In this document: in pieces, positions 1 to 64,000 of the stretch
Position numbering within the stretch: position 1 is the first letter of the stretch
How the letters are laid out: each line of letters begins with the position of its first letter
Assembly (NCBI GenBank): GCA_036785375.1
Contig: JAWMAR010000131.1
Location: 372,001-436,000, forward strand
Source: Leucoraja ocellata
Lineage: Eukaryota
DNA: 64,000 nt
Direction of reading: 5' to 3'
Translations under genes and position numbers: made by a program
The notes under the pieces: generated by a model
Seen by the model: the letters and a program-made list of their open reading frames with translations, nothing else
Databases searched by the model: none
What the model was told of the DNA's origin: nothing

Positions 1-603
1 TGTTTAAAGCCCTGGAGTCCCTTTCTTCGATTTTACCAAGTTTCAGCTTCATTGTCTGGGTCACATGACCTCTTCACCAGGCCTGTCCAAAGTTATAAAA
101 GCTGAGTGACAGGGAATGGAGATTCAGTGACAGACCAAATATATGAAAGAAATCAGACTGCCAGTTGCCCATTAGAGTGGCTGCTGTACACGGCGGCCTC
201 ATCATGTTTGCTTTCAAACTACACTGAGCACCTAAATCAGCAGAGTGAATGCAGATGGAAGTGGACAGTCGAGCTGCAAATGGCTGCAACAATGTCATCA
301 AACTTTTTCATTCAACTGCAGGAAAGCTTATTATCACCATTGTGTTGCGTGTTTAACTGTTTCAGTGAAGCAATCCAGTGTTTGAGCTACGAGACAAGAT
401 GATTCCTGAATTGTAACACTGATGGGAGGGTTTTACTACTAAAAAACAAAACTTTGGTGGGAATAAAAGTACAAATTGCAAGCGGATCTGGCGGGAACTT
501 CAGAACAATAATAAAACCTGGACATGTGAAGACCTTTTTGTAATATTGCAAAACATCCCAAGGTTCTTCACAGGAGTGTAGTTAAATACGATTTGCCACT
601 AAG

Positions 604-680
604 TAATAATAATAATAATAATAATAATAATACATTTTATTTATGGGTGCCTTTCAAGACTCTCAAGGACACCTTACAAA
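604..680 (-). mobile_element. 3' tail of an L2-like LINE ending in a (TAA)n microsatellite
   Basis: Minus strand reads tgtaaggtgtccttgagagtcttgaaaggcacccataaataaaatgtattattatta, a stem-loop plus AATAAA plus (ATT)n tail typical of fish LINE 3' ends. Confidence 0.55.
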
Positions 681-1452
681 ATTTAATAAACAGAATAACA
701 AAACATGTAAGCGGAATGAAACAAAACAAAAAAAAAAAAAAAGTAACATAAGGATATTCGGGCAGATAACTAAAAACCTGGTTATAGAGAAATCTTCTAA
801 GGAACATTTTTATAAAAGAAAAGTGATGTAGACAGGATAGAAATTCAACAAAGCAGTGAAGTTTACAGAAGGAATTGCCAAAGCTTAGGGTCTTGGTCAG
901 TGAAATCATTGCACATTGAATTCTGGGATGATTAACAAACCAGATTACCCAAGTACATATATCAGGAAGGTGACAATGCTGGAAGAGTTTACTAAGGTAG
1001 AATGAGGAAAAGAGTTAAAAGCAAATGTGAATAACTAAAGTTAGGTAGCAACCACCTGGATCCATTGTGGATCGGTGTGTGCATATCAGTTGCGGATAAA
1101 TGGGATTAGAGAAATGGGAAACTTGCATTGGTAAACATTTACCGATACATGAAGAGTGAAGACAGACTGAGCAATATGGAAAAGTTAAGTCTAGACATTG
1201 TAAAGGCTTCTCCAAACTGGAGCGCAATTTGGTTCAAATTTGTTTTTTTAGGATATTCCTGAGGGCATTGGAGTTAGGGTTATGGTTGTGATAAAAGGAA
1301 AGGGGCAAAAAATAGTTTTTTTATAACTATTGGAGGTAATCGTACGTGAGCGTGAAGAGAAACCACAGTTTTTAAAGCTTTTTGTTTCCCATTTGCAAGC
1401 ATTGGCAAAATTGATGGTGCAATTTAGGTGAACTGTTGAGAATTACACTGAA

Positions 1453-1557
1453 GGACACAAAGTACTGGAGTAACTCAGCAGGTCAGGCAGCATATCTGGG
1501 GAACATGGATGGGTGACGTTTTGGATTAGGACCCAGATTTAGGCCGATTGTGTTGAT
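1453..1557 (-). mobile_element. Penelope-derived terminal-repeat fragment
   Basis: ggacacaaagtactggagtaactcagcaggtcaggcagcat..gtgacgtttt matches the repeat flanking the PLE at 20262-21534; ttacactgaa occurs on both sides (1443-1452, 1558-1567). Confidence 0.7.
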
Positions 1558-1924
1558 TTACACTGAAATGGTTTGTGGGCCTAAGCAGTACAGTTGCTCC
1601 GTGCTGCATTGGATGTACCTAAGAAAGGATTGGAGAGTTTAGGGTCTCCCGTGCAAAAATATATATTCAGTTAACCATCTGGTTTATTGCTGTGACCACA
1701 CTGACGGCATCAGTTTCTTCTCAACACCCCAGCAAAGGTGAATATGAGGTATTTCTCTTCACAAAGGAGCAGGTTTGTTCCCTGTATTGTGCTAGTGTCC
1801 TCTCGTGGCCCATGTTACTTTTTCAGTGCATATCCATGGTTTATTGTCGCAGAAGCAATGCATGAAGATTGCCATTTCACATGTGATCAGAAGTTTCAAT
1901 GTGTTCAGTAAGATCTTGATAGTA

Positions 1925-2736
1925 CAGGTGCACAACCTTTTATCCGAAAGCCTTGGGACCAGACACTTCTCGGATTTCGGAATTTTTCGGATTTCCGAAA
2001 TGGACGATTTTTAGCGTAGATTAGGTAGGTAGCGCGGGCGGCTTGAAAAGTCTGGAGCGGCTGCCTCCTCCCCGGAGACCGGGGAATCGCCCGCAGCCCC
2101 AGCTCCGCGATGTTGGGAGTCGGCGGCGTCGCAGCGCTGGGATACCAGCAGGGAGCGGGCAATGCCTTACCGGGTCGCCGTGCGGTAAGCTCCAGAGCGC
2201 TGTGGCCGCCGACACACAACATCGCGGAGCTGGGGATGCGAGCGTCCGGCCGCGGGCTGCAGGCCGCGCTGGATTCGGAGCGCCGCGCAGCCAGGGGTAG
2301 AGTTGCCGGGGTCGGAGCTACAACCGGCGCCGTCCGCGGCCAGACGCCCGCAGCCCCAGCTCCGCGATGTTGGGAGTCGGTGGCCACAGCGCTCTGGAGC
2401 TTACTGCACGGCGACCCGATAAGGCATTGCCCGCTCCCCGCCTCTCCGACCAGGTAGGGGACTAAGAATTAAAGTTCCCCTCCCCCCTTCACATAAAAGC
2501 CCTCCAAACTAACTGACTAACATTTAAGCAATGATTTACAGATGTTTAAGTGTCTCCCCGGTCTCCGGGGAGGAGGCAGCCGCTACAGTAGTACAGACCT
2601 GGGTTGACCGTGGGTCGTTTCGGGTCAAGTTTGGCGCCAAACACGAGTTTTGGTGTGCAGACGACATCCTGGAAAAAATGTCTGGTTTTCGGAGCTTTCC
2701 GGTTTCCGGAACTCCGGATAAAAGGTTGTGCACCTG
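1925..2736. mobile_element. Non-autonomous Tc1/mariner-pogo type DNA transposon (MITE), CpG-rich
   Basis: Perfect 22-bp TIRs CAGGTGCACAACCTTTTATCCG (1925-1946) and CGGATAAAAGGTTGTGCACCTG (2715-2736), TA on both flanks, no transposase frame. Confidence 0.9.
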
Positions 2737-3468
2737 TATACCATGATTGATTTTGCAACTCAATTTAATCCCGTAATGAAGAAACAAAAACAAGCTATGC
2801 ATTTGAATTCCTAGGTGAGAATTTTACCTTTGATTGCGACAAACAAGTCTAAATCATAGTTCAATTGCTTGTAAAATATTCTAAATAAACTAACAACTTT
2901 AAAATAAAAATTAAACTTGAAAATTGCATTCCAAGTGCGATTCATGTTTGCACTGGAGAGCTTTTCATTGAGAGTCTTTTCCATTAGATGTTTGAAATTG
3001 CGCTTTGAGCAAGGCATTTGAAGAGCAAGGTTGCAAGGATGTCGCTTGCGTTTGATAATGTCTTGTGCTTGAATCCATTGATCTAACTGTGACGATTTAA
3101 AATTCTAATGTACTTATAATTGTCCTTAAATCTCTTTACTTGTCATAATCAATACAATTTTTAATCTGGGAGTTCTTCTATAAATACAATTGCAGTAAAC
3201 TACTGCAATTGAGCAAAAATCAAATAACTGATAACACTGAAAGGCGCCAAGCAGCAGATATACTCGAGTTTGGCAAGCTGCCAGGTTGAAACCCAATCAT
3301 TTCTTTCAGAGCTGGTCTAGTAATTCCCAAAATACCTGCCCTCGCAGTTGACAAAGGCTCCTGTGCTCTACCAGTAATAATATTATAGTTGTATCCTGTA
3401 TTTAGTTGGTTTATATTATCTATACAAAGTAAAGAAGAATTTCACATCCACTATATTTGAATTATTCT

Positions 3469-3522
3469 AGCTTTTTGTGTCTATCTTCGGTTTAAACCAG
3501 TATCTGCCGTTCCTTCCTACAC
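3469..3522 (+). mobile_element. Short 3' end of the Penelope-derived repeat
   Basis: agctttttgtgtctatcttcggtttaaaccagtatctgccgttccttcctacac resembles the tail at 14885-14940. Confidence 0.6.
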
Positions 3523-4973
3523 TGTTGATTGTTTGGCTGATTTCATTAATTTGGAATCAAGGTTTTTTTTAATTGCTTACCTCATTGCAAAGTGAGAATC
3601 AGCATGAGCTTTGTGCTCCAGAGTTTTCTTTATTAACCTTGTTGTAAAAATAAGTTATGAAGGAATTACCATTGGTTTGAGCTGAACACCATTTTGAAAT
3701 TGCAACAGTCACATCTTTGGGTATTGCTCGACTGAAAATACAGCCTCTTAGTACTTTAATGTGACATCCAAATCCTTATTTTTCTCCAGTATTGGCTCCC
3801 TTTTATCATATTACTTTATATGGTGTTTCACATTGATTCATATTTCCTCATGCCAAACGTGCTCAATGATTAACATCCATGTTTCAATATTTTTACAATT
3901 TGTGTGTTGAGCACATAATTAATCAACTGTTAATTTATCCTTTCCTTATGTCCGATTCTCATTCTATAGTTACCCTGGTCAATAGTTACTGGTTCGGACA
4001 TCCAATCCTCATCCCTTGTATACTTGTGCACCCAGTCAATACAGCAACTAATGCAACTAATTGACTAACTGCTAGCCTCATTTTGGGCCACCTCATTGTG
4101 ACTAACTGTCTAGTCTGGCGTGTAACTCTACACTTGTTGCTGTCTCCTACCATTAACAACCTCTTAACTCTTTGATTGTTTACTCAATATATTTGTATCG
4201 GATGCACAATGCGACTTTGTCTCATGTTCCTATGATGGTGCATCAGCACCAGAGTCTGAACAACAATATGTGATGAGTGTTTAATTGAGGTGATGCAGAA
4301 TTAATGAAAAGGGGCATTTTGTTTGATCCACAGTTTTAAGACAGTTTGGTGATGCAGTTTTCTCCCTTGTCTTTGATTTGGCCCAACTTTAGTTTGTCCT
4401 TTCTGCAACACACATAAACACAGTGGCCAAAGTAGCATTGTGCCTCCGTGCATAGACCCACAGATCCAAGAAGTCATTTTTGGAAGGCATCAATCCATAT
4501 TTGATGTTACTGATATCTCTTCATCATTAATCAGATGCTGTAGGCACTCGCCATGCTTGTTGTTTATTAACCCTATTCCAGAATCTTCAATCACACAAAT
4601 CATTACCTCCTAGCACTGTCTCTGAGGATGGCTTCTACGCTAACTGTAAGTTCCCATTAAAAAACTCCCATTAGCAAGAATGACACCAATACCACTGGAA
4701 TGATGTCCTGATCATCATCCTATCCAATCAGAATGACATTCCCATTTAGCAAGGTCTATCTCAACTAATGTTCTCATTCCAAATGAACCATTAATGTAAT
4801 TACAGTTTATGGATATGGGAAACGCTAGTCTTATTGTCCATTATCTTGGCTTTTTAGTTAATAACCAATACAAACTCTGAATATACACTGGATTTGATGA
4901 CTCTTGAAGGATTATGGTTTCCATTAGCTTAATCTTTCATTCATTGCATCCTTCCAATCTCCGCCACCAACAT

Positions 4974-5075
4974 AGATAGACATTCTGAAGAAGGGTCCTG
5001 ACCCGAAACGTCACCCATTCCTTCTATCCAGAGATGCTGCCTGCCCCGCTGAGTTACTCCAGCATTTTGTGTCTA
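4974..5075 (+). mobile_element. Penelope-derived mini-element with 14-bp TSD
   Basis: Flanked by tccgccaccaacat (4960-4973) and tccgctaccaacat (5076-5089); contains the full hammerhead core and the pLTR tail. Confidence 0.8.
4985..5013 (+). ncRNA. Minimal type I hammerhead ribozyme motif (short stem III)
   Basis: CTGAAGA-A-GGGTC ct GACCC-GAAA-CG-TC-A: CUGANGA box, stem II, GAAA box and GUC cleavage triplet; stem I is weak in this copy. Confidence 0.65.
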
Positions 5076-5456
5076 TCCGCTACCAACATGCCAGTTGACT
5101 TGTCACCTTGTCATGTTCTAATGACGCCACAGGTTGTCACCCCCTGGTTGATCATTTTTTGCCAACAATTCAATACCTCTTATAGTGTATTTCTACATGT
5201 TATCTAAATAAATAGTTTCCTTCTGACATCTTGCCATTCTGTTCCTACCCATTTCTGCCAAATCTTATGCTCTTTATTACTTAGCTTCTCTGACACCTTT
5301 CTCTGCTCTTGTTTTGTTTCTAATTTTACAACAGCAATTCCTTTTACTAATTTAACATGAATTAATTGTAAATAGCTCCCTTGGCATTATTGTGTTGACC
5401 TATCCAAGCTCATTTTTATGGCCCCCTTGCAGAAAATCTGTTCAAGCCCATGTAAA

Positions 5457-5632
5457 GGGCAGTATGGCGGCGGAGCAGTAGAGCTGCTGCCTTGCAGCGC
5501 GTACCGTGCTAGAGATCTGGTTTTGATCCCGACTATGGGTAAAGTCTGTACGGAATTTGTACATTCTCCACGTGACCGCGTAGGTTTTCGTCGATTTCCT
5601 CCCACACTCCAAAGATGTACAGGTTTGTTGGT
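5457..5632 (+). mobile_element. HE1-like tRNA-derived SINE, 3' truncated
   Basis: tRNA-like head plus V-domain-like core gtacattctccacgtgacc..cctcccacactccaaagatgtacagg shared with ~15 copies in the window. Confidence 0.8.
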
Positions 5633-6125
5633 TTAGTATTTAGGATTGTCAAGTATATGGAGATGTAGTGAAAAGCTTTGATTTACATACTTTCCAATCA
5701 GATCAGATAATACTATACATACATACAAGCAACTCAAACTCAAGTCCAGCTGGGGAAGATACAGGGTGCAGAATATAGTTCTCTCCAATGAAACGCATTA
5801 GTACCCTAGACAAAGTCCAATGTCCTCAATGATGTCGAGGTGAATTGGGCAGTGCCCTAGCTTAAGGAAGATTATTCAGCATCCTGATAACAGAGGGGAC
5901 AAAGCTGTTTCTCAGTCTGGTGTTTATCAGGCTGTTTCTCAGTCTTTCAAGCTTCTGTACCTTTTGCCGAACAGAAACCGGGAGAAGAAAAAAGGGACAA
6001 GTGTAGGTGGAGTCAATGGTGGGAAGTTTGGTCCATGCGATGGACACTGGGCTACATTTCCTACTCTTTGCAATTTCTTGTGGTCTTGGGCAGAACAGTT
6101 CTCAAACCAAGTTGAGAAGCAACAT
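5633..6125 (-). mobile_element. Rex1/Babar-like LINE 3' fragment
   Basis: ORF 5862-6047 ends TRLRNSFVPSVIRMLN, matching the Rex1-type C-terminal motif RxxNSFFPxxIRLLN, followed by 3' UTR. Confidence 0.7.
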
Positions 6126-6200
6126 TTTGTAGAAATAAAGAAGATGAAAAGTAACTCCTAAATGTAACTAGTGCCCGGAATCTTAGTTCCCTTTCTTTTG

Positions 6201-6510
6201 TTTAGTTTATTTTAGTCTAGAGATACAACGCAGAAACAGGCCTCTCAGCCCACCAAGCCCGCGCCGCCCAGCGATCCCTGTACACTAGTACTATCCTACA
6301 CACTAGGGACAATTTGCAGTTCTTACAGGAGCCAATTAACCAATAAACCTCGTACTTCTTTGGAATGTGGGAGGAAACCAGAGCTCCTGGAGAAAACTCA
6401 CACAGTCACAGGGAGTAAATACAAACCCCGTACAGACAGCATCCATAGTCAGGATCAAACCCGGGTCTCCGGTGCTGTAAGGCAGCAACTCTACCACTGT
6501 GCCGCAGTGT
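6201..6510 (-). mobile_element. HE1-like SINE, near full length
   Basis: Reverse complement of the SINE consensus including the (TTTAG)n tail. Confidence 0.85.
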
Positions 6511-7237
6511 GTAATGTTCCATATGGCAGACCTATCTGTTTATGAAGGCTTCAAGTGCTCTATTCAATTTTAACAAGACAAATTGAGAAATGCTTCAAGT
6601 AATGCATTTAATGCTTTTAAACTCAAAATGTCTATTACGACACTTACAAAAAAAACATAAGATATGTGTATTTTAAATTAAATTGCATATTTAGCTACAA
6701 AGATGAACGATGTAATAGTCTATGGGTTGTAATGCTTGGATTTGTTCCAGCTTTCTATGTGTTTGCACTTTGCACGATGAGCCCAACATGGACATTCTAC
6801 CTCATCTGTGACCATCTTGTGAGGTCTTTCAGAGGCTTTTTGTCACATAATCCAGCGCTTGCAAGGTTACCAGTAATGTATGGTAATAAAATGCAGAGCC
6901 CAGAAACTACTGTTCATGTTATTGGTAGACAGTTATTTAATATGCATATATTTCATTTTGTACACCTTTTAACACAGGTATTAAGTATTTAATAGAAGCA
7001 AGTTAACATCAGTAGTTAAAAGATGGGAAAGAGGGATAAGAGGTCACAGATTGTAATGTTCAGTGTGAACTGATGTGTAAAACTGTATTGGAATACTAAC
7101 TTCTCTGGAAAAGGATTTGGTCGTGGATCCAGACTTCTGGCCAACCTTATTTTTAAGCCAGTCGGATGTAGCAGCTCAGACTGATCAATCACAAGCACAT
7201 TGACATTGTTATTGTCGACATAACCAAAATACTTGTG

Positions 7238-7540
7238 TGACACGGTGGTGCAGTGGTTGAGATGCTGCCATGAAGCACTTACATCGCCAGAGACCCGGGT
7301 TCGATCCTGACTACGGGTGCTGTCTGTTTGGAGTTTGTACGTTCTCCCTGTGACCACATGGGTTTATTCCAGGGTCTTCGGTTTCACCCCACACTCCAAA
7401 GACGTACAGGTTTGTAGGTTAATTGGCTTGGTATAAATGTTAATTATCCCTGGTGTGTAAGGGGTGGTGCTAATGTACGGGATCGCTGGTCGGTCCGGAC
7501 TCAATGGGCCGAAGAGCCTGTTTGTGCGCTGTATCTCTCA
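7238..7540 (+). mobile_element. HE1-like SINE, near full length
   Basis: A box ggtggtgcagtgg, B box gggttcgatcc, conserved core and gggccgaagagcctgttt tail. Confidence 0.85.
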
Positions 7541-8225
7541 GCTCTTTTACTCTGCCTCAAAAAATAGCATTAGTAAGTTGTTTTGGCGAGCAGATCAGGC
7601 TGTTAAAACTAATGCGATCGTCAGTTTAGAGGCATGTAATTATAAATTGCTATCACATTCATAGAACAAGAATGATACATCAGAGGTGATCGATGCCCTT
7701 CAAAAGTAGGGACAATCTCGCCACAAAGATAATAAAAGTTTCCAAAACGCATAAACATGCCCTGGATTTTATAATGCTAAAACTATGTTCTGAAAGAAGT
7801 AAAATACATAAATTCAAGAGAGCACACTTGCATGCCAGATCTGCAATGATTATATGACTTGCTAAAACAATGTGCCTTAATGCAGGTTATACCTCTTAAT
7901 GCATTCACAAGGTTATCTGTTTACAACAAGTATGTACATTGTAGCCTCTGTCAATTGAATCCTATGTTAAACGATGTGTTTGTCTGTTAGTTTCTTCCAA
8001 TGATCGCTTGTCAGTCTGTGGCTGTCCTTCTTGCACTTAAAAATGCCTCGTCCATTGTAGAACTTCTCCCATTTTCATTTCCATTGAAAGCAGACAGATT
8101 CAATACTGAGCTGCCAATGGGCAAAGCAAGTTAAATGTCTCAGCGGTTCATTCGGTGGAGCATCTCTTTAGTTTGTCAAGGAAAATAGACTTTTCCTTCT
8201 CATACGGACTGTTCTGGGTGACTTA

Positions 8226-8780
8226 AGGGGCTGTCCCACGGGCGACCTAATTGGTGAGTTTAGAAGAGTTTAAAAAACTAACATGTTGAAGACCTTCTTC
8301 GACTATGTAGAAGACCTCCTTCGACCTCCTTCGACTATGTTGAAGCACAGCTTCGACTAGCTACGACTAGCTACGACTAACTTCAGGAAAATTGGACACC
8401 GAATAGTGGAGAGTGAAGACGACCTCCTTCTATCTCCTTTGACCTCCCTTCGACTATGATGAAGACTATCTACAACTATCTTCGACTATCCTCGATTACC
8501 TACGACTAACATGCTGACCTACTACGACCTACTAAACCTACGAGTAAAAAAAGTATCGATTTTTTTCCATGACAAGCTTTTTTTACTTGCGGGCATTTTT
8601 TAACATATTGAAAAAAACGCCGCAACCTAGCTGAGGTCTTGAGTACGCGGAGACCATTCTCGAGAATGAAGGAGAGTTACGAAGACTTCCTATGACCTCG
8701 TGTCGACCATGCTGCAAGTATGAGTCGAGGGCAAACTCGCCAGAACTCGCGGATTAGGTCGCCCAAGTGGGACAGGCCCT
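8226..8780. mobile_element. PIF/Harbinger-type MITE
   Basis: TIRs AGGGGCTGTCCCAC-GGGCGACCTAAT and ATTAGGTCGCCCAAGTGGGACAGGCCCT, TTA duplicated at 8223-8225 and 8781-8783; interior of degenerate CTTCGAC/CTACGAC repeats. Confidence 0.85.
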
Positions 8781-8796
8781 TTACATTTTTTTCGTG

Positions 8797-9581
8797 GCGA
8801 CTCGAGGAACTGCAGATGCTGCTTTATAAAAAAGACACCAAAGACACGGGCAGCGTATCTGGAGAACGCTGGAGACATTTTAGATCGGGACTCTCCTTCA
8901 GTCTAATTGTAGTGGGGATGATACATGTGGAGGGGTAGAGAGAGGTTTGATTGGCGGATGGATGGACAAAGGCCAAAGATGAAAAGACAAAAATTGTGAG
9001 ATAAGGAGATAAGAATATAAGATGTGCTAATTGTGAAGCCAGTGGAAAGAATATAGGTGGATGGGGCTGGGGGGAGTTGGAAGGGTGGCAATGGGTGCAA
9101 ATCAAGGTGGGGCACAGGGAAGCGGGTGGGGGACAGCACCTCATATTTCACTTGGATAGTTTACAGCCCAAAGGTATGTACATTAAATTCTCTAATTTGA
9201 CTAACTAATCTCTATAAATGAACCTCTTTCTCCCCCCCTGCCCTCCCCCCCCCCCCTCCTCCTCCCTGTGCCCCATTGGGATTTGCACCCATTTCTTCCC
9301 CCCCCCCCCCCTGCCCCCCATCACCTTCCACCTATATTTCTTCATCTGGCATCACAACATGTACCTCGTATATCCTTATCTCCTTATCACACACATTTGT
9401 TCTCATGCCTGGCTTTTGTCAATCAACCTCCTCCCACCTCACCTGTATCCACCTATCACTTGTCAGGTTTTGTCCTGCCCCCACCTTTCTTTCAGCTCTA
9501 CCCCTCACTGCAATCAGTCTGAAGAAAGGCCCCAACCCAAAATGTCCGGCCTGAACCATTGAGTTACTCCCACTCTTTGTG
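8797..9581. mobile_element. Penelope-like element 3' end with inverted terminal copy
   Basis: 8797-9134 is the pLTR on the minus strand; 9135-9581 is the plus-strand ORF end (QHLIFHLDSLQPKGMYIKFSN) plus pLTR; imperfect flanking duplication tacatttttttcgtg / tacaatttttcatg. Confidence 0.75.
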
Positions 9582-11629
9582 TACAATTTTTCATGCTTTT
9601 CTATTCATTTACTTGGATTCAGTTTTTTTAATCTAACAAACCTGTGTATTTGCAGTCATTACTCTAACAATGGGATAACGTTATTGTATTTATAAAGTGA
9701 AAAATATAATGAAAACATGACAAAATTACTAATTAATGTAGATACCTTGAATTTTCTGTCTTAAAACTTATAGTTGTAGATAAATACCCTAACAAAGTCA
9801 TAGAACCTTATTGCATAAAAGGAAGTAATTTGGCATATTGTGTTTACAGCCTTTCCCTCAAAGAGCTATTCACTTAGTTCCATTCCTTTAAACTCTCTTA
9901 TATTGTTTATATTTCAAGTATTTATCCATTTTCTTTATAAACAAGATAATGATATTTTGTTTCCACCGCAGTATTTCATACAATGTTCTTTCTCTGGTCC
10001 ATTAACTGTCCAGAGAAAATGTAGCCAACCTCTCCTGTTCTCCTGTTGTGATGTTGAAATAAGTTAAACATTTCTCCTCAATTTCACCCAACTTTCGATG
10101 ATGGGGTATTAAAGCCAGAATCTACAGCTTACAATTGTTTTTATTTTTTAACCCACATGAAAAAAAATCTTGATATTTAATATGTAATATAATTAGCATG
10201 TAAAATAGGAAAATATGGGTATGAAATGGGGTTGTGTAAAATCTGATAACATATTAAAATTGTATTGTGAAATATTGATATTCCAGCTCTTTACCTGTGT
10301 GGAATATTGAAAGAATACAGTCACTTGCATCAATATAATTGGGTGGAACCAAAGTTACATTCCATACCAATGTAGCACTGATTGCTATTGGAATTACTCC
10401 ATAAAATCATTCAACATATTTTCTTGACATATATTGGACAGCTGATTTGATTTACTTTGAAAGCTAGTTCACTTTGATAATTATCTAATGCAATTTCTCA
10501 TTGTTGTATTAAATAATTGAAGAAGGATTTTGATATGGTGTTACGAAGCTCCATTAAAATAACTAAAAATTCTCTTTCTACTTGCTAACAAAGCATTTTT
10601 ATATCAAGAATATATATGTACAAACCTACACATACTTATTCAATGAGAATTATTTTCCAGCAGAAACAATGGTGGGGTTATTGGTGTTACAATGTTGAAG
10701 CATATATTAAACGGTGAGTTATATCAACTGCATTAGCACAATAAAAATTCCAGATGAGGAGGGTACTACTGAAGTTCCTGCTCCTTGAGTGCAGAATTCA
10801 ACCAACATGGTATCTCGAAGAAAGGATTAGCGTTCAAATATACAGAATGACACAAGGTTTGCTACAGTCTTGTTATGAAGAGCCATGAAACTCATTTGAA
10901 AAGATAACGACTTGTCAACTCCAGTATAGGTAATTTTCTCACAGTGCAATGTCTACATTTTTGAAAACTTAAGCTGCAGATCATTGCAATTGAATGTTTG
11001 CAAGACTAAAATCTAACTCCTCTGAATGTTATTTACTGTTAGAACGAACAAATATCGGAAATTACATGAATGTAAATTGAAATACTCAATTTAATCTTCT
11101 CCTTCTCTCTATGTTGCTTTCTATAGTTAATTTCATATTGAATTAAACTTTCTAACTTACACTTCCTGATTAAAATTTTGAGTTCATTGACAATTATTTA
11201 ATCCAATTACTTAATGAATATCTGATCATTTTTCCTGTCTGTAGTGGACCAACCTTTCTTGAAAAGGGATAATGGAACTTGTAGTTGTTGAAAAGTGAAA
11301 ATCTGCAGGTGCTGGTAATCTGAAATAAGATCAGAGAATACTGAAAATACTCAGCAAGTCAAGCAGTAGCCACTGGAAGACAACTAATGAAGGGTCATGT
11401 AGCAGAAAAATTAACTAGCAGATTGTTGTAATTTTTGCAATGTCCTTTTGATATTTCCTCCAACATGTACCTCGGTCTTCAGCCACCATGATTTGTGCCA
11501 TGTGATAGCAAGAAATTACTGGAAATGACTGAGGGTACTGGATACTATAACTGATGCCGGACCAGACAATATCCCCACTGCCGTATCATAGCAGTATAAT
11601 TACGCTGGAAGTGTCATCAAGGAACAGTT

Positions 11630-11826
11630 GCCTCAGAGAGTGGTGGAGGCAGGTTCTCTGGATGCTTTCAAGAGAGAGCAAGATAGGGCTCTTAAAAGTA
11701 GCGGAGTCAGGGGATATGGGGAGAAGGCAGGTACGGGGTACTGAGTGGGGATGATCACCCATGATCACATTGAATGGCGGTGCTGGCTCGAAGGGCCAAA
11801 TGGCCTACTCCTGCACCTATTGTCAC
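11630..11826 (+). mobile_element. CR1 (HER1-like) LINE 3' end
   Basis: LPQRVVEAGSLDAFKRE..GVRGYGEKAG plus tail ggctcgaagggccaaatggcctactcctgc. Confidence 0.85.
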
Positions 11827-11879
11827 TTATGCTGAACCATCTAAATACTGACAATACTGACATCTACAGAAAAATGTGG

Positions 11880-12700
11880 AAAATTGACCAAATGTTTCCA
11901 CAGACGGGCAAAGGTAATGTGGGTAATTACTGCCCCACCGGCCTACCCACCGGCCTACTCACCGGCCTACCCTCTGTCATCACCAAAGGAACGGATCATG
12001 GCACCAATAATGCTTTTAACTCACAATTACTTGTTAATAGTAAATGTTTACCAATGCTCAGTGTGGATTTCACCAGGTGCACTCAATACAGATTGCAATC
12101 ATGCAAATGTCATTGCGCTGAAATCCAGAGGTGAGGGGAGAGCGACTGCTGCAGAATTCTAACACGCATTTGAACAAGTGCATCCTCAGAGATCCTTGAT
12201 AAAGTTGAGGTCAACAGGCATCAGAGAGAAAACTCTCCAATGTGTAGTCATAACCACCACGTGATTGTCATAGATCAACTGTCCCTGCCCCAGGACATCT
12301 CTGCAGGAGACCCTCAGGGCAGTGTCTGAGACCCACCAATGATGATGTCTCATCGGTCACTTTCCTTCCATTGTAAGGTCAGAGGTGTGGATGTTTGCTG
12401 ATGACCAATGCTATTTACAGCTCCTCAGGAACCAAATAACTCCTGCATGCATATGAGATTGAGAGAGAATTGCAATTACTGGAGCATTCTAGGAATCACA
12501 ATTAACTTGAAATTAATAGGACCATCTTCATGGATACTTTGACTATAAAACCAGCTCAGAGGCCAGGTATTATGCAATGAGTGACACTGCTGTATCTACA
12601 GCCACTTGCACCTGAAAGTTTATGGTGGCTTAGAGAACTCAGGTTTGTAATAACTGCTGGCCCTTCCAGTAACGCTTACATTGCATAAATAAATACAAAA
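11880..12700 (+). mobile_element. Old degenerate CR1-clade LINE (RT region to 3' tail)
   Basis: Remnants of NYRPI, GxPQGSV (gcaggagaccctcagggcagtgtc) and MFADD (atgtttgctgatgac); tail gctggcccttccagtaacgcttacatt. Confidence 0.6.
11936..11971 (+). repeat. 12-bp tandem repeat x3 (CACCGGCCTACY)
   Basis: caccggcctacc caccggcctact caccggcctacc. Confidence 0.9.
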
Positions 12701-13186
12701 TAAAACTGAGTCTTTAGTATATTAATATATACTGTCCATGTTATACCCCTGCCTTTTTATATGTGAGCAGCCAAAAAACTAAGAATCTATTTTTGCCCTT
12801 AATAATTTAACATTAAATTAATATCACTAAAGATGCAAAAGGAAATCTATCAACATACAAATTAGAAACAGGTGCCAGGCATTCTGTCCCTCATGCCTAC
12901 TCAGTTATTCAATAAAATTGTAGCGGGTCTGATTTTAACCTCAAACCCGCATTGCTACCTCCTGCCTTTCACCCTTTTGCTTAACAATTATCCATTTACC
13001 ATTACCTTATAAATATTCACCCCCTTTAGGGATGAGAATTCCAAAGAGTCTTATTCTCCTGAGTGAAAATAAAGCAACTCATTGCTATCTTAAACGAGTG
13101 ACCTTATTTTTAAGTAGTGACACCTAGTTCTACAAGAGGAAGCAATTCATCCACATCCACCCTGACAAGACCCTTCAGGATTTTGT

Positions 13187-13343
13187 GCAAGAAAGAACTG
13201 CAGATGCTGGTTTACACTGAAGATGGACACAAAATGCTGGAGTAGCTCAACGGGTCAGGCAGCATCTCTGGATCAGCCTGATAAACGGTCTCAACCCGAA
13301 ACGTCACCTGTTCATTTTCTACAGAGATGCTGCTTGTCCCCCT
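13187..13343. mobile_element. Fold-back Penelope-derived mini-element with 13-bp TSD
   Basis: Minus-strand pLTR tail joined to a plus-strand hammerhead segment; ttcaggattttgt at 13174-13186 and 13344-13356. Confidence 0.8.
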
Positions 13344-14796
13344 TTCAGGATTTTGTACTTTTTGAGTCATTTGTCACTATTAGTAATATCAAAATAAATA
13401 TTACATTTCTGATCTTCTTGGCATGGAGTACCTTTGGATGCAGCGGGCTTACACATTTATTCTACTCTATATCTTTCAGCCACTGTATGTGGCAAGTGGA
13501 AGTCAAGAAAAATAGAATTGTTTTCATATTAATGAAACCTATTACAGCTTTCCACTGCCTTACTCAAAATGGAAGATAACTACTAATACAAAGAAGAAAT
13601 ATTTCAGAGAAACAAAATTGTTTGTGCATTTGAGATAGCAGAGATTAATTCCATTCACCTAACGTCCTATGTCAGTGAATTTCAAGTATGCAGGAATAGA
13701 AAATTTCTGCAACATGTTTACTTATTTTGTGATTGTTCTGCTGAATTGTATAACTTGCTGCATTCTCTGGTGTCCTTCCAGGTTATTAACTGCAGTAAAG
13801 GACTTAGCACTTATATAGGTTGCCACTAAGTATGGCATCAATTTCAATATGTGTTAATGTTTAATATTGACTATTGGTCATTTAATACCTCTTCCTCAGC
13901 AGTCTGCAATGGTTCAACTTTATCTCTATATAACCTATTGATAAAAGTGAAAAAAAAACTCCAGAATGTGAGGCCAGCAGGTTAAGTCTCTAAGAGTTTT
14001 ATCATTCTGTCAAACCAGTCAAGTCCTATGCTTTTGATGTGAGGCATATATATATATTTCATGGCCCAATCACAATTTCACATGTTCAAAGCATATCACA
14101 AATTCCTACAAAGTGCTATCTGGCTTTTTTTTAAATATCCATGTAAAGGTAAGTGTTCAGGATTTGTAGAAATGTGGCTCGCCCCTTCACTGTGACCAAG
14201 TTCAATGGATCAGAAAGGGTTCATTGAAAATCCACTCGAGCACAGCACAGCAACAATATAACCGTAGAATGTAAGTTTTATCACTGGGCCTTCATGGAAG
14301 TAAGGGTTGTAATAATAGTCAATGATTATTCAATAACTTGCATCCATAAAGAAACATGTACAATGTCAAAAGATATCCGAATGTGCTCAGTAACGGCAAA
14401 AGGAAGAAATGAGAATAAAGCCAATCCTTAGAAAAATATTTGGAACAGGATTTGGTCACATGCTCCGGCTCCCATTTCCTCATTAAGTACATGCATTAAA
14501 TTTTAGATATATAATCCCCCCATTTAAAAGATGGATTCAGAATTGTTTAGAAAGGTTTTATGCTTTTGGCTGTTGATATTGCCATTGCAATTTCTGCTGA
14601 ATAGACTGGACAAGGCTTGAATGTTTCACTTATTTTGGTTGTGTTAGGGGGTGTAATATCATCATCATAACGTTGCTACAGGCAAAAGCAAAATTGTATT
14701 TCTTTAATGAACTACAACTTAATTGGAAATGAACAAATAATGTATACCAGCTGCCCATCCAAAGTTCCCAGTCACTTGACTGCCAGGTCCACTACA

Positions 14797-14940
14797 AAGA
14801 CAGACACAAAATGCTGGAGTAACTCAGCGGGACAGGAGGAATGGGTGATGTATCAGGGTGGAGCCCCTTCTTCAGAGTTACTACAACATTTTGTGTCTGT
14901 CTTTGGTTTAAATCAGCATCTGTAATTCCCTCATACACAA
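14797..14940. mobile_element. Fold-back Penelope-derived mini-element with ~10-bp TSD
   Basis: aaagacagacacaaaatgctggagtaactc is inverted as gagttactacaacattttgtgtctgtcttt; flanks gtccactaca (14787-14796) and gtctactaca (14941-14950). Confidence 0.8.
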
Positions 14941-17295
14941 GTCTACTACATATGTGACTGGTCAGTGGTTAACGCATTTTAAGCACACCTGAAACAGTGC
15001 TTTAGTTAACACAGTGAAACATTTTGCCAGCTCAGGGTTTTATCAACGTTAAATAATATACTTTCTAAGAAGATCTACTGGAATATTTTTTCAGTTATTA
15101 CCATCAGCAAATCAAAAAAAGATTCAAACCCTAATTGTAGATGAAATAAACTCTAACATATACAGGAATGTAACTATTACTCTGTGTTTACTTGATGAAC
15201 AAAACAGCCCTGAACAATACAGGGGTGATTGTGAGATGTCTGACAAACCTACCCACATGTACTGTGCTGACATGGAAACTCCATGTTTCTTACATTTATT
15301 CTGATCCCCAAAATGAGAAAGAAAGCTGAGAAACAGCACAACATGCAAGAGAGATTTTAAACATACCTTTTGTTTGGGAAGAGAAAAGGAGGAAAACAGG
15401 GAATGACAGGGAAGGTATGCAGGTTGCAGGTCTGATGTATGCTTACATGGTTGAAGTACATATTGCACGAGGTTAGGGTTTATTTTTAAGTATCCATTGT
15501 AATGTAATTAAATGCAATTGCAGTCATAAACTAATGTTTGAAAAGCTTTATTAATGATCGTAATGTAAAAATGACTCTTGTGTGAATAGAAAATGTAGAA
15601 ATTTAATAGAAAATTATCTCTGCTGGGAAATTTCCCTGCACTGTGCAATCTTTTATTTTGACTAATCTTATTTAGGTTATTTTACTGGGGACAAAATTGG
15701 ACTGGGGTAGTTTTGCGTGATTTGCCCGGTGCCCTGTTAATGCAGTGCTGGTCTCTCATTGTTGTGATTCCTGCAGCCATGAGCATTCTTCATGCTATTG
15801 ATTTCCTGATGACCTAACCGCAGAGCTTAATTCCATCATTGGCTGGCATCAATTTCAGCACTGATTAAAGCCAACCCACTCCTTGAAGGGGAGATGCATT
15901 GTAGCTGAAACCAGTGGGGAAATCACTTTTAACACTTGTTGGAACTGATAGCAGAACATGAGTGAGCATGGATACCCAAATGGGTCTCCACTGTGATCGA
16001 TATGCGCAGCAGCTGAGGTGGGCTGGTGGTTGAGGGAATGATTATAATGACTTAATCCCGACTCCTGGTTCATTGGATTGAATCAATCCACATATAAATG
16101 CATTGGTATTGTTCGTAAAGTGCCAGGTAGTGTTTATACCAAGCAGAATCAACAGTGTAATTGTTAGACTGTTGAGTATGATATAAACTTAGCTGTTACT
16201 GTTGTAATAGATTACTTCCAGTTCCATAAATCATTTCATGCTTAAAAGCAAAGAAAGAAATTGGAAGGGAGTAATTAATTTTCGAGACCTACTACATAAT
16301 TGAGAACATGCTGTCAAATTTGTACGAGTTAATTTAATTTCTCCTTGACTCCCTAAGAATTGTATTGACATGTTTTTAAAAGAGCTTTCTACTACACCTG
16401 GCTGGGGGATCAACTTTTATGTACTTTAATTACTGAAAAGAAATCTCTAAAGAGAGCTATTACAGCCAGGATCCGATTTGACCTGACAAATGAATAAGAA
16501 TTACCCCCAAAAAATCTTACGACAACAAGCTTTAATTGGGGATCTATTGGGAGATGTTTCAAAAAGAAAGATGAATTCTGCATAAAATCATTGCAGTTTG
16601 ATTTTTTTTTAATTCAATTTGATTGCACAATGTCATTTTTATATTCACATAAAAATATGATAGCTGGTTTGGACTTACTGCCATCTTCTCCACTGATATT
16701 TATAGCTAACACTATGACGTTTATAGGGATGGCTGAGTTATATGATAATGCTACGTAGGCTTAATTTTTGATGTATTAAATGCAGGTCATTTTAATCTGA
16801 TCCGGGAACTTTATAATGGTTTTACTCATTAAAAAATATTGTTAATGGAAGTGCTTGTTTATTGTTTAAACTCCCTGAATCATTTATAAGATCTGCATAC
16901 TCAATGGGAAGATGTCGCCCATTCAAGAGAGGTTGTTTTGTTCTATAGAGGGCTTTGAATATACCTAGCAAAAATATGAATAGAGCAAAATCCTATAAGG
17001 TTTATTCTATACAAGGTATGAGCAGAGGTACTGTTTAAAAATAAACCTAACACATATTTGGCCCAAATTACAGATCGCTATGATTTGAACTTCCTTTGAG
17101 GTAATAAATCTAATTTGTACATCGAGCATGTGTGCAAATTAGTTGGAATAGTTGTGAAACAGCATCTATGGATGGACACACCCACTCCCACCAAGAATGA
17201 GAATTACACTGGCTGGTATATAATGGCATGTTGCAGGATAGAGAGTGCACAGATTCTCATATGCAACAGTGGGGATCCTGGTGGAAGAGATAGAG

Positions 17296-17480
17296 CGACA
17301 CAGTGGCACAGCAGTAGAGTTGCTGCCTCACAGCGCCAGAGAGCTAGGTTTGATCCTGAATACTGGTGCTGTCTGGACGGAGTTTGTACATTCACCCTGT
17401 GATCATGTGGGTTTTCTCCGGGTCCTCCCACACTCCCAATACGTACAGGTTGCAGGTTAATTGGCAATAGGCAGGTTAAT
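17296..17480 (+). mobile_element. HE1-like SINE, partial
   Basis: Head gtggcacagcagtagagttgctgcctcacagcgccagaga and core as in other copies. Confidence 0.8.
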
Positions 17481-17699
17481 CCATAAAGATTTTTGCTATC
17501 TCCCGAGCTCCTTGCATGTACAATTTCAGAGGACTTTACTTCTGAACTTTTGGTTGTGACCTCCAGCATTTCTGTTAAGAACTGTGGACGATGTGGTTTG
17601 GAATACTGGCATCCCAGACCTGCTATTTACAGGGCAGTTTAATCTTAGTGACTACTCGGGGAACAGGAGATAAACTCTCCATTTGCAATTGTAAACCTA

Positions 17700-18680
17700 T
17701 CTTCAAACTTCCATCTTCTCCTTTATAATGAAACTCTTAGGTTGAGGAAGATTTATTTCCACTCCGATTTAGTGCATTCTGAGATGGCTGTTGAACCCAA
17801 TGTGGGAACTGCAGGTTCTTCCAGGGGCAGGGGATGCTTGACTGGGGCACATGGATAAGTGGTTTTTGAGATGGTTCACTCTTGCCATTGCCTATGTATG
17901 TGTGCTCCCAATGCAAGGCATCAAAGTTCCCAATACTACAGTGAATGACATTTCTTTCCTCTGAGTGGTCAAGAAGCAGGAAAATCAAGTCCAACAAGCC
18001 TTCTATCTGTGAAGCCTTCTATCTTTTCCTTTGCATAGCTGCAAAGTCCTTCCAATGAAAGGGCTCGGGGTAGAATGTCTGTTTTTGGTGTCCTATGCCG
18101 GGCATATGAACAACATGGCCAGCACTGTATGTCGGCTCTCAAAGCTGAAATGTTAGCCGAGGAGTGGACACTGAAATTGGTTGCTAATCCATTCAGTGAA
18201 TTTGTAGGATATTGCAGAAAGAACCATCATGGTATCTTTTCAACCTGCTGTTGTTAGACCAAGTTCCAGAAGCATATAGGAGGGTAGGGATCATTGCTAA
18301 CTGGTAGACCATGTGTTTTCTGCCAAGTCTGAGATGTTAATCTTTAAACGAAAGACTGTGGTTTCCAAGATACGGCAAGAGGTCCATGTTTTCTAAAGTC
18401 CTGCCTTGAACCTTTACTGCCAGCAGGCAATGTGTTGCAGCAAGGGCAGTTTAATGAAGGACTCTTATCTTGTGAATGTTCAGTGTTACACTGGCAACTG
18501 TTGGATTTTGGGTACCTATAAAGGCCATCCACAATATTGAATGTTTCAATGCTGATTTTGGTGTCAGGGGATTTGTCAACTGCAGCCATAGTTGCAATTC
18601 ATAGCTTGATACAGCAAGAAAATTAATCTTCCGACCCTTTAAATCTGCACTGATCATCAAACGCCCATCTACAATCATGG
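17700..18680 (-). mobile_element. Highly degenerate RTE-clade LINE 3' half
   Basis: Minus strand encodes CSSHIGFNSHLRM (~17775-17813), resembling the RTE C-terminal CxSxIGLxSHxR knuckle; upstream boundary uncertain. Confidence 0.45.
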
Positions 18681-20261
18681 CTTTTAAGAAAAATTCTTCT
18701 TACATTCACAACAACTCACTTGCACTCTATGGATAATTTACAGTGGCTAATCAACTTACCATCTTCTCTATAGTTTCATGATCTTCTTTGTAGTTCTAAT
18801 GTAAAACAAATAGAGTTTTGCAGATGATTTAGTAAAGAAAGTAGTTTGAAAATCAAGCAAACACTCTAGTGTTTCTGCACTGCTGAATCATTTCTCATTA
18901 CCTTATTTCCCTCAGTTAACCCAGTTCCTAGTTAGGAACTGTACACAACAGTAGCTCTAATACTGATACAATAGTAAATAATTTTGAATGATACTTAGTC
19001 GGAAATTAATAAGCCCTGTCATTTACTGGGCAAATAATACATGAAAGCAAAGATGTAGAGGGTTTTTTGAGAAAACGTATTGAAACATAGTAAAAATGGA
19101 AGAAAAGGCGACTCTAATCCCTGTGCTCTAAATTATGAATTTACTTTTTTTATACCAGAAAATTAATCATGGTTCAGAACTAACATTTCTGAGGCAGTAT
19201 CGCGTTTTACTGTTTTTCCAGAATATCTAGTAATTGAAAATGCAGAAGAATTGAATTTAATATATTCCATGTGTGTGCTCTCCAAATCTATTCTCTGTGG
19301 AGACTTGCAAACAAACACTAGACCACCATTCAGAGATTCAAATCCCCTTAATTCAAGACAGTTTTCTTTCCTGAGAGTCAATAGACTGTCCATACTGCAT
19401 GGGACAGAGGAAATCGTAAAGATGATTATCCTTCACATTACCGCTACTATTCTTCATGAAGAAATGGCACTACATTGAGAGTCACTGCATATAACTTCTG
19501 AACAATGTATTGAGAAATGTTCTTCATGGTCCACAGTCTCTTTCACGTCACAACAGATGATGTCAATGCTGCAGACTGTTTTGACTGGAGCAAATCGTTT
19601 TCCCTTGTCAAGGCAAGGTGATGGCCAATGGTAAAAAAAACAATATAGAGGTCGATGAGGCATTGGAAGTTATTTTGTGGACATTGATCTGTCAAAGACA
19701 TGGACTGAGATGTGGTGCAGAATATTTTTTATAGATTGTACTTTATCTCTGCATTTACATTTCCAATCAGTTCAAGGCAGGTAATTCTTTCTATGAGTGC
19801 AAATGAGACGTAAAGTCTGGATAAGGTTTATCTTCTGATGTTGGTCCAGGCAACTCCACACTCTCGCTCTGCAGCATTTAGGAGAGAGATAAGGTCATCA
19901 AAATGCTCCAGCAGTTCTTTAGGCTTTCTAGAGATCTCGGTAAAGCAATCATACTCAGTGAGACCTCTGGTATGTTAAAACAAATGCAGCTGGAATTAAA
20001 TATATTAGGTAGCTTCTTAAAAACATGTTGTGGAATTTAGCTTCTCAGGATGTGCTGCCTCCCCCTAGCTTCTGATTTTAATCTGCTCCTTTAAGCATTT
20101 CGGAAACTGGGAATTCTTAGTTATTCAAAGGAAAAATGGGCGAAATGTTGGGTTTTGATGAGAGATGGGTTATGAAGGGAAGGTGCGTGTTTGCACCATT
20201 TATGGCTTGGAGATGCAGAGGTTATGGTATGAAGAGGAAATGGGATACAAAAAGGGAAAGG

Positions 20262-21534
20262 AACACAAAATGCAGGAATAACTCAATGGGTCAGGCACCA
20301 TCTCTGGAAAAAATGGATCAGTGACATTTCGGGTCAGGTCCCTTCTTCAGACTGATTGTAGTAAGGAGAGTGGGGGGGGGGACTTAAAGAGAGATAAAAA
20401 CAGGAGAAATCAGGGCCAGCAACAGTTGACCTCAGGCAAGAAGGTTGGCTGATAGGCCAATTGTGGGCTAGAGACAAGTGTGAGCCCAAGAGGGATACAT
20501 AGTTGTCAACTGTGGAGACTTTTACTGGAGGGGGGAGGGTGAACAGGGAGCTGTTGATGGAAGTTACAAAAAAAGTAATATCCAACATTCATACTGCTAG
20601 GGTGTAGGCTACCCGTGAAATATGAGGTGCTGCTCCTCCAATTTGTATGTGGCCTCATTCTAGCAATGCAGGCGGTCCAGAACAGAAAGGCCATTATGGG
20701 AATGGGAAGGGGAGTTAAAGTGGTTGCCAACTGGAAGATCCAGTAGGCCTTGGCGGACCAAACTCATGTGTTCACCGTCAAAACGGTCTACGCTTGGTGT
20801 CACCAATGTACAGGAGCCCACATCGGGAACACCAAATGCAGTAGATGAAGTTAGAGGAGGTATGTGTGTATCTCTGTCTCACCTGGAAGGATTGCTGGGA
20901 CCCCTGTTGGGAGTCAAGGGAGGAGGTATAAGTACAGGTGTTGTATCTCCTGTGGTTGTAGGGAAAAATATCTGGGGAGGGGGTGGTTTGAGTGGGAAGG
21001 GATGTGTGAACCAAGGAGTTGCGGAGGAAGCAGTCTCTAAGCGAGGTGGAGATAGGAAGATATGATTAGTGGTGGGATCTCGTTGGAGGTGATGGAAATG
21101 TCAGAGGATGATATGTTGGATGCAGAGGCTGGTTGGGTGTCAGAAGACCAGAGGAACTCTGTCCTTGTTGTCTCTGGGGATAGAGGGAGTGAGTGTAGAA
21201 CTCTGGGACACAGAAGAGCCATGAGTGATGGAACCATCTATGGCAACTGGGAGGGAAACCAGGTTTTCTAAAGAATGAGGAAATCTTCGATGTATGGAAA
21301 GCCTCTTCTTGGGAGCAGCTGTGGCAGAGACAGAGGAATTGAGAGTCGGGGATAGCATCTTTGCAAGAGGCAGGGTGGGAGGAGGTGTAGCCAAGATAGC
21401 TGTGGGGTTAGTAGGTATGTCCACTAAGTCTAGTCCCTGGTAGACACAAAATGCTGAGTAACTCAGCGGGACAGGCAGCATCTCTGGAGAGAAGTAATGG
21501 GTGACGTTTCAGGTCGAGTCCCTTCTTCAGACTG
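20262..21534 (-). mobile_element. Degenerate 5'-truncated Penelope-like element (RT thumb + GIY-YIG endonuclease) between direct terminal repeats
   Basis: Minus-strand frames give PTNPHSYLGYTSSHPASCKDAIPDSQFL (RT thumb), SSNFIYCIWCSRCGLLYIGDTKRR (GIY-YIG) and KLEEQHLIF (C-terminus); direct ~90-bp repeats at 20262-20354 and 21441-21534. Confidence 0.9.
21502..21530 (-). ncRNA. Minimal hammerhead ribozyme motif in the upstream pLTR
   Basis: Minus strand CTGAAGAAGGGACTCGACCTGAAACGTCA: catalytic boxes intact, stem II imperfect. Confidence 0.55.
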
Positions 21535-22860
21535 GTCTCTTTGTTTAGTCCCTGTATTGTTTTATATTTTCTAATTTCCTTTGATAGGTTTGAGATACAA
21601 TATTGCTCCTTTGACCCAAGAGGTAAGAATAGACCTCCCCTCCCCACACTGGGGTCTACTCTCCAAATCCCAAACTTCTCATACGTGATCCTCATAATTT
21701 ATCCTTTGGTCTTTAACCTCACGGCTAAGGATTTCTTTGGTGCATAACTGAAAGTTTTGTCTATTTGGAATGTATCCAACTTCCAGTTAGCTGCTACTTC
21801 CCTCCATGTTTTGTGTGAGAGATGGACAGAGATGCTACAGATGTGGTGCAGTGGTTAAAATCACTCTTGTTTCATTATACCCACGTTGGGATGGATAGTT
21901 CCTAACTTCATAGTGGACAACTATGTCCAATCTGAATATCAGAAGGAAAAGCTTCTCATACTTGTATAAAGTGCAGTCTTCTGAAAGGCTGCTCCTTGTG
22001 TACAGGAATTCATCATCATTGTTGATGAACTAGAATCGATGGATCGTGCACATGGCTGGAGAAAATTGATTTACTTACTGCTCCTCCGTAATGTTCCAGT
22101 TTAGTGTGTGTCCCAGTTAATTGCACTCAGCTGCAAGATTTGCCTGGCCTTAATAAATTCCCTTTATGGAATTCAAAAGAGAAACAATCCCTCAGTACGA
22201 AATGGCTAGTGTGAAAAACAGGTGTAATGTTATGCATAAGCATAAAAAAACATCTATAATAAACATAATTATACCAGGCATATCACACCAGTGTAGACAG
22301 AAGATCACTACTGGCACGAAGGTTAAAGCACATGATTGCACTTGTACAGCAATACCACTAATATGCCCACAGCTATACAGTACCTGTTCAGAGAATATTT
22401 GATGCAGATTCACGGTGATGATAGTGAATTTTTTTTTCTCCCATTGATGTCCCTCCTATTAATGAGGACAGAATTGACCAAACGTAAGCAGTGATATAAT
22501 TTATTGCCTTCAATCGAACAAAACCGTTTCAGTGTTGTACTTTGTCGTTCTTTTAAATACGCAATTAAAATGCTGGATGCGTCGCTATTTTAATGAGATT
22601 ATGTTTGAATTGGTCTCATCTTCCATTTTGCAACCAAATCCATCATTGCGCGGTTTTAGGGATTAGGAAAGAGAAGACAACTGGCATGTAAAGTAATTGT
22701 ACAGAAATCGGGAGATTGAACCTCATCAGGTTAAACATGACTGGGGAAGAGAAGGGGTGGGGAGGGCAGAGGTCGGGGGGTGTGAGAGGTGGGGGGGGAG
22801 TCATATTTTGTGCCAATGTTGCAGATTTCTGTTCTGGTTCAATTTTTACCAATTACAATG

Positions 22861-22882
22861 TCCATCTTAATTTATGTTTCAG
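22861..22882 (+). promoter_or_regulatory. 3' splice acceptor of the TSHZ2 intron upstream of the main exon
   Basis: tccatcttaatttatgtttcAG immediately before the conserved YVPEE start of teashirt main exons; phase-1 junction as in the TSHZ family. Confidence 0.85.
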
Positions 22883-25800
22883 TTTATGTCCCCGAAGAAG
22901 ACTTAAAGACGGGAGAACTGAGAGAAGGAGAAGATGGCAGCCCTTCTGCAGAGGAGTTACAAGGCAATGGTTACATGTGCACGGAGGAAGAGGAGGAGGA
23001 GGAGGAAGACAGCAAAGGCAGCTACAGTTACCAGAATTCCCCAATTAGTGCAATGTCCAACCAAGATGCAGAGTGCGAGTCGCACATAAGTGATACCAGT
23101 GATAGGTTGGCTGATTTTAAAAGTATTTCTTCCCGGGACGGGCAAGAAAAGGAAGAGCAGTCGAATGGAGAGACGAAGAATGGCCAACAGAACAGTTTGG
23201 GGGCAATGAGAGCCGTTTATGCTAGCTTTCTCTCCGATTCGTATTGGTCAAGTCTAGGCTTTGACCTCAAACAATCAAAGGCTGAAAGGACGAGCTGCAA
23301 AAGCAGCAATGAGAGCACCAAAAGTAGCTTTGATTGGCACCAAGATGCATTATCCAAAACATTTCAACAGACCTCCTCTTGCAGACCCATGCCGAAACCA
23401 AATCTTTTCAGTTCGGTGCAGTTGTACAGGCAAAATAACAAGTTGTTTGGGACTGTTTTCACAGGCGCCAGTAGGTTTCGCTGCAAAGAATGCAGTGCAG
23501 CATATGACACTTTGGTAGAACTAACCGTGCACATGAATGACACAGGCCATTACCAAGACAATAACCACAAAAAAAAATTGGACCACAACACCAGTTGGAC
23601 AAAGTCACGGAAACGAGCCTTGCAGGATATGGATGGTATGCATGATGCCCAGAAAGTGTTAAAGTGCATGTACTGTGGTCATTCTTTTGAGTCCCTTCAA
23701 GATTTGAGCGTTCATATGATTAAAACAAAACATTACCAGAAAGTGCCTCTGAAGGAACCAATGCCACCAATCGGATCAAAGTTAGTCCCTCCCACTAAAA
23801 AGCGGGCCCAGCATGAAGTCAATCAGCCTTGTTCACCGGATTCAACCACTGGAGTTGCAGGGACATTCACAGGCGAAGCACACAAGAATTCAAACCCCTA
23901 CGTGTCGTCTAACAATCGGTACGGTTATCAAAATGGCGCCAGCTACACCTGGCAATTTGAAGCCTGCAAGTCGCAAATTCTGAAGTGCATGGAATGCGGA
24001 AGCTCTCATGATACCCTGCAGCAACTCACAGCCCACATGATGGTGACGGGGCACTTCCTTAAGGTAACAAACTCTGCATCGAAAAAGGGAAAGCAGATTG
24101 TTTTTGACCCTTTGGCCATGGACAAAGCCCAGTCCATCACAGAAGCACCGTCAAACGAGATCCAGCCTCTGGCACCAGTCAGCAAATTGCCGCCAGATTC
24201 CTTAACTCCACCCGCGGTTGAAGATAACAAAAGTGAAGAAAAGCAAGAGATAACAGAGAACGTGGAGAAATCACCTCAAGACAAAGACGATTGCAAGGGG
24301 GACAATCCAGAGAAGATGTTTGGCTCCACGCTTCAATATCAATACATAAGAGAAGAAGATCTGGAGGAGAGCTCGAAGGGAGGTGGTGACATTCTCAAGT
24401 CACTTGAAAACACTGTTGCTTCAGCCATCAACAAAGCCCAAACTGGGAGTCCCAGCTGGAGTGCATATCCCAGCATCCATGCTGCCTACCAGCTTCCAGG
24501 AATCATTAAGCCTATGCAACTTGGTACTCAGATATTGCAAGTTAAGCCAAACCTGAAACCTATAGCTCCAAAAGTCAGGTATTTCTCTGTAATTACAAGC
24601 AGCCAAAACCAAGGGCTTCAGTCCAACAATGACCAAATCAAGGAGGAACCAATTAGCCCGGTTCACGAACAGATTTCATCCAAGCTGGAAGAAAGCAATA
24701 TCGAGAAAAAGGATCCAAAGTTAAACCTCCAGTCTGCGCTGCTTTTGTCATGTAAAAAGGAAAGTGAGAGCCCAATAAAGTCAGAGACCCTCACTGATCT
24801 CCCAAAGGCAGACTCGCCTTGTTTGAAAGAAGCTGAAGAAGTGAAGCAAATCTTCAAGAACGAGCCTGTAAAGAGTGAAGCAGGATCTCCAAATTTTTCT
24901 TTAACCAATGGATGTTCTGGACTAACAGTCATCACAGATCACCCATCTGAACACCTTTCAGTCAGCCCACTTAGTGCACTGCAGTCGATAATGAATACTC
25001 ACCTTGGCAAAGCGGCCAAGCCCCTGACCTCAAACCTAGACCCTGTAACGATGCTTTGTAGACTCAATAAGAGCCTGCTGGAGAAATCAGCTTCACCGCC
25101 AAGTTTAATAAAGCCATCCAATATTGCTAATAGTTATTACTACGAAAGCAGTGATCAGCCAATAGATCTCACCAAATCGAAGAGTGGCAAGGCCATCCAC
25201 TCAAACGCTATCAAACCCTTTACTTCGTTACCTTCCAAACACGTGCTATCTGATATTGCTGATATGGTAAAGGTCCTCCCAAAAGGTACGACACCAAAAC
25301 CTTCTACCTCATCAAAGATGTCAGCGGAAAGGTTAGAGACCGACGTGAGGAGCTTTGAAGATGTGTCAATGGATTTTTTACCTGTTCAGAAACGAAAAGG
25401 TAGGCAGTCAAACTGGAATCCACAACATCTTCTTATTCTGCAGGCCCAATTTGCTGCCAGTCTGTGGCAAACAGGAGAAGGCAAATATTTATTATCTGAT
25501 CTAGGTCCACAAGACCGAATGCATATTTCAAAGTTTACTGGACTCACCATGACCACCATAAGTCACTGGCTTGCCAATGTAAAATATCAATTGAGAAAGA
25601 CAGGTGGAACGAAGTTCCTTAAGAACTTAGATACAGGGCATCCAATTTTCTACTGCAATGATTGTGCCTCCCAGTTTAGGACTCCTTCCAGTTATATTGG
25701 TCATTTGGAATTCCATTTGGGCTTCACTATGAAAGATATGGCAAAGATTTCTGTACAGCATGCAAGAGGGGAGCAAGAAGTTTCAAAGGTGTCATCTGAG

Positions 25801-25971
25801 AAGTCAGTGAGACCAACTGTAGCAGATGAGGACACAGGCAGCAAGTTCCAGTGTAATCTGTGCAAACGAACTTTTGCTAGCAAGCATGCAGTAAAACTGC
25901 ATCTCAGCAAAACACATGGGAAATCACCAGAGAATCATTCGCAGTATGTAACTGAAATAGAGGAAGAGTAG
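22883..25971 (+). CDS. TSHZ2: Main coding exon of teashirt zinc finger homeobox 2 (N-terminal exon 1 lies outside the window)
   Basis: Long open frame with three teashirt C2H2 fingers (CKEC..HMNDTGH, CMYC..HMIKTKH, CMEC..HMMVTGH), the CtBP motif PIDLT (25159-25173), an atypical homeodomain RKGRQSNWNPQHLLILQAQF..ISHWLANVKYQL and two C-terminal fingers. FDWHQDALSK, FEACKSQ, SKGGGDILK and SWSAYPS match TSHZ2 as I recall it rather than TSHZ1/3. The exon starts after tttatgtttcAG, phase 1, reading (V)YVPEEDLK. Confidence 0.93.
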
Positions 25972-25977
25972 CATCTC

Positions 25978-25986
25978 CAGGTGAGC
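25978..25986 (+). promoter_or_regulatory. Putative 5' splice donor 9 nt after the stop codon (3'-UTR intron)
   Basis: TAG catctcCAG|GTGAGC, near-consensus donor with GT at 25981. Confidence 0.65.
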
Positions 25987-28596
25987 ATCAAAACTGTTTC
26001 CATTATCTTCAGTCATTTAAATGTCACATTATGAAGGTGAGTCACTCAAACGTGTGTTGAGCAAAAAACATATTCCATAAAATTGCAGTAAGCAAGAGAA
26101 GTAGGTAGCTTTTCTAAAAGTTATTTTGCTTTTTAAATTTGGAGCATATTTCCAATGACCATGGTATCATGATAGACAGTGGTTTGCTGTACTTTAAATT
26201 GATTATATTCTGGTGTGTTTGTGAAATTCTATGCAATGTTCTTGATTGTTAGTTTCTCAGAATGAAGTGCCCTTCATCCCATTCTTACTGTTAACGACAT
26301 TCTATCTTGTCAACTTCTATCATAGTTTCAGCTATTTACAAAGGTATTTATTCTGACTTTTAATGGTCTCCCAGGCAGTTTGGACATAGAAGAGCCAAAA
26401 CCTACTAGTAATTCTGAGAATGTGTTCACGAGCAAGTCAATCAAACAATAGCAGAGAAACAGACTGATACCAAATAAACAGTCCATTTAGTACAGTGCCA
26501 GGTTTACTTTTCCATTAAAATCAATGTTAAAGGAAATTGGGCGCAGTGTAAAAGGCACTGCTCATTCATTCAGGGTCCATTTTGTGCTACTGGCTTTGAC
26601 AACTTTCACCATAAAAATGTATTTCCACTGCAAACAGTGTTTCAGAATCAGCTGACTAACAGCACGTGCAACACATTTGTCTCTAATATTACATTTTTTA
26701 AATCTGCTTTTTGCTGTTATTGCATAAATATTCTCAAATAAAAAAATAGGTTTATATAAATGGGTATAATTGTTTATATCATTAAATAATTCCTAAGTAC
26801 AGAAATTAATATTTGATGCCTGGTGCTTCTCAGAATAAAAATCTCTGTAAATAATATTTGTGATAAATCCATTTTCTTGAGTCTATTTCAAAAGGATGAT
26901 AGAAATAACTGTGCCTTGTTTTGTTTTTAATGTTTATTGAATGATCAAGATCATGTTGTTCATGAAACTGTATAAATATAAATGTATATTATAGTAAGCC
27001 AACCCTTGCAGCTTTCTGTGGAAAAAATAATACACTAGGTATTTTTCATTCAACATCAGATAATGTATTGGAAATGGTTTTGCTGTGAAGAGCTGCAATG
27101 GTTAATGTAACGTTGGTTTATACAAATGGGGAAAAAAACAACTCAAGCAGTTGACACAGATGTAAGGTATAAAGCAAACGCTACACAGATTTTATTTGGA
27201 ATAGTCAACAGATGTTTGCTGTATCTGTATGTTTATCATATATAATCTGGCAGTCTCTCAGGTTATTATCCAGCAAAAGTAATACCGTTAGATATTTTGC
27301 CACATCATTAGTCATTGAAACGGATGAGAAATAGATTGTAATGGGGAAGATTGGTGGGTGTGCAGAAATGTGTCTTTGGTCACGAGAGTGAAACACATTG
27401 GAGAGTTTTAGCCACAGATTGAACTTGCCTCCTTAGATGGGTTGCAGTTGAACACGGTGGGGAGAGGTTGACAGTGAGTACAGTATGTATGTCCTGGCAT
27501 TTACTCTATTCAGCTATGTAGATCTTGAAGAGATTGTGTAGTCCAACTGGGTTATGAGGAAATGAGTCTTTGCTATTTGCCAGTACAGCTGAGACTTGTG
27601 TCCATCAGCCAAGTAGTATCTGTAGCTTCAATTGTAGCCTCAGAATGGACACCTGAGCAGCAAGTCAGAATCGATATGTAATGCTGGGAAGTGGGGAGAC
27701 AATGCAGGAGGGACAATGAAGAAGTAGAAGAGTCAATGACTGAACAGCAGACCTTCTCACCTTGATGTGGTTACAGAGACAAGGCCTATTAACTGGATAG
27801 TGGTTGAATATGGGCATAATTCTGGAATTGTCAAATCTAAAGCAGATGATACTTTTGACATTATAGACATTGGAATGTTGGGCCCACGCGCCCTTGTGCC
27901 AAGCGGGCATTTATCACCATTCAACATGCAAAGATTTTTTTATTTGGGAAACGAATCTGTTGTAGAATCTCAAAGGATAACCAGAGTGAGATAACATCAC
28001 CTTGCAGTCCATTTTTCCAAGCAATGGACTCCAAGAACCAGTGGATAACATTTTAAGCCGTTATTTCTATGTCAGTAGAATTTATACCAACATGGCTTTG
28101 ATCAGAGTTTTACATTGCCATGTAAATGTGCCTTGCTGACAGTCAATCTGATTATGAAGCAATTAGCCTTGATCAAACACCAGTTTTGAATTTCAATTCC
28201 AATTCTGAGGCTAAATAAGCCCACAACATTTGCTGCTTAAATTACTAATAATGGCTGGTATGGGGGACTTGCATCTAAAAGAAAATATCATTTAATTCTG
28301 TTTAAATTTTATGTCATATGTAATGTTTGCTGAATGAATGGTATTTATGTGCTATTTATACTCCAATCCATCCAATGCTGTAGAACTAAATTCTGAGGGA
28401 ATCGGGCTTTTTTGTAAAGTGATTGGAAACTAATGACTCTTAGAGCCTCTTTTCAAAGTAAAATTTGTATAAAGTCTTACCTCAAAAGTTCATTTCAGAA
28501 ATGTGTTTTGGGCACTTTAGGAGAACATTTAAGTTGTGATTTCACTTTATGATGCTTTTTATCAAACTAATATTAATTCATAAATTCTTGCTCCAG

Positions 28597-28910
28597 AGGC
28601 GACATGGTAGTGTTGCTGCCATACAGTGCTTGTGCTTACAGCACCAGAGGCCCGGGTTAGATCCTGGCTACGGGTACTGTCTATAAAAAGGTTTTACGTT
28701 CTCCTGACCGTGTGGGTTTTCTCTGGGAACTTCGGTTTCTTCCCACACTCCAAAGACATACAGGTTTGTAGGTTAATTGGCTTGGTAGATATGTAAAAAT
28801 CGGCCCTAGTGTAGGATAGTGTTAAGGTGCAGGGATTGCAGGTTGGTGCGGACTCGATGGGTCGAAGGGCCTGTTTCCGCGCTGTATCTCTAAACTATAA
28901 CTAAAGTAAA
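28597..28910 (+). mobile_element. HE1-like SINE
   Basis: Core and tail gggtcgaagggcctgtttccgcgctgtatctctaaact. Confidence 0.85.
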
Positions 28911-29393
28911 ACAAAATATCAAAGGATGTACTTTGCATCATTATCTTGCTCATTATGTATTCTACCACAGACGGCGAACTTTGAACATCTTAACTCCCTC
29001 ACCTTCTTAACTCACACTAATTTGCTTGCCATCCCACCTCTGCATCCCGTCTTACAATCTTCTCCTTAGATGTAATCATCACTCTCACATAAATAGCTTT
29101 CCTGAACCTGTCCCTCTTGTACCTTCTCACCACTTCATCTGATCCCCCCCATTAATATTCTTCCCTCCCTCTCCTCCAATCATCCCCTTCCACTTTACTG
29201 CGAATTTACAGAGACGAGGCCCATTAATTGGTTTCCAATATTGTGAACTCCTAGACATGAAATTGATCTGATATGTTGTCACCAAAGATTTCAGGAATAA
29301 TTATTTTTCTTATCTATTTATTCAGGAGAAAAATTAGGAATTTGAATTCTGGCCATTGCATTTTTTATGGCATTGAAGTATCAAATATCAATA

Positions 29394-29705
29394 TTAGTTT
29401 AGTTTAAAGATACAATGTGGAAACAAGCCATTTCCACCTAGTCCATGCTGACCAACGATCACCTGTACACTAGCTTTATGTTGTCCTACTTTTGCATCCT
29501 ACACACTAGGGACAATTTACAGAAGCCAATTAACCTACAAACCCGCATGTCTTTGGAATGTGGAAGGAAACTAGAGCACCCGGCGAAAACCAAAGCGGTC
29601 CCAGGGAGAACGAACAAACTCTATGCAGACAGCACCCTTAGTTAGAATTTTACCCGGATCTCTTGCATTGTAAAACAACAAATCTACCGCTGCACCAATG
29701 TGCTG
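29394..29705 (-). mobile_element. HE1-like SINE
   Basis: Reverse complement of the SINE consensus. Confidence 0.8.
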
Positions 29706-30182
29706 CTGTATGAATTGAATTTAAGCACGTGGGTCAAATTATTGACTCATTGATTCACACGGAAAAAAAAGTTTCCAACTGCATATTCTTGTTAAAATCT
29801 TTCCTTTACAAAGTTATTTGGCATTGCAATAATGTTGGTGTGAACAAGAACCCGACACTGACAATTTGAAATAAAAAGTACTACAAATACTCAGAAAGTC
29901 AATCAGGATCCAATGAATGCTCATTAATCTGAAACAAACTATTTTTCTCTGTCCAAGATATTGCCTGACCTGTTGAGTATTTTTCAGCACTTTCTGTTTT
30001 AATTAACATAGCTTAAATTTCAGAGTTGATGATGCGCCCTCATTTTTTTAAATGTCTAATTAGAAGTGCAAAATGACAGATACTTTAGGAATTAAATTGT
30101 TATTCTTAAAAGTTAACTGCTCAGGTTTTGGACCAAAATGAACAGTCAATCAATTGTATTCATACTATTCTAAGACGGGAAA

Positions 30183-30380
30183 TAATTGGTCATTTAAATT
30201 ATCAACAAAGATATTTCATTCATATAGCTACTTACAGAGACAGCCAGCTTCCTTATAATTGTTTTATTTCCATTTGCCTCCTGCTTTAACTTTTCTCATG
30301 AATCTTAATCGGCTATTGTCACATAAAAGCAATCCTTAAAATGGTGACAGCATTAAAAGAGAAGTTGTTGGCCATGACCA
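30183..30380 (+). repeat. Copy 1 of a diverged ~200-bp local duplication
   Basis: Colinear blocks shared with 32581-32789 (see findings). Confidence 0.75.
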
Positions 30381-30561
30381 TATGCAACACATGTAATGTA
30401 TCCCTCCTTTATTGAAGAAAGACAAGACTAAATATCTACATTACAGTTTAATCTCTGTCCACTGTACAGCCAGACCTGGGTTGAAGGACAGCGCTGCCTG
30501 AATTGTTCCAAATTAGCTGCCGTCCTCCAAAGGTCTATGTTTTTCTCTCACTGCGGGGTTA

Positions 30562-30960
30562 AGATTGAGGGGGGATCTTATAGAAACTTACAAAATTCTT
30601 AAGGGGTTGGACAGGCTAGATGCAGGAAGATTGTTCCCAATGTTGAGGAAGTCCAGAACAAGGGGTCACAGTTTAAGGATAAGGGGGAAATCTTTTAGGA
30701 CCGAGATGAGGAAAACATTTTTCACATAAGAGTGGTGAATCTCTGGAATTCTCTGCCACAGAAGGTAGTTGAGGCCAGTTCATTGGCTATATTTAAGAGG
30801 GAGTTAGATGTGGCCCTTGTGGCTAAAGGGATCAGGGGGTATGGAGAGAAGGCAGGTACAGGATACTGAGTTGGATGATCAGCCATGATCATATTGAATG
30901 GTGGTGCAGGCTCGAAGGGCCGAATGGCCTACTCCTGCAGCTATTTTCTATGTTTCTATG
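30562..30960 (+). mobile_element. Young CR1 (HER1-like) LINE 3' fragment
   Basis: RLRGDLIETYKILKGLDRLDAGRLFPML..TRGHSLRIRGKSFRTEMRKTFF..VVNLWNSLPQKVVEA; (TTTCTATG)n tail. Confidence 0.92.
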
Positions 30961-32013
30961 TTAATGGTGCATCTTGTAACTTCTTTTCGGTTTCCATCAA
31001 ACAAACCTCTGCGGTGTCCCAGAGAAATGGCATCTATTCCTCTGATTTAGGCTTCCCTCGTCCACCATTATCTCCAATAAGCTGGGGTATGGTGTATCTT
31101 AAATTGTCAATGTTTGATGCCAGATCTGGTATTATTCCGATGTGAGCTAAAACTGCGTATTAAGTGCCAATCAGTGGTAGGTTTTCTGTCGTATCCCTAT
31201 GGTAGTGTGCCTGAGTTTTTTCGTTTGTGTTCAGTTGCCTTTTTGAACTTGTTTTGCACATACAATTCCCTAATCCAGTCAGTAGTTAGGAGTAGAGTTC
31301 TAGTGTACCTCGTCATAAATCTTTCCATCTTCATCTGGGCTGGAGTCCTGCCAAGGGCAAAGATGCTCAAGTGGGACTGATTGAAATGAAATGGCCTTCT
31401 ACCACCCTTCTTGTCTATCTTCTGTGAATCGCGGTCTACTATCCATTGTCAGCACTGCAGGAATGTCATATCTTTGAGCAGATGAATGGCCACCAATGAA
31501 TCGATCTCCCAGCATTTAAGAGCGTCAACTGGATATGAAACAAATTTTCCCATCCAGATAAAATAGATTTAGATCAACTTCTGTGCAGAGTTTGAATGGG
31601 ACATTTCAAATGAAGCTTTTATCTTTGGTTTATCATTGGTTTCCTGAGATCAGAAGATCTTGTATTTTTGCATAAAGTCCCTGATTTCCCTTTTCATTCA
31701 TGTGCCTGGATAAGCATATGCACACACATCAATGAGTGGTGTGGCTGTAGAGGTTGTTCATGTTGAATCAATCTTCACAGTCCTGTCATGGTATAACTGT
31801 ATTCATTCCATCTACTTTAATGTATTAATTCCAAGAAAATTGTGACATCTTTCTGGTTTCTCAAAGTAATATGATTTCAGATGTGTGAGATCTTCAGATC
31901 TGTGAAATTGCAACTAACTGCAAATAATCTTAACTCTTTTCAGAAAAAACTGAAGCATTATCCATATTCCTAGTTCATGGATTGAACGAGTGTAATCAAT
32001 AGTTTCAGTTGTA

Positions 32014-32172
32014 AACACAAGGAACTGCAGGTCTGAATTATTTTAAAAAAAATGTTGGAGTAAGTCAGCGGGTCAGGCAGCATCTCTGAAGAACATGAAA
32101 CGGTGACGTTTTGAGTCGGGACACTTCTTCAGACGACGGTGACGTTTCAGGACAACGACCCGAAACGTCACC
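32014..32172. mobile_element. Fold-back Penelope-derived mini-element with perfect 14-bp TSD
   Basis: tagtttcagttgta at 32000-32013 and 32173-32186; minus-strand pLTR followed by a re-started and then inverted hammerhead segment. Confidence 0.85.
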
Positions 32173-32580
32173 TAGTTTCAGTTGTAGGCGGTTTTCATCC
32201 AATAAATTTCCCCGTATCTCATTTGTGGTCTTTGCATTTTTTAGACCTTTTCTTGTGCCCAATGTGATACAGTAAATCTTATATTTTATCTGTCGTGGCC
32301 CATTCAATATACAATGTACGTTTTTCCTTCGATTCTCTCCATTCCTTAGACAGGTTAAATGACAGAAAGTCTTATGGGTTGGGTGAATATATTTATTCTA
32401 TCCTCTGTTATCTCAATTAAAATGTACAGTTCGCTGTTGCATGGCAGGCATCGGGGCATTGTCTTAATTCTGAAGGATTGGATCTGGCAGTTGTATTCGG
32501 GTTCAGACAGTATCTAAAACCCATAATGACAACAAGCAGCACTTCTGGCACCAAGTCTCAGGATTCCCTTATTCACTCTC

Positions 32581-32789
32581 TAGTTGGTAATTTAAGCTAT
32601 CGGCAGAGGTACTTTGAGCACGAAACAGTTTACAGAGCTAGCCAGCGTCCTTACACTTATCTTCTTTACAATCACCTCTTTCTGGAACTTTCCTCATTAA
32701 AAACCTAGTGCAAAATCTTGATGTATGTCACATAAAGTAATCCCCATGGGGCTGACAGCATTAAAAGAACAATTAGTGTCCACAGACCA
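32581..32789 (+). repeat. Copy 2 of a diverged ~200-bp local duplication
   Basis: Colinear blocks shared with 30183-30380. Confidence 0.75.
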
Positions 32790-33394
32790 ACATTATATTA
32801 TGTTACATTAATTATTAAAGTGGAAATTTAAAAGCCCTGCAGTGACAGATTGAAAATAAAGGTCATAAGTTAAATCCTGTCACTGACTACCATGACAGGT
32901 CATGTAGTCTTAGACAACTGGACATTTTAAGGAAACTGGACTGGAAATTTAGGCTTAGGTTCCCCGTATAATTGATCTAAAATTTGCTCAATGATCAGTT
33001 TCATAAATGGTCTAGGGATACTTTGAAAACATTTCTGATCTATAATAGGTTTGTTCACATTTTGTTTTGTATGTTTCTGGTATTCACCCAAAAGAGGTGT
33101 TGACCTTGATATTTACTCAGAACCACAAAGAGAGCACAAAGAGAGAGTTGGATTTTTAAATGACATTCTCGGAAAAAAGTGCATCCAGTACGTCCTGCAG
33201 AAGGCAATGGCAGGTATCTTTCAAACATTCAGAACAGGTCTCTCGCCCAACAACCAGCCACTTTTGCAAAGTACTTTGCTACTTCACATGGGTACCCTTC
33301 CCTCAACCCAATGAGAAAAGGAGAAAAAACATTTATATGTTTACTTTTAACTTTGGTTAATTGCATTCATCTGAACATATCCTTCATAGTTGTG

Positions 33395-34250
33395 CAGGTA
33401 CAGCCCCAGACTTCACAACAGAAGTTCTTCAGGGCTGTATTGTAAGCCCAACCATCATCTTCTCACGTGCTTCATCACCTTCCCTCCACCTTTAGCTCCA
33501 AAGTGGGTATGTTTGCTGATGGGTCAATAATGTTCAATTCCATTCACAACTCCTTGGCAAATGAAATGGCCCATGCCACAGAAGTCACAAGTATCTTTTG
33601 GGTCTCTGATGTGCCGGATAAGAAAAAATCACCAAGAACAATTTTACGCATCTACCTTTGATATTCAGTGGCATTACCATTGCTGAGTATGCTACTGCCA
33701 CTGCCCAGCAACTCAACCGGACCAACCCTGTAAATGGGCACCTTGTGGCAAGTGAGGCGGGTCCTAATACCCAGGGCCTTTCCACTATCTACATGGCACA
33801 AATTGAAAGTATGATCGATTTCCAATGAGCACATCTCCAACAACTCTCATGAAACTCGCCATCCAGAACAAAGAGATTGCTTGACCGGGGCACCATCAAA
33901 CACGCCACCCAGTCATTCACTCCACCTCCATTTTGTGTTATTTACACAAAGCACTCCAATTACTCACCAAGGCTATTCTGACTGCCTCTCGGACTGAGAA
34001 GGGCAAGGGTAGGAGGTGCACAGGGACATCGCTTGCAGGTTCCCCTCCAAGTTAGGCACAATCTTTCATCATTACCAAGTCAAAGATCTTGTGTGTATTA
34101 CCCAATAGCAACATAGGGCAGCTTCACAGTGTGGATTGCAACAGTTCAACAAGGCAGATCACCACAAACTTCCAACGGGACAAGTAGGGATGTGCAATAA
34201 ATGCTGGTGTTGTCAACAACACCCAGATTCAATGAACAGATGAATAAATA
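33395..34250 (+). mobile_element. Old CR1-clade LINE (RT core to 3' tail)
   Basis: LPSTFSSKVGMFAD resembles DLPSIIRSEVGMFADD; tail caataaatgctgg..cacccagatt; same family as 11880-12700. Confidence 0.65.
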
Positions 34251-34568
34251 GAAAACCCTGAGTTGACTTCATAATCATTTAGAACTGTTGAGTCAGCATA
34301 TGTACAATATTTCCATTGGTGAAATAATTTGCAACATTATATGGATATAATTATATGAATGTATAAACGTATACAAATATAAATTATAATATGCATATTA
34401 CAAACAGGAAAAATGAATTATTTTGTCTGCACTGATTGGTGTATACAGTTTAGTTTAATTTACAAATCTACGGTTTCCTATGCGTTAATATAAAGATATT
34501 TAAGGAAATTAAATAGGTAGTCTCACTCCTATTCATATGACCTTCCCTTCCCACAGTCTCACCCTGTG

Positions 34569-34950
34569 GGATACGATACAATATGAAATAACTTTATTTA
34601 TCCCAGATGGGAAATGGATAAAAACACAAAAGACACGAAACATGAAATTAAAGTAACGAATGGAAAGGATTGGGGATGTGCAAAGATTGGGGAGAGGGGA
34701 GAGGGGTGGGGGAGGAGGGGAGTCGGTCTCAGTCTACCCCATGACAGAAAGGGGAGGAGATGTACAGTTTTATAGCCACAGGGAAGAACGATCCCCTGTG
34801 ACATTCTGTCCTGCATCTTGGTGGAACCAGTCTGTTGCTGAAGGTACTCCTCAGGTGGTGGACCAGTGTGTCATGGAGGGGGTGAGCTGTATTGTCCAAG
34901 GTCCAAGTTTGAGGAGCAGTCTTGCCTCCAAGACCACCTCCCATGAATCC
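34569..34950 (-). mobile_element. Rex1/Babar-like LINE 3' fragment
   Basis: LDNTAHPLHDTL..RSTFSNRLVPPRCRTECHRGSFFPVAIKLY. Confidence 0.8.
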
Positions 34951-37224
34951 ACAATTAATACATTACACGTATGGCCACAATTGGCCTGTTTTGAAAGCCG
35001 CGTGAGCTACTAAGTTTGCCGAGTTGCCATGTTTTGACAGGAAGGGTTTTATTTTGGATGGAGGGGTGGGTTGCAAGTCATCATGTGTGACAGCAATTCT
35101 GAAATCAGTGTGCAAAAAAATTGGACAGAGAACGGATAAAACATATGGTGGCTGGAAAATGAAAGTATATTCACTTAGGCATGTTCCATACTGTAGACAA
35201 TTAACACGAATGATGGTAATCAGCATAAATCAAGAAATTTGGATTATCAAAGTTCCTGTTCATAGAAAAATGATCACTTATCAAAAATTTGCATACGTTA
35301 CATTTATTGTCCTAAATAAATCTAAATCGCGTCGTGTACCTAAGCTGAAAAAAAAAAGAGAAAGCTTAAGATTTTAAGTGCTAATGAAAGACATTGCATA
35401 CTAAACTGATTAGTTCCTTTGTGCATTTTTGTGCCTGTCAAGTCATAAGCTACCTCTGGACATCACATCGCTGCCTCATAATAGACAACTGACATTCTGT
35501 AGTAAATGGAAAAAGAACAGAGCAGAACAGCAAATATTCTAATGCGTTGACACTCACTTGCCCTCTATTGTTCAAAATGAGGAGCAATCATCATTGTTCA
35601 TCAAATGGCTCCTAATGCAGTTAAAGCATTCAGCTATAATTTCTTATTGCATTTATAATTACTGTCATAGACTATACACCTCAGTGAGCATATTAAAGCT
35701 ATAAATTATGTAGGCCTTGCCATAGCTGAGGAAGTTGATTTTTCTGGCAGCAGTTATTTGTTAGAGAGCTAGGCTTTTCAGATAAAAAAGATGACTGAAG
35801 TGCTTGAACAATGCAAGGAATACTTTGTTCAGTCAGTCATCTAGAGTTGACTCGGGTAATTGCAAAACAACAAAGTTCTAGTGTTTTATTAATCCATTCT
35901 ATTAACAGGGCTGCAGTGTAGAGGTTGAGTGGCAGTCGAGGCAGAGATTATGTATCTGTGAATGTTTCTAAATAGAGTAAATTAATATAAAATATTCTGC
36001 TGTAAATGCAGTGAAAGTATAGCTTCATTCGGGCCATTGATGAAGGTTATTTTCTATTTTAAATTTTTAACGGGTACAACTCTTATGTGTAAAGCTTTCA
36101 ATCTTTTTGAAACATTTATTTTGCTTATTTTAATTTTGTCAGTCGTAGATGCCTTCTAACATCAGAGATTGACATTTGGATATTTGCCAAGCAAGAAACC
36201 CACACAATCACAGCAAAAAATGAAAACTGAAGTGCTCTAGCATGGATGTTGGCCGATGAATGTCTGGTTGTGAAGATGATAGTCACAAAAGTGTGAGGTT
36301 AAAATATGATTTATTTTTTAAAATATATACGTAACCTTTAAAAGGACAAACCTATTTGCTCGCTTCATATTTATTAAAACTAATGACATGTTTATGATTT
36401 TTCAAGTCAAATGCCATTGTGGTCAAAGTCTATTTATTCAGACCTAATTTTGCACACTTCTCTGTGATTAAGCTCCATTAAACGTAAATATAGCATACTT
36501 ACTAAAGTTGATCCTAACAGGTTAGTGACATTTGTAAACATTTGAGTGGCATCTGTAAAAAAAATACATGGTGGAGAATATTATCAGATTATGCTTCTGA
36601 ATAAAGGGAAATAGGCAAAACAATGTTTATCTGAAAGCAAAAAAAAAGATTACCATCAGTATTTATAGAAAGCCTGTTTATTGCGTTGCAGACAAATTCA
36701 ACAGTGTTATAAACTGGAAAAGTATAACCTAATGGGACTGGAAATCTCTGATGTGCCAAACAGCTTTGCTGCTCAAGTACTCAGTGGGCAGGATATAATC
36801 TTTTTGACTGTAGCGCAAAACATTTGGAACAATGTTGAAAATGTCAGTTATACCCTGGGTTGGAGGACTTGGAGGCATAGATTTTCATTGCAGAGATGTC
36901 ATGATTAAATTGACAAAATAATCTATAGATCGGAACCAACAATCTCGATATGGTTCAATGTCCAATGGTACTATATTAACCTTTGTTCATTCTTTTGCAT
37001 ACAATTCAGTAAAAATTTTATCATACATAATCACAATCATACTTAATTATGGATACCTAAGGAGATGAATGTGACAGGTCCTACTGAGAGGTATTTAGGA
37101 AATCTTGAGACTTAGCGTCTAAACTGGGAGAATTCACCTTTCAGCCAACATCTCAGACTACTCCATCCCAATGGCAGGAGAGACCCAGTATGGAAAATAA
37201 TGCAGTTTTATATGGTTGGGAAAG

Positions 37225-37678
37225 AAGTCCTTGAAGTCCCTAACATCGAGGAGTCCTGGGATCTTTTGCCGAGGGACGCCAGTGTTGGAGCTCCGCCCAG
37301 CTCGGCCTGTGGTCTTCGGGAGCCACGGTCTCCAGTAAGAAGTGGCCGATTCTGAACTCCAAGCTGCTGAGAGTGTTCTTCCGTTCCGACGTTGGAGTTC
37401 CGATCATCCCGGCGAGTGGGCCTGAACATCAGGCCGCCGTAGCGGCGACTGCAGAGGGCTCAAAGGCCCCGACCATGGGTGAACGAAGAGGAAGATGACC
37501 AAACTTTATTGCCATCATTCCCAGCGGGAAACGTTGATTCCGCTGTGTGGGGGTGTTCATGTTAAATTCTATCGTGTATTGTGTTATTTTTATTCGTATG
37601 GCTGCATCGTAACTCAAATCTCACTGCACCAATTGTTGCATGTGACAATAATATAAATGTAACTTGAACTTACTTTGA
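37225..37678 (+). mobile_element. Non-autonomous retroelement with GC-rich body and Rex1-like tail
   Basis: CpG-rich body, then ctcactgcacc..catgtgacaataa..(aacttg)n, a tail like those at 47690-47713 and 49795-49838. Confidence 0.5.
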
Positions 37679-37939
37679 AAGCAATATGTGGTAAACTGTG
37701 CTCATAATCCTCGAACTAAGCCAAACCTCTGCAGTCCTGCCTCATCCTCTCAGCAATTATGGTGGACAGTTAACCACCTAAGATGAGGAGGATGCACCTG
37801 ATGTGGCACATGAGTGCCAAAGCCAAGGTTGGAACATTGGCACAAATTCAGGCATGTGCCAAATGTTAACTCGTTCTTTGGTTCTTTCTGTGAATCCTGC
37901 TGTAATGGGAGTCAGTCTTTGGCCATATGAAATCAAAAG

Positions 37940-38420
37940 AGAGTGCAGATACTATAATCTGGGGGAAAAACTCAGCGGATCGAGCAGCAACTGTGGAGCA
38001 GAAGATTTATGTCGACATGTCAAGGAAGAGGAATGATTGCCATTATGCAGCTGTTTGAGGGAGAGTAGGATGAAGGCTCATAGATTCACCCTACTCCCCC
38101 TAGACGGGGAGGAGATGAAGGGCAGTTGGAACCAGGTGAGGGAGAAGAAGCTGATGGAAAACATTAACAAAGGGAAAGAATCTAGGCAGACAGGTGACTG
38201 CATATGGAAGAAGACCACAAGGGTTGGTTTTACTTAAAATTGGAAAATTCAGGGTTCATACCATTGGGTTGTGAGCTAAAGAGAAGCCTGAGGAGAGACA
38301 GATCAGTGTGGTATACTGCTATATTCTGGCAATCTTTCTCTTCCCTCTCAGTACCGATGCAGAGCTAGGACCCCAAACATTGATGTTGGGTTCTGCCAAC
38401 ATTCTGTATTTTTGTTTCAG
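37940..38420. mobile_element. Older diverged Penelope-like 3' end with inverted terminal copy
   Basis: aactcagcggatcgagcagc head and tacttaaaattggaaaattcagggttcatacc (ORF end on the minus strand) as at 54570-54600. Confidence 0.55.
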
Positions 38421-39044
38421 TATTTAGCTAATTCAATTTACTCTGCTTGATGTAATGAAACAGCTGACAGCACTGGGTTAACTGAAGGGAGCGGGATTAG
38501 GTAAAGTCCTGGCCCTATTGCCAAAGACTTGCACTACAGTACCAGCAAAGTCCTTCATACAATTACGGCCCCAGCATGACTCTTAACCATATAGAAAACT
38601 GCCCAGGTACCTCCTGTTTACAAAAGGCAGGAGAAATTCAATCTGGCCAATTAGCCATCTCTCCATCATTAGGAAAGTGATGGAAGTATCATCAGGCAGC
38701 ACTTACACACTGACAACCTGCTCATCAATGTCATGTCAAGATGTTGCCAGAATCTTTTAACTCTAGCGCTTATTACAGCTTCGGTATATTAGTCCAATCA
38801 TGGTTGAAAGCACTGAATTCTGGAAGTAACTGAGAGTAACTGGTCTGGACATTAAGGCAACATTTGAAATTGAGTTTGTAAGTAGCCCAGGCAACATTTA
38901 AGTTTCTTTATTATTTAAAAATCACTTTTGTTTTATGTTTTTACTGAATGTGAATGTTGGTGGCAATCTTAATTTCCCCTTAAACGAAGTGACTTATTAC
39001 GCCATTCCTGAGGGGAGTTGAGAGTCAGGTTGGATAGGGATGCC

Positions 39045-39140
39045 AATTTACTTACAATCCTGTACGACTTTGGGGTGTGGGAGGAAACCGGAACATCCGG
39101 AGAAAGCCCATGCATGTCATGGGGAGAACGTACAAACTCT
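39045..39140 (-). mobile_element. HE1-like SINE core fragment
   Basis: gtgtgggaggaaaccggaacatccggagaaagccc..ggggagaacgtacaaactc. Confidence 0.7.
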
Positions 39141-39730
39141 TGCCTAGAGGATAACTGTTTAACCCTAAATCTATGACGTTTTGTGGTCCCTATTTCTGAT
39201 GCAAGCTTTCCATTCCAAATTGACTTAAATGATTGAATTTCAATCCCATGTTATCTCAAGATCACATCTTCAAATGAATAATGCACTCTGGATTTTTACC
39301 CAGCAATTGAATCACTGTGTTGCCATCCCTAGAGGGTTGGGGGAATCATAGGGAAAATTCTCTACTTCTCACATCAGACCTCCACCAAGGAAGATGGCCA
39401 GGGTTATTGGAGTCCCTTCGGGAAGTGACCAGCTCCAACTATCTTCAACTTCTTCATAAATTGCCCTTCATCTTCCATAAGGTTTGAAATGAGGACGTGA
39501 GTGAACAATATTCAATTCTATATGTAACTCCCCAGAAAATGAATCCGCACTGCTGCTGCATCCAACAAAGTGGAATGGTTGATCGGTGACAAGTAACATT
39601 CATGAATGTTACTGTACACGTGCAAAGCTTTCCTTTGACATTCAAAGATATTAATATCTATGAATCTACACCAATAACATTCTAGAGATGACCTATTGCT
39701 ACAAATTAGAATCTGGGTAGCCTATGTTGG

Positions 39731-40037
39731 ACATAGAAACTTAGAAACATCGAAAATAGGTGCAGGAGTAGACCATTCGGCCCTTCGAGCCTGCACCGCC
39801 ATTCAATATGATCATGGCTGATCATCCAACTCAGTATCCTGCACCTGCTTTCTCTCCATACCCCCTGATCCCTTTTGCCACAAGGGCCACATCTAACTCC
39901 CTCTTAAATATAGCCAATGAACTGGCCTCAACTACATTCTTTGCAGAGAATTCCAGAGATTCACCACTCTCTGTGTAAAAAATGTTTTTCCCATCTCAGT
40001 CCTAAAAGATTTCCCCTTTATCCTTAAACTGTGACCC
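39731..40037 (-). mobile_element. Young CR1 LINE 3' fragment inserted in an older LINE remnant
   Basis: Near-identical reverse complement of 30660-30960 (GHSLRIKGKSFRTEMGKTFFTQRVVNLWNSL); ggacat on both sides. Confidence 0.9.
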
Positions 40038-41164
40038 GGACATCTCATCCCCCAACTTCCTAAAACCAATTCACCAACAGCGAACACAAATAAGAAGTGT
40101 GATGATTTATGCCCTGGATCAATTAAGAATCTCCAGCATTGAAGAAACTCAAAGGGAACCAGAACAAAGTTGCCCATCTAATTAACATCCCATTCATCAT
40201 CGAAAATCCGTATTGCGTCCATCACTGGTGTTTCTCGCTTGCAGAATGCAGCATCTACAGAATGTTCAGCAGTCACTAAGAGTGGCTACATTAACAGAAC
40301 TTCTTGATTGATAATGATCCACAAAGACAAACTAAATGTACATAGATGCATCATCACTTGCAAATCTCCCTTGAAGTCACATACCGTGATAGTGGGTTAT
40401 TGCCACCAGGTCCAACTTTCATATTTCCCCACTCGATACCACATTGCAAGGCCCAATAAAGAACGACAACAGTTTAACATAATTTCGGCAAAGACAACAA
40501 AGCTGCTTGGTTATGACGGCTGTTTCCCATTAATGTAGGTTTTTTTTTTAAATGGTGGGTGGTAAATCCCATAGAAACTTCAGTGTAAGCCACAGAACAT
40601 TTTAAATCTTTAGCTACATTTACTTTTTTTGTGCCAATGTCTCCTACACAGAATTTGTGGGAGTGTTGTTCAAGTCAGCTGGCTTGAGCCAAATATTGAA
40701 ACAGGTAGCAGGAACCCTGCTGAGTTGCACCCAGTGAAGTTAGTGTTTCTAGAGCTTTGGGTTGGGGAGAAAATTGCAATCCAATTTGGACCTTTCAGTC
40801 CCAATCTGGTTCCCAAAGCACCATAGCCCAAGAACAGCTTGCAGGATACTTCAGATTGAGAATTCCTCCATGAGCAGTCGATAGCTGATGTTGATATAAA
40901 TATTTATATTTGCTTGCTTTTCAAAAATCCCCACTAATCATCAGCAAGTTTTGCCATGCGTGGCACCTCCTCCCTGTCATTCGCATGGCAACACCAATAA
41001 CATAATAAAGGGTGAACCTTCAGAATAGAAATTTAAGGCCCCGCTTGTTTGCAATGGGCTGCCTTTTTCTGAGTTGAGTTGATCATATAAACATATCAGT
41101 AAGAACTAAAGAGGGGAGATAAGCAAGGTTTTAGTGTCAGAGTGGAACACATACACACATTGCT

Positions 41165-41608
41165 TCTTTCACCAGCCCGTTATGCAGGCAGGGGACAGGG
41201 CAAGCGGGGGGAGCGTTGTCTGAGTGAAATTCACAAGGTGCAAAGCCAATGTGATACAGACACACCGTGATGTGCAGGAAGGTTGGCACTGTAATTAAGA
41301 CGGTGAAAGCACAGTGTACAGGAAGGGTCTTTAAAAGAGGAGGTGGGAGAAGGAGTGGAGACAACGTTTAAGAAGCCAGAGACACACGGCTGTGAAGCTC
41401 AGCGGATATTAACATTACCACCGGTCGGGTATCCTTGGTTCTGAAAACTACTGCTTAGGTAGGTTAAGGCCGCGACTAGTTCCCAGAATGCGGGAACTCC
41501 TCACGACCATGAAGGCGACTCCCCGGCAACCACCGGCGACCATGTGGCGATCACATTCTGTGGTGATCCTGCAGTCGCCTAAAAAATCGTCTAAGTGGGA
41601 CCGGCCCA
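41165..41608. mobile_element. Harbinger-type MITE, one TIR retained
   Basis: Ends ctaagtgggaccggccca|tta; interior is the reverse complement of 45487-46129. Confidence 0.75.
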
Positions 41609-41610
41609 TT

Positions 41611-41707
41611 ACAAACTCCATACAGACATACACCCCTAGCCAGGATCGAACCTGGGTCTCTGGCGCTGTAAGGCAGTAGCTCTATCACTATGTCACCGTG
41701 CCGTCCA
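41611..41707 (-). mobile_element. HE1-like SINE 5' fragment
   Basis: caggatcgaacctgggtctctggcgctgtaaggcagtagctctatcact. Confidence 0.75.
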
Positions 41708-41879
41708 ATTAATCAATGACCATTCGGTATAATGAAGGCAGCATGCTAAAGTTGTGGTGCCTTCCATTTACGATGATTGAGGTGTGTTTGCAATATCATA
41801 AGTACAGTACATGGCATCAGTTAAACTTAGCATTTCTTCAAGGAGATGGGGATACCGGGTTGGCTTAGATACTGACTCT

Positions 41880-42500
41880 GGCAGCACAATGGCGCTGCTC
41901 CAGAGACCCAGGTTTGATCCTGACTATAGGTGCAGTCAGTATAGATTGTGTACGTTCTCCCCGTGACCGTGTGGGTTTTCCCCGGGTGCTCCGGTTTCCT
42001 CCCACACTCCAAAGACGTACAGGTTTGTAGATTAATTGGCTTCAGTAAAGATTGTAAATTGTCCTTAGTGTGTTGGTTTGTGCTAGTGTACGGGGATCGT
42101 TGGTTGACATGGGCTCGGTGGGCCAATGGGTTTCCGCACTGTATCTCTAAACTAGATTAAACAAAAGAAAACTGGAATAATGAGAGTAACGGGCGGCATG
42201 GTGGCGCAGCGGTAGAGTTGCTGCCTTGCAGCACCAGAGACCCGGGTTCAATCCCGACCATCGGTGCTGTCTGTACGGAATTTATACATTCTCCTCCTGA
42301 CCACGTGGGTTTTCTCCGAGATCTTCGGTTTCCGCCCACACTCCAGAGATGTACAAGTTTGTAGGTTAAGTTGCTTGGTATGAATGTATAAATGTAAAAT
42401 TGTGTGTAGGGCAACGTTACTGGTAGGAGATCGCTGGTCGGTGTGGACTCGGTGGACAAAGGGCCTGTTTCCGCACTGTGTCTCCAACCTAAACTAAACC
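41880..42500 (+). mobile_element. Two tandem HE1-like SINEs (41880-42160, 42191-42500)
   Basis: Two head-to-tail copies, each with tRNA head, core and ctaaact tail. Confidence 0.85.
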
Positions 42501-43904
42501 CTGAAATTGTCTGTTTTTTAGTTAAATGTACCAAGATTTTAGTAGCAAGTTTACCAATTAGCATAAATGCAGTAAACAAGCAGGTTTATTGTTCTGTTTC
42601 TTGTAGTCATCATCTTCTAATCCTTTCAGCTCCATTATTAACTACCCTCCCATCCTCTCTCATGTCATCCTGTATTGTTGTTTGACAGTTGTTAAGCTGT
42701 TAGATGTGCCAATACATCTTATGCAATCCTGCACTTATAGCCGTGAATATTCTTCTCATCCACTGGACCATGCTGATCTGAGCAAGCCTAATTTAATATA
42801 GTAAAGATGTTGTCAAAAATGTATTAAAAAAATTAAAGAAATTATTAACCTATTTAAAAAAAACACAAAATCTACCTTCAAAAATAATTGCTCACTTTGC
42901 TCTGCCGTTCAATAAGACTATGTTCTTATCTGTCGGAGATTTCTCTCGGAGACTGTCCGAGAAAGATCAAGTTCAAATCCTCCTTCCCTGAGGTTTCTCC
43001 AAAAACCTGCCCTAGGAGTGAAAATTCTACGCAGGCATTATCTATGAGAGCTGTTACTTTGTGAAAGTCCAAGATGTGTCCTGTCTAATTGATCCTCTGG
43101 GATGTAGGGAAGGTGTTGGACCTTTCTGCTGCTCATTTAGGGAGGTGGGATGATATTCCTACAGGATGCACCGAGCAGCAAACTGTAAACTCAGTGGAGG
43201 GAACTGAAAATGATCCATGGAGAGTTATTAGGAAATTGGACCTCCGTGGGTCCAGGTATATGTGTGAAACTCTATCTAGGGGTCACAGATCTCAAAGTTG
43301 ACTTATTTGTTGAACTGTAGTCAGCATGGACATTGCTCACCAGAAGAATATATGTAACAGTGCATGTGTCACTGTAAATCCTGGATAAATAATGTCTTAA
43401 GTGATGAGGCTTGTGATCACAGTGGCTGCCTATAATATATCCAACATCTATGATCTGTCTGCACATCGTCCGATAAGTGTAGATAAATTAGGTGTGGGAG
43501 AGATACGGAAGGAAGGTTGGCAAGTGTTCTTGAGCAACATAAAAGAGAATGCAGATCAAGTGTGATTCTACCTTTAAATAGCTTGATTTCCTGAGAAACT
43601 GTGTTGGTCAGACTAGGTAAGCAGCTGCTGCCATTTTCTGAACCTGTGAGGTTGAAAATCCCTTTGGTCATGAAAACAACAAACCCTCAGCTACTGCTGA
43701 TGTAATTTGGTGAGGATCATTCCAGAACCAAGTTTCAAGCATTGCCGAAAAATCCAATGAAATGCCAGAATTTCCCACTTGACTCTGTTATCCCAAAGCG
43801 TTTCCAACGGCACGTGTTGTTCCTTGTTTAAGAATTTCTAGGCACATTTCCACTTGTTTTTAATCCTTTTTGTCTCCTTTTTCTGGATTTGTTTTTACTG
43901 ATTG

Positions 43905-44100
43905 AGCAAGATATACAACATGGAAAGAGGTCTTTCACCCACCGACCACGGATCACACTATGTGATCCTACTTTCGCATCCACATCTGCATTAACCTACA
44001 AACCTGCATGTCTTTGGGATGTGAGAGGATATGCACAAAATCACTGAGTGCACATGCAAACTCCACTCAGAGAGCACCCAAGATCAGGATCGAATCCACA
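43905..44100 (-). mobile_element. Degenerate HE1-like SINE
   Basis: attaacctacaaacctgcatgtctttgggatgtg..caggatcgaatcc. Confidence 0.65.
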
Positions 44101-45064
44101 TCCCTGTTCCTTCTCTGTATTTCATTCTGTGTTTCTTCCACCTCCACAGGTCGTTTAACTACAATATTGTATGTGCTTATTTTCTCCCTGCTCTTGCTGT
44201 AATTATTTCTCCCTGTCTCACTCTGGCTGTTTCCTCTCTGTCTTACTTCAATAATAGAGTATACTGGCTGCACAGTCACAAACATAACCATAATTTGGAC
44301 ATTCAACAATATCAGACATCAACTAAACTACGCATTTTCTCGGTGTGCTGTGCGATTTTGTCTGAGACAATGTGTGCTTCTGCTAATGTGCTGTTTTACC
44401 TTCACCTGATTTCACAGCATCTTCCCTTCAGCAAGCTCCACCAACACAGATGCAGAGGTTTTACATTTCACCTTGCCTAACCTTGCAGATGTTACAGCGC
44501 TCCTTTGTGTAGCAATTAACCCAGATGTGGTAAACTACTTATTGGAACATATTAGGATTTAATGGTTGTGCGTTCAATTCAAACAGGAATTGTGAATACA
44601 TATGAAATGCAAGATCAGAGTCGCGTAACCAAAACAGCCACAATAATCATCTGCAAATGAACCACCAGAAAGAGCTATTGGGAATAGAAATCAGATTGAG
44701 CACACATAATCTTCGCACAAACAGTCCATCAAGTGTTCACTTCTCCTTGTTCTCAGTTGATTACAAATAACTCCCATTGGGCTGATCTTCTTCATATCGA
44801 GTCCACACACAAGTTTAGAAATTGTTCAGCCAGAGCTGAACACACTACTCGGTATCTGCATACAATGGTGTCTGTCCTGTCGCTTCTCGCGCGCGGTGGT
44901 GGAATGATTGGTGGAAACAGGGCCGCAACGTGAACGCTCTTTCCATGACCCTATTGGGCTGATGTCAGATGATCACTCAGGTGAATTTCCTAATATGCAT
45001 AAATTTTGAATTATGAGTACAATTTTCCTCACTTTGACAACAGCTTGTGCAATAGTAATTTTTT

Positions 45065-45353
45065 TTAGTTTAGTTTAGAGATACGGCACGGAACCAGGCC
45101 CTTCGGCCCACCGAGTCCATACCGACCAGCGATCCCCCATACACTAACACTATCCTACACACACGAGGGATATTTTACAATTACACCAAGCCAAATAACC
45201 TACAAACCTGTATGTCTTTGGGATGAGGGTGGTAGATCTCGCAGAAAACCCACACAGGTCACGGGGGTACAAACTCCGTACAGAGAACACCCATAGGTAG
45301 GATCGAACCCAGGTCTCTGCCACTGTAAAGCAGCAACTGTACCGTTGCGCCCC
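45065..45353 (-). mobile_element. HE1-like SINE
   Basis: Reverse complement of the consensus with (TTTAG)n tail. Confidence 0.85.
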
Positions 45354-45486
45354 ATCTGCAAATTATTTTTTTAAAGTTTAGTACTTGCTTCTGGCACCAG
45401 AGGCAGCCATTAAGAACATAAGTAATATTAGTCAGACTTGCTCATTCTGTCCTTGAACCTGCTTGATCATCAGGTAGATACAGTTA

Positions 45487-46366
45487 AGGGCCTGTCCCAC
45501 TTAGGTGACTTTTTAGGCGAGTGCAGGAGACTCTGCTCTAGCCTCATGATCGCCACATGGTCACCACATGGTCGCTGGTGGTCTCTGGTGAGTCTCCTTC
45601 AAGGTCGCGAGGTGTTCCCGCATTCTGGGAACTAGTCGCGGCCTCAGTATGGTCACAGCAAAATTTTCGACATGTTGAACATTTTTCGGCGACTAAAAAT
45701 TGGTCGCCAGAGAGAAAGTCGATAATTCTGTAGTCGTAGATGCAGTTGTAGTGGGGTCACCATGTAGTCATGGTTAGTTGTAGGTAGTTTTAGTTCATCG
45801 CCTTTGCTGACCGGGCATTTTCATTGGCTCATTGGGGGAAAAAAATGTAAGCACGAGTTTTCAGAACCAAGGATAACCGACCGGTAATGTTAAATGCCCG
45901 TCAAACTTCTCAGTTGTGTATCTCTGGTTTATTAAAAGTTCTCTGGCTTCTTAAAAGTGTCTCCACTCCTTCTTCCCCCTTCTCCCCCCCCCCCCCCCCC
46001 CTCTCCCCACTTCTCCCCACCCCCCCAACCCCCTCTTTTAAACACTGTGCTAGCCATCTTAACCTTCCTGTTCATCGCGGTGTGTGTCTGTATCACCTTG
46101 GCTTTGCACCGTGTGAATTTCTGAAAGCANNNNNNNNNNNNNNNNNNNNNNNNNNNNNNNNNNNNNNNNNNNNNNNNNNNNNNNNNNNNNNNNNNNNNNN
46201 NNNNNNNNNNNNNNNNNNNNNNNNNNNNNNNNNNNNNNNNNNNNNNNNNNNNNNNNNNNNNNNNNNNNNNNNNNNNNNNTTCCAGTTCCCGGTTTTTCAG
46301 GCGAGTGCCGCGAACTTGACAGTCGCCGTGGGTCCGCTGAAAAATCGCCTAAGTGGGACAGGCCCT
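45487..46366. mobile_element. PIF/Harbinger-type non-autonomous element spanning an assembly gap
   Basis: TIRs AGGGCCTGTCCCACTTAGG and CCTAAGTGGGACAGGCCCT with TTA at 45484-45486 and 46367-46369. Confidence 0.85.
46130..46279. other. Assembly gap (150 N)
   Basis: Run of n. Confidence 1.
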
Positions 46367-47479
46367 TTAGTGACCATATTCCTGTCATATTTTGGGATAT
46401 TTAACTAAAATCCCAAACCAGGGTTTTATTCAGCCCTCTAGCCCTATAATGAAGAAAGACATATTGGAAAGTGGCAGTAAACTATATAAGGTCAGGAAAT
46501 CTTAAAGTCACAATGTTAGCTTCTCGAAATGAGGATTAAATTCAGATCGGTTATGATGCTCCTCATGTGCTCCATCAGCTTCAAATAAACCTGGTATGGT
46601 GGAACAGCTTAATCAATGTGTACTAAGGACAGAATTGCTTTAAGGCGAGCCCTTAAACCAAATGGTAGTTTAATTGACAGGCTGGTGGACTAATGAATAA
46701 AGAGGTATCTAGAAAGTGTTTGGCCCAAATTCTGCTGGCTTAATCCTGCAGTTCTCAGCGTAAGTCCTGGCGAGTGTTGTGTGAATGCAGAAATCCTAAA
46801 CTCACGGAGCAAGTTCCTCCAACACTTTGCCAACTGTACTCCCTGCTGAACTGTGGAGCATTCAAAAGTGGAGCAGTAGCCTGTTGTGATTGTTCAGTCC
46901 TTCAGGAAGAATGAGGTTTGTTTGTTGTTAAATTATTTGTGTTAGCTTTAATGTGTTTAATGTAAAAGTTTATTTTCAATGTTAATTTTTAACATTTTAA
47001 TTCAGCATTTATTAGTGTTTTTGACTATTTCAGAATGCCAGGGATGTTCAGTAGCATTGAAACATTTGCCAGCTTTGACAGATGGCACAGCTGAAGGTGG
47101 AGTTTTGCCTTGGTTCACTCAGTAGAATCCAGGCCTTTCGCTTCCTGCCAAGCTGAGGTAATCTGCAATAAAATGGCCGAGAAGTGGTGACTCCCTCTTT
47201 AATGCTGATTAGTTTCAGATAACACATAGTTTATAGATATATATATGCATCCCCATGAGGTACGTTTGCCGTATGTGATGAAGAGTAGATTGATGTCTGT
47301 TGTACAGTTTATTCAGCCTGTTGAAGTTGTATCAAGATTGACCCATGGATTGTATTGTATGGACCTTTGCCGCACCTTTGAGGGAGGCTTCATGCTGCCA
47401 CTGAAGGAATATTAAGAATAAGCCTAAAATTTGTAACACGGTGTAGACCCTGAATGGTGTAGACCTGCTGTTGGCCCAC

Positions 47480-47713
47480 AGTCTAGGCAACTGAAGCATT
47501 CTATCACAATCAGAGAGCAATGTTGAACTACTATCTACCAATTTGGACTATCCCTCGGACTATCGTTGACTTTGCTGACAATACCTTGCGCTTAACGTTA
47601 TCCCCTTACCATGTATCTATACACTGTAAATGGCTCAATTGTAATCATGTATTGTCTTTCTGCTGACTGGATAGCACACAACAAAAGCTTTTCACTGTAC
47701 TGTAAACGTGACA
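47480..47713 (+). mobile_element. Rex1/Babar-like LINE 3' UTR
   Basis: aaagcttttcactgtac..cgtgaca tail; resembles the reverse complement of 5640-5870. Confidence 0.6.
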
Positions 47714-47809
47714 GTGTGGCGGCGCCTGCTGGCGCACGCAGATATTGAACCCGGCATTTGGAAGCCGCGGTCACGTGACTCGGGAGAGGCTGCTGTTTTC
47801 GCGCGGTTT

Positions 47810-48027
47810 TGCTTTCTCCCTCCTTCTACTCCCCTTTCCAGCTCTCCCACAGCCCTCTGTCTCCGCCTCTTCCTTTCTTCTTCCCGCCTACCCAACCCCC
47901 ACATCAGTCTGAAGAAGGGTATCGACCCAAAACGTCACCTATTCCTTCGCTCCATAGATGCTGCCTCACTTGCTGAGTTTCTCCAGCATTTTTGTCTACC
48001 TTCGATTTTTCCAGCATCTGCAGTTTT
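47810..48027 (+). mobile_element. Penelope-derived terminal repeat with decayed hammerhead
   Basis: cagtctgaagaagggtatcgacccaaaacgtcacc..gatgctgcc..gctgagtttctccagcatttttgtctacc. Confidence 0.75.
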
Positions 48028-48377
48028 TAAACTTACAATGTATGAGAGGATTCATTTATTTTCGTATCTGCAAATATTTCCAAATATTTTCTTTCAGGGC
48101 AAGGCTAATATAATACTTCATACCATTCTTTAATTAAACACAGGCATGTTTAAATAATTGACTCAGAATCTTAAAATATTATATTTTGAGTTAATCTAGT
48201 TTGCGTGCATGTCATTTTCAGAAGTCAATTAGTTAGAAGACATTATGGCTATTCTGTTCATACCAGCTTCCATTCTTAATGTAGACACAGCAGACTGCAG
48301 ATAGTAGAATCTACTCCTCCTTCAATTCCTTTGTTTTTCTTGCCCTCCCTCTTCTACATTCCCTTCAGATTTCTTGG

Positions 48378-48573
48378 CCCCCCGCACAATAACACTATCC
48401 TAAAAAACCCTTGGGACAATTTACACTTATACCAAACCAATTAACCTACAAACCAATACATCAGTCACGGGGAGAACGTAAATCTCCGTACAGACAGCAT
48501 CCATAGTCAAGATCAAGCCCGGGTCTCCGTCGCTGTAAGGCAGCAACTCTACCGCTGCACCACTGTGCTGCCC
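48378..48573 (-). mobile_element. HE1-like SINE with internal deletion
   Basis: Reverse complement of head and part of the core. Confidence 0.75.
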
Positions 48574-49219
48574 TTTGTATGTTTTGCTTTTTGTGCAGCG
48601 GTACCTTGCCTGAGTTTCATTTTCCTTTTTCCTTCACTTCCAGCCCACTTTGGTTTAATTGAAATGGGCTTTTCTGTATTTTGGTACAAGGCTACGGTGT
48701 TTTTCGTAGCTTTCAGCTGTTCTTCATTTTATCCATAATTGTATAAAATGAATGTTGCTAGGCTCTTCAATTTCGACACAGTTCAACTCAAAAATATCAT
48801 TATCTTAGCCATAGACTTTTTTTCCAACAACCATTATTGGGCCCAATTACAACATATATTCGTAGGCTGAACGTTGGCACTAAGTTTGAAGTTTGTCATT
48901 GCAATAACATGTGATCCCTAATTCAACAAGCGTGTACCTCACTGTGTGGTTTATGAAAATATTATGATATCACTAATAATATTAAAGCAGATTTTCTGAA
49001 TGATTCTCAAAGTGAACTCTATTGACCAAAGCGGCTGGTGGGGCATCCCCTATGTGCTTTACGTAAGAAGGTGTTTGTTTTTTATTGTATGCAGTAAAAT
49101 GACTGGAAATTAATGCAGTTTCCCCAATGTTTAACATTTTTGGATCTTGTTAGAAGTTGGATCCCCACTCACCAGTTAAAAGTCCAGGACATGTGTATCA
49201 TCAGATACCTGGCTATAAA

Positions 49220-49522
49220 GTGGCAATGTAGCGCAGCAGTAGAGTTGCTGCCTTACAGCGCAAGCAACCCGGGTTCGATCCTGATTATGGGTGCTTGTCT
49301 GTACGGAGTTTGTACGTTCTCCCCGTGACATGTGGGTTTTTCCCGGGAGCTTCGATTTCCTCCAACCCCGCTAAGACGTACAGATTTGTAGGTTAATTGA
49401 CTTGGTATAATTGTAAATTGTCCCTAGTCTGTGTAGGATAGTGTGATCGGAGATTGCTGGTCAGCACAGACTCAGTGGGCCGAATGGCCTGTTTCCACCC
49501 TGTATCTCTAAACAAAACTAAA
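49220..49522 (+). mobile_element. HE1-like SINE
   Basis: B box gggttcgatcc, core and tail. Confidence 0.85.
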
Positions 49523-51239
49523 CAAGAGCAAGAGGCAACATGCATGCCCTAGCTCACTTCAAACCCTTTTTCTTTAAGGAAAACTAAGCTACCCTTGCCT
49601 GAAACAATATCATGCGGATCCAGCACCAGAGAATTCTGGCCTGGAACTAATTCAGCTGTAACGATTCTGACAGAGGATGAAGATTATAATTTCTAGAACA
49701 AATAGTTTGGCAGACCTGTTTCCAGACCTGTGAAACAGTTGGTAAAGGCTCCGAAATATCCATTTATATTAGCTGAGCTATTAGCATGGAAAGGGTTTAG
49801 TTTAGTTTATTGCCACATGTACCGAGGTACGGTGAATGTTTGTCTCTCTTTGAAGGTACTGTTGTAGCTGTTGGTTCTATCCTTACTTCTGGTGTAATGG
49901 TATACTAAGCAAAATGAAAAGTAAATTGCAAGCCTGACATAAAATTGGCAAAAAAACAGTTAGAGGCTCCAGAAAAGGGAGTCAACTTATTTTCTCCCTA
50001 TAAATGTTGTATTAATTCACTCCAATTATCATATTATAATAACCCAAATGAAATACTTCCTCCTGGACAGTCAAACTCAAACAAGTAGCATATCTGAAAG
50101 ATCTGTAGTTCTACCCAACAACAGATTTTGAACATATGTTTCATCTTGTGTTCTATTTTTGCTTCTGAATTCAAAACCATCTCAAAAAACCCAGGAGGTC
50201 TTGGCAGTGATATGCACTGGTTGATAGTAAAGATGGGAAGAACATCATAATCAGCATATGAATCTGAAATGGGTTCCAGGAAAGCTACATATGCTCTGAT
50301 TGTCTCTCATATCCAAACATTGTATATAGCATTAAAAAACTGTATAAATATTCACTTTGATCAATGTATTCTACTCCAAGAAAAAATGTTTTATAGTAAC
50401 TTTCCTCGATGTGTTATTTACTGCGATTTAGTTTCAAAGTATTGTGATGCACACTTGAATAAAAATCTGAGTTTGGTTTAACTCTGAGTTAGATGAAGTT
50501 TGATTTGCAGAGTGGGGATAGAATTCCTTAAGATCATAGAGATTCTGCTTTCCTCTGTGATAAAACCTCAAAAGAATTCTGTTGGGAGGGAGCCTTAACT
50601 TTTGATTTGCTCAATGATCAATGACTGCATTTCTTCTTCACAAGACATAGCATCCAAATAGTTTTTTTTTCTGATTCCAGGCAGTGAATTGATAGGAGCT
50701 TACAAAGCTTGCAAACACTGATGAACAGATGTGACATTGTACCTATTAACCAAGTTTTACAGATTTCACAGATATAGTTATATATACGATTCTGAATCGG
50801 GTTTCTCCTATGAAAAGCACATTATTATTATGAACCGCTATTATTGTGTCTAAAGTGTAAGCTATGCCAGTTTGTACTTGAACATGATCTTCTGCTTTCA
50901 GTGGACTTTATTTAAAATTAATCAGTGAAATATGTTTAGATAAAAATAATTTCTTCCAGTCTGAAACAACTTTCCAACCAAAAAATAGTGAATGACAAAT
51001 TTTACACCATAAAGCAGATGATTTCTTTGACATTTCTTGTTGTTAATAAAGTCAGCAGGAAATGGAAATGTAATCAATAATTTGAGGCATCATGCCTGGT
51101 GCACATTTTTTTAATATTTGAAAGCTGTAAGCTGTTGAATGTTATGGATACGCCTTCGAAAATAAAATGCTGCACTTTGTAAAATGAATTCTACATCTAC
51201 AAGTTACTGGATCATTTCTAAAAGTCCATCTGTTCTAGA

Positions 51240-51800
51240 ATCAGTGAGCTCTACAGCAAGGAAAGTGGCCCAATCGAGCCATGCCAATCAAGTTGTCTGA
51301 CTGAGCTAATCCCACTTGTCTGTGCTTAACCCATATTTCTCCAAAGCTTTCTATCCATGTATTCTATCCTGTCCAAGTTTTTTTTTGATGGCTTAACGTT
51401 ATCCACATATAACCACATTTCTCTGGAAGAACATATACACGCCACCCTCTGCGTGCAAAAATTGACTTTCAGGTGTCTCCTCTCACCTTAAACATATGCC
51501 CTTCAGTTATTTTTAATTCCCCTCCTCTGGGGACTTGACTATTTACTTTTTTTGTGCCCCTTCTGAATTGTTGAACCTCTCTCTCTCTCTCAGGTCAATC
51601 CTCAGCCTCCTCTCCAAGGAAAAAAAATACCCAGGCGATTCAGCCTCTCTTTATAACCCAAATCTCAGCAATATCCTTGTAAATCTTTTTCTGCACCCAT
51701 TTCACTTTAATGACATTCTTCCTGCAGCAGTGAAATATGGTATACAATACTCCAAACGTGGCTTTACCAACTTCTTGTACTGCTGTAACATGTTTTCCAG
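51240..51800 (-). mobile_element. Degenerate CR1 LINE 3' region
   Basis: ccaccctctgcgtgcaaaaa..tcaccttaaacatatgccc..tacaatactccaa correspond to CR1 RT C-terminal blocks on the minus strand. Confidence 0.55.
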
Positions 51801-51899
51801 CACCTCACCTGTAGCGATCAATGATACAAATATCTCTGTCAGGTGCCTTGCAATTTTGTAACTTCCCACAATGTACGAAGAGATACTAGATCATTTTTA

Positions 51900-53000
51900 C
51901 CTATCAATGCATTTGAAGGTCTCCAGCTCCCCACTGCTTTGAGGTCCAGTGCTCTGAAGCATATGTGGATCATTTCTGCCCATCAGACTGTTGTGCTGGC
52001 TTTGATGTCTTGAGCATTGAACATTCTTTGTCTCAGATGGCCAAAGGCTGTTCTTGGACACTGATGTTGAATTTCATCATCAATGTCTCTATGTTGTGAC
52101 AGGTGGTTCCCAGAATTGGAGATGTGCCATGTTTTCCAAAGTCTAATTGATATTTTAAGCAGCAGGGAAAAGTTGCTAAAGGTTATTTGTTCAGATGTAA
52201 GACCCATTCTGTTGTATGCTTAATGAATCAATCAATGAAAGCTTGGACATCAACTCCTGAAAATAACTATACATCAGCATAATATGTACACTGCAGCCTG
52301 TTGACTAAAATTGAAACTTGCTTTTGGAGTGGAGCTAGCATAGAGTAAACAGTTTCTAATTTCTCCTGTAGAGCAGTTTGGTTCCAATGGGATTTTTTTT
52401 GGAGAGGAATCAGGGGATATGGGGAGAAGGCAGGCACAGGTTATTTATTGGGGATGATCAGCCATGATCACAATGAATGGCGTTGCTGGCTCGAAGGGCT
52501 GATTGGCCTCCTGCACCTATTTTCTATGTTTCTATGGAGGTGCAATATTGTGGCAAAAGATTGAGAAATGTTTTGGAGTGATGATCACGCCTTCCGTGGC
52601 ATCAGATGGCATGGGAATTGGGTTTGCAGTGGACCCATTGGTTAGAATGCCTTGGGATCCATCATATGGTGAATCTAAAACTAAGGAGAATTTCTGGGGA
52701 CAGCCAAATTTGAGAAGAAAGCTCCACGGTCCCTTTCAATTCATGATCGAAGATTTTGCAATGTCAAAAAATGCCTCCACTTCTCGAGTTACCATATGAT
52801 GAAGATTGTGGCCATTCAGACCCAAGATGAACGTAATCCACTCTGATTCAGGGAGTAGCTCGTTGACCCCCTGATGGACGTAGTTGAGAACGCAAGTACC
52901 GACTTACCTTTTGCAAGATAGCAGGTAGACATCTCTGTAGTTACCTACATCAGATTTCCCTCATTTCATGAGGATGATTAAAATGACAGCATCATTGATA
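51900..53000 (-). mobile_element. Degenerate RTE-clade LINE RT region (interrupted by a CR1 tail at 52405-52535)
   Basis: Minus-strand remnants ELLPES, AFFDIAK, LLKFGCPQKF and DIDDEIQH..AFGHLRQRMF are RTE-type RT motifs. Confidence 0.7.
52405..52535 (+). mobile_element. CR1 LINE 3' tail
   Basis: ggaatcaggggatatggggagaaggcagg..tttctatgtttctatg. Confidence 0.85.
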
Positions 53001-53032
<32 letters not shown>

Positions 53033-53465
53033 CTCTCCACCACATACCATCCCCTTCCCAGTCATGGGCAACTGGAATTGTAACTGAAATGTCTTACTGC
53101 CAAGTTTTGGAACTTCATCAGAGATACCATCAGGACCCTAATTGGTTTTCGGTTGATAAATGGCCTTTTCAGCTTCTGAGTGGCAGTGTGGTGGAGCAAA
53201 GTTTGCGTGATCGGGAGAAATAAAGGGCACTGGCTTCAAGAACCGAGCTATGATTGACAAAGCGCTTGAAGCATTCCTTGCCGTGGGTGATATCTGCCTC
53301 GTCTTGGCACTCAGCGGAGTGGGCCTGGAGTATGTGGGCCATAAATGGAGAACCTGTACATGACAAGTTGCTGATCCTCTTGCATTCTTTCTATTCTCCA
53401 CCTGTTCCTTAGGATACGTGTTTCCTGTTGGACCTCATTCTTCAAGTTCCTGAGATGTGTCGGGT

Positions 53466-53593
53466 GTCGGGTTATGGGGAGAAGGCAGGAGAATGGGGTT
53501 AGGAGGGAGAGATAGATCACCCATGATCGAATGGCGGAGCAGACATGATGGGCCGAATTGCCTAATTCTGCTCCTCTCAGTTATGACCTTATG
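53466..53593 (+). mobile_element. CR1 LINE 3' tail (second subfamily)
   Basis: gggttatggggagaaggcaggagaatggggttaggagggagagatagatc, same as 58104-58220. Confidence 0.8.
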
Positions 53594-53992
53594 ATGTTGT
53601 TCTTTATCACCTTGAGATATGGTCCAAATTTTAATCAAAGATCAATTGTATTTACAATCAATTAGCTTCTCCTGTCACTCTTGTGAAATCAGTCCTGGTG
53701 TTTTCTGTTGGAGACACTCCACAGGTGCTAAATGTAGTCGAAGTTACAGCAATCCAGGCACTGTGTGGCTCCCGTTGTTTGGGAGCAGTCAGATTGCTTG
53801 TGAGAAGAGCTCTTCGAGCCAGGTCCTTGAAAGCTTCAAAATTGACTCATTTGTAGCAGTCTTTCCTTTGTCTTTCTGACAGAGTTTTCAGCCCAAAATG
53901 TCAACATTGTTCCTCTTTCCACAGTTGCTGCCTGAGCTGTTGAATGTTTACAGCATTTTTCTGCTTTGATTTCAGACTTCCATTATCTGCAG

Positions 53993-54748
53993 ACAGACAC
54001 AAAGTAGCCTGGAGTAACTCATCGGGTCAGGCAGCATCTCTGGAGAAATAGGATAGGTGTCGTTTCAGGTTGGGACCCTTCTTCGAGACAAGAAAAACAT
54101 TTTTCACGCAGAGAGTGGTGAATCTCTGGAATTCTCTGCCACGAATGTGGTTGAGGCCAGTTCATGTGCTATATTTAAGAGGGAGTTAGATGTGGCCCTT
54201 GGGGCTAAAGGGATCAAGGGGTATGGAGAGAAGGCAGGTACAGGATACTGAGTTGGATGATCAGCCATGATCATATTGAATGGCGGTGCAGGCTCAAAGG
54301 GCCGAATGGCCTACTCCTGCACCTATTTTCTATGTTTCTATGTTTCAGACTGTAAGTAAGTGGGTGGGGTGGGGTAGGGTATGGTGGGGGCGAAGAAAGA
54401 ACAGGACGAATCAAGGCCAGCCACAAATGAACAACATCACAAGTGCCCTGGAGACCCATTGTTGGCTTGGGAAGGTGTGACCTCAAAAGAGATACAGTGT
54501 GGTGAACTATGAAACTGATTAAACAACTAGGGTGGAGAATGGAGCAAGGGGAGAGGGGAGTGTTGGTAGGTTACTTAAAATTAGAGAATTCAACGCTGTG
54601 TTGTAAGCTATCGAAGCAAAATATGAGGTGCTGTCCTCCAATTTGCATGTGGCTTCACTCTGACAATGGAGGAGGCCCAGGACAGAAAAGTCAGTGTGGG
54701 AATGGGAAGAGTTGAATGGTTAAAAACTGTGAGATCCAGTAGGCTTGT
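53993..54748 (-). mobile_element. Penelope-like element 3' portion with 15-bp TSD, interrupted by CR1
   Basis: GIY-YIG C-terminal remnant (SHTDFSVLGLLHCQSEATCKLEDST..) plus pLTR; ttccattatctgcag (53978-53992) and tttcattatttgcag (54749-54763). Confidence 0.8.
54086..54343 (+). mobile_element. Young CR1 LINE 3' fragment nested in the PLE
   Basis: Near-identical to 30705-30960. Confidence 0.9.
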
Positions 54749-56241
54749 TTTCATTATTTGCAGTCTTTCGTAAGCATTTTGGGACCAAACTAATGAAGCT
54801 AACGGAATGGATTAGGAAGTAGTAACGTAGTCTTCAAATTGATTTTCGCAACACGTGGATGGACCAGCCTCATCAGGATGTTCACACAAGTCTTGTGCTT
54901 GTCTCTCTGGCTTGCTTTGATAAGAAGCGTCATGTTCCAAACACTTTATCAGGAGGAGAACTCAACAGGATTTCACAGTCGCCACCTTTGCCTTGAAAAT
55001 CTAATCTTTTGAATGATTACCCCTTTGCAACCAGCAACTCAAGTTGGCGAGGAGGATCAGTTAGCCTCATAGTGGTCACAAGCCAAGCTTTTCTCAAGGT
55101 TGGGAGTAGAATTCCTCCTTGGTCTTATCTGCAGCTCGCAGGGTTGTAGCATTGGCACAATTGTCCGCAGTGTGCTGGTTCCAAGTTACTGTGAGCCAGA
55201 AAGGGTCGCGAGTGTTCGTTTATTCCATAGACAGTCACAGATATGCCAGACTAGCATAAACCCAACACTCTACAAGTTTTTCCTTCCAGAAGCTGCTGTA
55301 CCCACTGCCTTGGAGCTTGAGCTGGCCAGGTCCTACCTGCGATGTCTCACTCAGGGCAGTGATATAGGTGGCAGCGTTGCTCCAGTGCATCGAGTGCATG
55401 GGCCGACCGGACTTTGAATAAATGGCCACAACTGTATATGCAAAATATGCAATATAAATGCCACTGTGCAAGTGACAAATAAGGGGCTAATTAACTAATA
55501 AAGCACTAATAAGAGTTCAGTGAAGAATCCATCCTGGATGTTAGGGTTTGCAGAGAATTACGAGAGTGTGTTTGTTAGAATTTGCTGATTCCTTGAAAAG
55601 AACAGCCCATGAATTTGAGCCCAGGGACAAAGAATAGGCTGCAACCTCAGGTTACCCAGGTCCAGCCTGAACCGGTTAAAATTGATAGAAATTTTAGCAG
55701 AATTGTGAACAACAACCCCTTATTAGGATGAAGGTAACGATATAATGCCAACCGAACCCATGGGAATATGGAAGGGACACAATACGGGTGATTGGTTTTG
55801 AGCCATTAAGAAGCACCACAGAGATTGATGGCCTAATTATCTTCTATAGATAAGAACGCCTGTTCTGCTGTATTCTGGAGACTTTTAGCAGTGTTCAAAA
55901 GATATTTTAGTTTGCCTTGGTGGATTCATCTGTTGTTTGCTAGATATGTAACACCTGCAGGCAGCCTGGAAGCCTATCACTGGACTATGAGCACAATTAA
56001 AAAGTGCATTCTTAACACTGACTATTAGTGCATAGGTTCCTGAGTGTGCTTTCAATAAGTATATAGTTACACCATACATATAACAGTATACTTGTTAAAG
56101 CATTTTTACAATTAATAAATAAAATTAAACTTGTTTTAGCGTTTTAATTTCAGCCTTCATTACAGTCTGTAAACTGAGTATATTGAGGAGACCACTCCAA
56201 TGTGATACAGGACAGGCAAATATCAGCCACCTATTACTTTT

Positions 56242-56950
56242 TTTAGACTTTAGAGATACAGCGCAGAAACAGGCCCTTAAGCTCACCGTGTCCGTGTCGA
56301 CCAATGATTACTACATACAGGCACGGAAATCGCTATCAAAACATGCAGGGGACGCAATTTCTTGGCAGCGTACGCACACACTTGTGGATGGTAACATCGG
56401 GAGCTGACCTGGTTGGTGACCGACTCCGAACACCAGCAACAGCAGCTTCGTCTGCCCTGAATCGTGGGGCTTGAATCGGCCCGTTCACGGGGTCTTTCAT
56501 CGGCCTCAACATCGGGAGCCTCGATCGCCTCGATGCAGCAGTTTGATTTTAAGTCGCGCCGGGAGCTGAAAGGCCCCGGGAACGGGCGGATTCAGCCCTT
56601 AGAAAGCGTCTGATAAAGTCCGGATTACAAAACATGGGGGGGGGATTGTCCCCCACCTCTCAAAGTAGGGGAGGGGGGGGTGCGTTTCCCGTCTCCCCCA
56701 GGATTTCCGCCCCTGACCCCATACACCAGTAATATCCTATTCACTAGGGACAATTTAGAATTTTACCAAAGCCAATTAACCTACAAACCTGCACGTCTTT
56801 GGAGTGTGAGAGGAAACCGGAGCATCCAGAGTAAACCCACATGGTCACAGGGAGAAGGAACAAACTCCGTACGGACAGCATCCGTAGCCAGGATCAAACC
56901 CGGTTCTTCGGAGCTGTAAGGCATCAATTCTACCGCTGTGCCACTGTACT
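56242..56950 (-). mobile_element. HE1-like SINE split by a hAT-like MITE
   Basis: SINE tail at 56242-56317, remainder at 56716-56950. Confidence 0.8.
56318..56715. mobile_element. hAT-like MITE
   Basis: Imperfect TIRs CAGGCACGGAAATC and GATTTCCGCCCCTG; 8-bp flanks actacata and accccata. Confidence 0.65.
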
Positions 56951-57665
56951 GTTTCATATGTCCATTGCTTTATAGATCCACCTTATTAACTGTCACATGA
57001 ATTAAAACCAAGTGGGGAGAGGTGAATCAGAAAGCAGTGGTTATATGAGATCACATTTGTGCTTTAAGACCTTGTTCAAGTTGTAGGAGGCGATAAACAC
57101 TGTGAGCAGGGGAGGAAAGGAAGTGCGAGCTTTGCAAGTTCCCAGGGAAAATATACGTTAATGTGAGAAAAAAGTCATCATAAAACAGTGAGAATTCAAA
57201 GAGGCATGTGATAGTGCTGTCTCTGAAGGGTACTGTGACAGCCAACAGCTGCTCTGCTTTTTGATTAGGTTGTGGGTGTAGGCGATGAGATCTTTGGTGT
57301 TTGACATCTCAATTCTTACTGTGGTAAAATGCCACTGTGAAGTACGTCATTGGAACAAAAGTTATTTAACTTGGTGATCTGCTGATTAAATGCAATTAGT
57401 TGTGCACATTAAATAAATGAAATTAAAAAGATGCAATGATGAACCAAAAAGATATGAATCAAACCTTTAATATTTTGTTTAGAATTTTGATTGTGTGCCT
57501 GGTCTATGCTTCTGCTCATCAGTACAGACTCTGCTAATGGAGGCCCATCAGCTACTGATTTTTTGACCTTTGTCAATTGTTAATTCCTCCAAATTGATTT
57601 TACATCTTGATATTTGAGTAAAGAATCCTTCTCTCTGCTGTCTTTATCCATTATTATTACAACAG

Positions 57666-58272
57666 GGGCGGCTCGGTGGCACAGCGGTAGAGCTTTTTGC
57701 CTTATGACACAGGTTCAATCCTGACCACGGGTGCTTGTCTGTATGGAGTTTGTACGTTCTCCCCATGACCTACATGGGTTTTCTCAGAGATCTTTAGTTT
57801 CCTCCCACACTCCTAAGAAGTACAGTTTGGTAGGTTAATTTGCTTGGTACAAATGTAAATTGTCCCTAGAGTGTGTAGCAGAGTGTTAGTGTGCGGGGAT
57901 CGCTGGTCGGTGTGGACTTGTGGGAGAGTCTGAGACTAAAGGTCATAGCCTCAGAATTAAAGGACGTACTTTTAGGAAGATGAGGAGAAATTTCCTCAGT
58001 CAAATGGTCGTTGAAATTCTTTGCCACAGAAGGCTGTGGAGGCCAAGTCGGTGGATATTTTTAAGGTGGAGATAGATAGATTCTTGACTAGTGCAGGTGT
58101 TAGAGGTTATGGGGAGAAGGCAGGAGAATGGGGTTAGGAGGGAGAGATAGATCAGCCATGATTGAATGGTGTAGACTTGATGGGCCGAATGGCCTAATTC
58201 TGCTCTTATTCCTTATGACATGGTGGGCCAAAGGGCCTGTTTCCGCGCTGTATCTCCAAGCTACACTAAACT
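57666..58272 (+). mobile_element. HE1-like SINE with a CR1 3' fragment (57920-58220) inserted in its tail
   Basis: SINE runs to ggtgtggactt, CR1 fragment follows, SINE resumes ggtgggccaaagggcctgtttcc. Confidence 0.85.
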
Positions 58273-60639
58273 CCGCTTCTCTGCCCTAAAGATTCTTTCT
58301 GCATCTTGTCCATCTCCTCGAAAAATCATTGGTCCTGAAACATTTCATTCTTAGCTTTGAAGATGTTCCACCTCATTGTCTTGGCTCATTCGCAACTTTG
58401 GTCACTTGGTATCCAGGAGGTTGTAATAGTGTTGAGAATAAACCAATATAGTTCTGTCTTGTTGTATTTAATTTTGCCTCTTCATATATTTAGATACTTG
58501 CCTGTAATTTAATTTATTTTATATTCTTCCCTGATTAAATTGTTTTTCTGCTAACTTAATAAAACTGCATGTACCTTCCTGACCTATCTGTTTACTTTTA
58601 AAATCAATGACATTATACTCATTATCATTGACTCTTGGTGCTTTCAAAATAATGTTTTTCTTGAATTCTACCAACCCATGCTTCTTTCACTTGCTTAAAG
58701 CCCCATTAACAGTGCAGCCTCTGCCATCATAATCATGACCCATTGCATTATGAGCGGAACACATCCCAACAAAATGCCTCTTGCTTTCCCCAGAACCGCT
58801 GTGAGTGTTTCGTTAATGAGAAACCTGCTTACTGCACAACTTTTTAAATCACGCTTTTAACCTTCGACGCAAGAAAGCTGCAGAAAGTGGAAACCTGAAG
58901 CATGAACAGAAAATGCAGGAAATGCTCAGGAGGCCAGGCAGCATCTGTGGAGTGACAAACAGAGTGAATGCCTCTGGTTGGAGATCTTACACTCAAACTA
59001 GGAGGAGTTAAGAATCAAATGATGTAAGTTAAGCAAGGAGCGAGCAAAGGGATATCTATGAGGACCTTGAGGAACTAAATGACACAGATGATAGTGGCAC
59101 CAGCTGAGACAGAATGAAGGATAGGAATCACAGTTGATCTGTCTGCGGAAATGGTTTAAAATTAAGGAAAACCAATGCTGGAACTGTGGGATGGAAAGCA
59201 TTATGGTAGCAGGAAATCTGAAATAAAACATAGAATAATAAAAATAGCAGATCAAACAGCATCTGCGGAGAGAGAAACATAGCATAAATGTTATATGTTG
59301 ATGATGATTTGTCAGAACCAGCTAGTTCTAATACAAACAATTAGAGAGCAGTTCTACCTTCCGACCAACAACTATCTTGGCAATATTGCTCCCAATATAG
59401 GAATGCCCTTCAATGTTTGTGAGGAATTTATCCATCTCCTTATCCATTACCATTGCTAATGAAATATTGATGCTTTGTCCTGCTAGTTTGCTACTCCTAA
59501 ATGTCTTGTTCCATCTTTTTTGGGAAAGGTGATTCTCATTGTTGAGTGTTTAAAGTTTTGCATTTAAAGCAAAATAGATAAAGACAGCAGATTTCCTTCC
59601 CTGAGGACATTGCTGCAGCAGACACATTTTTGCAACAGTCAGATCGTTTCATGGTCACCTTTAATGGCACCAACATGTTTTAATCACAGAATGTTAAATA
59701 AAGTGAATTTAAATTCCCCAGTTGCTGAAGTGAGATTTGACCAAGTATCAGGATCTTTCATGCAATATATAAGGATTAAGATCCAGTAACATGACCACTG
59801 TCTCTGGTCCTGGTCTTGAATCAAACTTTCGAGATAATTTCCATATGCTGTAATCCTCTAATAACAAGAAGGTGGATGTGAAAAAAACCCACTTAAAATG
59901 TGTCATGTTCCAATTTGTATTTGTTCCTGTTAGTTTTTTCAAGTGTCCTTTTTAATCTTCTACAGTGAGATGTGTCATTTTTGTTCCATAAGCTATAAGA
60001 TATTTTTGGTATCTCACTCTTTAGAGTATAATCCCCCCAGGAGTTCTAATGTAACCGATGCTTTACTGCTGAAGTACATGCTGACGGAGTTTGTAAATCA
60101 CACCTTATCTACACCATAAATCTTACATTAAAGCATGAGTAATTACCAGTGGTTCAACTATTTTTTTGGGGGAGAGAGTGTGCTCAAACTGACAAGCTGA
60201 AAAATAGAAGAAGCTCTCAAGACAACAGAAGCCTGCCTTATTTTTCCTATTCTAAAAAGGGCAATTAAATCTATCAACTTTATCCAGGGTTCAACAGTCT
60301 GTGTAGAATTTACAAGCCATATATCTAGGACATCCCACAATGTCGCAAGTCTGGCACTCCATCAACCACCTTCCAGATTTAACGTTGTCTCCTCGCTTTA
60401 GATAAATCGGTTCACCAAATTTATTCCAGGGAGGAAAGATACTTGTTTACGCGAATCCCCATTAATATTTTATTAAACTGCCCCTAATTCCACAGTCTTC
60501 AAGATCTTTTAATTGTTAAGATCAACAACCTATCTCTACCCTCTGGTATAAACTGGTGTCATTCTTTGGGTCGTGTGCATGCTTCATCTTGGTCTATCTC
60601 TCATGTTCTGCTTTCTTCTTTATTATTCATGCCTTTTTC

Positions 60640-61280
60640 CTCCTTTGTTCAAATCTGAAATTGTCCCAACTCTTTGAGAATTTTTGGAAATATTATAAGG
60701 CTTTTCCTTTGGCCTAAAGTAACTTTTGATAGCATGGCTGGATTGCTTTTCCTGTCGGAGGCTTTCCTCTGCTTTAGCGGGATATATGTTACTTGTAAAC
60801 TCTGTTAATTCGTGAAGTATTAGCCATTGTTTATTTATTGTCATGCCTTGTAATAAATGTTCCCAGACCATCACCGTGACCAACTCGCGTTGCATGCCTT
60901 TCTAGTTTATTTTATTTAAATTTAAGATTCTGGTTTCTCGTATGTTGTAGTCACTTCTCCCTAAAGACGCCATAACTACTTAACCACGAGAGTATTAATT
61001 CAAATCAAAACTAGAAGGGAAAGAGAAACCACAGAGGGTGCGCAAGTTTGATAATTATATCAGTTGTTTTAGTGAGTACCGCGTCTTGTGAGAGCAGATT
61101 ATTAATTAACTCTTTCTTATCACACAGTGCTAGATCTACAATAGCCCGTTCCCTCACTGGTCCCACGATATACTGAGCTGGAAAATCATCTCTTGTACCC
61201 TCCACAAATTCACTCTCCACCCTATTACTACCATATTACACTGTAATCTGCAGATTTAAGGTCCCTGTGATTATTGTATT
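60640..61280 (-). mobile_element. Degenerate CR1 LINE, endonuclease region
   Basis: FVEGTRDDFPAQYIVGPVRERAIVDLALCDKKELINNL resembles the CR1 APE motif FLECxxDxFLxQYVxxPTRxxAILDLVL. Confidence 0.7.
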
Positions 61281-61308
61281 ACTCTTATGTTATTTAAATA
61301 TATATATA

Positions 61309-61430
61309 CTAGACTAAGTGGGACCTGTTGGGTCCCAGCATCACACGGGAGGGCTTGTCCCCCAATGCAATATTCCACCTCTCCACCAATTCCAATATTG
61401 GTGGCCAGTTGGGGGGGGGGGGGGGGGGGG
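61309..61430 (-). mobile_element. Helitron-like 3' terminus
   Basis: Minus strand TGGGACC caaca GGTCCCA hairpin, short spacer, CTAG, then T in an (AT)n tract. Confidence 0.55.
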
Positions 61431-61610
61431 ACAGCGGGACAGGCAGCATCTCTGGACAGAAGAAAAGGGTGATGTCTCGGGTCGAGACCCTTCTTCAGAC
61501 TGAGATTTATGGGAGACGGAATCTAGCGATATGGAAGGGTAGCAGCAAGAGAAGCTGCTGAAGAACTCTCATCGGAGAGAGGAGAAGTAGGCATATCTTG
61601 AGGAAATTCA
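61431..61610 (-). mobile_element. Penelope-derived terminal repeat
   Basis: cagcgggacaggcagcatctctgg..gggtcgagacccttcttcagactgaga; downstream gaactctcatcggagaga is shared with 63983-64000. Confidence 0.7.
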
Positions 61611-61779
61611 TGAGCCAGTCAGGTTTACATGAGTTCACTGCAGCTCCAAAATCACTAATCAGTGTTCCACATGTGTCCCTGAACTGCAGCTTAAAATCAC
61701 TTTTGAATGTGTATCTCATTCATGCAGAATAGCAAAGATTCAGCGGATTCATTCCTGGCATTTTTATTTAATTTCCTCA

Positions 61780-62360
61780 TTCTTGTCAGATGAGGCCACT
61801 ACTTATTGCCCATGCACAACTGCCCTGGAGAAGATAGTGGTGAGCCATCTTCCGACTGGCAACAGCCCATGTGGTAAAGGTACTCCACAATGTAGTAATC
61901 CAGTAATTAGATCAGGCAATGGTTAACGAATGGCAGTATATTTCTGAATCAGAGTGATGCATGACTGGGGGGATGGATCTGCTGGTGGTAACGTTCCCCC
62001 ATGTTCCCCCAGTAGTATGTTTCTTTCTGGATAGTGGAGCTTGTGGGTTTAGGTGATGCTGTCAGAGTAGCCAGGACAAGTGACTGCAGTGCATTTGTAG
62101 ATGATACACAGGTGGAAGGAATGATTGGAAGTAATTCAAGCAAGCAGTCTGTTTCGTCCCAAATCGCGTTGAAATTTGGAATATTGTTTGAGGTGGATTT
62201 ATAGAGGCAAGTGTGGTGTTTGTTGGGAAGTGATCGACTTGCAGCAGGATTCCCAACTTCTTACGTGCTCTTGGAACTGTGGTATTTACGTGGCTGAACC
62301 AGTTGAGCTTCTAGTCGTCCGAGCTTCCGAGCTAATGGTTCCCAGGATGTTGCTTATGAA
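61780..62360 (-). mobile_element. Old CR1-clade LINE 3' region
   Basis: Reverse complement of the tail family at 34000-34250 (ttattgcccat..aactgccctggagaag..ggtgagcc). Confidence 0.55.
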
Positions 62361-63710
62361 AGTGGTGCCTTTGTGTGTAAAGAATATGAAGGCGGAAGAG
62401 AGTGCAGATGCTGTAATCTGGAGCAAAATCTATACTGCTGGAAGAACTCAGCAAATCAAGCAGTTTCATTGCGACCATTCAGTGTTGACCTGTGCAGCTC
62501 AGACTGCACCCTGGCTGACGCAGTAAATGCAGGCCAATGCTGAGGGCTGGCAGCACTTGCATCAGTGATAGACCACCTGGATCCAATGATCTCCATCATC
62601 TACTGTTGGCTGTGAAGGAAGTTGCTGTCATCCTCTATCTTTGGCTTCAAGTCTCTCCACAACACAGAGTTTGACCAGTTCAATGGCAGTGAGTAGACAT
62701 CACCAAAGCAATTCATTGTTGGTTATGTAACAGGATCCTGGTAACAGAATGTACCTCGACATGTGAGCTGCTGTAATGACCCCTTCTAGCAGTGATTCCA
62801 TTAGCACCTAGTTCCTGGTAACCTATCCTGTGTGCCAAGCAAGATACCCGTGTTTTCTGTCTCCAGAGCTATGAAATCCCTATTATATTGGTGTGACCAA
62901 CATGAAACTAAATCAGGTCCTTGTGCAAGCTCCTTAATTCTTCCTCCTCACCCACACGTATATCCTATTATTTCAGCCAACATCCAATCCATAAATTGTT
63001 ATATGAAAATAAATGAAGCAAGTTTTTTCATTAATTTAAAAGAACAATCTGGTGCATATTAAGTTTAAACACGCATTTCTGCTTTTTCTTTGTCTTGCTT
63101 ACACCTTAACCTATAATGACACAAGCCTGAGTATTTTTTCAATTTTGACTATAAAAAGGTTAGAATTAAATGTTCTTTTGCATTATACAGTTATGACTCA
63201 AATTTGTCCAATGAAATGTTCAGCAGTCAACTGTCAAGCAGGTTTGTTTTCATTGTCGAAGCTGCTGCACAGTTTCCATGTTACCCCTCTTTGAAGAATT
63301 GCTTTAACTGCAATTTATTCCATGAGTCAGTTCAGAGATTCAGTTATTTTCATTTTTTACTCAGAATGTTATGCCAACATTGTCTTATTATAGCAATGAA
63401 ATGTGTGCAAACCTCACATTAGCAGAACAGCTACCACTTATGAAATTACTTCAACAGGCACTAAACCATTTTTCTCTGCTTATTTTAGGAGCTCCTTTGA
63501 TTATTCTGTTGGTCTGTTATCACAACTAGCATCTAAAACGGTCTGTACAGGTTTAATTTTAATGATTGGAATTTGTGACTGGTCTACACAATCCTTGGTT
63601 ATGCGTGGTATTATCATTGATCCGTGGTCAGAGATTTTAAGGCAACTGGGATCCAAATATATTATTTGATATAATGTGGTTTATCCAAAGCATTTTCAAA
63701 ATGTGCAGCT

Positions 63711-64000
63711 AGGAACTGCAGATGCTGGTTTACACAGCAGAAACACACACAATGCTCGAGTAAGTCAGCGGGTCAGGCAGCAACTCTGCAGAAAAAGAAT
63801 TGGTGATGTTTCAGGCCGAAACACTTCTTCAGACTGAGAGTCCGGGAGGAGGGAAACTAGAGGTTCAGAAAAGGCTCAGAACAAATCAGAGCTGGCATCG
63901 ATGGCCAAGGAAAGGTGGAGCCCACAATGGACAATGAAGGGATATATGGAATTACAGAGTAACAGTGAGAGAGGATGTTGCAGAACTCCCATCGGAGAGA
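63711..64000 (-). mobile_element. Penelope-derived terminal repeat running off the window
   Basis: aggaactgcagatgctggtttacac..gtcagcgggtcaggcagc..ggtgatgtttcaggccgaaacacttcttcagact. Confidence 0.75.

Follow-up and report, generated by a model that had tools for sequence, protein, structure and literature searches.

Does a hammerhead motif carried by one of the commonest short repeats in a stretch of skate DNA act on the transcript in which it lies, or is it what remains of the element that brought it there? The motif was noticed in the initial annotation of 64,000 nucleotides of Leucoraja ocellata DNA (contig JAWMAR010000131.1, positions 372,001 to 436,000; hereafter, the window), which took it to be a minimal type I ribozyme of the Penelope-like kind, sense to the TSHZ2 pre-mRNA. 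With a probability of roughly 0.85, we favor a reading in which the focal copy is a terminal repeat of a Penelope-like element (PLE) that was inserted in 5′-truncated form and carries a minimal type I hammerhead, likely idle in this copy.

The focal motif and its insertion

The hammerhead boxes claimed for window positions 4985–5013 are present, and the observation is real: the letters there read CTGAAGA-A-GGGT(CCTG)ACCC-GAAA-CG-TC-A. The CUGANGA box (C3–A9) and an extra A preceding stem II occupy 4985–4992 on the plus strand, a layout matching the metazoan minimal-hammerhead (min-HHR) consensus. Stem II and its CCUG loop follow at 4993–5004 (plus strand), and the GAAA box, the palindromic ACGU that replaces helix III and the GUC triplet lie at 5005–5012 (plus strand), as judged from the sequence, our descriptor and the accessible portion of the published description (PMC4209133). 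The predicted cut, at a UH cleavage site as in other min-HHRs, falls after 5012. Stem III had been described as reduced to the palindrome ACGT, and this helix III stub, another min-HHR feature, is indeed seen at 5008–5011. Stem II had been drawn with 5 bp; the hairpin is present, but because a fifth pair would close a 2-nucleotide loop it has 4 bp and a 4-nucleotide loop. It opens with G10.1–C11.1 after the extra nucleotide, again as in min-HHRs, and its predicted occupancy is low, with alternative pairings predicted to outcompete it when the flanks are included. The remark that stem I spans only about 2 bp is true of the family (2 bp in 22 of 29 intact copies) but not of the focal copy, in which G2.2 is T and stem I is therefore a single pair, its sole pairing-capable base being the U at 4984; the class range is 2–5 bp.

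We sampled 864 kb, comprising the window and 80 stretches of 10 kb taken without selection, 10 of which adjoin the window, with a descriptor for the minimal hammerhead, which 36 copies passed in the sample and none in each of five shuffles. The focal copy was the only one in the window to pass. Rfam covariance models returned no hammerhead match in the window, and none for two family loci or for two well-formed min-HHRs from metagenomes; because even the latter went unmatched, Rfam appears blind to the min-HHR class. By layout and position, the focal motif is a minimal type I hammerhead of a PLE terminal repeat (pLTR).

Elsewhere in the window, at 44919–44952 on the minus strand, Rfam gave a weak match to CPEB3, an HDV-like ribozyme (25.5 bits, below the gathering score of 35). 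A second genomic copy, in locus L158 at about 808–945, is similar from the first G of the predicted P1 onward (~150 nucleotides, 86%), and the pair may belong to another repeat family that carries an HDV-like ribozyme at its 5′ end.

The focal copy is a 92-bp 5′-truncated insertion flanked by 14-bp target-site duplications on the plus strand, at 4960–4973 (with one mismatch to the 3′ copy) and 5076–5089. At 4974–4982, on the minus strand, 9 bp match the element's own 3′ end in reverse complement; we infer that they are left over from the inverted arm that PLE insertions typically have. Downstream of the motif, 5013–5075 (plus strand) holds the rest of the pLTR, part of the PLE 5′ UTR, which in loci L204 and L206 runs on into the N terminus of the ORF. 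The 3′ end at 5075 coincides with the first of the two preferred 3′ ends of the family, whose distribution is bimodal. Compared with the sample majority, the copy differs in 6 of 97 columns, including the change of G2.2 to T. Contigs of two related species enter the element from both flanks, so the insertion, which these species have in common, is older than those splits.

The host gene is a teashirt (TSHZ) gene whose large coding exon 2 lies at 22882–25971 on the plus strand, a PDB match confirming the family. Exon 1 lies on the plus strand at G000:C131:191,791, 180 kb upstream of the window, and the two exons have an in-frame donor and acceptor. This predicted splice, placed from genomic sequence, supports a location of the focal copy in sense orientation within a predicted 203-kb first intron. 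Of the earlier claim, the sense orientation in a teashirt intron is supported; the paralog label TSHZ2, which came from a sequence motif, we keep as an assumption. Teashirt loci are doubled in the assembly (G000:C131 and C269; C31:293003 and C31:1347860), the focal insertion being present in both assembly copies of its locus, which are 98% identical there. The assembly thus probably holds both haplotypes in part, with inflated copy counts.

A high-copy family of Penelope-like terminal repeats

An HMM built from 30 genomic copies detected 20 family fragments in the window and 438 in the 864-kb sample, compared with none in the reversed 864-kb control. The initial annotation had counted about 14 copies; all 13 other places that it named are covered by family matches, although those at 1515 and 32156 lack the CUGA box. 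The first of these belongs to an HMM-detected fragment at 1443–1534 (minus strand) and the second to a minus-strand copy with a short inverted fragment at 32019–32176, also detected by the HMM. Inverted arrangements recur at 8843–9588, a decayed head-to-head pair (8843–8907 minus, 9513–9588 plus) enclosing a 3′ UTR and a remnant of a GIY-YIG C terminus; at 13182–13357, a head-to-head pair with a decayed core; and at 14784–14942, an inverted pair, likewise with a decayed core. An Rfam match to MIR1858 at 9056–9333 is not a microRNA; it reflects the inverted repeat between the head-to-head copies at 8843–9588. A longer 5′-truncated copy at 20261–20950 (minus strand, upper bound approximate) retains a GIY-YIG remnant, 3′ UTR, decayed hammerhead and tail, and a solo copy at 21422–21536 (minus strand) has a 12-bp target-site duplication and a broken stem II. 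The remaining copies lie at 47903–48038 (plus strand; shared 3′ UTR upstream, G12 mutated), 53892–54089 (two decayed fragments, with a GIY-YIG remnant upstream of the minus-strand copy), 61432–61503 (minus strand, decayed) and 63701–63837 (minus strand, decayed, with a long tail).

The proposals of very high copy number and CpG-type decay were both borne out. CpG columns are the most eroded, with identities of 0.71–0.79 compared with 0.93–0.98 for the core. The 3.44-Gb assembly contains 22,145 exact pattern matches (control, 0), and one 32-letter pattern has 58,825 exact matches. Extrapolation from the sample, in which 36 of 227 core-covering copies (~1 in 6) were intact, gives about 1–1.7 million fragments, 0.9 million core-covering copies and about 1e5–1.4e5 descriptor-intact copies, with haploid numbers perhaps lower by up to half because the locus is doubled in the assembly. 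The family accounts for about 4.7% of the DNA sampled.

Several lines of evidence tie the repeat to PLEs. Many copies are preceded by the C terminus of a GIY-YIG endonuclease and a pyrimidine-rich 3′ UTR, and a GIY-YIG domain lies on the same strand within 700 nucleotides upstream in 34 of 253 core copies, as opposed to downstream in 3 of 253. A stepwise upstream walk through genomic copies reached locus L206, a decayed partial tandem that contains, in order, a GIY-YIG remnant, 3′ UTR, hammerhead, tail, ATG, RT-like frames and a second GIY-YIG domain. Its GIY-YIG domain scores above the Pfam cut-off (PF01541, E 3.7e-5); the RT-like frames resemble an atlas RVT_1 cluster (0.93), although the Pfam RVT_1 match on the decayed frame is not significant (E 0.17). 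The partial-tandem pLTR is evident from the repetition of 1817–2074 at 5813–6070 with 89.5% identity, and the first ATG in frame with the N terminus comes ~145 nucleotides after CUGA. RT followed by a C-terminal GIY-YIG domain, in one reading direction and in frames broken by stops and shifts, is found in both L206 and L061, and a C-X4-CxxC linker precedes GIY-YIG in L007, L013 and L061. None of the loci examined showed an intact ORF. We also considered L061 as a full-length element and rejected it, because the upstream hammerhead (at 879), 3 kb away from the ORF, belongs to a different insertion and not to the element's own pLTR.

From the linker and the order GIY-YIG, 3′ UTR, hammerhead, tail, ATG and RT, we conclude on sequence grounds that the repeat is the pLTR of an endonuclease-bearing (EN+) PLE, so the initial annotation was right to see a minimal type I hammerhead of PLE type and a family of very high copy number, the linkage to both GIY-YIG and RT having been shown. 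A CX2-5CxxC-type linker marks Neptune and Nematis (Craig et al., 2021; PMC8557442, accessible portion), and the linker motif, which is the only basis for assignment and is shared by Nematis, points to a Neptune type. As described in the same portion, Neptune-type elements resemble this one in having RT then a C-terminal GIY-YIG domain, a C-X4-CxxC linker, a partial tandem pLTR, an inverted 5′-truncated arm and an optional 30–40 bp tail. Two further arrangements were observed. In L175–L203, mostly small contigs, a decayed, LINE-interrupted PLE recurs together with its flanks at 92–99% identity, as a recently amplified larger repeat, and L148 holds tandem repeats of a pLTR-derived unit whose first letters are the GAAA box (GAAAC) and which has no CUGA box.

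The hammerhead itself closely resembles the metazoan PLE min-HHRs of Cervera and De la Peña (2014; PMC4209133, accessible portion), which have the same CUGANGA box, extra nucleotide before stem II, G10.1–C11.1 pair, GAAA-CG-UC without a helix III loop and pLTR location, and are mostly dispersed singles from truncated elements. With 2 bp in stem I and 4 bp in stem II, the family stands at the short end of their table, and the portion of their alignment examined holds no chondrichthyan row. In anole Poseidon PAc (Frangieh et al., 2024; PMC11167929, accessible portion), the hammerhead likewise lies at the pLTR–ORF junction, two internal RT start sites define the tail, and no RNA-seq ends are reported at the cut. 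That element belongs to another clade, and its ORF starts within the hammerhead, as opposed to ~145 nucleotides past CUGA in L206.

Conservation, folding and cleavage

In predicted folds, stem II mostly fails to form. The median predicted probability of stem II is 0.00 in the family and 0.0001 for the focal copy in context, compared with 0.83 in 85 metagenome min-HHRs, a comparison to be read knowing that nearest-neighbor folding cannot model the hammerhead core and that the metagenome set has AT-rich flanks. Stem I reaches at least 3 bp in 53 of those 85, compared with 2 bp in 22 of 29 intact family copies, and no extension of stem I by distal pairing was seen in the predicted folds. The tail was considered as the cause of misfolding and rejected: with the tail shuffled, stem II still did not form (18 of 216 above 0.5).

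Covariation in stem II, a check suggested in the initial annotation, was not found: among five cluster majority lines there were no two-sided changes in stem II or stem I, only changes to G-U, and every stem change kept a pair. Six sample copies with C2.1–G1.1 had hinted at compensation in stem I, a candidate that we discarded because C2.1 occurs genome-wide in 1,619 copies, compared with 58,825 for U2.1, and is mostly followed by A (61 A, 36 G and 3 T at position 1.1 among the first 100 listed of the 1,619, counted by eye). Across 98 unrelated metagenome min-HHRs, covariation is strong in both stems, evidence for the motif class but not for this family. The scan of metagenomes (L241–L361) yielded 124 matches to the minimal-hammerhead pattern, most with paired, covarying stems and probably from animal host DNA. 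Core conservation, also suggested as a check, gave a split answer. The core is invariant in all five majority lines, among which many tail columns differ, but individual copies keep it barely better than the tail (0.956 vs 0.935; 1510/1580 vs 3915/4189 positions in 161 rows, p 0.002, with a row selection that favors the core).

Nor did RNA ends mark the cut. In three RNA runs with 8,891–35,584 family reads each, no place showed many molecule starts or ends, including after GUC. These runs come from related species, cover 1–6% of reads, are poly(A)- or oligo-dT-based and contain no read on the unique flanks, and therefore do not test the focal copy. The same runs contain a joint of L206 position 2281, the base before the predicted cut, to 2519–2521 on the opposite strand (51, 52 and 36 reads). 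The joint is absent from the DNA contigs of the one species examined, and may represent one conserved expressed insertion. In genomic DNA, a cleavage footprint found no support: the 128 inverted-arm junctions at the first base past the cut share a 2-nucleotide microhomology, and microhomology controls gave 2,272 (nearer) and 83 (farther). Copy starts number 351 at the cut, 287 at −2 and 135 at +2, a rough 1.3–2.3-fold excess with approximate normalization, which counts in favor of cleavage.

An unlikely alternative is that the motif is a hammerhead here only through its ancestry, having lost function even in the master elements of this lineage, and is kept as a promoter, palindrome or RT-binding sequence. 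The 2-bp stem I, the competing folds, the lack of two-sided covariation and the lack of a footprint at the cut all fit this idea, as does the proliferation of PLE clades without hammerheads (PMC8557442, accessible portion). Against it, all core letters are invariant in five of five majority lines while many tail columns differ, stem changes keep pairs, and a 2-bp helix I exists in published min-HHRs (PMC4209133, accessible portion). It differs from our preferred reading only in what the masters did. The accessible accounts describe no in vitro cleavage by single min-HHRs (PMC4209133), none by eight of nine Xenopus dimers, and an anole PLE hammerhead that needs protein and whose main template is uncut RNA (PMC11167929). 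In the reading that we prefer, the hammerhead of the master elements would probably have cut only with help from the PLE protein or a tandem partner, and inserted copies would then decay near-neutrally.

Short copies and the host transcript

How the short stubs arose can be read from their ends. The 149 anchored copies in 1.054 Mb comprise 71 solo copies, 46 with a head-to-head inverted arm, 29 with the shared UTR and 3 in tandem. Most stubs have a sharp 5′ end, beginning 0–5 nucleotides ahead of CUGA: in 57 solo copies (those left after removal of 14 with pyrimidine-rich upstream sequence), family letters occur at frequencies of 0.88, 0.79 and 0.72 at −1, −2 and −3 and 0.46 at −4 and −5, and reach background from −6. 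Target-site duplications of 9–19 bp flank 15 of the 57, compared with a mean of 0.5 for shuffled pairings. At the other end, 45 of the 149 copies stop at 90–99 nucleotides and 49 at 115–134, with modes about 30–35 nucleotides apart. The family thus has both the inverted 5′-truncated arm and the optional 30–40 bp tail of PLEs. We propose that RT starts inside the RNA ~90 or 125 nucleotides downstream of the motif, as in the anole PLE, and halts within a few bases upstream of CUGA, on uncut RNA, which would produce stubs of 95–135 bp.

The stop just before CUGA could be the 5′ end of the RNA, that is, the transcription start, the cause that we prefer, at slightly less than even odds. The letters just before CUGA fit the initiator consensus. 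A start at −1 to −5 would explain why stem I is no longer than 2–3 bp. There is a precedent in the internal promoter of Drosophila virilis Penelope (PMC2377424, accessible portion). Fold-back at the palindrome TCAG-T-CTGA could explain the pile-up of 5′ ends in part at most: the arm reaches into CUGAAGA in 18 of 46 inverted copies (some pairs being counted from both arms), but is centered exactly on the palindrome in only 2 of 46. We do not favor a splice acceptor at these letters, given that no spliced joint is among the best-supported joints listed on L206 and that solo copies have no common upstream exon.

It is also conceivable, but improbable, that the short copies, instead of being truncated PLEs, form an independent non-autonomous element resembling a SINE or retrozyme, which has its own master genes and is mobilized by PLEs. 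Sharp ends on both sides, target-site duplications and the 71 of 149 anchored copies without shared upstream sequence are what such an element would show. Identical tail variants, however, occur in long copies with the 3′ UTR and GIY-YIG, the flanks of solo copies are mutually unrelated, few copies (3 of 149, or 28 of 253 by a looser rule) stand in tandem, the arrangement that marks non-LTR retrozymes, and the sole tandem array seen, L148, has no CUGA box. In the accessible portion of Li et al. (2026; bioRxiv 10.64898/2026.07.22.740005), non-LTR retrozymes share the pLTR origin and the type I hammerhead and are reported in one chondrichthyan. They form tandem units each with a hammerhead and are intron-depleted in Xenopus, whereas the skate copies stand alone or head-to-head, and many lie in the intron. 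The retrozyme hallmark of head-to-tail units with complete hammerheads is not what we found, with 3 of 149 copies in tandem and the focal copy solo; the family is not a non-LTR retrozyme. Our literature searches listed no dedicated account of chondrichthyan PLE hammerheads beyond that one species, and the supplements of that paper may list this family.

With the short copies read as truncated PLEs, the question of the host transcript returns. The implied function in TSHZ pre-mRNA was not upheld. We consider it very unlikely that the focal copy and similar intact sense copies cut this pre-mRNA in vivo (alone, in trans or with a PLE protein) and so affect host RNA processing. The focal copy is, it is true, the only descriptor-intact one in the window, its insertion is fixed across both assembly copies of the locus and also occurs in two related species, and the hammerhead of the anole PLE is documented to cleave with the aid of protein (PMC11167929, accessible portion). 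However, its stem I is 1 bp and its stem II has a probability of 0.0001 in context, and because 36 of 227 core-covering copies (~1 in 6) are intact anyway, one intact copy among the 12 in the window is expected. No orientation bias or RNA-end pile-up was seen either: intron 1 holds 48 sense and 44 antisense family fragments, and its intact copies (6 sense, 3 antisense), nine in this one intron, show neither depletion nor enrichment by orientation. On the preferred reading, the loss of one of two stem I pairs and the lack of a tandem partner would leave rare or no cutting of the host pre-mRNA.

PLE hammerheads and their dispersed single copies have been published before, and the focal case matters little as it stands. 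What sets this genome apart is scale: the hammerhead-motif copies here far outnumber those reported for other vertebrates, the extrapolated ~1e5 descriptor-intact copies comparing with 4,000–9,000 in coelacanth and Xenopus (PMC4209133, accessible portion), as counted with a different descriptor. In their sharp ends, the stubs preserve a large body of evidence on how PLEs are reverse transcribed, and it agrees with the in vitro finding that uncut RNA serves as the template. As a speculation to which we attach hardly any weight, the ~100,000 intact hammerheads, many of them sense in introns, might be folded off by default and switched on by a PLE protein that binds the tail. If that were true, pre-mRNAs across the genome, among them that of the teashirt gene, would be cut whenever PLE expression surged.
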